From contig NC_087251.1 of NCBI RefSeq assembly GCF_037042905.1, positions 39,742,001 through 39,806,000 on the forward strand: DNA of 64,000 nucleotides, read 5' to 3'. Under the pieces are notes generated by a model, which had not been told where the DNA came from, did no database searches, and saw nothing but the letters and a program-made list of their open reading frames with translations. Position numbers and translations under genes: made by a program. Source of the stretch: Lytechinus pictus. Its lineage: Eukaryota. Positions 1 to 64,000 of this stretch are shown piece after piece (the first letter of the stretch is position 1; every line of letters begins with the position of its first letter).

Positions 1-2873
1 CGAAAAAGGTCTCTTTCATTAAATTACAGGAAAGTCGGAGGTCGAAAATATGCGGAAACAATGCAAGCCCCAACAAGTACAACTGCTTCTCTGACAAGAG
101 CCATGAGAGCAGCGAAACCACAAAATATTCCTTGCTAGTATTATTTTTTGTAAAACCCTTTAACTAAAATTAGAATGGTCACATTTTTACAAGGATGATG
201 GAACCATTTATGTTATATATATATATATATATTGTTAGTTAGTATATCTTGCAATGTGAGATTGTTAAAAAATGCCAGGCGTCTTGGACAAATTTTAACT
301 CGTGAACAAACATGACAAAGTCAAAGTTCAAAGCGTGATTTATTATAGAACAAAAGCTTTTCTTCGTTTGTCTTTATTTTTTCTTTTCTTTATCCTCTTC
401 TTTTGTCTTTTGTTTTCTTTGTTTCTTCTTTGTTGTCTTTTTTTTCAAATTATGCACATGGTGTTGTACAAGTTTTTTTTTATATATTGAAAACTGTATA
501 GATAAAAATAGGTAAATAAACAAATTAATAAATGAATGAATACTCGATCGTGCATAAAATGAATATATTAGTTGATCAAAATTATTGAGCGATCAGCATG
601 TCATCTCTTAAATGTTATGAAAATACCATATTGACGCCCATGATCTGGAAATATATGATGAAGAAATTACCTATCATCCACAGTACCCTCTCTCTCTCTT
701 CTATAAGTTATGGTTTCGGGAACTCAACCTTGGAAAGACATTTGGCCTATGCTAGCTCCCCATATTCTCTCCCCCCCCCTTGTTATGTATTATTTCCTTT
801 TTGTATACTGTGCATGTACTCTTATTTCAATTTGAATAGTATGTTGTATGTTTTTAATGAGATATAATAATAAAAAAATGAAATGAAAATTAAATGTAAA
901 TTTCTGATCAATTATTTACAATACTTAATCCACTCATATCATCCAACGACCAGTTTTGCCAAAATAATACCATTTTAATTTCCATTTCCGCATGCTCTAA
1001 TTTATACTGCTGTTTCTATTTGGAATATTTTTCCTTAATTCTTGCAATCACTGATTTATCACTAATAATGATATTTATATTAATATGTATTATGTTTGAA
1101 CGGAAATAAAATAAAGGATTGGATCATGAAATACAATTATAATATTAAATAAATAAATTTTGCCATACATTATATCCCAATAAAAGTTATCATAGGCCTT
1201 TATCACACCTTCCCTTTTTTTATAAGTGCGTAACCAGGTGGGGTGGTCTCCCCCACCCAAACGTCCCCCCAAAAGGAGGGGAAAAAGGTAGCTTTGTGAG
1301 ATTTTTATCGCATTAAAAGAAAAAAAAAATTCTCAAAAGAATGACAACCTAAATGGAACAGTTTTTTCTCTCTCTAAATTTATAATCATATACTAATACA
1401 TTATTGTTTTTCTGAATTTTCTCCTTTGTTTCCCTTATCCTTTCTATACTACCCCATTTTCCCCACCTCAGCTATGTGTTTTGAGGCATCAAGTAAAAAA
1501 AAATACATATTCGGGAATGGAATTAGTAAAAAAAGATTAGGCAAAAGTTAATGAAGTCATGTTTTTTTCAAATGGATCACACAACATTCCCAATCCTTAT
1601 TCAGGGCGGGTAAACTACACTGTCACTCCCCTCATATAGGCTACTTATTCCGCTTCTCACCTGGTCAATCATTTATTTAGGGGCCGTGGACGGCCGGTTC
1701 CTCATTTAAAAAGAGGTAGTCATAAAATTTGTGCTGTACTGTACAAAAAAAGAAGTACAATATCTTTATAACATTAGATGAAACTTCAAAATTTCAGTTA
1801 TGCGGAATATGGCTAAATTGTTTAAAATCAAATTTGATCTTACCAAGGGAGGCATTTAATTATGACTCAAAGAATGCCCTTTTCTTTCCAGAATGATAAA
1901 ACCGTTCAGCTTCCATGCTTCACGCAGATCACTTTTACCGTTCAAAATTAGGCTTACTTTCGAAAACTAATAATAAAGTTTATTGTATTGAGAACCTTGA
2001 CTTGCCTGCACACATCCTAAATGATTTTACCCTACTGGAAATGACCCCCTCATCCTTGCATCCTCCATCCTCTTTCCCTCACACTCCCTGCCCTCCTCCT
2101 CTGCTTCCTCTCTGACATGTCACTGCCTAAGATACATCTTAAAAATCCACCTATGTCGACAGCACCATCAAGAAAGGACCTGAACTCTGCAATTGCCGCC
2201 AATCTCCGAAGACCGGAGGAAGGAAATATACAAGTACATGTACAAGTACAAGATAAAATTACTGGAGACGATAGAGGAATCTTTTCATTTTAATTTCTCC
2301 ACATGCGCTAGTACACTTTGCGTGCACTTACTAATATGATGAATATCCCTCAAATAGCGTCATTTAAGCGTTGATTTATTTTTCTCCTCGTTAACAAAAT
2401 ACAGAGCTTGCTTCTATTTCCAATTTTTTTTGTCTAATTAGCCAAAGAGGGCGCGTGATTTATCTTCATATCAAAGACACTACAGTACAAGGGAAAGACT
2501 AGGCACAAAAACTATTTTACACGTAAATCGATGCAAAGCGTTACGCGAAGTCGGCAGTGTCCAATCTTTTTACTGTTAAGACTTTGGTGGAACGTTTGAC
2601 AAACGAACGGTAGCACTTGCGAGCTTCGTTCAAGGTGTGTAGAATTTTCTATATTTTTTGTTTGATTTGTCATCGCTTTGAATATTTTCCAAAAAGTATT
2701 ATCGTCAGCAAAAATAATATAAAAGTACATTTAATAAGTTATTGCATTTATTGGTGTTTCTATTTTATCAAACAATCATGAGAATTGTGGATACAATGAA
2801 TCAAGAATCGAGTTAAATAAATACTGACAAGCTGAATTAAGGTTGTGAATTGTATTAGCACAACCAATGATCC

Positions 2874-3282
2874 ACCCAAGGGTTCATTACATGCCACCGT
2901 GGGCCGCGCAGAAAAATAAAGCCATAGAAGTCATGTGTTGTGGACACCAGAAGTGGGATCGCAGCACGCGCGATCCACTAGTTAGAAATCCACTGCCAAA
3001 CGCGGTTCATGGTGCGAGGTTAGTATACTAATAGTAATACTAACCTCGCAATACGTGTGATCGTGAGTGCCAACAACCTTCCTTCTATTTCCGTCGCACC
3101 CAAGGGTTCATTACATGCCGCCACGCACAAAAAAATCAAGCCATAGAAGTCGTGTGTTGCATGTTGTGGACCCAAGAAGTGAGATCCCAGCACCCGCGAC
3201 CCACTAGTTAGAAATCCACTGCCAAACGCGGTTCGTGGTGCGAGGTTAGTATACTAATACTAACCTCGCAATACGTGTGAGT
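2874..3282. repeat. ~220-bp tandem duplication containing a palindrome (MED29 intron 1)
   Basis: cacccaagggttcattacatgcc...cgcaatacgtgtga occurs at ~2874-3060 and ~3097-3280; each copy holds tgcgaggttagtat...atactaacctcgca. Confidence 0.9.
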
Positions 3283-3424
3283 GTTTCCGTCGAAGAGACA
3301 TGCGAAGAGACAGTCTCCCAAATTGGCCGTGCGCCTCTTAATTATTCTTAAAATACATGTAGCAAATGATTTTTGCTCTCCAAACACCTCCTGACTAACT
3401 TCACAACTGTGCACTGGTTCTTAC

Positions 3425-3649
3425 CCGTAATGCCTCTTTTAATAAAAGCGCGGTCATCCTCACTTTGGCGATAGTATCATGATCTTGATGCTGTTGATGG
3501 TGATGTGATGCTGCTGTTGCCTGCTGCTGCTGCTGCTGCCCCTGTGGTAGGATCTGTGCCGGCGGGGTCGGCTGGCCTGGCATCGTCTGAGGATGCGGTG
3601 GTGGTACGCCTCCCATTTGAGCGGCATTTGGGGGTTGCATGCCTGCCAT
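3425..3649 (-). CDS. MED29: Mediator subunit 29 (intersex), first coding exon; remaining exons not found in window
   Basis: Pro/Gln-rich N-terminus then QDHDTIAKVRMTALLLKEALR, resembling human MED29 QDFDPVQRYKMLIPQLKESLQ; phase-0 donor CGG|GTAAGA at 3424. Confidence 0.75.
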
Positions 3650-4040
3650 ACCTTTATTTAACGGTCTTGTTCGGTTCTTATAAATTACAGCTTTGAGCTA
3701 ACACTGTAGTTAAAGCAATTACAAAATGAACGACGATGATTTCACGAATATTCGAACCATTCTTTCTAGTGCTGACAGACTTCAAATTACTATCAGTAAC
3801 TAAATTGCAGATGAGCGTTGAGGGCGCTACACCACAAATTTTAGTTACTGGATTATTACTAATTTCTCTATAATATGAGTTGACAGCCAACTGAAATTCT
3901 GTCAGAAAATTTCAAATTGTACTTTTTATATTTTTTGGCTTTAGAGGGAAGGGCTTAGACGAGGAATTAAGTACCATGTACATTATTTTGCAAAATTTTG
4001 TAGATGATCGAGCGAAGCGAACAAAAAAGAAACAGTTAGG

Positions 4041-4201
4041 GCAGTGGCGTACCTAGGATTTTCCAGGATTTTCGTCAGGGGGGCAAAAAGGTCTTTCAAG
4101 CTCGTCAGGGGGGGCAGGGATACATGCATGGGTGGTGGCTCGTCAGGGGGGGGGGGCAGACTGCCCCTCTGCCCCCCCCCCCCCCCGTAGGTACGCTAGT
4201 G
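4041..4201. mobile_element. short hAT-like non-autonomous element
   Basis: TIR cagtggcgtaccta / taggtacgctagtg, flanked by imperfect 8-bp duplication agttaggg/agttaagg. Confidence 0.55.
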
Positions 4202-6576
4202 AGTTAAGGGCATGATGGGGGGTGGGGTAACGTCGATCTCCCAAAATAGATGTAGCGGTCACTTTATAGGCTTGTAAAGGAGCACATTTGCCGCGGAGGG
4301 GACCCCATTTCTGTTCCAAAGCATAGCAATTTTTATCTCATTGAGAAAAAAGAACAAAGATCGAGATCCGTTCCAATTAAAGCATAGCATTTTCTTCTTA
4401 TCGAGAAAAAAAAAGAAAGAAATCCGCTCCAAAGTTCGCATATTTTTCTTTACGCCAATCTGGCCGCATTGATCCGCTACGATGAGCTGCATTTTTGGTG
4501 AAAAGCGGCCCGGCGCAGAGCGCTGGATGACCATCTGTAGTTCTGAAGCCTGTTCCGAGGACCCTCCTTTAAGCCCGCTCCAATAAAAGCCCCCATTTTT
4601 TTGTATCGCCCGCGGCACATACCTAGCTACCACTTTTGTGGTAGAGTGCCCCGGGAGTGCCCCCCATGGGTGTTCCCCAAAACTCAAAAGCGAGAGAGCA
4701 AAGCGAAGGAACTTGTCATGGGGGCAATTTTGCATTTTCTAAAGTGAATTGGCCTTATCGTGATATTAAGTCACACACACTTTTGGTGAATTTGGTGATA
4801 AAAACTTAGTCAACATTGCATGTAGGCCCTCATTTTTCAAAATTTTAGGGGGCAACTGCGCCACTCGCCCACCCCTCCACCCCGCATACGGCTTATGATT
4901 TAAGTAACTTATGATTGAACATTGACTGACTTAAATGCTAATTGACTGAGTTCACTCAAGCCATTACTATAGGCTCTTCGGGAAGTGTTTTTCCGACAAT
5001 GCTATGCCAGTGTATGAATTATCTTTTGTTAGGCATACTTAAAGCCCCCAGTACGAAATCACCATGCAAACAGTACAGCAAATTCTCAATTGGTCTTCAG
5101 GACGTACTAGTCGGCGTACAAGTACTATGCCTTAGTTTCTTTGGTTCAGTGAAATTTGATTTGGAGGGAAAAGGCAGGAGCTTGCAGTCGCGTGTAGTTC
5201 TGATGTCGGTCTGGGTCTCCTCAGCTGTTGGCACAACTAGGCTGTGTACATATATGTAAGCCAATAATATTCCTAAAACGTTTTTGGTACTTGTCAAACC
5301 TCTATTATTATGAAGCAAAACGGGCCCGTAATCTGAAAATTTGTCATAACAATAACGCAGTTCTTGCATAGAGCATTTCACATTATGATATAAACGTCCC
5401 TATATGCGCCCGGTTGGTTGGTGTTGGAGTTAGGTTGGCGCTCTTCAATCTAGTACATTATCTGCGCCTTAATTGGATTCAGGACTTGGATATTTGTAAT
5501 ATCTACTAAAAAATGTTTTGTTTTTTTCATGGTAGAGAGTTGACATGATATACGTACAATCAGGAAAAGTTTGTTTCATGTGAACTCAGTAGCGTCCCTG
5601 GTAATTGTTTTTATCTATTCATTTCTTTTTTACAAGCAATAGGGCCTACAGAGAGTTCAACACCATTCTACTCATGGATGAACAGGCTGCATGGTCAAGT
5701 AATAATAACAGGCTGGTGTCTCTGTCATTTCCATCATTAAGAATAAATTATTCTCGACCTCGTCCAAAATTACGGGGAGAGGATCAGTCCCCCTGATTCA
5801 AGTTTTCTTTAGGCCGGGGCTACCTGCCAACCTGCTCCTCCACAGTAAAACACTTTGAATTTTTATGCACGTTAATTGTTTAAACCCGTCGTTCTGACAG
5901 CTATTGTTGAAACTTTTAAAAGTTATTATTGTAGACAACTTGTTAAAAATTCTAATTAGTTTTAAACTTTTAAACAATCGTTTAAAATGTTTAAAAGAAC
6001 TTGTTTAAAAGTTTAAACAATAGTTTTGAATAATGGGCTAAAACGTGCGTAAAAGTTTAAACAGTGTTTTTGCAGTGATTTCTTTTGCGATCAATGACAT
6101 CAACCGAAAGGAACCCAACTGGAATTTAGTCTTCTATGCTTTTCACACTGCATATATTTTCCTTAACCCCGGCAAATTGGTGGGGCTAAGGGGGTCTTAG
6201 CCCCACCAATTTCCCGGGGTTAAGCTAAATTAGCTCACTTCGGTTTCACACTACGTTTTAGAAAAGTGAGCTAGCACGGTAAATAGTACGGTACCATCTG
6301 GCCCTGCAAAAAGCAGCGTTAGCAGGCTTATATGCTTTTCACACTGCATTTCCTAAACCCAATACTATTTGCTTAGCTGGGGTCACGCCTTAACCCCCGC
6401 GCTCGCATCATTTGGTTAGTGAAATACGTATGGTCTTAGTGAATTCCTAAAAACAAGCCTTAAGAATGCCCCTCTTCAGGTATGAATTTCCTAAATTTTC
6501 AGCTCGCGCTTCGCGCTCGCAATATTTGATTAGTGAGATGCGTATGTTAATCATGATAACAATGACTACAAGTGCT

Positions 6577-9241
6577 ATTTGGTCTGCTGAAATTATCGAG
6601 GGTAATACTTTTTTTAGTTTGCTATTATTTTTGCTAAAAAGTTTGTAGTCAGTATTTAAAAGAGAAAGGGGTCGCAATTGTTTTAGTTGTGTTGTGACCT
6701 TCCGAGACTTAGGGATCAAAGTTATAATGCCTCGTCTCATAGAAGAGCAAAGTTCAACATCACTATAGCATTTGTTAAACAGTTTACATAAAATATCCTT
6801 ATGCTCATTCCAATAGCATTTGTAAAAGTTGGCAGTAAGTCCATCTGACCCAGGGGTCTTATCGTTTGGCGTTGACACCAGCGCTTCAAAACATTCAATT
6901 TCTGTAATAGCGCATACAAACCATAGCTAAGTCTTCTTCAAAAATAGATAAGTTCAGTTCTTTGTCCCAAAATTCATTGTTGCTTAAAGCAGTGTCGTTT
7001 GACTTGTATAATCTTTCATATAATTTTTTTTGAAAAGGGAGATATATAGGAGAAAATGTTCGTTTATTATTATAGATATGTTGGAATATTGTAAGGAAAA
7101 TAAACGACCTGGATTAGCTTTTTCAATTTATTTTGAAAAAGCCTTTGACTCCATCGAATGGAATTTTTTATTTAAATGCCTCGAAAAATTTGGGTTTAAA
7201 CAAGCCTGAGTTAGATGGATTCGAACTTAATATAATAAAATTAAAAGCTGTGTTCTAAATAATTGATATTCTCCCCCGGTTTTTTATATTGAGAGAGGGG
7301 TAAGGCAGGGGTGCCAACTCTCCCCATATCTTTTTCTAATAGGGGCCGAAATTTTAGGGACATTGATAAGACAATCTACAGAGATACAAGGGATTCAGGT
7401 TGGAAAAAAAGAAATACGATTAAGCCAATACGAAGATGATACAATCATATACTTATCAACTACGGAGAAATATCTTGAAAATTGTTGTTCCATCCTAACT
7501 TATTTTGGAAATATATCAGGTTTAAACATAAACATTGAGAAGAGTAACGTAATACGGCTAGATGGTGTTAAAATAATAATTTCAAAGAAAGTAAAGTTAA
7601 ATGGGTAAAAGACGCATTCTCTTATCTAGGAATGAAGATACCTGTTTCTGATGAATTGGACATATATCATTTCAATTTCGATGATGAAATACAACAGGCT
7701 GACAATCTACTGAAAGTATGGAACATGAGAACGTTATCATTAGCTGGGAAGATAACTGTCATCAAATCTCTAATAATTCCAAAATTTGTGTATTTATTTA
7801 GTATTATTCCAAATCCACCAAAATAGTTTTTTATTCTCTCCAAAGTAAACTTTTTCGATTTATTTGGAGTAATAAGAAAGATCGTATAAAAAGAAAAATA
7901 TTGTATAACGATATATGTGATGGTGGTTTGAAAATGATTCATACAGAAACTTTTTGTCAGGCACTGAAAATAGCTTGGGTCAAAAGAATTTTAGACAAAG
8001 AAAACGAAGGTAACTGGAAGACTTTGTTTTATATACATATGAATAAGATAGGTGGTCATTATATTTAACAATGTAACTTTACAGGTAAAGACTTGGATAA
8101 ACGCATGAATAATTTCTGGAAAGATGTTTTAACTTCATGGTCTCATTACAGATACTTCAACCCAGTTAAATATAAAGATATCTTAAATCAATCATTGTGG
8201 AATAACTCTTATATTAAAATAGACGGTAAAACGATATTTATAGAACAATGGTTTGAAGCAGGTATTTTATATGTAAAAGATATTATAAAGAATAATGGAC
8301 TATTTAAAACTTTTCATGAACTTCAAGACGACTTTAATCTACCTAAAAAGTGTTATTTATAATTTTTTTAATTGATTTCTTGTTTGAAAAAAGAATGGAA
8401 AAATACTTTAAGATCAAGTGTTACAAATGATGAATCTGACGATGTAAATAGTTTAAAGAGATTTATAAGTTATAAGAAGGTGACGAAATCCTGCTATTTA
8501 AAACTTAAATAAAACCATTGTTTAAATATATCAGAAACCAAGCAGTGTGAAAAATGGTCTGATGATCTAAATGTAGGTCTATAAGTCTTTTGATCCAGTG
8601 GCAAAATAGATTTTTGACTATTTATTGGGTTACCTTGGATTCAAAATCAGAATGTTCCAATATAAGTTTATTCACCGTCGTATATCAACTAATGAGTACT
8701 TATTTAAGATAGGTGTGAAGAATTCACCATTGTGTATTTTTTGGAAAACTGAACTACAAACTTTGATACACTTATTCTGTTTATGCCCTATTGTTTCTAA
8801 ATTTTGGACGGATGTAAATATTTGGTTGAATTTCCACAATATAAGTTGTCACAAATTTTCAAATATTGATATATGTTTTGGTGTTCCAAGTGAGTTTCAA
8901 CATCTCTCAAACACAATAATTTTATTTGCAAAATACTTCATTTTCAGAACAAAATGTCAAGAAGGACAACTTTCGTTATCTTTATTCATGAATGAGTTGA
9001 AATTTGTTGAAAATGTTGAAAAGTTTATTGCTTTTAAAAAGGGCAAGGAGGTGCTACATTATAAAAAAATTGAGACCTTTTACTAATTTTGAACTAAGGT
9101 GAGACTTGCTTTTACTTGTTATGTATTTAATGATGTACTTTATCTTCATTACGTTGAATATTGATGTATCTTGTTGTACACGATGAATATTCTACATATA
9201 TTTTGTTTATTGAAGCAATAAGGATTCAAAAAAGAAAAAAA
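6577..9241 (+). mobile_element. L1/Tx1-clade LINE, 5'-truncated, with inverted 5' segment; degenerate ORF2
   Basis: Minus strand 6577-~7031 encodes TPGSDGL..RGIITLIPK..RPLSLLNTDYK..IISADQ; plus strand from ~7034 continues KGRYIGENVR..FEKAFDSIEW..GVRQG..LSQYEDD..CIF..HLFCLC; poly(A) at ~9228-9243; TSD aatgactacaagtgct at 6561-6576 and 9242-9257; many stops and frameshifts. Confidence 0.92.
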
Positions 9242-10234
9242 AATGACTACAAGTGCTTCACGTGTTTAGATGTAATTGTAACAAAATCAGCAAGTGCTTG
9301 GCACTAGCATTAGATGAATATGATGAAATATGTATACTCTTAATGGATTCCTAAAATGGATCAATATTATACAAAAAGTCCAGCTCGCGCTTCGCGCTCG
9401 CATTGTTTGTTTAGCGAGACAGGTACGTATCCTGAATACAAAAATTTGCTTATAATGTCCTTCTTTAGGTCTGAATATAAAAAAATTTCAGCTCGCGCTT
9501 CGCGCTCGCATTATTTCATCAGTGAGATACATATCCGTGTCCGTGTAATGGCACTGTCCTTAAAAATGTCTCTATTAGGTCAGTATACCTGCAACGAAGT
9601 GACACAAGTTTTTGCTGGTGCCCCCCCCCCCCCATGCCGTGATCCACGGTACAACACTGAAAAGACAATTTTCTTGAAAGACCGCTGAAAGACTCTTTTG
9701 AACCGTTTCAAAAAGTTTTGGGACTCACGAGGACCATAAGACCATTGAAAGAGCCATCAGGAATCGTGAAAGAACTCGAAGATCTTTGAAAGTTACAGCA
9801 GTCTTTCAGAGGTATTGCTCTCTGTGGAATGGGGGTTTCACAGACACGCACAAGGTCAATACACATACAGCGGTCACTGACAGACGGCGAAACACATCGG
9901 ATGCTAACAAAGTGTACCACGTGATCTGGATGCATTCCTTATTTGTAGATGCTCGTCTCTCGCACGCTCCCACTGATAACAACACGCCGCACCTATAAAC
10001 GCTTCAAATCCCGCGATTGGTATTCCAGTTATAAGCATGTTCAAATGCTATATCAGTCTGAAGTAAACAAATTTATTTTGGGTGGGATTTAGATTATCGT
10101 GATCAATGTTTGTTATGAAACAGCAATGAACTTTTGAGTTATGTTGCGCCCTCGCAACTCATCTGTTATAAGGCAAAACAAGATATTCCATTCTATATAA
10201 CACCGCAATTGAAATAGCGTGGGCTTGCACATCT

Positions 10235-10510
10235 GGGCACCGTCTTACAAAGAGTTGCGGTTGATCCAATCAATTGCAAAACTATGGAAAGCCAGCAAAG
10301 TCAACATTTAAAATGCATGCTTATTTAATTTTTTTTCTAGATATGAATGCATATCCGTATAAATTCATTGATTTCTTGACAATTTGGTGTGTTCTCCTTT
10401 GTTAACAAAGCACATTTTTCAAATTTCCTGAAGAAAAATTATGACACTGATTGATTTCCATAGAACTACGATGGATTGGATCAATCGTAATTCTCTGTAA
10501 GACGGGGCCC
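10235..10510. mobile_element. MITE, GGGCCC-terminus family (second copy at 13472-13780)
   Basis: TIR gggcaccgtcttacaaaagagttgcggttgatccaatc / gattggatcaatcgtaattctctgtaagacggggccc; internal sequence shared with 13472-13780. Confidence 0.85.
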
Positions 10511-10942
10511 TGCACTACAGAATGGCATATAGCATTTCAATCTGGTCTTGCTCAGATGATTGCAGAGTTTAAAAGTGCATGCATCCAAGTTGCTTACTGA
10601 ACATGCTGAATAAATAATGATTGGATTCCCATATTTTTAACATGACAGGGTTATGCCCGTCACAAATCAAGCCCCCAATCTAATTTCTGGAATGAAAGCA
10701 AAGGTCTATGGTTATTTTTATGATTGGGTGGCGGCGAGCCAGGACCGAGGGACGTGACCAAATTGCATTTCCAAAGATAATTCCTTCTCATTCCCCCATG
10801 CTAGGGGCCTGTGATTATTTATGAGCAGAAATAAACCTTCACGATGACAGATTGAAACTTTGGCGGCAAAAGCATGGTCGTATTATAGGGAGTCCCTGGG
10901 TCATTATCGTCTGCTCACGATGCTGAATGCCAGAGGGTCTGG

Positions 10943-10949
10943 TATAAAA
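10943..10949 (+). promoter_or_regulatory. candidate TATA box for the 11323-20523 gene
   Basis: ggTATAAAAg in a locally GC-richer stretch ~380 bp before the ATG; CCAAT/ATTGG motifs at ~10675 and ~10723. Confidence 0.45.
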
Positions 10950-11322
10950 GCACCTCCACGTCTTCCCCCGATAGCAAAGCGATTCCACTCGGGCTGTACA
11001 ACACATGACTGGGGTATATAAGATATTATAACTCCCCTGGTGTACTATCTACCCAACTATCGCCCTCCGACACGGATGGTCTCTTAAAACATACATGGTC
11101 CCCGATACAGTTAGCCCTCCGGGATATAACTCCGATGTTGCAATATACCAAGTCTACATCTAACCCACAGTCTCCCATACACACATTCATCATGTATTCG
11201 TCACCGCTTCAAGAATTCACATACAAATCCACGGACACACACTGCCATCATCCCATCAACGCCACAGCTATCCACAGAAGTAGTGGAAGAAACTTTTCAG
11301 GACAAATTCTCTCGAAGTTGAC

Positions 11323-11543
11323 ATGAAAATGCCGGAACAGGAACAGCAAGAGGAACAACCAGAAATGGAGGCTTGCATGAGCTACCTGGCGCGGCGCAAG
11401 CCGCGGAAATTTTTGATGGATTTTAGTTATTTGGACATGATTTGGTCTGAGGACACAAAGCTAATTATACGAGCCGGTGATTATCCACCAGTTGTAATAG
11501 ACTCTCCAAGTCGCCTGGTATCGATGGGCCAATTCGAAAAAGG
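11323..11543 (+). CDS. uncharacterised protein with meteorin-like CUB-type domain, exon 1 of 3
   Basis: MKMPEQEQQEEQ...SMGQFEK-GG|GTAAAT phase-2 donor; in-frame TAG upstream at 11281. Confidence 0.7.
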
Positions 11544-13311
11544 GTAAATACACAATTTCTGATCTATTTTATAATATTTGTTTTATATAAAGATGTGATC
11601 ATTGTGTCTGCAAAAAGTTATGTTGTAAAGTTATTTCTTGTTAAGTATTAAAGAATTGAGAACAGCATCGAATTAAATTAATGTTTGGCAGCCATGCCTG
11701 CTCTATTCTACTGACAGCGTCTGGTTGCTTCAATGCATAGACCTAATTAATATGACATTGGCTAAGTTCAAACGGTCTTGGCGTATGAAGTCATGAACTT
11801 AAGTGAACTATTTTAAGTTTAATGACAAGGACTGGAAAACATACCACTCACTATTGCGCCAGTACATTTCCTTTGGATGCCACATACATTGAACAATATT
11901 TTCCCATAATTATGATTATGAAATATCATGAAGAAACCATGTGAAATTATGAATATGCCTCAATTTGTTGTAAATAACATTGATATTTACAAAATGTCAT
12001 GTTCTTGTAATAACAACTGAATCAGATATACAAAGTGAAGGAGTCCTAAAATTTTAGTGGTATTTTCTTTTGTAATTCATACGACTTCTGAAAAAACAAT
12101 ATGTTGCTATTCATCAATAATGATTTGGGGAAATTTACTTTAAGCATTAAAACGATTGTGTGTGTGTGTGTGTTTGTATACCCTTCATTTTCACAATAAT
12201 CTGTTACAAGTTGTATGAAACATAATTATTGTCATTATAGTTTACGCATTTTTTTCGTGGATTTTAAGGATGAAATCAAATCTGAGCAATATTGCCACTA
12301 AAATGAATATTAAGAAAGTGTGTAAGGGACTGATGCGACATATTTGTGTTTTTATGTTGTACCATGAAATGTAATACTATTGTTTGCTTTTGTTTATTTG
12401 ACGTTTAAGTCTCATTAATTTGTATGTTCATCGTTAGCAAAAATCACAAAATCAAAACCGAGTTGCGATGCCAATTGTTGAATGCATGGTTCGACCTGCA
12501 GTTTTATGAAAAACATAAACAATCATAAATTCAATGTCATGAAAACTTGTACAATTGTCGAATGTAGCGTTAATAATCCAATACCTAAATACATTCACAA
12601 AGCCTTTAATTGTCATGAATTGTCTCAGACATCAACTGACCAAAAAATCTAACAACTGCCTTTATTGTACTTCTTATGTTATCATAAAAGCTTTCAATAA
12701 AATTATTCATCATTAGGCTGCATGCATCCAATTGAAATAACTACAATAACAAACCATTTTGTAACTATAACCTCAACTGAAACATCAAAGTATAATTAAA
12801 TTCTCACATTTGTTTCTCATATTCGAATTCTATATTGAAAAAACATTCAGCCATGCCCAAGGCTATATAATTTTTTGGTTGCATTTGACTAGAATACAGT
12901 CTTTTATGACGAGAATATAGTAAGATCGTGACTAGACAGAACGTTGATAATATATATTATATCAGTATACAGCACCCAACTGGTTCGTAATCTAGTCATT
13001 TAGTTTGCTCTTAGAGTGTATAACGCGATGTGAACAGATGATAAAATGCATAATTTCAATTGTTTTAGATATATATTGCATACTTCGACACGTTGACCTC
13101 TATATCATGTATTATCATCTCCCCGTTGGTCACGCCGGTGATGCATGACAGATTGAGATCATGTGATTTGATAGCTGTCCCGTCTAGTAAAACAAATACA
13201 AAACACGTACTTTTGATTATTTTAGACTTTTGTTGCATCTGTCGACGAATCACTATTGCATCACCGAGTATAATACCCTCTTTCTATCTCCCTTTTGGTC
13301 ACGTGATGCAG

Positions 13312-13431
13312 TGGATTTAGATCATGTGATACATGTGAATTGAAGGCTGACCGAGGCTACCTACTATGGACCAATCCAAGGGGATCGATCGAAGTCAGGT
13401 TTAAATATGGAACACAAGGAGATGACTTCAG
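13312..13431 (+). CDS. uncharacterised meteorin-like protein, exon 2 of 3 (absent from ORF track)
   Basis: Pyrimidine tract + CAG acceptor at 13311, 120 nt open (GFRSCDTCELKADRGYLLWTNPRGSIEVRFKYGTQGDDF), strong donor AG|GTGAGT; phase 2-2 matches both neighbours. Confidence 0.75.
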
Positions 13432-13471
13432 GTGAGTAAGAGAGAGAGAGAGAGAGAGAGTTCAAATATCA

Positions 13472-13780
13472 GGGCCCCATCATACAAAGAGTTACAATTG
13501 ATCCAATCAATCGTAACTATGGAAAACCAGCAAAGTCAACGTATAAATACATGTTTGTTATAAAAAAAATTCTAGATATGTATATCCATAAATTCATTGA
13601 TTTCTTGACAATTTGGTGTGTTCTCCTTTGTTTACAAAGGACATTTTGCAAATTTCTTGTAGAAAAATGTTTACAAAGGACATTTTGCAAATTTCTTGTA
13701 GAAAAAAAAGTATGACACCGATGGATTTCCATTGAGTTACGATTGATTGGATCAATCGTAACTCTTTGTAAGATGGGGCC
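13472..13780. mobile_element. MITE, GGGCCC-terminus family
   Basis: TIR ggccccatcatacaaagagttac / gtaactctttgtaagatggggcc; internal ~40-bp tandem duplication; homologous to 10235-10510. Confidence 0.85.
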
Positions 13781-14261
13781 CTGGGAAGCTCTGGGAAAGT
13801 GTGTTCACACTGTGGTCACATTGTGGACTACGTCAATTATGATTTGCACTGTTAAAATGCTTGAATTTATTAGTGTGAAGACATTTCCATCACTTTGAGG
13901 GCACCTCTACAGTGTGAATGTTCACAGTGGGCGATGTAGAAATGTGATCCACACTTTGAAAATGCTCGAATTGAATAGTGTGACGATGATTTCACACTGT
14001 GAACACACCGAGACTTAGTTCCACTGTGTGACACTGTAATCTTTCCGGTAGGGATGGCTCTTATTCTAAAATGATGGTACTTGGAAGATAGAAAGGACAT
14101 CTTATCACCCTCAACATTCCAACTTCCATGATGCTCAAGGAGCCTCATAGTGTGAAATCATCTTCACATTGTTGAATTTTAGCATTTTAACAATGTGGAT
14201 TACTTTTCCAATATGTAGTCCAATAACACAATGTAGAGGTGTCCACAGTCCAATATAGCTT

Positions 14262-16770
14262 TCAGGAAAATGAAAAAGGATATTGGTAATTTAGAACTCG
14301 AAAGGAAATTTAAACAATTGCGAAATGTGGTACAAAGAAAAGTGAGGAAAGCTAAAGACGAATTTTTCCAAAATCAAATTGAAGACAATAAACATGATTC
14401 TAGGAAATTATGGAAGAATCTCAAAGAGTTAGGTTTAAAAAACAAACAAAAAAATATTCAGAAAAGTGTTATTAATATTGAAGGGGAATTATGTCATGAT
14501 AATCTAAAGATAGCCAACGAATTCAACAATTATTTTACAACAGTGGCCGATAAATTAGCCTGTGAGCTCCCCATTACGGACAGAAGTGAGTTTGGGGCCG
14601 ACAGTCCTAATTCAAAAAAACTATACGACAATAAAGGTATACAAAGAGGCTGTTTTAATTTTTCTCCTGTCACAGAAAAGTTTGTATTAGATGAATTATC
14701 CAAGTTGAAAATATCAAAAAGTACCGGACTTGACTTGGTTCCTGCTAGATTTTTAAAGGATGGTGCAAAAAAACGTCTTTATACCTTTAACTTACATTAT
14801 TAACCTATCTATTTCAACTTGTACCTTCCCTGATGAAATGAAAATCGCTAAAGTCACACCACTACACAAAAAGAAAGACAAAACTCACGTTGGCAATTAT
14901 AGACCTATTAGTGTGTTAAGCATAGCGTCGAAAATTTTGGAGAAATGCGTGTATTCTCAAATTGAGAAATACTTTAAAGAATACAAAATCATTTATGAAT
15001 TTCAGTCTGGTTTTAGGAATGGTTATTCTACTGAAACATGTTTAATTCACTTGTTGGATTTTGTTAGGAATGAAATTTCCGAAGGCCGTTATGTTGGCAT
15101 GGTTCTTCTTGACTTACAAAAAGCATTCGATACGGTTAATCATGAAATACTCTTAAAAAAATTAGAAGTGATGGGTTTGAATTCAGCATGCTTGAATTGG
15201 TTTAGGTCTTACTTGACCAATCGCCGTCAAATGGTATCCATGCAAAATGTACTTTCATATTCTATGCCTATAAAGTGTGGAGTTCCACAGGGGAGCATAT
15301 TAGGTCCCATTCTTTTTATGTGCTATATCAATGATATGTGTATTCGTGTTAATGAAAGTAAATTACTTTTATATGCAGACGACAGTGTTTTACTCTATTC
15401 TGATACAAGTCCTAAGCTGATCGGTGAAAAACTTAGCTTAGAATTATCAAATTGTGTTAAATGGATGATAGATAACAAGCTTAGCTTACATGTTGGTAAG
15501 ACTGAAAGTATTTTGTTTTGTTCGCGGGGTAAGTCTAAGCATACAGATGATTTCAATATATACTATAACAATCAATTATTTAAGAGACAGAATTCCGTGA
15601 AGTATTTAGGCCTGATATTAAATAGTGATCTCTCATGTACATCCATGGTTGACTCTATTGTCAAAAAAGCTAATGCTCGCTTGAAATTTCTATACCGGTA
15701 CCAAAATTGCATGAATACGAAATCCAGGCGCATTTTAAGCTTTTCGTTAATACAGTGTTTATTTGATTATGCTAATGCAGCATGGTACTGCAGTCTTGGA
15801 AAGGTTGATCAAAAAAAGTTTATAATTATTCAAAATAAGATTATTAGATTTATTACTTGCTTACACCCAAGAACACATGTTGGGAAGAATGAAATCGAAA
15901 AAGCTGGCCTTCTTCCCATAGACTTGAGGTCGCAACAACTTATACTTCACCATGTTCATAAAATTTTCTATTCAAACGAATATCATTACATATCAAAAAA
16001 TTTTACACGGTCATCTAATATTCACGGGCATGAAACAAGAAATAGTCTGTTTAACTTTGTTGTACCTATGAGAAAAGGTCAAATTGGTAACACATTTTAT
16101 TATAAAGGTATACATTTTTGGAATTCCCTCCCTAATCATGTTAAATCGGTTAAGACTTTTTCACAATTTAAAAGAGTATTGAAACAACACTTAAAAAATG
16201 TCCCCACTCTGTAATGTTAAATAGTGTAGTCTTATATATAACTATTTAGATATGATTTTTTTTTAATCAACTTGTTTTACATTGTTTCATCATCTTTTGT
16301 TGTTTGTGTGAAAGTTTGATGTCAAACTTATTTGTACTTTTTCATATCTTAGGTTTTACGATTCATGAATCTTGTATTAGTTACGATGCATTTACCGCTA
16401 CCTAAAAATTGATTATTAGTATAATTCTCATATGTAACTTAGAAGTAATGATCGTTTACTCAACCTGTTTTACAATTATTTTAATCGTATTTTGTTGACT
16501 GCGTGTTTTTCATGGCAAACTTATTTGCTTTTGTCTTTTTATATATTAAGTTTTACAATTCATCGTGTTAATTTAGTGGTCTAGACTTAATTGACGTAGT
16601 TTGTAGATTTCTATAGGTGTTTTTCATAGATGTACATTGTCTTCAATTACTGATGTAAGGACCCCATTGGAAATAAGCCATCTCGGCTTTCATGGGTTAT
16701 CCTGTCAAGGTATACACTTCTGTTCATATTTTCTTGTACTTGTTCATAGTTACCTGACAAATAAATCAAA
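14262..16770 (+). mobile_element. CR1/L2-group LINE, 5'-truncated, RT domain nearly intact
   Basis: KSTGLD, GNYRPIS, QSGFR, LDLQKAFDTV, GVPQGSILGP, LYADD, VKYLG, WNSLP motifs; single frameshift in an A7 run at ~14767-14773; 3' UTR with stem-loop and aaataaatcaaa tail. Confidence 0.93.
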
Positions 16771-16834
16771 ATTATATTCATGTTATTCATTTTGAGCATT
16801 TATGCAGTGTGACTGACATATTCACAGAGTGAGC

Positions 16835-17482
16835 AGACTGTGAACACACCATGTCCACTATGTGGACTCATTGTGAATTTACCATGTCCACTATGTGAAC
16901 ACATTGTAAACATACCACATCCACTATGTGAACACATTGTGAATATACCATGTCCACTGTGTGATCACACTGTGAACACACCACATCCACTATGTGAACA
17001 CATTGTGAACACATTGTAAATATACCGTGTCCACTGTGTGAATACACTGTGAACGCACTATGTCCAAGTATGTGAACACACTGTGAACACACCACATCCA
17101 CTATGTGAACACATTGTGAACACACCATATCCACTATGTGAACACATTGTAAATATACCATGTCCACTGTGTGAATACACTGTGAACGCACTATGTCCAC
17201 TATGTGAACACACTGTGAACACACCACATCCACTATGTGAACACATTGTGAATATACCATGTCCACTTTGTGAACACACTGTGAACACACCACATCCACT
17301 ATGTGAACACATTGTGAATATACCATGTCCACTTTGTGAACACACTGTGAACACACCACATCCACTTTGTGAACACATTGTGAATATACCATGTCCACTA
17401 TGTGAATACATTGTAAACACACCAGTGCATCCACTATGTGAACACACCACATCCACTATGTGAACACATTGTGAACACACCA
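16835..17482. repeat. minisatellite, ~33-bp unit (ccactatgtgaacacattgtgaacacaccacat), itself built of ~11-bp subunits
   Basis: Roughly 19 tandem variant copies; explains the three Cys/His-rich repetitive ORFs in the track. Confidence 0.95.
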
Positions 17483-17494
17483 TTTCTACAACCA

Positions 17495-17775
17495 GTTCGT
17501 CTAATATCCAATTCCTCTTATTCCTTTAATATTGTCATATGGTCTAATGACCGGTTGGTCTAATTTACACTTGGTCTAATTTCCGTTTAGTCTAATTTCC
17601 ACTTGGTCTAATATCCAATTGGTCTAATGACCACTTGGTCTAATAGCCAAATGGTCTTTTGACCAGCTGGGCTAATCGTCAATTGGTCTTATTTTCATTT
17701 CGTCTAATTGTCATATGGTCTAAATGATCGTTTGGTCTAATTCACACTTGGTCTAATGTTCATGTAGTTTAATAT
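17495..17775. repeat. degenerate tandem array of ttggtctaat (~17-bp period)
   Basis: More than 10 copies of (t)ggtctaa; related remnant at ~43480-43640. Confidence 0.8.
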
Positions 17776-18004
17776 AAAATCACTCATTATGATTTATTTG
17801 ATCTACAATTAACAAATATGGTCATGGATAAATAAATACACCATGCATCAAGACATGTCGCCAGGAACCGGAGGGGTAGAACTGCGACTTCCACTGGTAT
17901 AGAAACATGCATTGGTTTCATTTGTTTCAATTATTGTATAATGTTATGCAAATGAAACTAAGAAGTAGTAGGTACAATACATAAATTTGCTTTGTGAGAT
18001 GTTA

Positions 18005-18172
18005 CACTTTAAAAAATGAAGTGCTATAATTTAGCACTTACAGTGCTTGTATAGTGACTGCACTACGAGTGCTGATTTTCTAGTTTGAATTTGAACTAGA
18101 AAATCAGCACTAGTAGTGCAGTCACTATACAAGCACTGTAAGTGCTAAATTAGCACTTCAATTTTTACAGTG
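18005..18172. mobile_element. foldback MITE with CAC...GTG termini flanked by TA
   Basis: ~80-bp arms, nearly perfect palindrome centred near 18090. Confidence 0.85.
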
Positions 18173-18591
18173 TACTCATGACAAACAGAAAATGCAATAT
18201 ATATTTTAATGTAATATTTATATAATAATCGACAAGGGGGGCAAAAAACGGATAAAGTTTGGAATTCGCCGTCTAAAATGTTTTAAGCATGATGACGACA
18301 CATATATGAAAATAACCTCTGCAATCTACTGCTGATGGTAACATAGTGATTGCCCTTCATACGACTTCGCAATGGAATTTGTTTTGATTGTGTGGCCCTG
18401 GGCGCGAAACCAAATTCTTACACAAGGATATAAATACACCGGCTATTGCGTGGTCGTATAATGTCAAAAGCAATTTATGATGACCATACTCTGTTCTGTT
18501 GTTTTAGGATTTGTGTCATAGAATGATTAGTTGTGGCACAGAAGACAGTCGAGCAGAAGAGGAGGGGGAGGCGGGGGAGTTAGCTCATTAA

Positions 18592-18752
18592 TACCTTGGT
18601 CACATTTGCCCTACGGCGGCCGTACGGCGAGTCAAAAACAGCCGTTTTGTTAATTTCAATTCAAATCACCTATATGCAGCTGGTACAAAAATGTTAAAAC
18701 GGCTGTTTTCAACTCGCCGTACGGCCGCCGTAGAGCAAATGTGACCAAGGTA
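18592..18752. mobile_element. MITE with ~58-bp TIRs
   Basis: taccttggtcacatttgccctacggcggccgtacggcgagt... / ...actcgccgtacggccgccgtagagcaaatgtgaccaaggta. Confidence 0.85.
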
Positions 18753-20264
18753 TAAAGCACACATAAAAGCTTTTCAAATGTCTTGTATATAATATTTTCG
18801 CACTAAGAATGCACATACCCGGCACATACTAAAAGAAAGTTCGATCATTCAGTCACCAAGCATTATAAAAAGGTGCTGTTACCAATTTCAAAGTTGCAAA
18901 GTTGAAAGTTTGGGAAGTTACAATTTGCATTCAATTTAGACCTAGACATTTCATATACTTTTACATCTGCGCACCCTTTTCAAGTTGAAATACGAGTATA
19001 TTATTTGCTATTGTATTTGAGGTGCAATGTTGCACTTTCATTTCTTCTGGAAGTAACAACAGAACAAAATGAACAATATTGCAGAACTCGCATTTGATAA
19101 CATTTTTTTTTCATGTCACTTAAACAAAGTTCTTATTTTTGCAAACACACACACATACACCAAATTTCTGAGCAATATTTTTTATATGAAGAATGTGTTC
19201 GATGGAATAATTAGAAATATCTTGACATATTCGACAATACTTCTATTTAGATTAAACTGTATGTGATTAAGGTATATACTACATTATTGGTATAAATTAG
19301 AAGCAATTGACAATAGACTGTAGACACCTGATAACCTTACCGACGTTTTTTTTTTCTTCTGAAATGGGATATTATTAATTGTCAACCATTGTCAAGGGAC
19401 TAGGTTCGTTCAGTATCATGACATCTGAAGCTGCCACCCGAACCAGAAGCTGGGGATGATTGTCTTCACGACTCTGACGATAACATTCATATAGTTTACT
19501 ACCCTATAATATATCACATGATTGTAATTCTGTAATACCGGGTGGGATCAACATATTTTGCTGTCTGGGACGGTACGTGAAGACGCGAGATAATAATTCC
19601 TCCTATATGCATGGCAGAAAGATGACTAGGTTGTTTGTTGGAAACGTTTAATGTGAATATGAATGGCCCGTCGTTTTGGAAGAGGGGAAAGGGGGGGGGG
19701 GGTGTGAACTTGAAAAAAAAGGTTGCCATTGCTGGAGGACCAGAGTGATCTATAGTGCACTCCAAAAAAAAAGAACGCACACGATTTTTGAAATATCTTT
19801 TCAGACAATTTTTCCCCAATATATACCACGGCTGTAATACTATATTTTTTCTTTGATGAAACTCATTTTTTTTTTTTTGGGGGGGGGAGGTGAGGTAGTA
19901 ATCACGAGTTCACGACCATTTATAGAAAACTTTGTTGTCCTGATACAACGAAGACAGTTATTGTTATACAGATATCATGATCATCTTCTTTTGTATGGTT
20001 GTCAATAAAATACGTGGTCCGCAGATAACATATTTTCAATAAATTTGCTATTTCAGGATTTTAGAGGCAAATGCGATTTTAATTATTCAGTAATGATTTG
20101 AAGTTTTAGAGTAAGATTTTTAATCTATATTTTATCTATTCATTCCCGAACATTGTTAATGGCCACGTTCTCATTTTGCTTGACCAAAACTTCTTTTTCC
20201 CTTTCTCTTTATGTTTTATTGATATCGGTTATGGTCTTCTCTCTCTCTCTCTCTCTCTGTACAG

Positions 20265-20523
20265 TTGTTACATCGACCCCCAGCACCAAGGGGTAAGGAT
20301 ATACGAAAACCGAGGCTTCAAGAAGACCCAAATCATTGATGGAAAAAAGCCAATTTCGGGGAGCGTGGACCCCCACCACATCAAGACCCCGGTGCGTCCA
20401 GGAGAAAATAACTTCGAATTCCGCTCTCTGAGCGGAGAGGTCCGACTGGAATTTGAAGTCATTCGCGATCCAGACTTTCCCAAACCGAAGGCTTTTAAGT
20501 TCAATTACGTTCTCGCGCTGTGA
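20265..20523 (+). CDS. uncharacterised meteorin-like protein, exon 3 of 3
   Basis: (CT)n tract + ACAG acceptor, phase 2, GC-rich codons CYIDPQHQGVRIYEN...AFKFNYVLAL then TGA; total CDS 221+120+259=600 nt. Confidence 0.78.
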
Positions 20524-21270
20524 TTTTGACGTTGATACCTTACGACGCTAATGACACAGGCGACGTGTTTAATGGCCAGGAATTCGAGCCTTGAAGACGC
20601 CAAGGGTTCAAAAGTGACCCTGCTGCTTTAGTCATCTGCTGTGAAAATATTCGTTGCCTCTTCGTGAATTAGGTGTTTGGGATAATTATTGGAGAAGTGT
20701 TGGTGTGGAGTAATTTTTGTCGCTTGTTTCTGATTTTGTTTAATTGTAAGAGGTTGGGTGTTGGCAGGAGACCTGATCATCCAATATAAAATCGTTCTAA
20801 ATACAGAAGGCTATAGCGTCAGGAGCGTCTGATGGTGCGCCGAGTTTTACATGCAGTCAGCTCGGAGTTGACATTCCAATGTACCCAAGATCAATCTTTT
20901 ATGCAACAATTTCAAAACAAACAACTATGATTTGCTGTAAGACAAGGGGACATATTCAGAGATAAATGAATGATGATGCGTCAGAACATGAATATGTAAA
21001 TATCTGCAGCCCGGAGTATCCCTTTAAGTGAACGAAAAACACTCCTTGTGTTATTTCAGTAATAGGGGTATATACCAAACTATCTGTTTTCAATATTTTC
21101 CTTTTTCTATTTCTCTTTCTTCTCAACATTTTCTTCTCTTTATCTCATTGAAAATTGTAATTTTTCCCCGACATTAGTGTCGAATTGAGCCAGCTAGCCG
21201 TTGATCTGGGATCCTGATAACATCGACATTAAGATTTACGATGGTTCATGAAAGCAAATTAACACCTCCA

Positions 21271-21457
21271 GGGGCCCTTTCATAAAACACGGTTTGTAAG
21301 TTTAAAGTGGCTTTAAGAACAACTGGTGATCTTTTCTTGTGGTAAATGATTAAAATGTTCACTGGTGAATATTTAGCGTGCAAGAAAGGTAGAAAGGTTC
21401 GCCATTCGTTCTTAAAGTCTTTCTTAAATTACGAACAGCTTTATGAAACACCCACCA
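21271..21457. mobile_element. MITE (tttcataaa TIR family; relatives at 39349-39520 and 42434-42967)
   Basis: gggccctttcataaaa ... tttatgaaacacccacc termini. Confidence 0.7.
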
Positions 21458-22517
21458 GAGCAGATATCCTTGTACCCTGCCTGGCGCACACTAGGTAGTG
21501 TAAATGTTCCGTCATACACATATACTCCCCATAGAATCTGAATAATATCATAAAACCAGGGTGGCGCATTACATGCGCAGAAGCACTATCCGAGCACTGC
21601 TCGGCGAGCAGCCGTTCATCAAGCTACCCAAATCTCCCTGACGCATTGCGTGCCGTCACGAGTCAGCCTCGGACTCTCGATCTCAGTTTAAGCATGGACC
21701 TACACATGGTTTAAGTATATCAAACTAGAATGTAACGCACAAGCTCGCAAAAGTTTATTGAAAAAAGTATTACTTAGATTTCAATTTTAAATGTCTGCCC
21801 ATTATAAGAGAGATGGGTACATCAAATTATACTTTTAGTTACGTGTAACAATATTTTGTTCTCTTTATGTGTGACCACTGTGATATGCAATGTTACTTTT
21901 ATGTTAATCACAATTTTTGATGTATATAAAACGAGTCTCATCATGGAAATTGCGACAGCTTTCCAACGTATCGTGACACATTATTTCGTGGCTTTCAATC
22001 ACGTGCGTTACGGCGTTCTGTTCTTATATGCGTTCCAAGTGCGTTCCATCGCCGATCGATGATGAAGTATCTTCAATATTTCGTCAAGTTTCATTGTAAA
22101 CTGTGCACGGTCTAACTGGTCGGGTCTCCTCAATACGATGTAGTATTGATTCTAATTAATTATCATAATACCTGAGCTTATAGCAGATCTATAGCACTTG
22201 AAAGGTATCCAAGTCAATCAAATGAAATAGTTTTGCCTTTATGGTTCTGAAACAGTATCCCCGAAGCAGCTGTGTATAGGCCTAAATCCAATCAATCAAT
22301 TACTAGTAGGTTATCGTCTTAGATAAGCCCTAGAGTTTCAAAAACAAAGTTGTTTTGAAATAGCAACATTCCCGAATCGGTATGAACTTACTTTTTCTAC
22401 TGTTGAAAATGGCTATATATATTTCAAAATTAGTTTTGTAATTGTTTGTATTGCTGTTGTTGTTCTACGAATACAGTCTGTGGAAATATTTGCTTATACT
22501 TTGTTGTAAATAGGGCA

Positions 22518-23072
22518 TGTAACAACCGATAATGTCGCAGATTGCAACATTATGCCTATAGAGCGTCCAACGCATAATGTCGTTACTTTTCTAACGCATA
22601 ACGTCACATATCGCAACGCATAAGGTCGTGGCAAATTTCTAACGCATAACGTCACAGTCACGTCGTAACGCATAATGTCACAGCGGTGTTTCTATCAGGA
22701 CTCGAGTTACAGATAATATATGAAATATGCTTTCACTCAGTATTTGGTTTAAGCTAACATTTTGAAAAGTGTGTGTGTTTGGGGTAGGCGCGGGTGCAGG
22801 GTAGTGGGTCCAGTATCGAATCCATTATCAGGAGGGGGGGGGGTTATGTATTTTTACTTATTTTGCGAGAGAGTGGAGTCATTGAGTACCTCTTTATTGT
22901 GTTTTAAAGACAATTTAAAATACAAATTTAACTATTAGTAGTTCACGACGTTTTAATAAAGAATTAAAAAAAGTTAAAACAAAATATAATGTGAAGTTGT
23001 TCTAAATCACACACTCTCACCCACATACACCATCATATACATACATACATACATACATACACCCATATATAT

Positions 23073-23105
<33 letters not shown>

Positions 23106-23216
23106 TATGGGTATGTGTTTAGATATATATATTATATTTGTATAATATACTTGCCCACCCTTACACATACTTTAAAAAAGTTCAGATGCGTTGCTGCGAC
23201 ATTATCGTATGTAACA
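22518..23216. mobile_element. TGT...ACA element with 5-bp TSD
   Basis: TIR tgtaacaaccgataatgtcgcag / ctgcgacattatcgtatgtaaca; gggca on both sides; subterminal aacgcataa(t/c)gtc repeats and (TACA)n. Confidence 0.75.
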
Positions 23217-23849
23217 GGGCATTGATGTACTAACAACTAACAAATAGATTTTATAAACAAAATGAACTTATGCAGCCTTAACTTTTAGTAGAACCCCTTC
23301 CAAATCACATGAAAAGGCGAACACGTATTTATTACCAAATTTTGCATAGTATAGGCGCCTTTTATAAATGTCTATTACATGTGACTAAACTATGGAGTGG
23401 CTTTATACAGCTCCCTAACTTTAGGTATTTTTTTTTTTTATTAAAAGGCAAATGCAATATGCATAGTCAAACATTTTGGGGGTGATATTCAACATTCAAA
23501 TTTCATCAAATTTCCTTTCAATTTAAAATAGGTCCTCGGAAAAATAGATAAATCTTATTTTACTTTTATTTTGATGATACTAATAAATTACTTACAAGTA
23601 ATGATTGAATGAGAAATTAAATCATCCGATACTACCAAGTACATTTTGTTCGTGACGTGTATCCACTTTCTTTTAATTGAATAGGAATACTAAAGATTTA
23701 TATAGATGTCACCAATAACATTATTTTGAAGTATAAACGTGGCAAAGGATGAGTTTTATCATCAATGAGAAGTCGTCAGAAAATTGCAAGATTTCGTCAA
23801 AGCGAAGAAAGAAATAGGAAAATCAATGTATTGGCTTTTGTATGTAAAT

Positions 23850-24126
23850 AGTAAGATTAAATGAGAACTTACCGTTTAAAGTTTGATCTTTATTTTATGA
23901 ATATTTAGGAGTAGGCCTAAGTTATTACTTAGAGATCCCACCCGCGCATGCGCAGTCAATATTCAAAGCTCCATATGTGGCTGCGAACGATATAATGTAG
24001 TAAGAAATAGAACTTACACTACAGTTTGAAATTTGGGTGGATGAGGAGGGCACGTAATTACTTCCTCCTAAATATTCATAAAATAAAGATCAAACTTCAA
24101 ACGGTAAGTTCTCGTTTAATCTTACT
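23850..24126. mobile_element. MITE with ~62-bp TIRs
   Basis: agtaagattaaatgagaacttaccgttt... / ...aaacggtaagttctcgtttaatcttact. Confidence 0.85.
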
Positions 24127-24904
24127 ATTAATTTCATATTTCCTCGATCGTTATTACATGAGATTTTGAAGGCAAGTAGCCACATTTGGGAGAAAAAAAC
24201 ACCAGCATGTATGTGAGCACTAATAAAGAAAGAGTTCTCTTTCTCACGAAGTGGGCTTGTTCTCTCATAAATAATGTTTGACATAAATTATCTAACAACG
24301 CACAGTCTCCTGTCAGGGGGCTATGCTCCCTTGCAGTTTAAATTCAGATTGGGTAGGTTTACTTTGTTTCAACGGTTCATCCATGGAGGGTCTTTCTACC
24401 TCCATGCATGGTTCGACACAAATCCCCCTTTCAGGGTCTCTTCAATACATGTAAAGTTTGCACTCTTTGAGCAAACGGGGCGTTTCATTTTTAGCCTAAT
24501 CACAAAATAGTGAGAATATATTTGGTCACATGATGCTATATAAACCAATCAGCATACATTGATTTAATTTATATAGGATGTAAAATACATTATTCATTTA
24601 ATACATGTTTTGCCTTAGCTAGTTTTATAAGATAAGTATAAACAAGTTTACCACTTTAAGATTGTAGTTTATTACATTTTGAAAATTACATGTTCATTAT
24701 GAGAAATGGTGCTTTTGATAGGATTAAAATTTTCGAAAATAAGTTTTTGTTGTTTTGTGCTTTCTTTCTTCGGAAATGAGTTGACTTTGTGCATTAATTT
24801 TTTAAAAGCTAAATTGAGTTGTATAATTATACGTATGAGTTTTTAAAATGTATTTTGTAGAATTACACAGAGTAAATCTTATATTATTTCGTTCTCATCT
24901 GATA

Positions 24905-25690
24905 CTAACCAGATACGCCTTAAAGTACCCTCTCCTTATTCCCAAACCAAAAACGGAAATCATGAAAAAGTCCTTTCAATATTATGGTCCGTTCCTCTGG
25001 AATAAGCTTCCCTCTAATCTTAGAAATTCAACATCCCTTAAAGTATTCAAAACTAAATTTAAATTCTTTCGGCTGAAGCCTTAGTTTTAGACCCCACTAG
25101 GATCGTTTTTTTTTTTACTTTGCATGTATACGTTTCCTAATCTTATTTCTATGTCCTTTGTAAAATATGTATATGTTCTTTTTATCGTTGCAGGGCCTCT
25201 TTGTAAATCAGTTCTATAATTGAAAGTGCTACCCTGCGTAAATAAAACTGAAATAAATAAAAAAAAAATGAATAAATATTTGGCATATTATTAATTGTAA
25301 AATTCGTAATTGCTCCAAAATATCTCTCTGAATTAATCCAGGCATACACTCCCAGTAGGTCCCTTCGTTCTGCAAATCAACATTTCTTAACTGTCAAAAA
25401 AGCAAAAACTATATATTTTTTTTGGGGGGGTGATAGGTACTTTTCAAGCTCTGCCCCACGTCTTTTGAATACTCTTCCAGCTTCCCTTCGTTGTATTCCA
25501 AATATAACATTGTTTAGATCCAATTTAAAGATCTCATGAAGAAAGCATATTCAACATAGCCCCATTTACAGTTTTCTCAATATTTTTAAATGTTTTTGTT
25601 ATATAATTTCTATTTCACTTTTGTTTGTATATCTCATTATGTTCTACATTGAAGAGCGCTTTGATATGGATTTCATGAAAAGCGCTATAC
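24905..25690 (+). mobile_element. two adjacent 3' fragments of CR1/L2-group LINEs
   Basis: IPKPKTEIMKKSFQYYGPFLWNKLP..FKTK plus 3' UTR and A-rich tail to ~25268; second fragment YTPSRSLRS..SAPRL ending in agcgctttga...agcgctata. Confidence 0.75.
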
Positions 25691-26805
25691 AGTGCGTCCC
25701 CAAAAAACTATACACTTTTGAAATGGCTGCAAAAATATACAAAAATATATCACTTTGGGGAAAACACTTACATATATGGAAGCCAATAAAGTCATCTTTA
25801 AAATGACACCAAACAGTTGGAAAATTTATGATATTCCAACCTGAGAACTGGAAATTCTAAGCATTTGTAACCAGGAACAGAATGAATACCTTACTAAACA
25901 ATGATTGATGCGAGAGCAGAACGCAAGCCAAAAATTTGTGATATTCCAACCTGAAAACACTGGACATTCTAAACATTTTTGCAACCGTGAACAAGCGCGA
26001 GCCTGAATTTAATGATTTTTTAACCTAAAATGCATTATATTTTACTTCAAAAAGGGTATTTCTCTTTTTAAAAGGGCAAATTTAATTTTGAAAAAAAAAA
26101 GGCATCTATTTTGGAAAAAGGGAATTTTTCCCCACAGGGAATTTGGGGGGGGGGGGGGCAAGAGAGCACAAAGCACAAGTTGACATTTTCAAATGCTGAA
26201 CTGAAAATGAGTCATGTTTTAGGACTCTTTTCATGGTTCTTTTCTGCTTACAACCACTTTTGAATTTCAATTATCATTTCTTGTATCTTCTACACTTATT
26301 TTACCTAAAAAAAACCGGAATAAAAAATACTAACAAAATAAGGTGATCTTCAAAAGGATATAAAAATAATTTTTTTAAACTTTGTTTTGTCAATCTCAGT
26401 GAGACACTAGTCTAAAAACACAATATACAAAATGAGAAAAGATGTACTACCTATCAACGTATTAACTGATTTTTCAGTAATTACATAGATATTCTGGCCT
26501 ACCAGCCAAATGTGTCACCCCATCTTTCTCTCCCCCCCCCTCCTCTCTCTCTCTCTTCTCATTCCTCTTCCTCGCTTGTTTTAAAAATGTCAGACCCGCC
26601 CACCAAAAGAGAGAGAGAGAGAAGAAGTTCCATCACCGAGAAAAACTTAGAAAAGGAATAGGAGTAAATGTGATATTATTTTTCTAAACATATTCTCACA
26701 TTTTATCACAAAATAAGCTTTTCTTATTAAGAGTATTTTTTTTGCTCGCTTCCAACTTTATTTGCCAAAAAGTTGTTCCATATGCCATGATTGGCCGCTT
26801 TCTTT

Positions 26806-27257
26806 NNNNNNNNNNNNNNNNNNNNNNNNNNNNNNNNNNNNNNNNNNNNNNNNNNNNNNNNNNNNNNNNNNNNNNNNNNNNNNNNNNNNNNNNNNNNNNN
26901 NNNNNNNNNNNNNNNNNNNNNNNNNNNNNNNNNNNNNNNNNNNNNNNNNNNNNNNNNNNNNNNNNNNNNNNNNNNNNNNNNNNNNNNNNNNNNNNNNNNN
27001 NNNNTCCGTCTTCCTTCTTTTTTTTCCCTTCTGTCNNNNNNNNNNNNNNNNNNNNNNNNNNNNNNNNNNNNNNNNNNNNNNNNNNNNNNNNNNNNNNNNN
27101 NNNNNNNNNNNNNNNNNNNNNNNNNNNNNNNNNNNNNNNNNNNNNNNNNNNNNNNNNNNNNNNNNNNNNNNNNNNNNNNNNNNNNNNNNNNNNNNNNNNN
27201 NNNNNNNNNNNNNNNNNNNNNNNNNNNNNNNNNNNNNNNNNNNNNNNNNNNNNNNNN
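26806..27257. other. assembly gaps / N runs (26806-27004 and 27036-27257)
   Basis: runs of n. Confidence 1.
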
Positions 27258-27570
27258 TGAAATTGTATAAGAACACTATTTAGCTATAATATTATGTTAT
27301 TAAAAATAATCAAGAGCAGTCCAACTATGATGACCCAGACAATGGATATAGTAGGACCTAAGTTTATAGGCCATATATTATGTACATTTGCACATATACA
27401 TTGATCAGTTTTAAAAAGAAAAAATGAAAATAAAACAGATACTGTATCGATTACAAAAACTTGTACACATAACTATTTCTATTTTGTATTTCTATTTTGA
27501 ATTTTGAGTTTGAATATCCCCCATATGAAGCTTGGCATGGTTTTTGACCAAACAAGCTCAATTTTTTAAC

Positions 27571-27730
27571 TGGGCTCCGTAACACAAAGGTTTGCAATCA
27601 ATCACTAAATACCAATAACCAATCAAGATCATTGTTGCATGCGCACTCTGTTTAAACTACTGACCGGGAACCAATCAGCGCGGTTCTTTCATATTTACAA
27701 TTCATCGCAAACCTTTGTGTTACGGAGCCC
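27571..27730. mobile_element. MITE (related copy at ~28779-28925)
   Basis: TIR gggctccgtaacacaaaggtttgc / gcaaacctttgtgttacggagccc. Confidence 0.85.
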
Positions 27731-29532
27731 TGATCCTCGAATAGCTGGGTAACTGATGAACTGGGTGCTTTCATCGGCCGTTTCCTCCAGCCACCTATGA
27801 CTAATCATCAGCAGAGAAGGAGACTTTCTCCAACCGTTGACCAACATAGAAACATTGGCCCCAGTATCCAATTTACAGAATACTGCAGTGTTTCCCAAAC
27901 ATTATAGTAAATATTTAAGAACAAACTAACCGAAAAGGCATACAAATACATATTAAGTATATATGCATAACACATTCTTCTTTCAATATTTTTTCATTAG
28001 GCGGAAAAACGGCGCCTACAGTCTCGCTCTGCTTTGCAGGAGAGACAAAAAAGCAGTATTAAATAGAGAATATGAAAATGGAAGTGAGGAGGGCCCAGTA
28101 AAAGTAAAGCTTGAAAGTGTGGATCCCTCTTGAAAATATGAAATATTATAATTGGGTACTTAATATATGTAGAGGAAAGAATAATATTCATTAATATTAC
28201 TAGAAGAATCGTCATAAGATCTAACAAAGAAATAAGTTAGATTGAAATTTACACTTTCTCAACTGTGCACTTGTAATACATTTTCAAAACACCTTTTAAG
28301 AACAAATACCATATGTTCCATTTTGCATACATTCATACCACTAATATAATTTTCACACAATAACTTAAAAGATGTTTCAAATTCTCAATATTGTTAAAAC
28401 AGAAGATACCAGTTGAACTCCTGAGCCAATTTCATTTTTAACATGAATGAATACATAAGTGTATGTATCGCACATATCACTTCTTTTGAACTTACCCTGT
28501 TGCTTGACAAAATATTCATTTATGTCTATTTCGCAAATAAGAAAGTGATTGAATTTCATCAACTAAAATGATTTTTTTAAAGATGCATAAAAACAAATCA
28601 TCACTGCAGACATATACTGATTAAGATAATTTCTAGAACATTGCCCTGTTACAAAACATGTTACAATTTATCGTTCATTAGTTTATCAAAATAAATAAGG
28701 ATAAGGACTTTAAAGAAAATTAGAGTATGTAACGCAATAAATACGGTACATGAAAGGATTTGAAAGAAGCAATGCACCAGGACCCCTAACACAAAGGTTT
28801 GTGATAGAAATCAAATGTGAAAGAACGACACTAATCAGTATTTTGTATAAAATGTGCATGCAACAATGTTTCTGATTCACCATTGCCATCAAGAGATTGG
28901 TAGCAAACATTTGTTTCAGAGCCCTGATCATATCAGAAATACACAAATCAAATATCTTTCTTTTACCTTAAAATCTCACAGTTGTACATGTAGCACCACT
29001 AGTAGGCCTATTCAAAATGCACTTTGTACTATTTGCATTTTCAGTTATAGAAGATCCATTTCGAGAGTAACTTTTGGATTATTTCAAATCCAAAGATATG
29101 CTTACAAGGGCAACAAAGCACACATCTACTGCTTTATAAGCATCTTAATGGCAAAAGTTAAGGGAATTTTATACAAACACTATCTCTAAATGGACACAAC
29201 ACATAGTCCATATTTGAGCAAAGAGTCATCAAAACGTTGTATTGAAGTAAAAAATAAGTAAAAAATATATATATATTACCGGCAAATAAATTAAATTATC
29301 TAGAATCTTGTTTTGAAATGTCATAAATTTCAGCCAATGAGGTTAAACTTCTGGTTTAACAATCATTTTTTCTAACTGAAGATATTACCCCAATATATAT
29401 GTTTACATACTGCTTCCATAAATATAATTAGTCATTTGAGTTGGTTAATGAATCATGGCAATATGCCACATTACCTAGAATCGAAATAAAGATCCACACA
29501 CATGATTGGATACAGTCATCTTATTACTCCTG

Positions 29533-30318
29533 TCAAGGACTCAATTGGACAATTTTGTTGCAGAACTGAATAACTGCATTCTGTCCCGTGACCATCCAGT
29601 CTTTATCCTCTGCCTCTTTCTTCTCACTCAATCCTTCTTTCAATCCGACAACGGTGTCACATTTCAGTGTCCTAAGAGTACACAAGGGTGCCGGGTGGAA
29701 GCCACATAGGGCATCTTCGAAGGGTGTGGTGTGTGGCCAGGAGCGATCTGCCACCAGCTTGCGGTAGTTGAGGTCTCCCTTAAAGAGAAGTAGATCAGCG
29801 TTACTTAGTTCCTGATAGAGTTCCGGAGCCACCACCTTCATATCGCAGAAATCATAGCAAGTAGTCCAGAAGAGATGATCGTGCAGTATACAGACACCGC
29901 TTCTGAGCCGATCCTGGAAGCGCTGCCCTAGAGACGACACAGCTGCGTCTTTGTTCTCCTGCAATCGCTGAAGCGTCCAGTCCCAGTCAAACCTGACGAC
30001 ATCACTAACAAACCAAGGCATTGCTTTCAGATGGAAATGTGCTTCATCGATGAGCCTGACCTGAAGTAAGTAGTCCACAAGGACCAAGTCTGTGAGGAGC
30101 TCGAAACCGGCATTGTCCAAGACTACGTCCAGTCTGACCTTCTTATCAGGGGAGACTTGGGATGCTTTGGCACCACATAGAGTCTGCCATACTTGGTGGA
30201 TGTTGTCAGCCAGAATGTAGGGTTGTAAATAGGCCAGTTGGGCCACTGGACTTATCTTCTGGGAGTTTTCAATTCCTGCCGATATAGACAAGTCACACTT
30301 GTTCCCCCACAGAGATAT
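29533..30318 (-). CDS. ARMT1: damage-control phosphatase ARMT1 (DUF89), exon 5
   Basis: ISLWGNKCDLS, VLDNAGFEL, PWFVSD, FKGDLNYRKL, RTLKCD motifs; CAG acceptor at 30319. Confidence 0.96.
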   Translation of the reverse strand: MSLWGNKCDLSISAGIENSQKISPVAQLAYLQPYILADNIHQVWQTLCGAKASQVSPDKKVRLDVVLDNAGFELLTDLVLVDYLLQVRLIDEAHFHLKAMPWFVSDVVRFDWDWTLQRLQENKDAAVSSLGQRFQDRLRSGVCILHDHLFWTTCYDFCDMKVVAPELYQELSNADLLLFKGDLNYRKLVADRSWPHTTPFEDALCGFHPAPLCTLRTLKCDTVVGLKEGLSEKKEAEDKDWMVTGQNAVIQFCNKIVQLSP

Positions 30319-30390
30319 CTGTCAAGTGGTATGAAAAGAAAGGATGATAGTAGTATGAGTACAAGTCTACTGCCATTATTTGAAGAAAGA

Positions 30391-30865
30391 GACAAGAGTG
30401 TTGCTACGGCGAGCACATAATATGCCTGAAATGCAGAAAATGGAGTTATTGGTCAAGCAAGAAAAGTGGAAGGTGGCGACTTCACCTTTGACCTTCTGAC
30501 CTCAAAATCAATAGAATTCCTGGGATCCATGCTAGCTAGTATCATACACACCAAATTATATGAGCCTAAGTTAATCTAAACTGAAGTTATCGCATTTACA
30601 AGGACTGCACAAGGGAAACATGAAAACATGTCACTGTGATCTTGATCATTGACCTTTTGACCTGAAAATCAATAGGCTTCCTGGGATCCATGCTAGTATC
30701 ATACACATCAAATTATATGAGCTTAGCTTAAGATAAACTAAAGTTATCGCGTTTATAAGGAAAAGTTAATGGACGGTCAGACAAACGGACGGATGGACGG
30801 ACAGACAGATGGACACCGAGCATGATACCATAATACGTCCCATAGGACAGGCGTATCAAAAATTA
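30391..30865. mobile_element. Helentron/HINE-like non-autonomous repeat in ARMT1 intron 4 (partial copy at ~55853-56060)
   Basis: tandem tgacctttgacc units, (GGAC/GACA)n, terminal hairpin tacgtcccataggacaggcgta followed by an A-run. Confidence 0.6.
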
Positions 30866-31474
30866 TAAACATGTGCATAGGAAGTATAATTTATTTTGGG
30901 CAAAGACTGAGGATTGATGTTTAAATATTAATTTCAAATTATACCTCTGCCTCTTGTGTCTTGCTAGGCCAGAAAGATATTTCTCCTAAGTTGCGGATAA
31001 ATTTTTTTGCAAGAAATGATAAGAGTTGTGAGGATCTACTGCTGAAGTATAATCAGACATATTTGAATTTCCATAAAGCCTTGGAGACAAAGCTAATCTT
31101 TTAAGAGCAATGACATCACAGAGATGTCTCTGTAACAAGCATAAATCCTCTTCATGTTTAATGAAGTTTCTTGTTGATTTTCACTGACTTACTTGCCCTG
31201 AACCAATCGGATTTTATAAAGGATTGGAGTAGCTTATAACAAATAGTCAGTGAAAATCTTTGAATATTTTTTTCATGAAATAATCCCCAAGTCACCAACC
31301 ATTATCTAGGCTACTGAGATACACATGTTTCATAATAAAACTGCTAGAATATGGTGCTGCAGCCCAACCAAACATTCCTCAATGCAAAAAATCCACCCAA
31401 CAACAATTGATAAAATAGAAAAAAAAGAAGTCTAGGAATAACAAGAGTAAGAAATGGTATTAATTTCTACTGAC

Positions 31475-31622
31475 CTGAAGAATATCAGCAAACTTTTCAA
31501 AAGAGGCTGGTACCTTGACTGCCTCGTCTAGGTAAGAGGTTAGAGTGCATACTGCATCAAGGGAAGATAGCAGGGCAGTTTGTTTCTGATCACTAAAGGG
31601 GTCAAAGGTTTTTAGACATTGG
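31475..31622 (-). CDS. ARMT1: ARMT1 exon 4
   Basis: QCLKTFDPFSDQK...FADILQ; CAG acceptor, GTCAGT donor, phase 2-0. Confidence 0.92.
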
Positions 31623-32145
31623 CTGTAAAGAGGAAGACATGAAATTTTCATTGAAATATCATCAAGTCATGTTGAAGAGAATATGCAGTAAACAAGTCAT
31701 ACCATTTTACATTAATAATCGTACAATGCACAGAGCTGAGATAACACAAAGTGGCCCTTGATTTAAGCAATAAGTAACCCGCCTCTGAATATTAATTTAT
31801 GTTAACAAAAATCGTTTTGATGTCCTGCTTTATGAACTATGGTAGTTTATAAAAAGTTATTGAATTTACCCTGTCATGGTTGACAACTTTCCAGCACAAA
31901 TCAAGAGGTCTGTTCACAAACAACTTACCATGGTAACGGGGCTAAGCAGCCAATTGAAATTAAGGTTTCCATTGCATTTAACCATAATGTAAGTCTTAAT
32001 GAAGCAGGCCCTAGAAAGTTCATATTCTGGAGATGCGGATAAGAAAGTATTGAGCGGAAAGTCTGAATATTGTAATTCTTGCACTTTGAGTTTACTGGTT
32101 TTTAAAAAAATTCACAAGAGTAAATTAAGATCACCTTCAACCTAC

Positions 32146-32384
32146 CTCAGGGTTATGGCTTCAGTGATGGCCCTGTACATGTAGCACTCGACATAAAGCC
32201 AAGCCGACTTAAACCATCTGGGTTTGTCTCCTCCGCAACGCTCCGTCTCATCGTCTAAGTACCCATTCCAAAGCTCAACATCCTCACGATCATCTGTGAG
32301 CTTTTCCAGGGCTTTGTCTGTTTGCATGCAGTTCTTGAGAGCAGACAGCTTGCCAACAATGAATTTGCAGTCTTCAGCCCCTTG
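32146..32384 (-). CDS. ARMT1: ARMT1 exon 3
   Basis: QGAEDCK..LSALKNCMQTDK..WFKSAWLYVECYMYR; phase 0-2. Confidence 0.94.
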
Positions 32385-32860
32385 CTGCAGGAAACAATAA
32401 ACAGTTGGAAGTTAAACATGTATCATTTGCTTTTCATCTCAACTTATCATTCCTTTACAAAGCATGATATTCCTAACATCTTATACATAAAATATAAACC
32501 TGATGAATGAACACACGTTTATTCTGCTTCATTGGCATTTAGAGTCATAGGGAACATTGCACGGAAGGCATGAACAAAGCTTATTTTATCTGACAGCTAC
32601 CATAGTAAGACACCTGGGATTCCAAGTCAATTAAAAACAAGGAAATTCGTCAGATCTGAAAACTTGTACAATAAAAGTAAATGCTCCCTGATTGTCCTGC
32701 TTTGTGGGTTTAGACTGTTTATTTGCCCAATGGCAGCTTTTGAGAATATTCTACCTACGCCTTCAGAATTCAAACAACAATTTGGTTTCTCCATAATGTT
32801 GAGGACTGCTGCCTAATTGCAGTCTGGAAGATGCCAAGAGTCTTGTAGATAACTTTGGCA

Positions 32861-33076
32861 NNNNNNNNNNNNNNNNNNNNNNNNNNNNNNNNNNNNNNNN
32901 NNNNNNNNNNNNNNNNNNNNNNNNNNNNNNNNNNNNNNNNNNNNNNNNNNNNNNNNNNNNNNNNNNNNNNNNNNNNNNNNNNNNNNNNNNNNNNNNNNNN
33001 NNNNNNNNNNNNNNNNNNNNNNNNNNNNNNNNNNNNNNNNNNNNNNNNNNNNNNNNNNNNNNNNNNNNNNNNNNNN
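32861..33076. other. assembly gap / N run in ARMT1 intron 2
   Basis: run of n. Confidence 1.
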
Positions 33077-33211
33077 ACCTCAACAACCACCATCATATCA
33101 TCTTCATCATCATTATCATCAAGGGATCTTCTTCTGTGGTTTTATATATATATTTTTTTGGCACTCTCAAGAAAGGAAATTACTTTTTGCAAAGTATATC
33201 TTCTGGCTTAC

Positions 33212-33317
33212 CTGGCCATGTAACTGCTGTGCATCTTTCCTGTACTTGTAGACTGTATCAATAACCTTGGTCAGAATCACAGGTAGACGCTTACTGACAG
33301 TAGCAAAGGCAAAGCTC
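33212..33317 (-). CDS. ARMT1: ARMT1 exon 2
   Basis: SFAFATVSKRLPVILTKVIDTVYKYRKDAQQLHGQ; tttcag acceptor, GTAAGC donor, phase 2-0. Confidence 0.93.
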
Positions 33318-33998
33318 CTGAAAAAAGAAAAGGAGGAAAATTTACTTTCTGAGTGTCTTTGTATGACTACAAGGTTTTGTTGCTAAATAAAATTCTCTTC
33401 ATCAAGTTTATTGGATATCACCAATTGGCAATTTAAGCCATATATTAGTAGTAATACAAAAGTAACAGTCAGGCTACAAACAAGCCCTGGGCGGATCCAG
33501 GATTTTCCAAAAGGGGGAGGGGAAATGTTTTGTTTAGAACAAAATTAACTGCCCCCCCCCCCAAAAAAAAAAGGTCTACACTCCCAATTTACAGTGATTT
33601 ACTTATGTGAGAAAAACTTTGACAAATGATTTTTTAGAAGAGCCGAATGTGCCCCTACCTGGATCTGCCGCTTCTGAAAACTATTAAGAAAAGGAGAGGG
33701 ACAGAGGGTCTAACAGAAATATGCTCAAAATTGGTTCTCAATAGACAGGAATAACTGTAGGGTGTCTGGAGAAAAAATTATTTTGCTCATTTGAAAAAAA
33801 AATATTGAATTTACTTTGTGGATTTGAAGAGAAATAACCTGTGACCTGCAGATGTAAAATTCCAATGAAAGATAAATACCAGTTGTGGTAACGATCTCAA
33901 AATGAGTTCAAATAGAATCCAATAAAATTACCACCCAAGTGTTTGTAGGTGTTCATGTGCCAAGAGACAGAACATCTCCTTTTTTTGAGGGTCCAGCT

Positions 33999-34578
33999 CC
34001 CGGGGGGGGCCACTTCCATTGACGAGTGGATACCATGCGCGACCATGGGGTCTCAAAAAGCACCCTAAACATGTATTTTCCATATTCTGAAAATGCACCC
34101 CTTAACAAGTATTGGCGTGTGAAACCCTACCCTTAACAAGTATTGAAAACAAAATGATACTCTTGGCAAGTATTCCCTGAATTGACCCCCTAAACAAGTA
34201 CAGCGATATTTTAATTGTTAAACGTGTCACATCGGTCGTCGGTTTTACCTTTACCTACATCATTGGGTTTAGTGCAGCCCCACCTCCCACATCTCGTGCA
34301 AATTGTCTACTCTAAACACGTAGTGTTGACTCTTGGCTTGGGGCCAAAAGTACATCCTTTATAAAATATATTTTTACGCCCTCGCAAAATTGACCCTAAA
34401 CACGTAGCTTTCCTAGCAAAAATAGATAGGGGGGCCTACCCTTTTTTCATTATTTTAGTGTTTTTGATACCCTTATTACGTGCCCTATCTTGAAAAAGAC
34501 ATACTTTTTATGTGTTTTTTTGGTCATGCATGGTATCCACTTGTCAATGTAAAGTGCCCCCCCCCCCCCCCCCCCGGG
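33999..34578. mobile_element. non-autonomous DNA transposon, CCCGGG termini, 8-bp TSD
   Basis: TSD gtccagct at 33991-33998 and 34579-34586; ~50-bp TIR; second, interrupted copy at ~37730-38570. Confidence 0.85.
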
Positions 34579-35090
34579 GTCCAGCTCCAGACTCCAGTTT
34601 GTGCCTCGATGTCACTTTGTCAGGATTCTGTGTCACGGCCGGCGCCTTCATCCATAAAATCGAGGTAAGTGCATAATTTATTTTGTCCCCTTTTATTTGG
34701 GGTGCTATTGCGACCCCATTCTACCCCATTTTGGAGAGTACAAAATATAGACTCAGTCTCAATCAGCCTAATTTTTGTTTTGAATTTTGAAAGAAGATCG
34801 AGGTATCGCGACAGAACTTTTCGTTTTTTTGAGGTTCCAGTCTGTGCCTCGATGTCAGGATTTTTGGGTCATGATAGACCTTCATCAATATAATCGTGGT
34901 ATGTGCATAATTTTATTAAGATTACTATTGAGACCCCAATCTACCCCATTGTCTCCCTCGTTTTGCACAGTCGACTCCTGGGCTCCGGCCCGCCGGAGCT
35001 CCCTGAGCTGAGCCAGGTTTAGTGGTTGGGTGGTTACCCTTAACGTACTAACCGCAGAGTCTACTTGAAAATTAAGTTGATTCAACTTAC

Positions 35091-35164
35091 TCCCTGTGTT
35101 GAGCAGATGATTTTGCATAAAGCGGCCTTTCGGTAGTATGATCAGCATTCTTGGGTGGTTCCAT
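35091..35164 (-). CDS. ARMT1: ARMT1 first coding exon
   Basis: MEPPKNADHTTERPLYAKSSAQHR-GA|GTAAGT, phase 2 fits exon 2; spliced CDS 1353 nt = 450 aa. Confidence 0.75.
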
Positions 35165-35530
35165 GCTCTTATTTTGAAATGTAAATACATGTGAAAGTGA
35201 CTGCTCTCTTTTTGCTTGATCCCCTCCTTGTTCGTGGGCACACGTGCTTAATCTTATCTAGACACCGAGCGGTACGTAGGAAGTAGCTAGCCCGGCACTG
35301 TGGCACACAGGCAGCCTAGCAATGGCCTCTAAACTGTTGGTGCACAAAAGTGGGCGTGGTTGGATAAAATAGCGCATCTCGGTACGGTATACCCTTACCG
35401 GTATTAATATGCTGAACGGATTGACATTGACCATGTGCTGAATTTATGACGGCCGCAGTTGAAACTGCGCTACGATTATCTTTGATATTAATAACCTCAA
35501 TCGGGATTTGGATTTGGATTTGGACTCAAG
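35165..35530. promoter_or_regulatory. bidirectional promoter region ARMT1/NAA80
   Basis: 366 bp between divergent ATGs; CpG-rich; GC-box-like gggcgtgg at ~35352. Confidence 0.7.
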
Positions 35531-35625
35531 ATGATGTCAATTTTAGCTTTACATGAAAATACCCACCTTACAGATGGCTGTGTTGAAATTTTGAATGATG
35601 AATGGCCAAGGAGCAAAGCTGCTAG
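35531..35625 (+). CDS. NAA80: N-alpha-acetyltransferase 80 (actin NatH), exon 1
   Basis: MMSILALHENTHLTDGCVEILNDEWPRSKAAR, matching NAA80 ..CADLINDQWPRSRTSR; phase-2 donor. Confidence 0.9.
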
Positions 35626-35957
35626 GTAGAGTATAAAATCATGAAATGAATCAGGCTCAGCTCAGGCGATGGTTCACGTTCGTGCGACAAATACTCGCTC
35701 TCAAAAACCATATTTGTCGCCCGATGGTTAGGTGTAGTGGACAGTAGCGGTAGTGAAGTGGATCGAGAGGAGCCTACACGAACCATCGCCTGAGGCTAGG
35801 CAGGCTCACTGGCTCAGGTAGCTGTAGACTAGTTCAAGTTTATTTAATCCAATCAAAACAAGAGACATATTACACAGTTTAACAACAAATGAGAATACAT
35901 GATAGGTGTGAGACCCCATAGAAGCAGAGCTTGTGAGAGGGGCCCCTTACATAAAAC

Positions 35958-36489
35958 CCCGGGGGGGGCACTCGACCAAAAAAGTGGTAGGGGTGTGCCG
36001 CGGGCGAGGCAAAAAACGGGGGCCTTGGAGCGGGCTTATTGTAAAAAGGAGGGTCCTCGGAACGGGCTTCGGAACTACAAATGTTTGTGAAAACGGGGGT
36101 CCTCGGAACGGATCTCCGTATCTCTGTGAGTGCGTATGCATCCCTATGGAACAGGCAATCGTGCATGACGCAGCTAGCGCGGCCTCCGCCGGGTGCGCTC
36201 GCGCTTAGGCGATGGTCGAAAAGCGCTCTACGGCCGCTTTTCACCAAAATTGTAGCAGATCAATGCGACCGGAACGGCGTAACGAAAAATATGCGAAGCT
36301 TTGGAGCGGATTTCTTTCTACTTTTTTCTCGATAAGAAGGAAATGCTATGCCTTGGAGCGGCTTTCTTTGTTCTTTTTCTCAATAAGACAAAAATGCTAT
36401 GCCTTGGAACGGAAATTTGAGTGTAAAAATGGGGGTCCCCTCCGCGGCACATACCCACTATGCATTATATACTGAGTGCCCCCCCCGGG
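35958..36489. mobile_element. non-autonomous DNA transposon, CCCGGG termini, 8-bp TSD
   Basis: TSD cataaaac on both sides; cccggggggggcactc / gagtgccccccccggg. Confidence 0.85.
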
Positions 36490-37197
36490 CATAAAACATG
36501 ACAGCAAGAATGAGATGAAAAATATATATACAATGATAATCTAGAGAGTAAATGGGCAATTCCATGGTATCAGAGTTACAAATCAGATAATTTTGGCTGT
36601 TATTTTTGCTCATAGCATCCAGATATGTCAATATTTTCCCATTTTCTGAACTTAATACTATGCATGGCCACTTGTGCTATACTCTGAACTAAGATATTTA
36701 GAAAACCCCTCACGTTCAGATGTGCAATGGTAACGGAATTACCAGAGAAATGAGTCAATTTGCAACCCAAAGTTTAGGAAAAGTTTCTTTGAAATCTACA
36801 ACACACTAGCTCCAAGTTAATGTCTGATTCAATTCATTACAATGTCAACTTTATTTTGAAAGTAATTTTTTCACAAATATCAACAAATTTTTATAATTGG
36901 TCTTTCTTTTGGGGAAGTATGTGGTAACGGAATTACACATAATGGTAACGGAAAATACGCCTCTGACATTTGTGAGGGAAAATGTTATTTTTAGGCATTT
37001 GTGCCTGAAGAAATGCCTCAATAAAGCTTGTTTATATATTCTTCTCTAATACCTAACACAAGCTAAGTACTTCACATCACTATAGAAATGAGAGTCGAGA
37101 GTTTGTGAATGTGATAGGCTGAGAGAGACTGTCTTGGCCTTTCCCTGGCTGGATTTTGCTCAGGGCTTGGCATGCGCTGGCATAAAATAAAGGTATA

Positions 37198-37350
37198 TCG
37201 CTAATCAGGACTGCAAAGCATTATGGGATCGCAAAAGGGGCCGTTGCGTACGCGCACTAGCGGATGTCCGCAGTGCGCGTGCGCAGAACTAGCTAACGGC
37301 CCCTTTTGCGATCCCATAATGCATATTGCGGTTCTGCATGATTAGCAATA
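37198..37350. mobile_element. short foldback element
   Basis: gcattatgggatcgcaaaaggggccgtt / aacggccccttttgcgatcccataatgc. Confidence 0.75.
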
Positions 37351-38074
37351 TACCTTATTGGCTCATGCCATCATCAAGGCTGGGCTGGGCTAGACCAATT
37401 AAAACTAAAGCTTCGGTCTCTGGTTGTTCCGATGAACTGCGTTGGCTCCACTCACATACGAGAAGAAATAAAAAAAAAATTAAAATGTTAAAAAACTCGG
37501 AACAGACAGCTGCCAGCTGTCTAGGCTGGGCAAGCAATTTCTCGGGTGATATCACAATTCTGTGTAATACATCATTATATGTATGTATTCAAGTAGCACA
37601 TGAAAAAAATACATTACAGTTGCAAGCTTTAGCATTTAGGAGTGTGAGAAACCCTATGTCTAGGATGAGTATTCATTCTTATGGCCTTGGTCATTATCGG
37701 GAGGTCTGGCATTATTTATAACTTTCCGCGCCACATCCATTGACGAGTGGCCTACCATGCACGACCATGGGGTTTCAGAAAGCAACCTAAACAAGTATTT
37801 TACATGTTCTGAAAATGCACCTCTTAACAAGTATTAGCGTGTGAAACCCTACCCTTAACAAGTATTGGAAACGAAATGGTACCCTTGACAAGTATTCCCT
37901 GAATTGACCCCCTAAATATAAGTACAACAATATCAATTGTTATGTCACGGACGTCGACTTTACCTTTACTTTCATTGGGTTTAGTACCACCCCACACACC
38001 TCGCTCAAATTGGACCCTAAACATGTAGTGTTTGGGTAAAAAGTAGGTCTACATCTACCTCAAGTGATGTTCTT

Positions 38075-38393
38075 GCAGGCTCCACTTCACTACCGCTACA
38101 CTACGCTCCACCTACCCGAACATCAAGGTGGTGAACTCGCTCGGATACTCCCGAGTGGCAAAGGTGGGAAAAAATGCATATTTATTGTTGAAATTATACA
38201 ACGAAAAGGCATTAAAAAAAAATAAAGGCTTAATTTCTTACTTTGCACCCTACTTTCACTCCATATCCATCCTCCGGTTAGCCTCAAAATTTGTGATTTA
38301 GAGCCAACATGGAGTTCCTCACATGTATAAATAATTCGCTGCCGATTTCAAAACATCGCATGCGCGAGGGTCTGAGGTAGTCTACACCCTTTA
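38075..38393. repeat. dispersed repeat (second copy 58257-58562; reverse-strand fragment at ~35730-35762)
   Basis: gcaggctccacttcactaccgctacac...tagagccaacatg...cgcatgcgcgagggtct shared; nested within the CCCGGG-family copy. Confidence 0.8.
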
Positions 38394-39579
38394 TAAATAC
38401 CCTCACAAATTGGACCGTAAACACGTAGTTTTCCTGGCGAAATATATGTATACCCATTTTTCATTATTTTAGTGTTTTTGACACCCTTAATACGTTACAT
38501 ACGTAAGTCATGCCCTATCTCGAGAAAGAGATGATCCTTTTTACGTGGTTTTTTGGTCACGCATGTATACAATGAAAAACTAAAAGGGAATGTAATTCAA
38601 CTGAACACTGTTGACTCATAACTACACAATTCCTGTACTGAATGAATATTGGATAGCACTAAAATCTCAGACTATAAAATGTGCATGTAAACTTGCTGCA
38701 TTAGAAGACAACCTTCCATAACTCAAATATTCACCCATGTCGAAGCAGTTTTTAAAGACCAATTTATGCAAAACATGCGCTATGTACATGTAGATCTGAG
38801 TCTATTTCTACCAAGGTAGATTGATTTCTGTGGTCCCAAAATATTTGATTTGGGTAAAGATTAATAATAATAATAATATGCATTTATATAGCGCAAAAAC
38901 TATTTCTATATATTCTATTGCGCTGCAAGAGCTTCCTAGGTCCGTACATACTATTGGAATAGATAGTTTTTTAAATTTAACTTGAAATTGTGTGAATTTG
39001 TTGAATTCCTAATCAACAGATCAAGAGTATGGCCTTGCACATATGCGTACAGATATCAACTAACTATGCACAGCACAGAGACTCAAGCAGGTTTATGAAA
39101 GATTGAGAGTCTCTATTATTGGTATCAACATGTATATTGAAATCTCCAACTATCATTAAAGGAACATTAGAAAGTGACTCTGAATATAGTCACTGAATTC
39201 TGATATAAAGCATGATACAGACACAGGGTGCAATTCTGAGTAAGGAGGCCTATATATATAACTGATATGATTTACATGAGATCTGGTACTCGGCAAATTT
39301 GAACGATTTTTTCTCACCAGCAGATGCTTGAAAGGCATTGATGGTTTTTGGTGGGGTGTTTCGTAAAGCTATTCGTAAAGGTAAGTATGACTTTACGCAC
39401 GACTGGAACATGTTTTCAGGTGCTAAGTCAGCTAAAGAGGGATCATTTAGCCCAAGATAGGATCACAAGCCGTGCTTAAACTTATTCATAACTTACGGAC
39501 AGTTTTATGAAACACCCACCTGTATATATGTTCGTGATGTAACTGGCCTACTAATATTTTTCATTTGATCTTATTTCAG

Positions 39580-39713
39580 GTTGCATTCTATTACCAAGTC
39601 ATGCTCTACACTACCATACTCATTAGTTCTGGTAGAGAATGAAAGCACAGTTGTTGGATACTGCAGGTTGGCCAAGGTCATCAGTGATGACAAGAGTGTT
39701 CTTGTAGAATCTG
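39580..39713 (+). CDS. NAA80: NAA80 exon 2
   Basis: LHSITKSCSTLPYSLVL..VVGYCRLAKV..SVLVES; tttcag / GTAAGA, phase 2-1. Confidence 0.92.
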
Positions 39714-39774
39714 GTAAGATGTATTTTGTTTATAATGCATTTTGTTACAAAACTTGTAGATTCTCACCCCTTAA

Positions 39775-40364
39775 AGGACAAGTCCACCCCAACAAAAAGT
39801 TGATTTGAATAAAAAGAGAAAAATCCAACAAGCATAAAACCAAATTTCATGAAAATCGAATGTAAAATAAGAAAGTTATGACATTTTAAATTTTCGCTTA
39901 ATTTCACAAAACAGTTATATGCACATCCTGGCTGGTATGCAAATGAGGAGACTATGAGGTCATCCACTCACTATTTCTTTTGTATTTTATTATATGAAAT
40001 ATTCTAATTTTCTCCTCATTGTCAAGACGTGATACAACGATTAATTTTTCCCTGAACATGTGGAATTATCATTCTTTAATACTATATGGTTCAGTCAAGT
40101 TGGTCGTTATTGTCAAATCTATAAGTATAAAAAATGAAATATTGTATAATTTAAACAATAAAAAATAAAAGAAATAGTGAGTGATGACATCATCAACTGA
40201 CTCACCTAGTTGTGCATATCACTGTTTTGTGAAAAATATGCGAAACTTTAAAATGTCATAACTTTCTTATTTTACATCCGATTTTGATGAAATTTTCAGC
40301 ACTATGCTAGTTTGATTTTTCTCTATTTATTCAAGTCAACGTTTTCCTGGGGTGGACTTAACCT
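39775..40364. mobile_element. Kolobok-like non-autonomous element
   Basis: TTAA on both sides; TIR aggacaagtccacccc / ggggtggacttaacct; long internal inverted repeats. Confidence 0.8.
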
Positions 40365-41091
40365 TTAATTAGCAGGCTTTCGGGTTTTTATTTAGAGGCT
40401 ATTGAGTTAAAATTCTTGATGTGCAATATAAATTGAAAACAAATACAATTATCATATTTTGTAAGCTTGGTTGCCTGCTGGGTGTGGGGTTGCTGTTTTG
40501 CTAAAGCCTTTTAAATCTTGAGTCAATTTTGTTTGAAATGCCACCATGATTTCGACAATGTAGGCTTATTTCGTGAAAATTGCACAGAAAGTAGTTGCAG
40601 AGAGTATGACCTGAATTGTAATTCACAATTTTTAAGCCAAATATTATTTGAACCTGAGGTCAACAAATATAGACTATGTTATGCTATCAGTATACAGAAA
40701 TATTAACCATAGGTTAAGATTTTGACATTTGAAAAATTATTGCTAAATACTATTTTGAAATGATGAAGTCCTTTAAGACATTTGAATGGTTGTCCAGTAT
40801 CACCAATTATGTCAGTGGAATTTCCGGTCACTGGGTCAAAGTCATAGCTCGTTTGAAGTCAGTAAAACTTACTGGTTGGTGAAATTTATATTTTATCACA
40901 ATTTAAAAATATGTTGAAATAAATTCAATAAAATCTCTGTAAAAGATAGTCATTAGACACCACAAATCTTATTTTATGATCAATTAAAATCTAGTTATAA
41001 TTTGGTATTATTATTATTATTAGTAGTAGTAGTAGTAGTAGTATCATCATCTATTATAATAATTATTTATTATTATCATTATTTCTTTCAG

Positions 41092-41270
41092 TTGTTGTAG
41101 ACAAAAAGCGGAGAGGACAAGGGTTGGGTAGATGTGTAATGGAGATGGCCGAACAACATGCAGCAAAAGCTGGTTTCCACAGGATGTATCTCTGCACCAA
41201 GGATAAACAAGGATTTTATGAACATCTAGGATACTCCTTCTGCAAGCCTGTCAACACAGTTGGAGCCATG
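41092..41270 (+). CDS. NAA80: NAA80 exon 3 (GNAT acetyl-CoA motif)
   Basis: VVVDKKRRGQGLGR...MYLCTKDKQGFYEHLGY; phase 1-0; not in ORF track. Confidence 0.93.
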
Positions 41271-42059
41271 GTAAAGAAACATTATGTCATATGTTAGAAA
41301 AGTTTAAGTTTCCATCCTGTTAATTCAATCAGATTTAAAAATTTTGTTGGATTTTTGTTTGACCAATGGCATTTTTTGGGCCAATACAATTTCCTATTGG
41401 TTTATTGGTCCAGTACTTTATTTTCCCTACTAGAACCAACAGACACAGAGCTCTAATGGTATCTGATAACCTTTTGGAATTTTAACCTAGGTTAGGATGT
41501 AAATGGCAGTAAAAGTCTTCACAGTTAGTATTTTGTGATCTGCATTTAAAATGAACTTTATTTAATCAAAGTCCAATCTTTGTTTGTTTGTAAGAATTTG
41601 TTATTTTCTAATGTAATAGGTTTGAGCGAAAGAGAATGATTGTGAGTTTTTGTGATCTATTGGTATTATTCCCAAAGTTTGAAAAACTTTTAATAAGTAA
41701 GTGGTGATATACAAGAAATTGTGTGCAGGCAAGCCAGGATCCGACGACCTGGGGTGGTATTCTGGAACACTCATAACTTTTGTCATAAATTTTGTCATTT
41801 CTCTTCGAGACGTGACACCGCTATGATTGTCACAAATCGGTATTTTGAACATTGTCTTTTCCCTGTCATATCTTTCTAAGTTCCGCCCATCTTTTCGGGA
41901 GCAAACCAATCAAAATCGTTAGTTCCCAGTTCCTGCCCAATTACTCAATTTCTTTCGCATTGGTGAAGGTTGTTGATTAGAATCAGAGAGAACCTAGTCA
42001 AGAACACATATTGCTGCAACACAAGTTGGTCATTGCTATTGTTTATATGATTCTTACAG

Positions 42060-42410
42060 ATGCTAGAAACCTGTGACTGTGCAGTTGACACAAACACATC
42101 ACTACCGGTCAAAGACTCAGGATCTAATTGCTGTAAGTCTACTGATACCGAAGCCATATCGTCAAGCCATATCAGCAACTCAGAAACCATAGAAAGTGGA
42201 AAGAAGTGCTGTAAAAGCAAAGAGACAGCGTGTAGTTCAGCTTCCGTATGTGATGGTGACAAGGAGGAGAAGGTGGAAGCACCACCTTGTGAACCTCCAA
42301 AGGGCGTCGCTCCTCCCCCGCCCCCTCCTCCACCTCCGATAGCCGTATCCTCCACCAAACCAGCACTCCGTATTGATTGGATGGTAAAGGATGTTGTCCA
42401 TATAGCATAG
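42060..42410 (+). CDS. NAA80: NAA80 exon 4 (polyproline loop and final strand)
   Basis: acag acceptor, poly-Pro tract, IDWMVKDV matching NAA80 C-terminal IFWMEKDI; TAG stop; CDS 759 nt = 252 aa. Confidence 0.88.
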   Translation: MLETCDCAVDTNTSLPVKDSGSNCCKSTDTEAISSSHISNSETIESGKKCCKSKETACSSASVCDGDKEEKVEAPPCEPPKGVAPPPPPPPPPIAVSSTKPALRIDWMVKDVVHIA

Positions 42411-43062
42411 CAACCTCAGATGTCTTTCTACACCAGTGGACTGTTTCATAAAGCTGTTCGTAAAGGTACGCCCGACTTTTTGAATGACTGGCATGTTCTT
42501 ACATGCAAGCTTGTTTTCAGTGATCCATCCAATCAAGAACGTTTTCAGGCAATTCTTTCTCGACCATGCCTTTTTTCATATTTTATGCACAAGGTCTCGT
42601 GAAAGATGACAAAATCGATATTTAAGTTATGAATTTTGTTTCCGAATAGATAGCCGTAAAAGCGAGAAAAGGCTTAAAATCGTAACTTGCTGGTGCAAAT
42701 GGAAATTAAATAGCACCTCATTCTATTGTTCTAACTCAGTCATGCGTGCATTATGAATGTTGAGATTAGCTTCAAATGAAAGAGGGGAAACATACTTTAT
42801 ATTGATGTACAATCTCATGAAGCTAATTTATGATTATGATGGCAAAATATTACACTGAATTCTGGTTTCCTTTTTCTGGGGACACACTGTATAGAGCACA
42901 AGGAATGGTCGTCCAGGTGTGCGTAAAGTCATTCTTAACTTACGAACAGCTTTATGAAAACCCACCAGTGCTGCTATTCAGTTCATCTGTGTCTCTGCCA
43001 AAGTCAAGGTCCAAGGCCAAGTTCCAGCTTTTGAGTCCTGAAAGCTGCATACCTGAACTACT

Positions 43063-43451
43063 TGGTCTTTCCTCTAGAAATCTTTGGTTGAACTCATAGT
43101 TTATGCAGATTTCCTGTATAAATTACGCTTATTTACAGCGTATATTAAAAACTGTCCAATGCTGATATGCGCGCTTTTGTCACAGTGCACTAAGCTGACG
43201 CCTGTTGCCGTGGTTATCCACGCTACTTTATTTGTGAGTCCACTGTTTTGAATTATTGAGTCCACTCTTCAAACAGTGGAGTCATGAATAAAATAGCATA
43301 CTTAACCATGGCAACAGGTGTCAATTTGGCGCACTGTGACAAAAGCGTGCATCAGCATTGGCCATTTTTTTTATATACGCGGTAAATAAGCGTAATTTAT
43401 ACAGGAAATCTGCATAAACCATGGGTTCAACCAATGGTTTTAAAAACCACC
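43063..43451. mobile_element. long foldback element (~190-bp arms)
   Basis: tttatgcagatttcctgtataaattacgcttattta... / ...taaataagcgtaatttatacaggaaatctgcataaa; centre near 43255. Confidence 0.88.
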
Positions 43452-44167
43452 TGTGTGAATATGGGCCATTTTGTCTGCTATCAATTTGGTCTAATTTTCA
43501 TTCAGTATAATCCCCAGTTGGTCCAATTTCCACTTTGTCTTTGTTGAAGGAAAATTTGTTCATCTAACCATATAGTTAAACTGATGTTAGACTAAATGGA
43601 TGTTAGATGTAAAATAGGTATAGCTAAATGGAAATCAGACCAAATTGTTAGGAGACAGACTGGTTGCAGATGAAGCGGTAGGAGTAGACTGTGTGGCATG
43701 AGACAATAGTGGTTCACAGATTTTTTAGCCAGTAAAGTCTTCTACCTCCGGAACATTTATTGTGCCTCATATATCCCATAGACTTTCTATATAAAAATGT
43801 TGCTGAGTATTTTTCTTGCTGAACTCTGTCCCACCGCATCTGAAATAGCTGGAAGGAATTATGTGCCCTTCTCCATGAGCAGTCTTTGTACTTTGAATTG
43901 GACTTCTGATTCTGTGAAGTATACATGCGCCTTCTTTATAAAAATTGAAAGTATTGTGGTCCCTTTTGCCCTTGATCCATGGTCAAATAAATGATGATGA
44001 TACTGATGACGAATAGCATTTATATAGTGCTGTTTGTTTTATATGAGAGAGATAGAATTAATTTTACAGTTGATATCATTTAAAAGTCATGACATACTAG
44101 AAAGTTATATTTTCTTACATTCTGAGCCATGGTGAGCTAAAATCCCTTCTCTCTTCTATTCTTTATA

Positions 44168-44652
44168 TGTGACTTACCACCCCAAAAACACCAATAAGTC
44201 GCCCGGTAAGGTTCTCTGTTAATAGCCAAAATAGTAATTTAGTCTCCAAACCCCCCCCCCCCCCAAAAAAAAAAAAAAAAAAAACTTATCTGTATGAACA
44301 ATTCTTCTTCTTCATACTGTGAAAATTTGAAGTCATGAAATTGAATAAAAGAAAAGATACAGGAGTTTCTTTGACACTAGTACTTTTTCGGACTGCTTGG
44401 AAGTTTCATTGAGATCACACAGTATGCATTCTCATGCTTGAGTGAACCTCAAACTTCAAACCTTGTTTTCTCCTTATTTGTTATGCTCTTGCTGAATTTC
44501 CTGTGCATTCAATCAAGTACTTGTAATGGTTATTGTTGGTCAATTTTAACATATCATTTTAAAGCTTAGGAAATGAATTTCCAAGCTAAATAAAAATCTC
44601 AATATTCATCATTTTGGTCGACTTATTGTTGGTTTTGGGGTGGCAGGTCACA
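44168..44652. mobile_element. MITE with TGT...ACA ends in TATA context
   Basis: TIR tgtgacttaccaccccaaaaacaccaataagtcg / cgacttattgttggttttggggtggcaggtcaca. Confidence 0.8.
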
Positions 44653-46434
44653 TATATATGAACAATTGTTTTTTTAAATAATTAATACAATTTGTCTTGA
44701 TTGTGATATCACTACTATGATGAAAGAAATTCTTGCCAGATGAGAAATTAAACATATTTTACTTATGTATCTATTTTGGGTGCATGATAAACCGGTTCAT
44801 ACAGTTCTTCTACAAATTAAGTGGGATATAAAATGCCAAATTATTAGCCAAAGGTTGTCCTTTTTATCTGATATTTAGAGAAGGTGCAAGGCATCTCAAT
44901 ATTCCCATTAATATTCAAATTGTACTACTTTTCATAAACAGTATGCATTTTTTTATACTATATTTGAAAATATGTAGCCAATAGGCATTTACCTCATATA
45001 CTCACTGCTACATACTCACAATGCTGAACAAATAATACATGTAGTACTAGTAAGATCCATCCTTAGTGTTGTTTATTTTTGTATTTTGTACTTTAGAATC
45101 CCCATTCTAAACATTTATTACATACTGTACCCTTTGGATCATTTCATCAAGCACTGGAGTCGATCTTGAAATGAATGTCAATTTTAAGACTTGTCACATT
45201 AGAAAGTCATGAATACTAGTATTGTGGTGTAGGGATTTCACAATTGATATTAGGCTATCAAATTAAGATCACAAATAGTACCTTCCTTTGTTATTAAAAC
45301 TGTGGAACATGCTGGAGAGCAACAGGAACATTACTCTCATGGGGAATTGCAAGAAACTTGCTATCAATTTCAAGTCAATATTGGTTCCCCAAATCAATCA
45401 TTTGTCTTGCAATCAATTGCAAATTTGAATTCTATTGCTGGTCTGCTTTTTGAAATGAGAAATTAAAATTGATTTACTGTAGTTGATCTATTATTGTAAA
45501 TTTGCAATTAATTTTTATGCCCCCGCAGACTGAAGACCGAAGCATTAAGTGTTGCCCCTGTCCATCCGTCCCAACACTTGGTTTCCACGCAATAACTCGA
45601 AAAATATTTAATGGAGTTTAATATTTTTTGGTGTGTAGGTAGATGACACCACAACAAACAAACAAAATTGGGTATGTAGGTAGATGACACCAAAATACAG
45701 GCTAAGTTCGGCGAATTCGGTGTCCGCAGGTCAAAGCTCATTAAATATGCGAGTTGGTATCCACATGATAACTTTGGAAATATTCACCAGATATGAAAAA
45801 TGTTTGGTGTCTGAGTAGATGACACCAAAATACAGGCTAAGTTTGAAATCAGAGCCCACAGGTCAAAGCTCATGCTGCAAGTAGCTGAATTGAAAAATTT
45901 GATGAGACAGCAAGACCACATTTCCATATGACAAAATGAAGTGAGGGATTATCCACACCAAAAGACCTGACTGTCATATCTTCTGTCAGAGATTATTGTG
46001 GAAAGGGCGAGTCTTTAGAGCAGATATTGAATTTTTTTTAAATGTGGTTTTCTTTTTGAAACCCAGATACAGCCCGCCAAGTGACTTTTTGGTTTCCTTT
46101 CTTTGATTTTTTGCTCACTCATGCATGAATGAGGAATAATCTAATTAATTTCAGATGAAAGAGGAGATTCTAAGCTTTACAATGGTAGGTCATTTGTCTA
46201 TTGTATTTGTGATTAAGTTAAGATAAATCATCAATAAATCTCAGTTTCGTTTTTGTGTGGGACGCACTGTATAGTCAGCTTTAAGGTCTGAATGAAATCA
46301 GATGTCAAAGTAGACTAGAAATTTTCTGACAGGTTTCTATTTCACATACTGAATGTCTTGAAAACTGCCGCCTGAAATAGGGGCTTATGGAAGCACTGGA
46401 TCTTAATGTTTAGGGGCTCACAGAATGAACAATA

Positions 46435-47557
46435 CCCGGGGGGTTCCAGTCAAATATATTGATGTACACACACATGATCAAAAAATGTGTTTAAAGGGGT
46501 GTTTTTACATTTTTTTTTGCAGGCCGTGCGTGCACTCGTTAAGGGTATCAAAAACACTGATTTTCAAAAAAAGGGGTAGTTTTGAAAGACCAGTCAATGC
46601 TCAATCGCAGGGTCAAGCGTCTTTAGGGTATGTTTTTTTTTTCCAAAGCTTTTTTTTAAAGATTAGCCAAACGTGTTTAGGGTTTGTTTTTTCCCCAGGG
46701 TCATATTCTGGCGACATCTTGTTTAGGGGCCAAAATGTGTAAATAAAGCCTGCGAAAATCTAGTTTAGGGGGTTATTTTGCACACAGAGAAAAACTCGTT
46801 TAGGGGGTGTTTGGAAGTAATTTGGCCACGCGCTTGTACAGCAAAACATTTGACTGCCCCCCCCCCCCCCGGGAACAATATAACAGAGAATGAGAGATTT
46901 AGGAATGGGGAGAACGGTTTGGTAAATGAAAATGGGTAAAAATATAAACTTAGGAACAACTGGCAAGACGTGAAAAAGGGGCATCTGGGCCATACATACC
47001 CCCGGGGAGCCAGTCATATGTATTACTGTACACACGCGTGGCCAAATTATTTCCAAACACCCCCTAAATGAATTTTTCTGTGTGCAAAATAACCCCCCAA
47101 ACAGGTTTTTTGCGAGCTCCATTAACACATTTTGGCCCCTAAACAAGTTGCCGCCAGAATATGACCCCTAAAAAGTTTTGTCTTCTTGCTAACAATATAT
47201 TTAAATATAGACAGAACTATATTCATGGGTATTGCGCACCCCTCAGTGCAGTTCGGGTTAAAATACCACAATCGGGAAGAACCTGAACACTTTTCAGAAA
47301 CGAGGAGGAAAAAGCCCCGGGAAAAAAAAACATACCCTAAACACGTTTGACTAATCTTAGAAAAAAAAAGCTTTGGGAAAAAAACACCCTAAATATGTTT
47401 GACCCCACGATTGACCATTGACTAGTCTTTAAAAACCACCCTTATTTTTGAAAATCAGTGTTTTTGATACCCTTAACGAGTACGCGCGTAAAAAAAACCC
47501 TTTAAACGCATTTTTTGGGTCACGCGCGTGTACAGCAATATATTTGACTCCCCCGGG
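46435..47557. mobile_element. two CCCGGG-terminus elements in inverted orientation (46435-46873 and 47001-47557)
   Basis: First copy flanked by aacaata; start of first matches reverse complement of end of second (agtcaaatatattg.tgtacac). Confidence 0.82.
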
Positions 47558-48218
47558 ACTTATAGTGCCATTATATGTTAGTGCCCCTCAACCCCCCACC
47601 CACCATTGCAAGTTGTTGATAATGAAATTTGGTGCTATTGGCTTTCCATAGTGAAGATTCTAAGATTCCATTTCAGTTTGGGCTGGACAGGGCCTGATTT
47701 GATTGTAGATTACGTGTATCTCATGTTGTAGTGACAGCATTTATGGAAGCATTCTTCATACTACATGTCGAATCCTTTTAAAAATCAATGTTGCATGAAA
47801 GGAGAATGAACATAATTATTATGTGTGTGTCTACCAGTACTTGTATTAATCATTTGCTATAATTCATTGTAGCCCAAATCAGGGAAATGTTAAATCATTT
47901 TCAATACGTGTATATTTTTGCAATATTTTTTTACTCTTTTGAGTCATATATATCTGCTGCAATTTGGAATGTTTAGTAATTGTATTTAATTTGATTGAAT
48001 TAAATTTATTTGAAATTCTATGAAAATCTGTCTTTTCTTTTCTTTTTTTATTCAAGTGATATGTGTCCAATCAAGTTTGAAAAAAAGACAAAAATGTGAT
48101 GGCATAAAATACAGATAATCATAAGGGAAAAAACTTCAGTACTAAATTTAAAAAAAATGATTATGAACTTGAAAGTATAAGTATTACACAAATCCTTCTT
48201 TGTATAGCTACATCTATA

Positions 48219-50185
48219 CACAACAAAAAAAGTAAGTCCCCCCTTAAACAAACATCAATAATTTTCGAACCAATGCGAGTTTTTAATATATTTTTACATG
48301 AGCGTGTAGGTAATTTTATAAGCTACCCTCTGAGTAAATGTTATGGACATATTTTACGTCATGCCTTGAGCAGTGAGCACCGTCAGAAGGCAAAAATGTC
48401 ACTTTTCAAAAGTCACAAGCCAAATATCATGACTTTGATTCCATTTAATTGGAAATAATTCCACATTCTCATCATGAAATAAAGTCAGAAGGCTTGTAAA
48501 AGGTACTTTCTAAAAGACGATACAACTTTTTTGGCTAAATTTCACGGTTGAATAAACACAAGTCCAAATTTGCTATAATTTGATTTTTTTACACATTTCT
48601 ATCAATAAAACTGATCGAATATGATGACAGTTATTTTTGGGAAGAGTATCTTCAACAATATTCATCGTTTCACGGTTCAATTGAAAACAAAAAATAAGAT
48701 TTTCAAATATCATATACATTTAAGTAGGCCTATTGTTTCATTTTGGTAACTGAAAATGATCTCAACTTTTTTGTTGTGTTCATGACCAATTAACATGTTT
48801 CAATGATTCAAAGGCGTTTAATTAAACATTCACGCTTACATGTGGAATGTGATTAGCTCTTTTTTACGTTATTGGAAAAAATGCAATTTGTAACTGGATA
48901 TCTGCCACAAACCTTGCATAGTTCATTTGATTTGATTTTTATGAAAATTCCGACATTTCATGCTTCAGTGAGCACACAATATTAAAAAATTATGCAAATG
49001 AGAAGAAAGTTCAAGGCCTTGGCCCCACTCTGTGCCGTATCGAATGGTTATTTTGGTGTGCGCGCCTTTTGGATAGTGTTACTCTGAAGCCATGTGCGAA
49101 GTTTCATGAAATAACTGTTGGCAGAAGTAACAAAAACCGTCCATGAAACAAACCCTCATTTCACATTTGTTAAAATTTTGACTTCCTCTCTCATAGACAT
49201 TGTGTACATTATGGGTGCATATGTTTAAGAATAAGTAACCCCTTATTCAATATGGTGAAACTTTTTTTCAAGGCTGTCTTTAGCAATGTCACTTGGCAGT
49301 AATGTTTATCAACCTATGGGCAGAATTCTGTGCAAAAATGAAATTGATCTGTTTATTTATGGATGAGCATGCATCAAAGTGGGAAAAGGGGTATTTTCAA
49401 TGCCACAGACTCACTTTAAAGGGTAATGAAGTGAATATTGGGGGCAAATTCGGTTTCAAATGTGACTTTAATTGCTGTTGTTTTTATCATTCATCATTTC
49501 TATCACCACACACTTTCCAAACTTTTAACATTTTCATGGTTGAGCGATCACATTAAAAAACCTAGGAATGAATACTCTTTATACTGCATAAATGTATTCT
49601 TTTCCTAACAATTTCTCAGGATCACTTTAATTTATGGACAAATCAGTGGAGGATCCAGAATTTTAAAATGGCCTATAATCGGGGGAGCCACCAACATTTT
49701 CAAATTTTAACATGATCTAACAAGTTGTAGAGGATACTACCATTATAGTACCATAAACCCCTATGATATGTCACAATACAGGGGCCGCGGAATGGTTTTC
49801 AAAGTGGGGGTGCTGAGCCAATTTAGGGGGGGGGCCCGTGCGATACATTGTGCTCACTCAACCATAAACATACGATATCAAACTTGTGTGTGGAGTGGCT
49901 AAATGATGGATATTAAAACGGCATTAACACCATAAAATTTACCTAAAAACAACTTTGCCCAACTTTGTATTTGCACAATCTGAAAAACGACTCTTGTGAC
50001 TTTAAAAAATTGTCATTTTTAATTCAATCTTTAATTACTCATGCATGACTCAACCAATCAATCTCATTTTTCCCCAGGAGTTGCTTAATGAGTGTAGAAA
50101 ACCACCTACGAAATATATTTCAAAATAATTCCGTTCTAAAGTTACAGCAATTTGATTTAGGGGGACTTACTTATTTTGTTGTGTG
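48219..50185. mobile_element. ~2-kb non-autonomous TIR element, CAC...GTG ends in TA context
   Basis: cacaacaaaaaaagtaagtccccc / gggggacttacttattttgttgtg; no transposase ORF seen. Confidence 0.7.
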
Positions 50186-50426
50186 TATATATACATGAAT
50201 GGTAGATTTATACATTGGATGGTTCTAAATGACATACCAGCAATACTGGCTCAAACAAGTACAATATCACTGCTAATCCATGCAGAAAAGTCATCCACTA
50301 TACCGGTAATCATCATTAACCGGCCACATAGAAACATTGTTTAGCGCTAACAATGGGCTAACAGAGGATGTTATGTCGCAGCCATGATTTACGTTTTGGG
50401 TCAACGTTTAACATTACAATCCAAAA

Positions 50427-50803
50427 CAGGGTGCTACATAACTTTTTTAGAAGCACTTGCCCAGTCGGGCAAGTAAATTTTTAAATAGTTGGAATATACT
50501 TGCCCAAAAATCTATTTCACTTGCCCGAAAAAAACCTTGGAAAAAAAAAGTTTTACCTCTTCAAAGAAAGTTTTGTGGTTTTATAAATCATTTACCCTTT
50601 TCTCTCTTTTGACAAACTGATCTACTTTATTATTGCATTTCTTTTTCCAAAGTTATTTTATCTTGCCTGCCATGACCAAAATTAGGGTCAATATCATATC
50701 ATCGACCCTAATTTTGGTCATTCTACTGTGAGAATTTTGCTTGCCCAATTCGAGCTAGTAGTTTTGCACCGGGCAATCGGGCAAGTGCTTATGTAGCACC
50801 CTG
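50427..50803. mobile_element. hAT-like MITE
   Basis: TIR cagggtgctacataa / ttatgtagcaccctg; subterminal cttgccc repeats; no clean TSD. Confidence 0.7.
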
Positions 50804-53120
50804 TAAAAGATGTGACTGGGTGTACTGTTAGTGCTCTGTTCACACTCACAATATTTTTGTGGAGCTGGTACAGTGCTATATGGTACGATATTGCACATGG
50901 GGAATTTAAGTAAGATTTTGGTACAGTTAAAGTACAGCAGTATCGAAATACTTGCCATGTCATGGACAATTTTTCCCTCCACCTCAGGTTTAGATGACAT
51001 GTATTATTTGTTTAAATGATAAAGTGATATAGGTAGGAAGACAAATAAGGAAAGTGGCAGTTAAGGCTAGCTGAAACATTTCGTCTTCTTGATACTGACT
51101 GATTTACTGCCTTTTTTCCACTGTACCAATTCATGATCACGTAAAGAGCACAGTGCTATACCACCATTCCCGAGGCTTGATAAAATATAGTAATGAAATT
51201 ATATTTTGTATTTTCATACTCGTATCAACTTTACAAAAGACACATAGCGCTAAATGTTGTGGGATGTTCTATACTTTTAATAAATATCAATATAATATAT
51301 TGTCTATATTCTCAGAAATGCCACAGTTTCAACATGTGATGTCAGATGTAAAAAATTCTAGTATTGCCTGTTAATGTCTTGATATTTCAAGAAAACAACT
51401 TAAAAATGAATATTATAAATAAAACATTCACATTCCCGTATATTGTCGATGGGCAGTGCCTTTAAGGACAACAACCAGGGACAACATCTTACAACAGTAA
51501 TACTGACTTCATAAAAAAAAAACAAGCAATATAATGAAACTGAATTTGTTTCTACTTTAAGCATTGCTTTCTTCTTCTAGGGGAAATTCAAAAGGATACT
51601 AAAGATCCTACAGTCAGAAAGGACTGTTTAAACCACTATGCTATCAAACTTATTGGTATCTACATTTATGCATTAAAAAAATGACAGACACAATTTTCTG
51701 TTAAATAGACAATTACATCTTTTTATCTGCTTCCTCTCGCCAATAAAGTAGGGCAGAAGTTAACTATTGCATACTGCCGAAAATAGATGTGTAAATTAAT
51801 TTTTTTCCCCTTATTTCAGAGTGCAAATAGACTTCTTTGTAATTTGCACTATATACAAACTGGTTAGCATTAGTATTTCATTTAAAATTTCATCTAAAAT
51901 AGCCTAGGAAAATCATTGCATCAATAAATTGCACTGATAAGCTCTACATTTTTTTTTATATAAAAGTTTTATATAATGTGCAAACTGTATTTTATAAAAT
52001 ATTTCCAAACAAGTAAATTTGAATATTTATATTCTTCTTTGAGTTCTTGAGGGAAATTCAGCCTACAATAGAAAACGTTCTACCTTGTAGACCCAATATA
52101 CATGCGATTAATCAAATTAGTGAAGTAAAATAAACTGACATGACACTGTGCTTCATAGATGGTGTCCTTGTTTTAACTTAATCAAGTTTATACTGACAAA
52201 ACGATTGACAGAGAATTGCCCATAAAGACTACTTATATGTAGGAAGACAAGAAAATGGGTCTCAATGAACATTGGTCTTTATGTACAGGTTTCTGTAATG
52301 CATGTTTCAAGAAGGAAAAGTAATGAATCAAAATTGTTGTCTTTTAGACAGATGGTCCCTCTGCATACATACAGATGATCGCTCAATAAATCAGTTTAAA
52401 ATTTTCCATCATATATGCATAAATATTGCATAAATATTGTAATTTTGCCTACAAATTGCACAAGATTTATCATTGAATCAAATAAGGGGCACGCACTATT
52501 ACAATGTTATACATTACCTGTAAAATAACAGTACTGTACATAAATTTATAATTGACTGCAATAATTTAGATTTACAACACATATTCTGACACAAGTTTTA
52601 ATTAAGATAAAATCTAATTTAAAAAAAGTAATAAAGTGCATACAATTGAGCACTCTATTTAGATTGCTGTAAAAAGAAGAAAAAAAAATAAGAATACGCG
52701 TCTTGATTCTTTGTTCAAAATGATGCCGTTATTATCATATCAATAAACCGACGGTTACCCTGTTTCACAGGAGTTACATTGCAAATGTAAAGCTGCATAA
52801 TGAACATCTTTGGTAAAAGATAGGGTCTAGACTGGGCCCTGAATTATAAAGCTTAGTGATCATCGTAAGGCTGCTTGCTGTGATCATTATTTAGATCATA
52901 CAATAAGTTTTTGATATGGGGCTATACCAAATACACACTATATACAGAAACTCTAAAAGGTATCAAAATTAGCATTTAATATGTTAATCATTGGGAGGAG
53001 GGCACATCACATCACAAAAATCCAAATAACAAACACACAAGGTAGAACTCTGTTTATCCAGGTAGACTTGTCATTAAGAATAAGCTTTCAGCATCATACA
53101 TGTACCATGGCATCAGTTTC

Positions 53121-53525
53121 CTAGTCTCGATGATGGACGGTTCGACTATTATCTTCTGCCATCAGTCCCTTCACTAGTCTTTCCAGCTCAAAAAGATGTG
53201 CATCGTTGCAGTCTGGGACCAGCTTTCTCATGGTGACAGCAAGCTGCAGCAAGTAGTCCTTGTTCTTCCCACTGGGTCCCTCAGAACAAAGGATCTGATT
53301 GGCTATCTCTTCCAGGGGAGCAGGTCCTAGAAACGAAGGGTTACAGGGAGTGGCAATGTAGACTAGGACTTCCAAGGGTTCCTGGACGGAGCCATCCGGA
53401 GACTGAATCGGATAAAACATCACGGCTTTCGTGGTGTAGCCATTCTTTTCCCTGAAGTCAAGATACTCCTTCACACTGTCTCTATCACTCTCGGCGACAT
53501 GATAGGCAATGCCCCATACATCCTC
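53121..53525 (-). CDS. CHAC2: glutathione-specific gamma-glutamylcyclotransferase CHAC2, exon 3
   Basis: EDVWGIAY..YLDFREKNGY..FLGPAPLEEIANQI..GPSGKNKDYL..HLFELE; CAG acceptor, TAG stop. Confidence 0.94.
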   Translation of the reverse strand, partial: EDVWGIAYHVAESDRDSVKEYLDFREKNGYTTKAVMFYPIQSPDGSVQEPLEVLVYIATPCNPSFLGPAPLEEIANQILCSEGPSGKNKDYLLQLAVTMRKLVPDCNDAHLFELERLVKGLMAEDNSRTVHHRD

Positions 53526-55262
53526 CTGAGGTAGGTGACAAAAGATGGAGCATGTTTCATTTAATCAACACCCTTGTCAATAATAGTTCAAGCGGGGTGG
53601 AAAATATAGATTCGGTTGTTTTGGTAAAAAGTTTGTTTGCCTTCTTGAACTGTTTACAGACCATAATGTGTTAGTTTTGGTTGCCGGTTTTCTGGGTCAG
53701 GCCGGCTGTGTTTGGAATGTGGTAGTGAAGGAATTCCAACTGAATGGTTGCTAGGCGTTTGGACTGTCTGGGATTAAGAATGAGCATTTTTCGGGACTCG
53801 ATGGATTTGGAAGAGTAGAATTTAATACTGAATTAGAATTTATGGACAGTCCAGCTGAACTTAAATATTTTTCTATTCTGCTTCCTGTTCTCTGGCTCGC
53901 TTGCATTCTTCAGCGACTAGAGAGATAAAATGAACAGGTGGGAGAGATAACTGACCTGTAAGACAAGAGAGTCATATAACGAGAGAATTGAGTAAGAGAG
54001 TAGATGAGAGAGCTGTATTGGGAGTGGTTAAAGTGTGAGAGTCTCAGAGGGGGAAAAGTTGATCGAGATCAGTTGGGGGAGTGGTGAAGAGAGTTACGTA
54101 AGAGGGAAGAATAATGGAAAGCCGGAGAACTTGAATTTGATTAGTTCCATTTTATACACTAATATTACAGGCTTGATTAATTTTGCGCATCGCACCAAAA
54201 GTGATACGACTGATTTGGGGAAGTGTTTTCTCGCCACGTGGTGTTTGAGCCAAGAAGGATAATGGCATTTTGTGCTAAGTGGGGCGGGGTAGTTCTTTTC
54301 ATTCTTGATTTGTTTTGCTGCCGTTGGCCATGTCGGTTTAGTTATACCCCATTGTCGGTCGTCCAGTCCAGAGATGCGACTATACCAGCTTACTGATTTG
54401 ACACTGATTTGAAATAAACATTATGTACAACTTTACTTCATCTCTTCGTTCGAACTTGTTATTTCTTGACTCCGTCTTTCTTTGTACGTGGGCAGCGCAA
54501 GACGGCGGGTGGCTACCGGTCTTCTTGCAAAGCTGTGCCGCTACATTTAAAGTTTTCCAAGCATACAGGGCTTGAATTTAGAATTCAAAGTAGCAATTTA
54601 ATTATTTTAGTAAGTGCACTTAAATGAAAGGAAAGATGGTGTTCACTTTTAGGGGGCATCTAAGGACATCTAAAACTGGCACTGGTCAATAGTGGGACAC
54701 ATGCACTAGATGACTGCATAGCACGAAGGCCACAGGCACAAAACAGGGCATGCTATTTTGGCCTTAAACCTACAAATATTTGGAAAGGCATCAAGGCCTT
54801 TGATTAAACTGAGCCCTGTTCTTTATTCAATGATTGTGACTGACATCTATATATGTATTTATCCATTTGTGGGGATTACATAAAAATGAAGGGCTTTGTC
54901 AAGCAGTTACCATAAACTGAATCAGACTTCCCTCCACTACAGAAATTTTGAATAAATGATAAATACCATAAATCCATAACTAATAAGAAAATTGTAATTT
55001 TGTATTACACAAAACAATAAATTCAAATAATTTTACGTTTTTCTGCGGACCATTATACCAAGTTTCAGTCGTTTTCTTTCACTTCAATTTCTTAGTTTTT
55101 AATTTCAAACTGTGGCTTGTACAAGATTTCAAAGCATCCAATAATTCAATTTTACCCAATCCACCGAAATAAAATAACTCAATAGTTGAGAAAATTTAAT
55201 ATTAAAAAAAAAATGAACCTTTGTAAATCGAAGCCAGATTAAAATATCTCAAGTTTTCTTAC

Positions 55263-55298
55263 CCCTGGTGTTTCGATGAGGGTGACTACTCGTCCAGG
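55263..55298 (-). CDS. CHAC2: CHAC2 exon 2 (36-nt mini-exon)
   Basis: PGRVVTLIETPG between tttcacag and GTAAGA. Confidence 0.92.
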
Positions 55299-56566
55299 CT
55301 GTGAAATAGTTTCAAAGATTAAAATGCAAAGAGGGGGGAGGGGAGGGGGGAGGGGAAAGATAAAGAGGGAGAGGGGGAAATAGAGATGAATGAGAAAGAG
55401 AAGGGGGGGGGGTGAAAGAGAGAAAGGGAAAGGGGGAGACAGAGAATTATTATATATCATATTATCAATTGGCAATACTGATACCCAACAACAACAGTGG
55501 TCCACCTGCATTCCCCCAACATATCAGGAGGAGACCTGCGGGACACAGTTCTGTGTGCGCGCCCTTCTTGGCGACCCACATTGGCTGGCTCCTCCAGAAA
55601 AAGCGCCTTTGAATGTATATATATGGTGAGCACTATACAAGTGCTGTGCATCATCATCATCAACAACATACTTTGTTAAATCATTAATCTGCCTTTGACA
55701 GATCACCTCTTAATTTTGTCAGAATTTTCTATTTATTTTTATTATGTTTTTATAGCCGATGCTTGTCACAAATTTTTCTCTGAATTGGCTTAATCAATTT
55801 TACTGAATTTCTTGTCATCTATAAACTCTATCTTAGAGATGCCATAATAAGCTTTTATCGCGTTTATAAGGACTGCAGAAGGGTAAGATGAAAATATGTT
55901 ATTGTGACCTTTGACCTCAAAATCAATACGCTTCCTGGGATCCATGCTAGTATCATACACACAAAATTATATGAGCCTAGGTTAAGTTAAACTGAAGTTA
56001 TCGCATTTACAAGGAAAAGTTAATGGACGGACACCGAGCGTGATACGGGCGTATAAAAACTGTCTTTTTTCTGTGTCCCATATGTGACGGCCCGTCTTTT
56101 CTCTCTAAAAGGTCAAGGTCATATGTCACCATTTTTTGCATGATTATTCTTCTCAGAACTAGATTTCAACCATGAGGGTATTCAATCTAATCAAAGTCAT
56201 TTTATACTATTTTTCAGGTCATTAAAGCCTCTAAAATGTCCCATACGTAACACGCGCGAATTCTTGGACTTGCCCCATAATAATTATGCAAATTTGACTC
56301 TAACTCAGTGAATATTGGTCAATTTTTTTTATATATATAGTAGCTTAGGACTTGCTCTTTCTAAGTTATTGCCTTTATTTTTCATTTAGAGAAAAGGATC
56401 ATCCTGAAAAATGGCAAATTATAAAAGCATGTCATTTGGGCTCATTTTGCATGTAACGGACATTTTCACGGTAACCGACGTTACACGGCACAATTTTACA
56501 CACTTTTCATTGTGTGTATGATTATCTCTAGAACAACAAATGATATAGTAGGAGTTTGCTTTTAAG

Positions 56567-56571
56567 CATCT

Positions 56572-56603
<32 letters not shown>

Positions 56604-56800
56604 TTGTCTGTCTATCTATCTATCTATCTTCTATTAATATATCCAGCTAGCAGCTATCATTTGCCTGTTTACCTCTCCATCCATCCATCTATCTAATTAT
56701 CTATCTTATATGTATCTGTTTAAATATGTATGTCTATCTGTCTGTCTATTTATCTTTCAATCTAATGTCTGCTTAAATAATTGTGTCTGTTTATCTATCT
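56567..56800. repeat. degenerate (CTAT)n microsatellite
   Basis: tandem ctat/ctgt/ccat units. Confidence 0.85.
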
Positions 56801-57236
56801 ACGACAGACCACCTAACTGTTAATTCTTCCGCATGACGAATTAAAATCTAGTTAATAATATATGGAGAGCTCACATAAAGTAAAAAAGACAAATTTGCTC
56901 AAAATTACAAATATTTGTTTGGTAGACAACTGCGGAAAAATAACAATTAACATGAAACTAAAAATTGAAATAAATTATAATAATATAATTATAAAATATC
57001 CTAGGCCTAACTGAGATTCTGCTACACAGAGTAGGTTTTTAATTTGTTAAAAATTTTCAAAAGATTTCTTCAAAAAGTGTATTTCGTGCTAGACCATGTG
57101 TGGTTTCAGCCTGGCTCAAGAAACAAGTTTATTGTCTGCAAAAAGAACCCCCTGAAATTAAGTCTAAATTCATGCCGATTACTGACACCCAGCTGACCCG
57201 GACCTGCCGCGGGGTTGACAACCAAGTGAGGCCTAC

Positions 57237-57371
57237 CTTTTCGGGTACTCCTCTATGGTCCAAGCTTGCTTGCCAAAATCTCCTGGCATAGCCTTTCACA
57301 CTGCCAACTAACCGTTCCGTATAGGGAAAATTGGTCTTCCATGTCAATGATCCATACCCAAATATCCACAT
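57237..57371 (-). CDS. CHAC2: CHAC2 exon 1
   Basis: [12 protein letters not shown]...[16 protein letters not shown]|GTAGG; starts directly at MW as CHAC2 does (no CHAC1-type extension); total 191 aa. Confidence 0.94.
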
Positions 57372-57578
57372 TGTTTGTAACAAAATCTAAACGTAGAATT
57401 TAAGGAATTTAATAAGCAACTCAGCTTCATAGCTTTGCTTACACTACGTTACACACAGGCTAGCGGACGATGTCACGCGGCGCGCGCGCGCGGATACGAT
57501 ACACACACCCCCTCGATTGCGCACGCACGCACGTATACGAGCGCGCGCGAGCTCACGCGGCGAATTGCAAGTGCAGCC
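57372..57578. promoter_or_regulatory. bidirectional promoter CHAC2/SNX6
   Basis: 207 bp between divergent ATGs; CpG-dense with (CG)n runs and tgcgca-type motifs. Confidence 0.75.
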
Positions 57579-57584
57579 ATGATG
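57579..57584 (+). CDS. SNX6: sorting nexin 6/5, exon 1 coding part (Met-Met)
   Basis: gccATGATG|GTGGGT; human SNX6 also begins MMEG. Confidence 0.65.
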
Positions 57585-57699
57585 GTGGGTGGATACTATT
57601 TTTTCCAAGATTGTGATTTTAGTACAGTATTGTTTGTGCTTGAAATATGATTATTGTAAAATTGTAATTAAAATAATTTTTATCTTTGTTATTTGCTAG

Positions 57700-57747
57700 G
57701 ACGGAATGGAGGACAGCCAAGATCTCTTGGCAGAGGACCAGGGAAAG
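57700..57747 (+). CDS. SNX6: SNX6 exon 2
   Basis: tag acceptor, DGMEDSQDLLAEDQGK (cf. EGLDDGPDFLSEEDRG), AAG|GTGAAT donor. Confidence 0.8.
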
Positions 57748-59315
57748 GTGAATAAAATGTTCCATTTTCATTTTGTGCACAGCCACAGGCCACACATGAT
57801 TGGCAATGCCAATGCCAATGGATTACTTTTTTAGCACTGCACTGCAAACATCATTTTCAATATGCATGGGTTCAACTTTGATGTTTGTTGAATTAAAGCC
57901 TGGCTCACACCTTTGCATTTAAAGCTGCATGAAAATGCTGCGTTGCCAGAAAAAGTAATCGTGGTATTGGCAGATTGGTAAAATAGTACGCAGCCTACTC
58001 AGCTCAGCAAAACATATTCGGTTGCTGGTTGCGAAAAAGGTTTTACCTGTGCGCGCTACGGCTACGAACGACTACAAGCTCGTCGGAGCTCGTAGTCGTA
58101 GTACGTCCTACATTATTGCAGACAGTTAACCGAGGTGACGTGAGGTAATTCGAGGTAAATTAAGCACTAACGCTGCATTAATGCTTGAGTAAGCTGCTCG
58201 TGCTCGTTCGTTCTTGCGAGTGCTCATTATGGGGGGACCTACCTCGAGCGAAGTTTGTGCAGGCTCCACTTCACTTCACTACCGCTACACTATGCTCCAC
58301 CTGCCCGAAATTTGAGACCGCGAACTCGTTCTGATATTCCGAGTGACAAAGGTGGTGGGATCTTATGGGGGGAAAGTATGAAATTCATGCAACATCAAGA
58401 TCTTTAAAAACAATTAAAACTAATATTCTTACTTTACACAATGTTTCACTTTTCCATGCTTCTATCAGTCTCAAAATTGGTGATATAGAGCCAACATGAA
58501 GTTCCTCACACGTATAAATAATTCGCTGCCGATTTCAAAACATTCGCATGCGCGAGGGTCTCGGCATGTGCTATGAAAGTCCTTTAAAGTCCTTAGTTCT
58601 CCATAATAAAGAAATTCATAGAATTTGGTAGAACACAAAGTTTAACAGAAAAACAAAAACAGGCCCCCCCCCCAAAAAAAATATTAATAAAAACAAAAAT
58701 GCAGTGAAACTGTTGAAAACTAAAGGAAAACTCCAACATGTCCATTCCCAGCCCTTGTATCGCGATGTATGGAATGGAGTACCGGTACTACTACTACTGT
58801 AGTATGCCTACATGTAGCTATGATCATTTGAATTTACATTTTTTTCATTGCTTCTATCAATTTTGCATCATTTTTCATCCAATTAGTCTATAGAATCTAC
58901 ATTATTCTTGCTGGAAATTGCGATTTTCAGATTTCTGTTCTTAAATGTATGCAATGATAATGAGTGATATTTAATAGAGTAAAATGAGTGAAGTACGAGT
59001 CCATCTTCAATAGAACTGCACATGATTTGATTGTTGCAGCGATCATCAAAATGTGAAGTTCTCTTTGAACTTCATAAATCTGTAGATCACCTTGACTTTA
59101 GATGGTATCAGTATGCCATCTATTTGGGAGGGGAGAGCCTGGTGACTTCTACCAATCTGCCTTCATTTTAAAACCAAAAAAATAAACAAACAAAAAATAA
59201 AAATCGAAAAGGGTGAGCTTACTCTGATTTGGGATAGTATAATGCTGCCGAATTTCAAGACATACATTTCAGATCGAATCTAACATGCCGTCTTAATCTT
59301 ATTATATATTTATAG

Positions 59316-59423
59316 ACCAGGACCGAGTCTAATGTTGACTTGAACACAGACACGTCTCTACTAGTCGACATCTCGGATGCACTGAGTGAGAGAGATAAAG
59401 TTAAATTCACCGTCCATACTAAA
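59316..59423 (+). CDS. SNX6: SNX6 exon 3 (start of PX domain); gene appears to continue beyond window
   Basis: [36 protein letters not shown]|GTGAGT; [20 protein letters not shown] is the SNX5/6/32 signature. Confidence 0.93.
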
Positions 59424-60479
59424 GTGAGTATACCACCTTAACATCAAAAGTGATTCAGCAAATTTATTTATTTCGTTTTGTTTACCCAGGGTTACCCCAT
59501 CAGTGGACTAAGCACTGTTTTTCTTGGGGGCCTTGCATACAAGTAACAAATCAAATATCTGTACAGGTATCAAATAAATATCTGTACAGGTATCGATTGA
59601 AAAGATCATTTTTGTCTTGCCTGTTGATCTATAAATTTGTTCACATCATTGTGTAAATGCTCTGTGTGAACCCCAGTGTACCAAAAAATAAAGATTTTAA
59701 AATTAATGCGTTCTTGAGTTTTATCGTCTCTACGTTCGTGAAACATCCTATGTGATATTCAGAGTTTGCACACAAATATTTTCTTTGCACATTTGATGGC
59801 ACTTTTTGGATGGCTTCTTTTTGTGTATTATGCTGAGCATTTCAAAATGATTTTATTTTGTATGAAATACAAGATTTTACACCGGTTGATATATTAGAAA
59901 TGTATGTGCATGTTGAGTGGTGTGTTCAGTGCTTTGCCATACCATTTCCCATTTGAAATGACTTGTACCGAGAGACACCAAAATAAAACTAGAAAAATGC
60001 AATGCTAAAAGTTATTTTCATTGATTTTGAAAAGTTAGTAATGACCCCATAACTTCTATCTTTAGCACTAGAGATCAGAAAATCAAACTATTTAATTTTC
60101 ATATGACATTATTCCATAGCTCATTTGAATCTTCTCCAAATTGATGTTGCTAGATATATATTACTCCTTTTGTTCTTGGGGTATTGAAATGAATCTGCTT
60201 ATTGCATCAAAAAGTTTTCAGTTGATATGTAAAATACATGTATATATATATATACTGCAGGCATCTCTGTGTGTTTCCTTTTTTGTAGCGCCCCTCCAGA
60301 CCAAATTTGCTTGACTCATTGTCCTTAGTAAGTGTCTTATTTATGTTTCTGTTTGTTCCTTGCTCCCTTAAATTTGCAAAATTGTGTTAAAATTGCCAAG
60401 ATGGTCTCTTGTTATGTGACGATTTTGTTTCCTTTTCTGTGTTAACTTTTTTTAAAGTCTTTCTATCACATTTATTTCA

Positions 60480-60694
60480 GGGCCCATTGCATAAGACTTA
60501 CTGTAATACTTGCTATTACTTGTACATGTATAGTAACTAACCCTTCATGGAAAACAGGTTTTTGATTGGTTATTGAGCAATATGCCATGCTCAATAGCCA
60601 ATCAAAATCCAGTATTCCATGAAGAGTTACTATGTAAAGTGTCATAAAAAGTTACGGTATACCAAAAGTTACTAGTTTTATGCAATGGGCGCCT
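60480..60694. mobile_element. MITE, GGGCCC-terminus group
   Basis: gggcccattgcataaga / ttttatgcaatgggcgcc. Confidence 0.7.
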
Positions 60695-60842
60695 GAACTT
60701 GTCCTCCAACATGAGATACATTTTATGATAGGTTATAATTTCATTCCTAACATAAATTCTAATTTGTATAAATTTGCTACTTCTTTGTGATTTTAGTTGT
60801 TTATTTTTCTGGTGATGAAGGCAATGGCAAATATGTTGAAGA

Positions 60843-61688
60843 TTTTTGTCTCACCTGCATAGCAGAGTGAGTCTACAGGCGCTGCTTTTCCGATGGCGGC
60901 GGCGTCAACATCAAATCTGTTCTCAAGGTTAAGTTTTTGAAATGACAGCATAAATTAGAAAGTATATGGACCTAGTTCATGAAACTTGGACATAAGGTTA
61001 CTCAAATATTACTAAACATGCTGCCTGAGTTTCAAGTCACATTACCAAGGTCAAAGGTCATTTAGAGTCAATGAACTTTGGCCAAGTTGGGGGTATTTGT
61101 TGAATTACCATAACTTTAAAAGTTTATGGATCTGATTCATAAAACTTGGACATAAGAGTAATCAAGTATCACTGAACATCCTGTGCGAGTTTCAGGTCAC
61201 ATGACCAAGGTCAAAGGTCATTTAAGGTCAATGAACTTTGGCCAAGTGGGGGTATTTGTTGAATTACCATAACTTTGAAAGTTAATGGAGCTGATTCTTT
61301 AAACTTGGACATAAGAGTAATCAAGTATCACTTAACATCCTGTGCGAGTTTCAGGTCACATGACCAAAGTCAATGGTCATTAATTTAAGGTCAATGAACT
61401 TTGGCCATGTTGGAGGTAATTATTAAATTGCTGTCATAACTTTCAAAGTTAATTGATATAGTTTATGAATTGTGGACGTAGGGGTAATCAAGTATCACTG
61501 ACAAGTCTGATGTCACATGATCAAGGTCAAATGTCATTTAGGGTCAATGAACGTACAGTAGTATTGTATCATTATATGAAATTATAAATGGTGTTTTTGT
61601 GAATAATAAGTAGTTTTCAAAGTCAGCACTGCTGCTCTATTGAATCGCGTAATGCAGGTGAGACTGCCAGAGGCTCTCCACTTGTTTT
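60843..61688. mobile_element. Helentron/HINE-like element with internal ~157-bp tandem units
   Basis: Starts in a T-run, subterminal IR gtctcacctgcat / atgcaggtgagac, about 4 units of aaacttggacataag...caaggtcaaaggtca, ends cttgtt. Confidence 0.7.
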
Positions 61689-63254
61689 GTTTTTAGGTAA
61701 ACAGGAAGAAGAAAAATAGGATTTTTAGCACATATAGTCCACTTTCCTGCATGTTCTATGTTTACACAAATTTAGTGAAGAGCAGCAAATTGCTACAAGT
61801 ACCTTGCATTTTTTTCTCCAGTACCATTGCATGTTACATGATTTATATTTGTTCAGATACATGTACCGGTAATAGCATTATCATAATGCAGGAAAATATG
61901 TTTTTACTCTCGTACAATTCACTATTGAAAAATATGAATAAACTTTATTTAGAAATAGGAGAAAATGAAATGAAATAACATCATTTATTATCAAAGTGCA
62001 AAATTGAAAATTTGTTTTTGGTTGGTGACATGATTTACATGTATTTTTTTGTTATTTATCTAAATAATTAACAAATATCACTTTGATTTACTTTAGTTGC
62101 TCCAATTTTATCTACATGTAGCAGTTCTACATAAACATTCAGATTCAGTTTATGAGTGAGGCAACAACACAGACTAAAAGTTGAAAGGATGTTTACCAAA
62201 TATCTTTAGTTGCAGCTTGTGTTAGTTTTACTATATGGAGTTTGATATATCAATATCGATAAATCAAACTCAGTTTATTGTCCTAGACTTTAGTTTCTAA
62301 ACTCTTGTTTTAGATCTTGATTGATGGTTTCTTTTTGGCTGTTTATATTCTTTTACTGTAAGGAGTGTCTAGGTTACTGAATTAGCAATGTGCTGGGAGT
62401 ACTTGATTTTCAATTATTTCATGTCAAGTCAATAGTTAATGTAGAAGCTGAGTATGAGTAGTCTGTACATGTACATGTATGTGTCAATCTAAAATTCAAG
62501 TCCCCTACCCCCCCCCCCCCTCCCCGAGTCATTTGGGTAAATTATTGTGGTATGGTGTAGAACCTTCTTTATAGTGTAATCTTGAATGAATGTCATCATG
62601 CATGTCTCTGCAGAGTGTTCTCATTCATTTTTTTTAGAAATAATAATTTCTAACTTTCACACAAATTTCACAAATTACATCAAAATGAATGAATATTAGT
62701 GTAATAAAATAGCACAGTATTTTGATATCCTGGTATCAAAATATCCATGTGGTCATCATATGAACAGGAAGTAATATAAGAGGAGCTGCTTTCTGGTATT
62801 TAATGATGTTATGTTATGAGCCTTTAGTTTAATTGAAAGAATATCATAGATGAAATTAACCCTTTAAGTTGGTCTCATACTTAAATGCTGTATTATCATA
62901 AAAAAAAAGAATTATTAAAAATTTAGGTTTTAAATGAAACTCAGTATTTGTACCCCGTATGCATTTCAGATACAAATGTCTGGCTTCCTGGCAAATAAAG
63001 TCATTTTTCATTTGGTTGGTTATGAAATCCACTGTTATAGCATTATGTGAAGGTATCCACTTAAATATTATTGGCTTCCAGGCTACTTGTACCATGACTG
63101 TATTTAGAAAACATATTTATCTTTCATTCTACCATGTGACAGTAGAAGGAACTCAAGGAAGTATTCACCTTCAGTCTTTGTACTTGTGCAACATCTGGTT
63201 TCACTTTCAGTTTCTCCCTACTATATCAAACATCACTTGCTAATTGCCTCATAA

Positions 63255-63723
63255 GGTGGTTTCAGACCGCCTCAAAGTTTGTCAGTTCCAGGTATTTTCT
63301 GATCGGGAAATTTACCCAGATCAGAAAATACCAGGTAATATTGGCAATGTGAAAGCAAATTACGCGTAATCTCCCCGAAAGAAAATACCCAATAAATAGT
63401 AGGTACTTGTCAAAATTACGAGAACTTTCACAGGGATTTTTCCAAGGTCGCAGGTATTTTTGCAGTGTGAAAGCAATTTACGGGAACTTATAGCCCAGCG
63501 TGTAGTTGGGCGCGGGAGCCTTGGGTGGCTGCTGAGCTAGTGATTTTGAATCTCGCACCTTGCTTGCTTATCAGATCATACTGCGCATGCTTGTAACTTC
63601 AGGAACTTATCCCGAAGGGTATGTTTCGGGGCGGTGTGAACGCAGGAATAATTAGTGGGTATTTTATAGCCTAAAAAAGTTCTCGTAATTTTAACGGGAT
63701 GATCGAGGCGGTTTAAAACCACC
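63255..63723. mobile_element. Harbinger-like MITE
   Basis: TIR ggtggtttcagaccgcctc / gaggcggtttaaaaccacc, flanked by taa/tag. Confidence 0.7.
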
Positions 63724-64000
63724 TAGTTTCTCCCTACTACATCACTTACTAATTGCCTCATAGTAATGATATTTACAACAGCATCCTGTAAACATTTTGC
63801 ACGGACTTTAGCAGGGATAATATGAAGATTGTTTCTAGAATCTGAAGTTTAGATACTTTTATTTGAGTTCATTAGAACAGTACATCACCTTTAGCTTTGC
63901 AATGACCAAGGTAGTAGAAAACAATCCTTGAAGTATAATGATGAATATGAGAGTATTTCTACTTTTAATTTGAAACCAAATGCAACCAAAATGCTTGGTT

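What the first reader, a model, noticed from the sequence alone, without database searches (positions are those of the whole stretch)
11323..20523. Hidden 3-exon gene encoding an apparently non-secreted, stand-alone meteorin-type CUB-like domain
Seen: exons 11323-11543, 13312-13431 and 20265-20523 have canonical splice sites, matching phase-2 junctions and join into a 199-aa ORF; the middle exon is invisible in the ORF track. By-eye comparison with METRN/METRNL recalled from memory gives five colinear blocks: LKADRGYLLWTNPRGSIEVRF vs LRCAAGAVEWMYPTGALIVNL; CYIDP..QGVRIYENRG vs VCIRS..SGANIYLEKTG; IIDG vs LVPDG; FRSLSGEVRLEFE vs FGLEQGGLFVE; FKFNYVL vs GFQYEL. Known meteorins are secreted, disulfide-bonded and carry a C-terminal NTR domain. 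This protein has an acidic Q/E N-terminus with no hydrophobic signal, stops right after the domain, lacks several expected Cys positions and has a CxxC (CDTC). Inference: an undescribed intracellular offshoot, or ancestral relative, of the meteorin fold.
Basis: partly seen in the sequence, partly recalled or inferred. Interest (0 to 1): 0.85.

Follow-up and report, generated by a model that had tools for sequence, protein, structure and literature searches.

The report
Non-secreted invertebrate relative of meteorin
A small, strongly conserved sea-urchin gene encodes a protein without a secretion signal that consists of little more than the CUB-like domain known from the chordate cytokines meteorin and meteorin-like, which indicates that this domain already existed, apparently inside cells, in bilaterian animals before meteorins arose.

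Summary
The three exons join with GT-AG sites and phase-2 junctions into a 199-aa ORF. S. purpuratus has the same three-exon gene, annotated 'uncharacterized LOC100889549' (95% identical protein, dN/dS 0.07).

The family occurs in echinoderms, a hemichordate, a nemertean, a brachiopod, molluscs, an acoel and flukes. The domain is always C-terminal. No member has a Pfam hit or a name.

The meteorin reading is supported by four separate lines:
- AlphaFold models rank the murine meteorin N-terminal CUB domain (7TL6) first in all five PDB searches. For the domain-only model Z is 14.1 (rmsd 2.1 Å, 113 of 118 residues) against 8.3 for the next CUB.
- Profile-profile alignment gives P 0.0024 and beats 200 of 200 shuffles.
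- Five family genes and both meteorin paralogues carry a phase-2 intron in the same codon of a shared W-x-G-x-G motif.
- Meteorins are reported only from chordates, and no named chordate member of this family was found.

None of 19 family proteins has a signal peptide or membrane segment, there is no NTR domain, and one of meteorin's four CUB cysteines is conserved.

Caveats: the CxxC is not conserved, the sampled reads did not show the exon 1-exon 2 junction, and the function is inferred.

The parts
10510..11322 (+). Conserved upstream block, probably promoter and 5'UTR. TATA-like sites lie near 10943 and 11017.
   Evidence: 81% identical to S. purpuratus over 1059 columns that include exon 1. 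The last 150 nt before the ATG are 91% identical. Read directly. No transcript start was mapped.
11323..11543 (+). Exon 1, coding part: residues 1-73 plus 2 nt of Gly74. It encodes an acidic N-terminus, three short beta strands and the 'SPSRLVSMG' strand motif.
   Evidence: It is 91.4% identical to S. purpuratus with dN/dS 0.13. The region is conserved in starfish, crinoid and hemichordate proteins. RNA-labelled runs hold it, but the four runs laid did not cover it.
11544..13311 (+). Intron 1, phase 2, in the codon of Gly74. This is the position shared with meteorin genes.
   Evidence: with the hhalign alignment.
13312..13431 (+). Exon 2: residues 74-114, GFRSCDTCELKADRGYLLWTNPRGSIEVRFKYGTQGDDFS. 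It holds the most conserved core.
   Evidence: An RNA contig match starts exactly at 13312, and 7 + 2 raw reads cover the exon. The exon is 117-120 nt in all five family genes mapped.
13432..20264 (+). Intron 2, phase 2, in the codon just before the invariant Cys115. It contains a LINE remnant and a minisatellite.
20265..20523 (+). Exon 3, coding part: residues 114-199 and the stop. It encodes the C-terminal two thirds of the beta sandwich, and the protein ends right after the last strand (FKFNYVLAL).
20524..20822 (+). Probable 3'UTR, conserved with S. purpuratus.
   Evidence: The alignable block 20262-20822 is 81% identical.

Best explanation
This is a real gene under strong purifying selection, the orthologue of S. 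purpuratus LOC100889549. Its product is a small soluble protein that stays inside the cell. It consists of one CUB-type beta sandwich that shares ancestry with the N-terminal domain of the chordate cytokines meteorin and meteorin-like (Pfam Meteorin_N, PDB 7TL6).

The family is old and occurs in Ambulacraria, Spiralia and an acoel. It differs from meteorins in four ways:
- it has no signal peptide;
- it has no C-terminal NTR domain;
- only one of the four conserved cysteines of the meteorin CUB part is conserved in it;
- outside echinoderms and the hemichordate, the domain is the C-terminal end of a long, charged, disordered protein.

Inferred mechanism, not shown: the sandwich is a binding module for a protein or other ligand in the cytosol or nucleus, and the variable or alternative first exon supplies the context.

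Inferred history: meteorins arose in the chordate stem from such a gene. The exon upstream of the shared phase-2 intron was exchanged for one encoding a signal peptide, NTR-coding exons were added downstream, and disulfides were gained or kept.
For: Shown:
- Gene model and selection.
- Family range and lack of annotation. No Pfam match. The precomputed Pfam column is empty for the family but lists PF27640 for meteorins.
- Fold, urchin model (pLDDT 78): 7TL6 is first by Foldseek (E 1.9e-3), by the VIA second look (Z 7.4) and by VIA wide (Z 7.3).
- Fold, Tubulanus domain-only model (pLDDT 86, pTM 0.82): 7TL6 is first by Foldseek (E 1.3e-7, TM 0.63/0.73, next hit 6.4e-5). By VIA wide it has Z 14.1, rmsd 2.1 Å over 113 of 118 residues, against 8.3 for the next hit, the Kremen CUB. 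The model alignments contained no meteorin.
- Sequence: hhalign of 13 diverse family domains against 32 METRN and METRNL CUB parts scores 24.8, P 0.0024, over 73 colinear columns. None of 200 column or block shuffles reaches it; the highest is 21.4.
- Gene structure: a phase-2 intron lies in the codon after R-W-x-G in brachiopod, nemertean, bivalve and chiton genes and at the aligned Gly74 in sea urchin. Guppy METRN and gar METRNL have a phase-2 intron in the codon after S-W-R-G.
- No N-terminal hydrophobic region and no membrane-like segment in 19 family proteins, against all 8 meteorins checked.
- The literature states that meteorins were found in vertebrates, amphioxus and tunicates but not in other invertebrates (PMC12316458).
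Against: - The sequence signal is weak: hhalign probability is 12%. It vanishes with the echinoderm-heavy alignment (P 0.63) and in the C-terminal half alone (P 0.2).
- Both structures compared with 7TL6 are predictions.
- Absence of a signal peptide was judged by hydropathy, not by a trained predictor, and localisation is untested.
- The four RNA runs laid cover exon 2 but not exon 1. In those samples another 5' exon, which I could not find, may be used.
- Absence from chordates rests on named hits only; several hit fragments have no taxon.
- Function is pure inference. No member has been studied.
Confidence: 0.8

Rival explanations
1. It is a generic CUB-like or jelly-roll beta sandwich. The resemblance to meteorin is convergent or reflects only the common CUB fold, with no specific shared ancestry with Meteorin_N.
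For: With the urchin model the margin was small: Z 7.3-7.4 for 7TL6 against 6.6-7.0 for the RetS sensor domain and a Banna virus protein. hhalign probability is only 12%, and the C-terminal half shows no signal. PDB sequence searches do not find meteorin.
Against: The better model separates meteorin from all other CUBs by about 6 Z units and by about 500-fold in Foldseek E-value. The shared W-x-G-x-G motif carries a phase-2 intron in the same codon in both families. My own rough estimate is that about 2 in 220 nucleotide positions of the aligned stretch would give such a match by chance. None of 200 shuffles reaches the profile score.
Confidence: 0.08
2. It is an ordinary secreted protein after all. 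The true first exon, encoding a signal peptide, is missing from the model, or the protein leaves the cell by an unconventional route.
For: The RNA runs laid show exon 2 joined to something other than exon 1, so an unseen 5' exon exists in some transcripts. CUB domains are almost always extracellular. Two spiralian members keep a Cys near the place of meteorin's fourth CUB cysteine (read by eye).
Against: NCBI models in eight or more species from five phyla all start without a hydrophobic segment. The alternative first exons of three starfish and a crinoid are acidic or polar rather than hydrophobic. Only one Cys is conserved, so no disulfide framework exists. The long N-terminal regions in Lingula, Argopecten and the acoel are charged, Ser/Arg-rich and coiled-coil-like. 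The candidate acceptor at 11300 is not conserved. No candidate upstream coding exon was found in 9000-13250.
Confidence: 0.07
3. It is a chance ORF, a pseudogene, or part of a larger neighbouring gene.
For: Expression is low in the runs sampled, and exon 1 was not covered.
Against: dN/dS is 0.07. The exon structure is identical in S. purpuratus. Orthologues exist across phyla. In S. purpuratus the flanking genes, Med29 and an ARMT1-like gene, lie on the other strand.
Confidence: 0.01

Closest known systems
Meteorin (METRN) and meteorin-like (METRNL): N-terminal domain, Pfam PF27640 Meteorin_N, PDB 7TL6
   Same: The fold matches best of anything in the PDB: Z 14.1, rmsd 2.1 Å over 113 of 118 residues. 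The conserved motifs are colinear: W-x-G-x-G, then L-x-L-x(3)-G-x-[LIV]-x-W-x-x-P-x-G, then C-[IL]-x-P-x(2-4)-G-[AV]-x-[IV]-[YF]. A phase-2 intron sits in the same codon.
   Different: The family has no signal peptide and no NTR domain. Only one of the four conserved cysteines of the meteorin CUB part is conserved, the one aligned with meteorin C82. The precomputed Pfam column shows no PF27640 hit for any family member. Named members are non-chordate bilaterians, whereas meteorins are chordate. The family has a second phase-2 intron before the conserved Cys that meteorins lack.
Canonical CUB domains (Pfam PF00431): spermadhesins, C1r/C1s/MASP, neuropilin, Kremen, cubilin
   Same: The same beta-sandwich fold. 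They fill most of ranks 2-25 with Z 7-8.3 and rmsd about 3 Å.
   Different: No Pfam CUB match even at E up to 10. No disulfides. Intracellular context. Clearly more distant than meteorin.
NCBI 'uncharacterized protein LOC100889549' (S. purpuratus) and its unnamed orthologues in Diadema, Patiria, Asterias, Acanthaster, Antedon, Saccoglossus, Tubulanus, Lingula, Argopecten, Liolophura, Convolutriloba and Opisthorchis/Clonorchis
   Same: This is the same gene family. The window's gene is the orthologue: 95% identical to the S. purpuratus protein, with the same exons.
   Different: Nothing essential differs. None of these has a name, a Pfam domain or a paper.

Membership tests
Meteorin family (METRN/METRNL) | N-terminal CUB-like domain of the Meteorin_N type (three-dimensional fold) | tested here: met
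   7TL6 ranks first in five searches. The best is Z 14.1, rmsd 2.1 Å, 113 of 118 residues, against 8.3 for the next hit. These are predicted models, not solved structures.
Meteorin family (METRN/METRNL) | Sequence-profile match to Meteorin_N | tested here: inconclusive
   hhalign gives P 0.0024 and probability 12%, and none of 200 shuffles reaches the score. The echinoderm-heavy alignment gives P 0.63. The precomputed Pfam column shows no PF27640 for the family. The local Pfam copy lacks PF27640.
Meteorin family (METRN/METRNL) | N-terminal signal peptide; secreted protein | tested here: not met
   The highest 10-residue hydropathy in the first 70 residues is at most 1.9 in 19 family proteins, against 2.2-3.2 in 8 meteorins. 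No membrane-like segment was found. This was a hydropathy scan only.
Meteorin family (METRN/METRNL) | C-terminal NTR (netrin-like) domain | tested here: not met
   The ORF stops directly after the last strand of the sandwich in every member. The CUB + NTR architecture of meteorins is taken from PMC11756984.
Meteorin family (METRN/METRNL) | Four conserved cysteines in the CUB part (C30, C51, C82, C118 in Pongo METRN numbering) | tested here: not met
   Only the Cys aligned with C82 is invariant in the family. The C30 and C51 positions hold Arg/Gly-type residues and Ala.
Meteorin family (METRN/METRNL) | Gene structure: phase-2 intron in the codon after S-W-R-G | tested here: met
   Guppy METRN and gar METRNL, compared with sea urchin, Lingula, Tubulanus, Argopecten and Liolophura.
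Canonical CUB domain (PF00431) | Match to the Pfam CUB profile | tested here: not met
   No Pfam family at E up to 10 for the window's protein, and none at E up to 1 for seven relatives.
Canonical CUB domain (PF00431) | CUB beta-sandwich fold | tested here: met
   Kremen, C1s, MASP, neuropilin, spermadhesin, cubilin and PCPE CUB domains score Z 7.2-8.3.
Canonical CUB domain (PF00431) | Extracellular location with two disulfides; Ca2+ site in many members | tested here: not met
   No signal peptide and a single conserved Cys. A Ca2+ site was not examined.
LOC100889549-like uncharacterised bilaterian family | Full-length, colinear similarity with the same exon structure | tested here: met
   95% identity without gaps to P0001. 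Exon sizes 221/120/259 in both species.

The most novel reading that the evidence does not exclude
The Meteorin_N domain did not originate with the chordate cytokines. It is an ancient bilaterian intracellular module. Meteorins were built from such a gene in the chordate stem in two steps. First, the exon upstream of the shared phase-2 intron was exchanged for a signal-peptide exon; starfish and a crinoid use alternative first exons at this intron today. Second, NTR-coding exons were appended. On this reading the invertebrate family is the closest living relative of the meteorin precursor, and its unknown intracellular partner could point to the ancestral biochemical activity of the meteorin CUB domain.
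Probability: 0.5. Interest if true: 0.8.

Novelty: new variant of a known kind. Interest (0 to 1): 0.72.

Why it matters
Meteorin and meteorin-like are much-studied secreted factors in glial differentiation, heart repair, metabolism and left-right patterning. Their evolutionary origin is unknown, and the literature states they are absent from non-chordate invertebrates (PMC12316458).

This family supplies a pre-chordate relative of their signature domain, and with it a concrete, testable scenario for how an intracellular module became a cytokine.

It also assigns a fold and a relationship to a conserved bilaterian protein family that currently has no name, no Pfam domain and no literature. It is one of the rare cases of a CUB-type domain without any secretion signal.

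Sea urchins and starfish are tractable for localisation and knock-down experiments, so the function can be tested directly.

Tried and rejected
- Pfam scans of the protein and seven relatives found nothing. The local Pfam copy lacks PF27640, so this says nothing about meteorin.
- PDB sequence searches gave only a marginal activin-receptor IIB match (E 0.05-0.1, three-finger fold). I treat it as a chance motif.
- The ESM Atlas feature search gave scores of 0.59 or less, which is uninformative. The Atlas fold search failed on the remote side.
- AlphaFold DB searches with the first, weaker model gave only weak, mixed beta-sandwich hits apart from the protein's own cluster.
- hhalign with the echinoderm-heavy alignment was not significant. 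The C-terminal half alone was not significant either.
- I looked for an alternative first exon like that of the starfish X2 isoforms, by tblastn and by scanning for ATG-started frames that end at a phase-2 donor. No convincing candidate turned up in 1-13311.
- The bacterial 1181-aa hit P0029 in the profile search is a repeat-driven false positive.
- Rfam found nothing in 9500-22000.
- Literature searches for the locus name, for 7TL6, and for meteorin together with echinoderm or mollusc terms found nothing relevant.
- Earlier notes of this scan do not mention meteorin.
All analyses used the database proteins those searches returned.


Full report
OBSERVATION

Exon 1 (11323-11543) starts at an ATG and ends AGG|gtaaat. 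Exon 2 (13312-13431) lies between tgcag| and CAG|gtgagt. Exon 3 (20265-20523) follows tacag| and ends in TGA. Joined, they give 600 nt and a 199-aa ORF with both junctions in phase 2.

IS IT A GENE?

A search of 5.8 billion proteins found a 199-aa NCBI protein of S. purpuratus, 'uncharacterized protein LOC100889549', that is 95% identical without gaps. It also found unnamed orthologues in Diadema, three starfish, the crinoid Antedon, the hemichordate Saccoglossus and the nemertean Tubulanus.

The S. purpuratus locus has the same exon sizes (221/120/259) and GT-AG sites. Between the two urchins the introns are essentially unalignable, and the alignable blocks begin and end at the exon borders. 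dN/dS is 0.07 at dS 0.45. Exon 1 alone gives 0.13 and exons 2+3 give 0.05. The gene is therefore real and under strong purifying selection. It is annotated in relatives, but as an uncharacterised protein.

TRANSCRIPTS

One call of read laying was allowed, on 10800-16700.
- A Logan contig of an RNA-labelled run matches 13312-13428 and stops exactly at the first base of exon 2, with 151 further letters that are not intron. This shows the acceptor in use.
- Seven reads in X21 and two in X22 cover exon 2, in the orientation expected for a + strand RNA.
- Exon 1 had zero depth in all four runs, and no 11543/13312 joint was listed. In those samples exon 2 is evidently joined to another 5' exon.
- Starfish and a crinoid have annotated X2 isoforms in which the first exon is replaced by an acidic or polar one, so alternative first exons are a feature of the family.
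- I could not find such an exon in the window.
- Exon 1 is held in full by other RNA-labelled runs of the same species and partly by runs of a related species. Its coding constraint and its conservation as far as hemichordates show that it is a functional coding exon.
- The 13431/20265 junction could not be tested, because intron 2 exceeds the 6-kb limit.

THE FAMILY

A profile search of 1.84 billion representatives found only 25 hits. The named ones add:
- Lingula (611 aa);
- the scallop Argopecten (442 aa);
- the chiton Liolophura (257 aa);
- the acoel Convolutriloba (765 aa);
- liver flukes (about 210-240 aa).

In all of them the conserved domain is the C-terminal 125-140 residues. It is preceded by long, charged, Ser/Arg-rich or coiled-coil-like sequence. 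No member has a Pfam match or a name from any source. No named hit is a chordate, although several fragments have no taxon.

FOLD

An AlphaFold2 model of the urchin protein (pLDDT 78, pTM 0.74) is all-beta. Three searches ranked the murine meteorin N-terminal CUB domain, 7TL6, first: Foldseek against the PDB, a VIA-align second look, and a VIA-align search of 48,161 chains that does not depend on Foldseek. The margins were small, however (E 1.9e-3; Z 7.4 and 7.3 against 6.6-7.0 for the next hits).

I therefore modelled the domain alone from Tubulanus, using a more diverse 12-sequence alignment that contains no meteorin (pLDDT 86, pTM 0.82). The match then became unambiguous.
- Foldseek gives E 1.3e-7 and TM 0.63/0.73, with the next hit at 6.4e-5.
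- VIA wide gives Z 14.1 and rmsd 2.1 Å over 113 of 118 residues. The Kremen CUB is next at 8.3, and a long list of canonical CUBs follows at 7-8.

The domain is a CUB sandwich, and specifically the meteorin kind.

SEQUENCE

The searches returned real METRN and METRNL proteins, 99% identical to the Pongo protein and 98% to the Pan protein. All carry the precomputed Pfam PF27640 Meteorin_N, and all of those listed are vertebrate. Only these returned proteins were used afterwards.

- With the echinoderm-heavy alignment, hhalign was not significant (P 0.63).
- With 13 diverse family domains against the CUB part of 17 METRN and 15 METRNL proteins, it scored 24.8 (P 0.0024, probability 12%) over 73 colinear columns.
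- None of 100 column shuffles and 100 block shuffles reached this score; the maximum was 21.4.
- The alignment pairs positions invariant in both families: W and G-x-G of the first strand, then L, G, W, P, G of the 'G-x-L-x-W-x-x-P-x-G' hairpin, then the Cys and the 'P…G-V-x-I-Y' strand.
- The C-terminal half aligns colinearly at low stringency but is not significant alone.

GENE STRUCTURE

I mapped exons exactly by requiring the spliced translation to equal the database protein.
- In Lingula, Tubulanus, Argopecten and Liolophura a phase-2 intron lies in the codon following R-W-x-G. In the urchins it lies in Gly74, which hhalign places at the same column.
- A second phase-2 intron lies in the codon before the invariant Cys. 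The exon between the two introns is 117-120 nt in all five genes.
- Guppy METRN and gar METRNL, paralogues that separated early in vertebrates, both have a phase-2 intron in the codon following C-S-W-R-G, the same codon of the same motif.
- By my own rough estimate, about 2 in 220 nucleotide positions of the aligned stretch would give such a coincidence by chance, and it does not depend on the residues.

NOT SECRETED, NOT A FULL METEORIN

- A hydropathy scan shows no N-terminal hydrophobic core and no membrane-like segment in 19 family proteins, including the alternative isoforms. All 8 meteorins checked have a clear signal-peptide core.
- The candidate acceptor 'ttttcag' at 11300, which could have brought in a signal-peptide exon, reads 'ttttccc' in S. 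purpuratus. The surrounding 150 nt are 91% identical.
- The proteins end right after the last strand, so there is no NTR domain.
- Of the four cysteines conserved in the meteorin CUB part, only the one aligned with C82 is invariant in the family.

INTERPRETATION

What is shown:
- the gene is conserved;
- its product has a meteorin-type CUB fold;
- the two families share a motif and an intron;
- classical secretion signals, the NTR domain and a disulfide framework are absent.

What is inferred:
- The domain works as an intracellular binding module. This fits its position at the end of disordered, charged proteins in most phyla.
- Chordate meteorins derive from such a gene by first-exon exchange at the shared phase-2 intron and by addition of NTR exons.

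The literature states that meteorins could not be found in invertebrates other than amphioxus and tunicates (PMC12316458). That gives the two families a complementary distribution. No paper mentions the locus or links meteorin to echinoderms or molluscs.

VERDICT

The result is a new, non-secreted, NTR-less variant of a known domain family, with an evolutionary implication that is testable.

Remaining weaknesses:
- the profile score is modest;
- the structural comparison relies on predicted models;
- the 5' end of the transcripts in this species is unresolved;
- there are no functional data at all.

Noticed in passing
window 13312-13431 versus 11323-11543: In the four RNA runs laid, exon 2 is covered (7 + 2 reads and one spliced contig) but exon 1 has zero depth and no exon 1-exon 2 joint. 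An unseen alternative 5' exon seems to be used in those samples. No candidate was found in 1-13311.
   Followed up: partly
window 14270-16214 (+), inside intron 2: Two overlapping ORFs of 177 and 484 aa have a reverse-transcriptase-like sequence (YADD motif), which suggests a non-LTR retrotransposon remnant. A 2.7-kb RNA-run contig matches 14252-15674.
   Followed up: no
window 16868-17483: A minisatellite gives long repetitive ORFs on both strands (units like CVHIVDVVCSQ), inside intron 2.
   Followed up: no
window 13558-13951: RNA depth is very high on both strands (50-65x in raw reads, huge Logan depth), with hundreds of loose ends and internal deletions. This looks like a dispersed, transcribed repeat just downstream of exon 2, not part of the gene.
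   Followed up: no
window 13432-13460 and 20238-20259: Intron 2 begins with a (GA)n run and ends with a (CT)n run. The first is masked by the read-laying tool and hides the exon 2 donor.
   Followed up: no
P0008-P0011 (Antedon, Asterias, Patiria, Acanthaster isoforms X2): The alternative first exons end in R-A-L-[IV]-x or G-R-L-S-V-S just before the shared intron. They therefore also supply an R-x-L-x-x strand like R-W-V-G-x, which suggests the first strand is needed whichever exon is used.
   Followed up: no
P0012 and P0019 (Tubulanus, Liolophura), loop after the conserved D-G: Both have 'P-R-C-S' at about the place where meteorins have 'P-R-V-R-C-F-S', the fourth CUB cysteine. This could be a remnant of an ancestral disulfide partner. 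Echinoderms lack it. Seen by eye only.
   Followed up: no
L001 (S. purpuratus) 1-1339 and 23805-28575; window 3417-3704: In S. purpuratus the neighbours are Med29 (upstream, - strand) and an ARMT1-like gene (downstream, - strand). A 75% identical island at window 3417-3704 aligns with L001 1095-1394, which overlaps the end of the Med29 gene, so synteny seems to be kept.
   Followed up: no
They might be further distant relatives, including one in a vertebrate.
   Followed up: no
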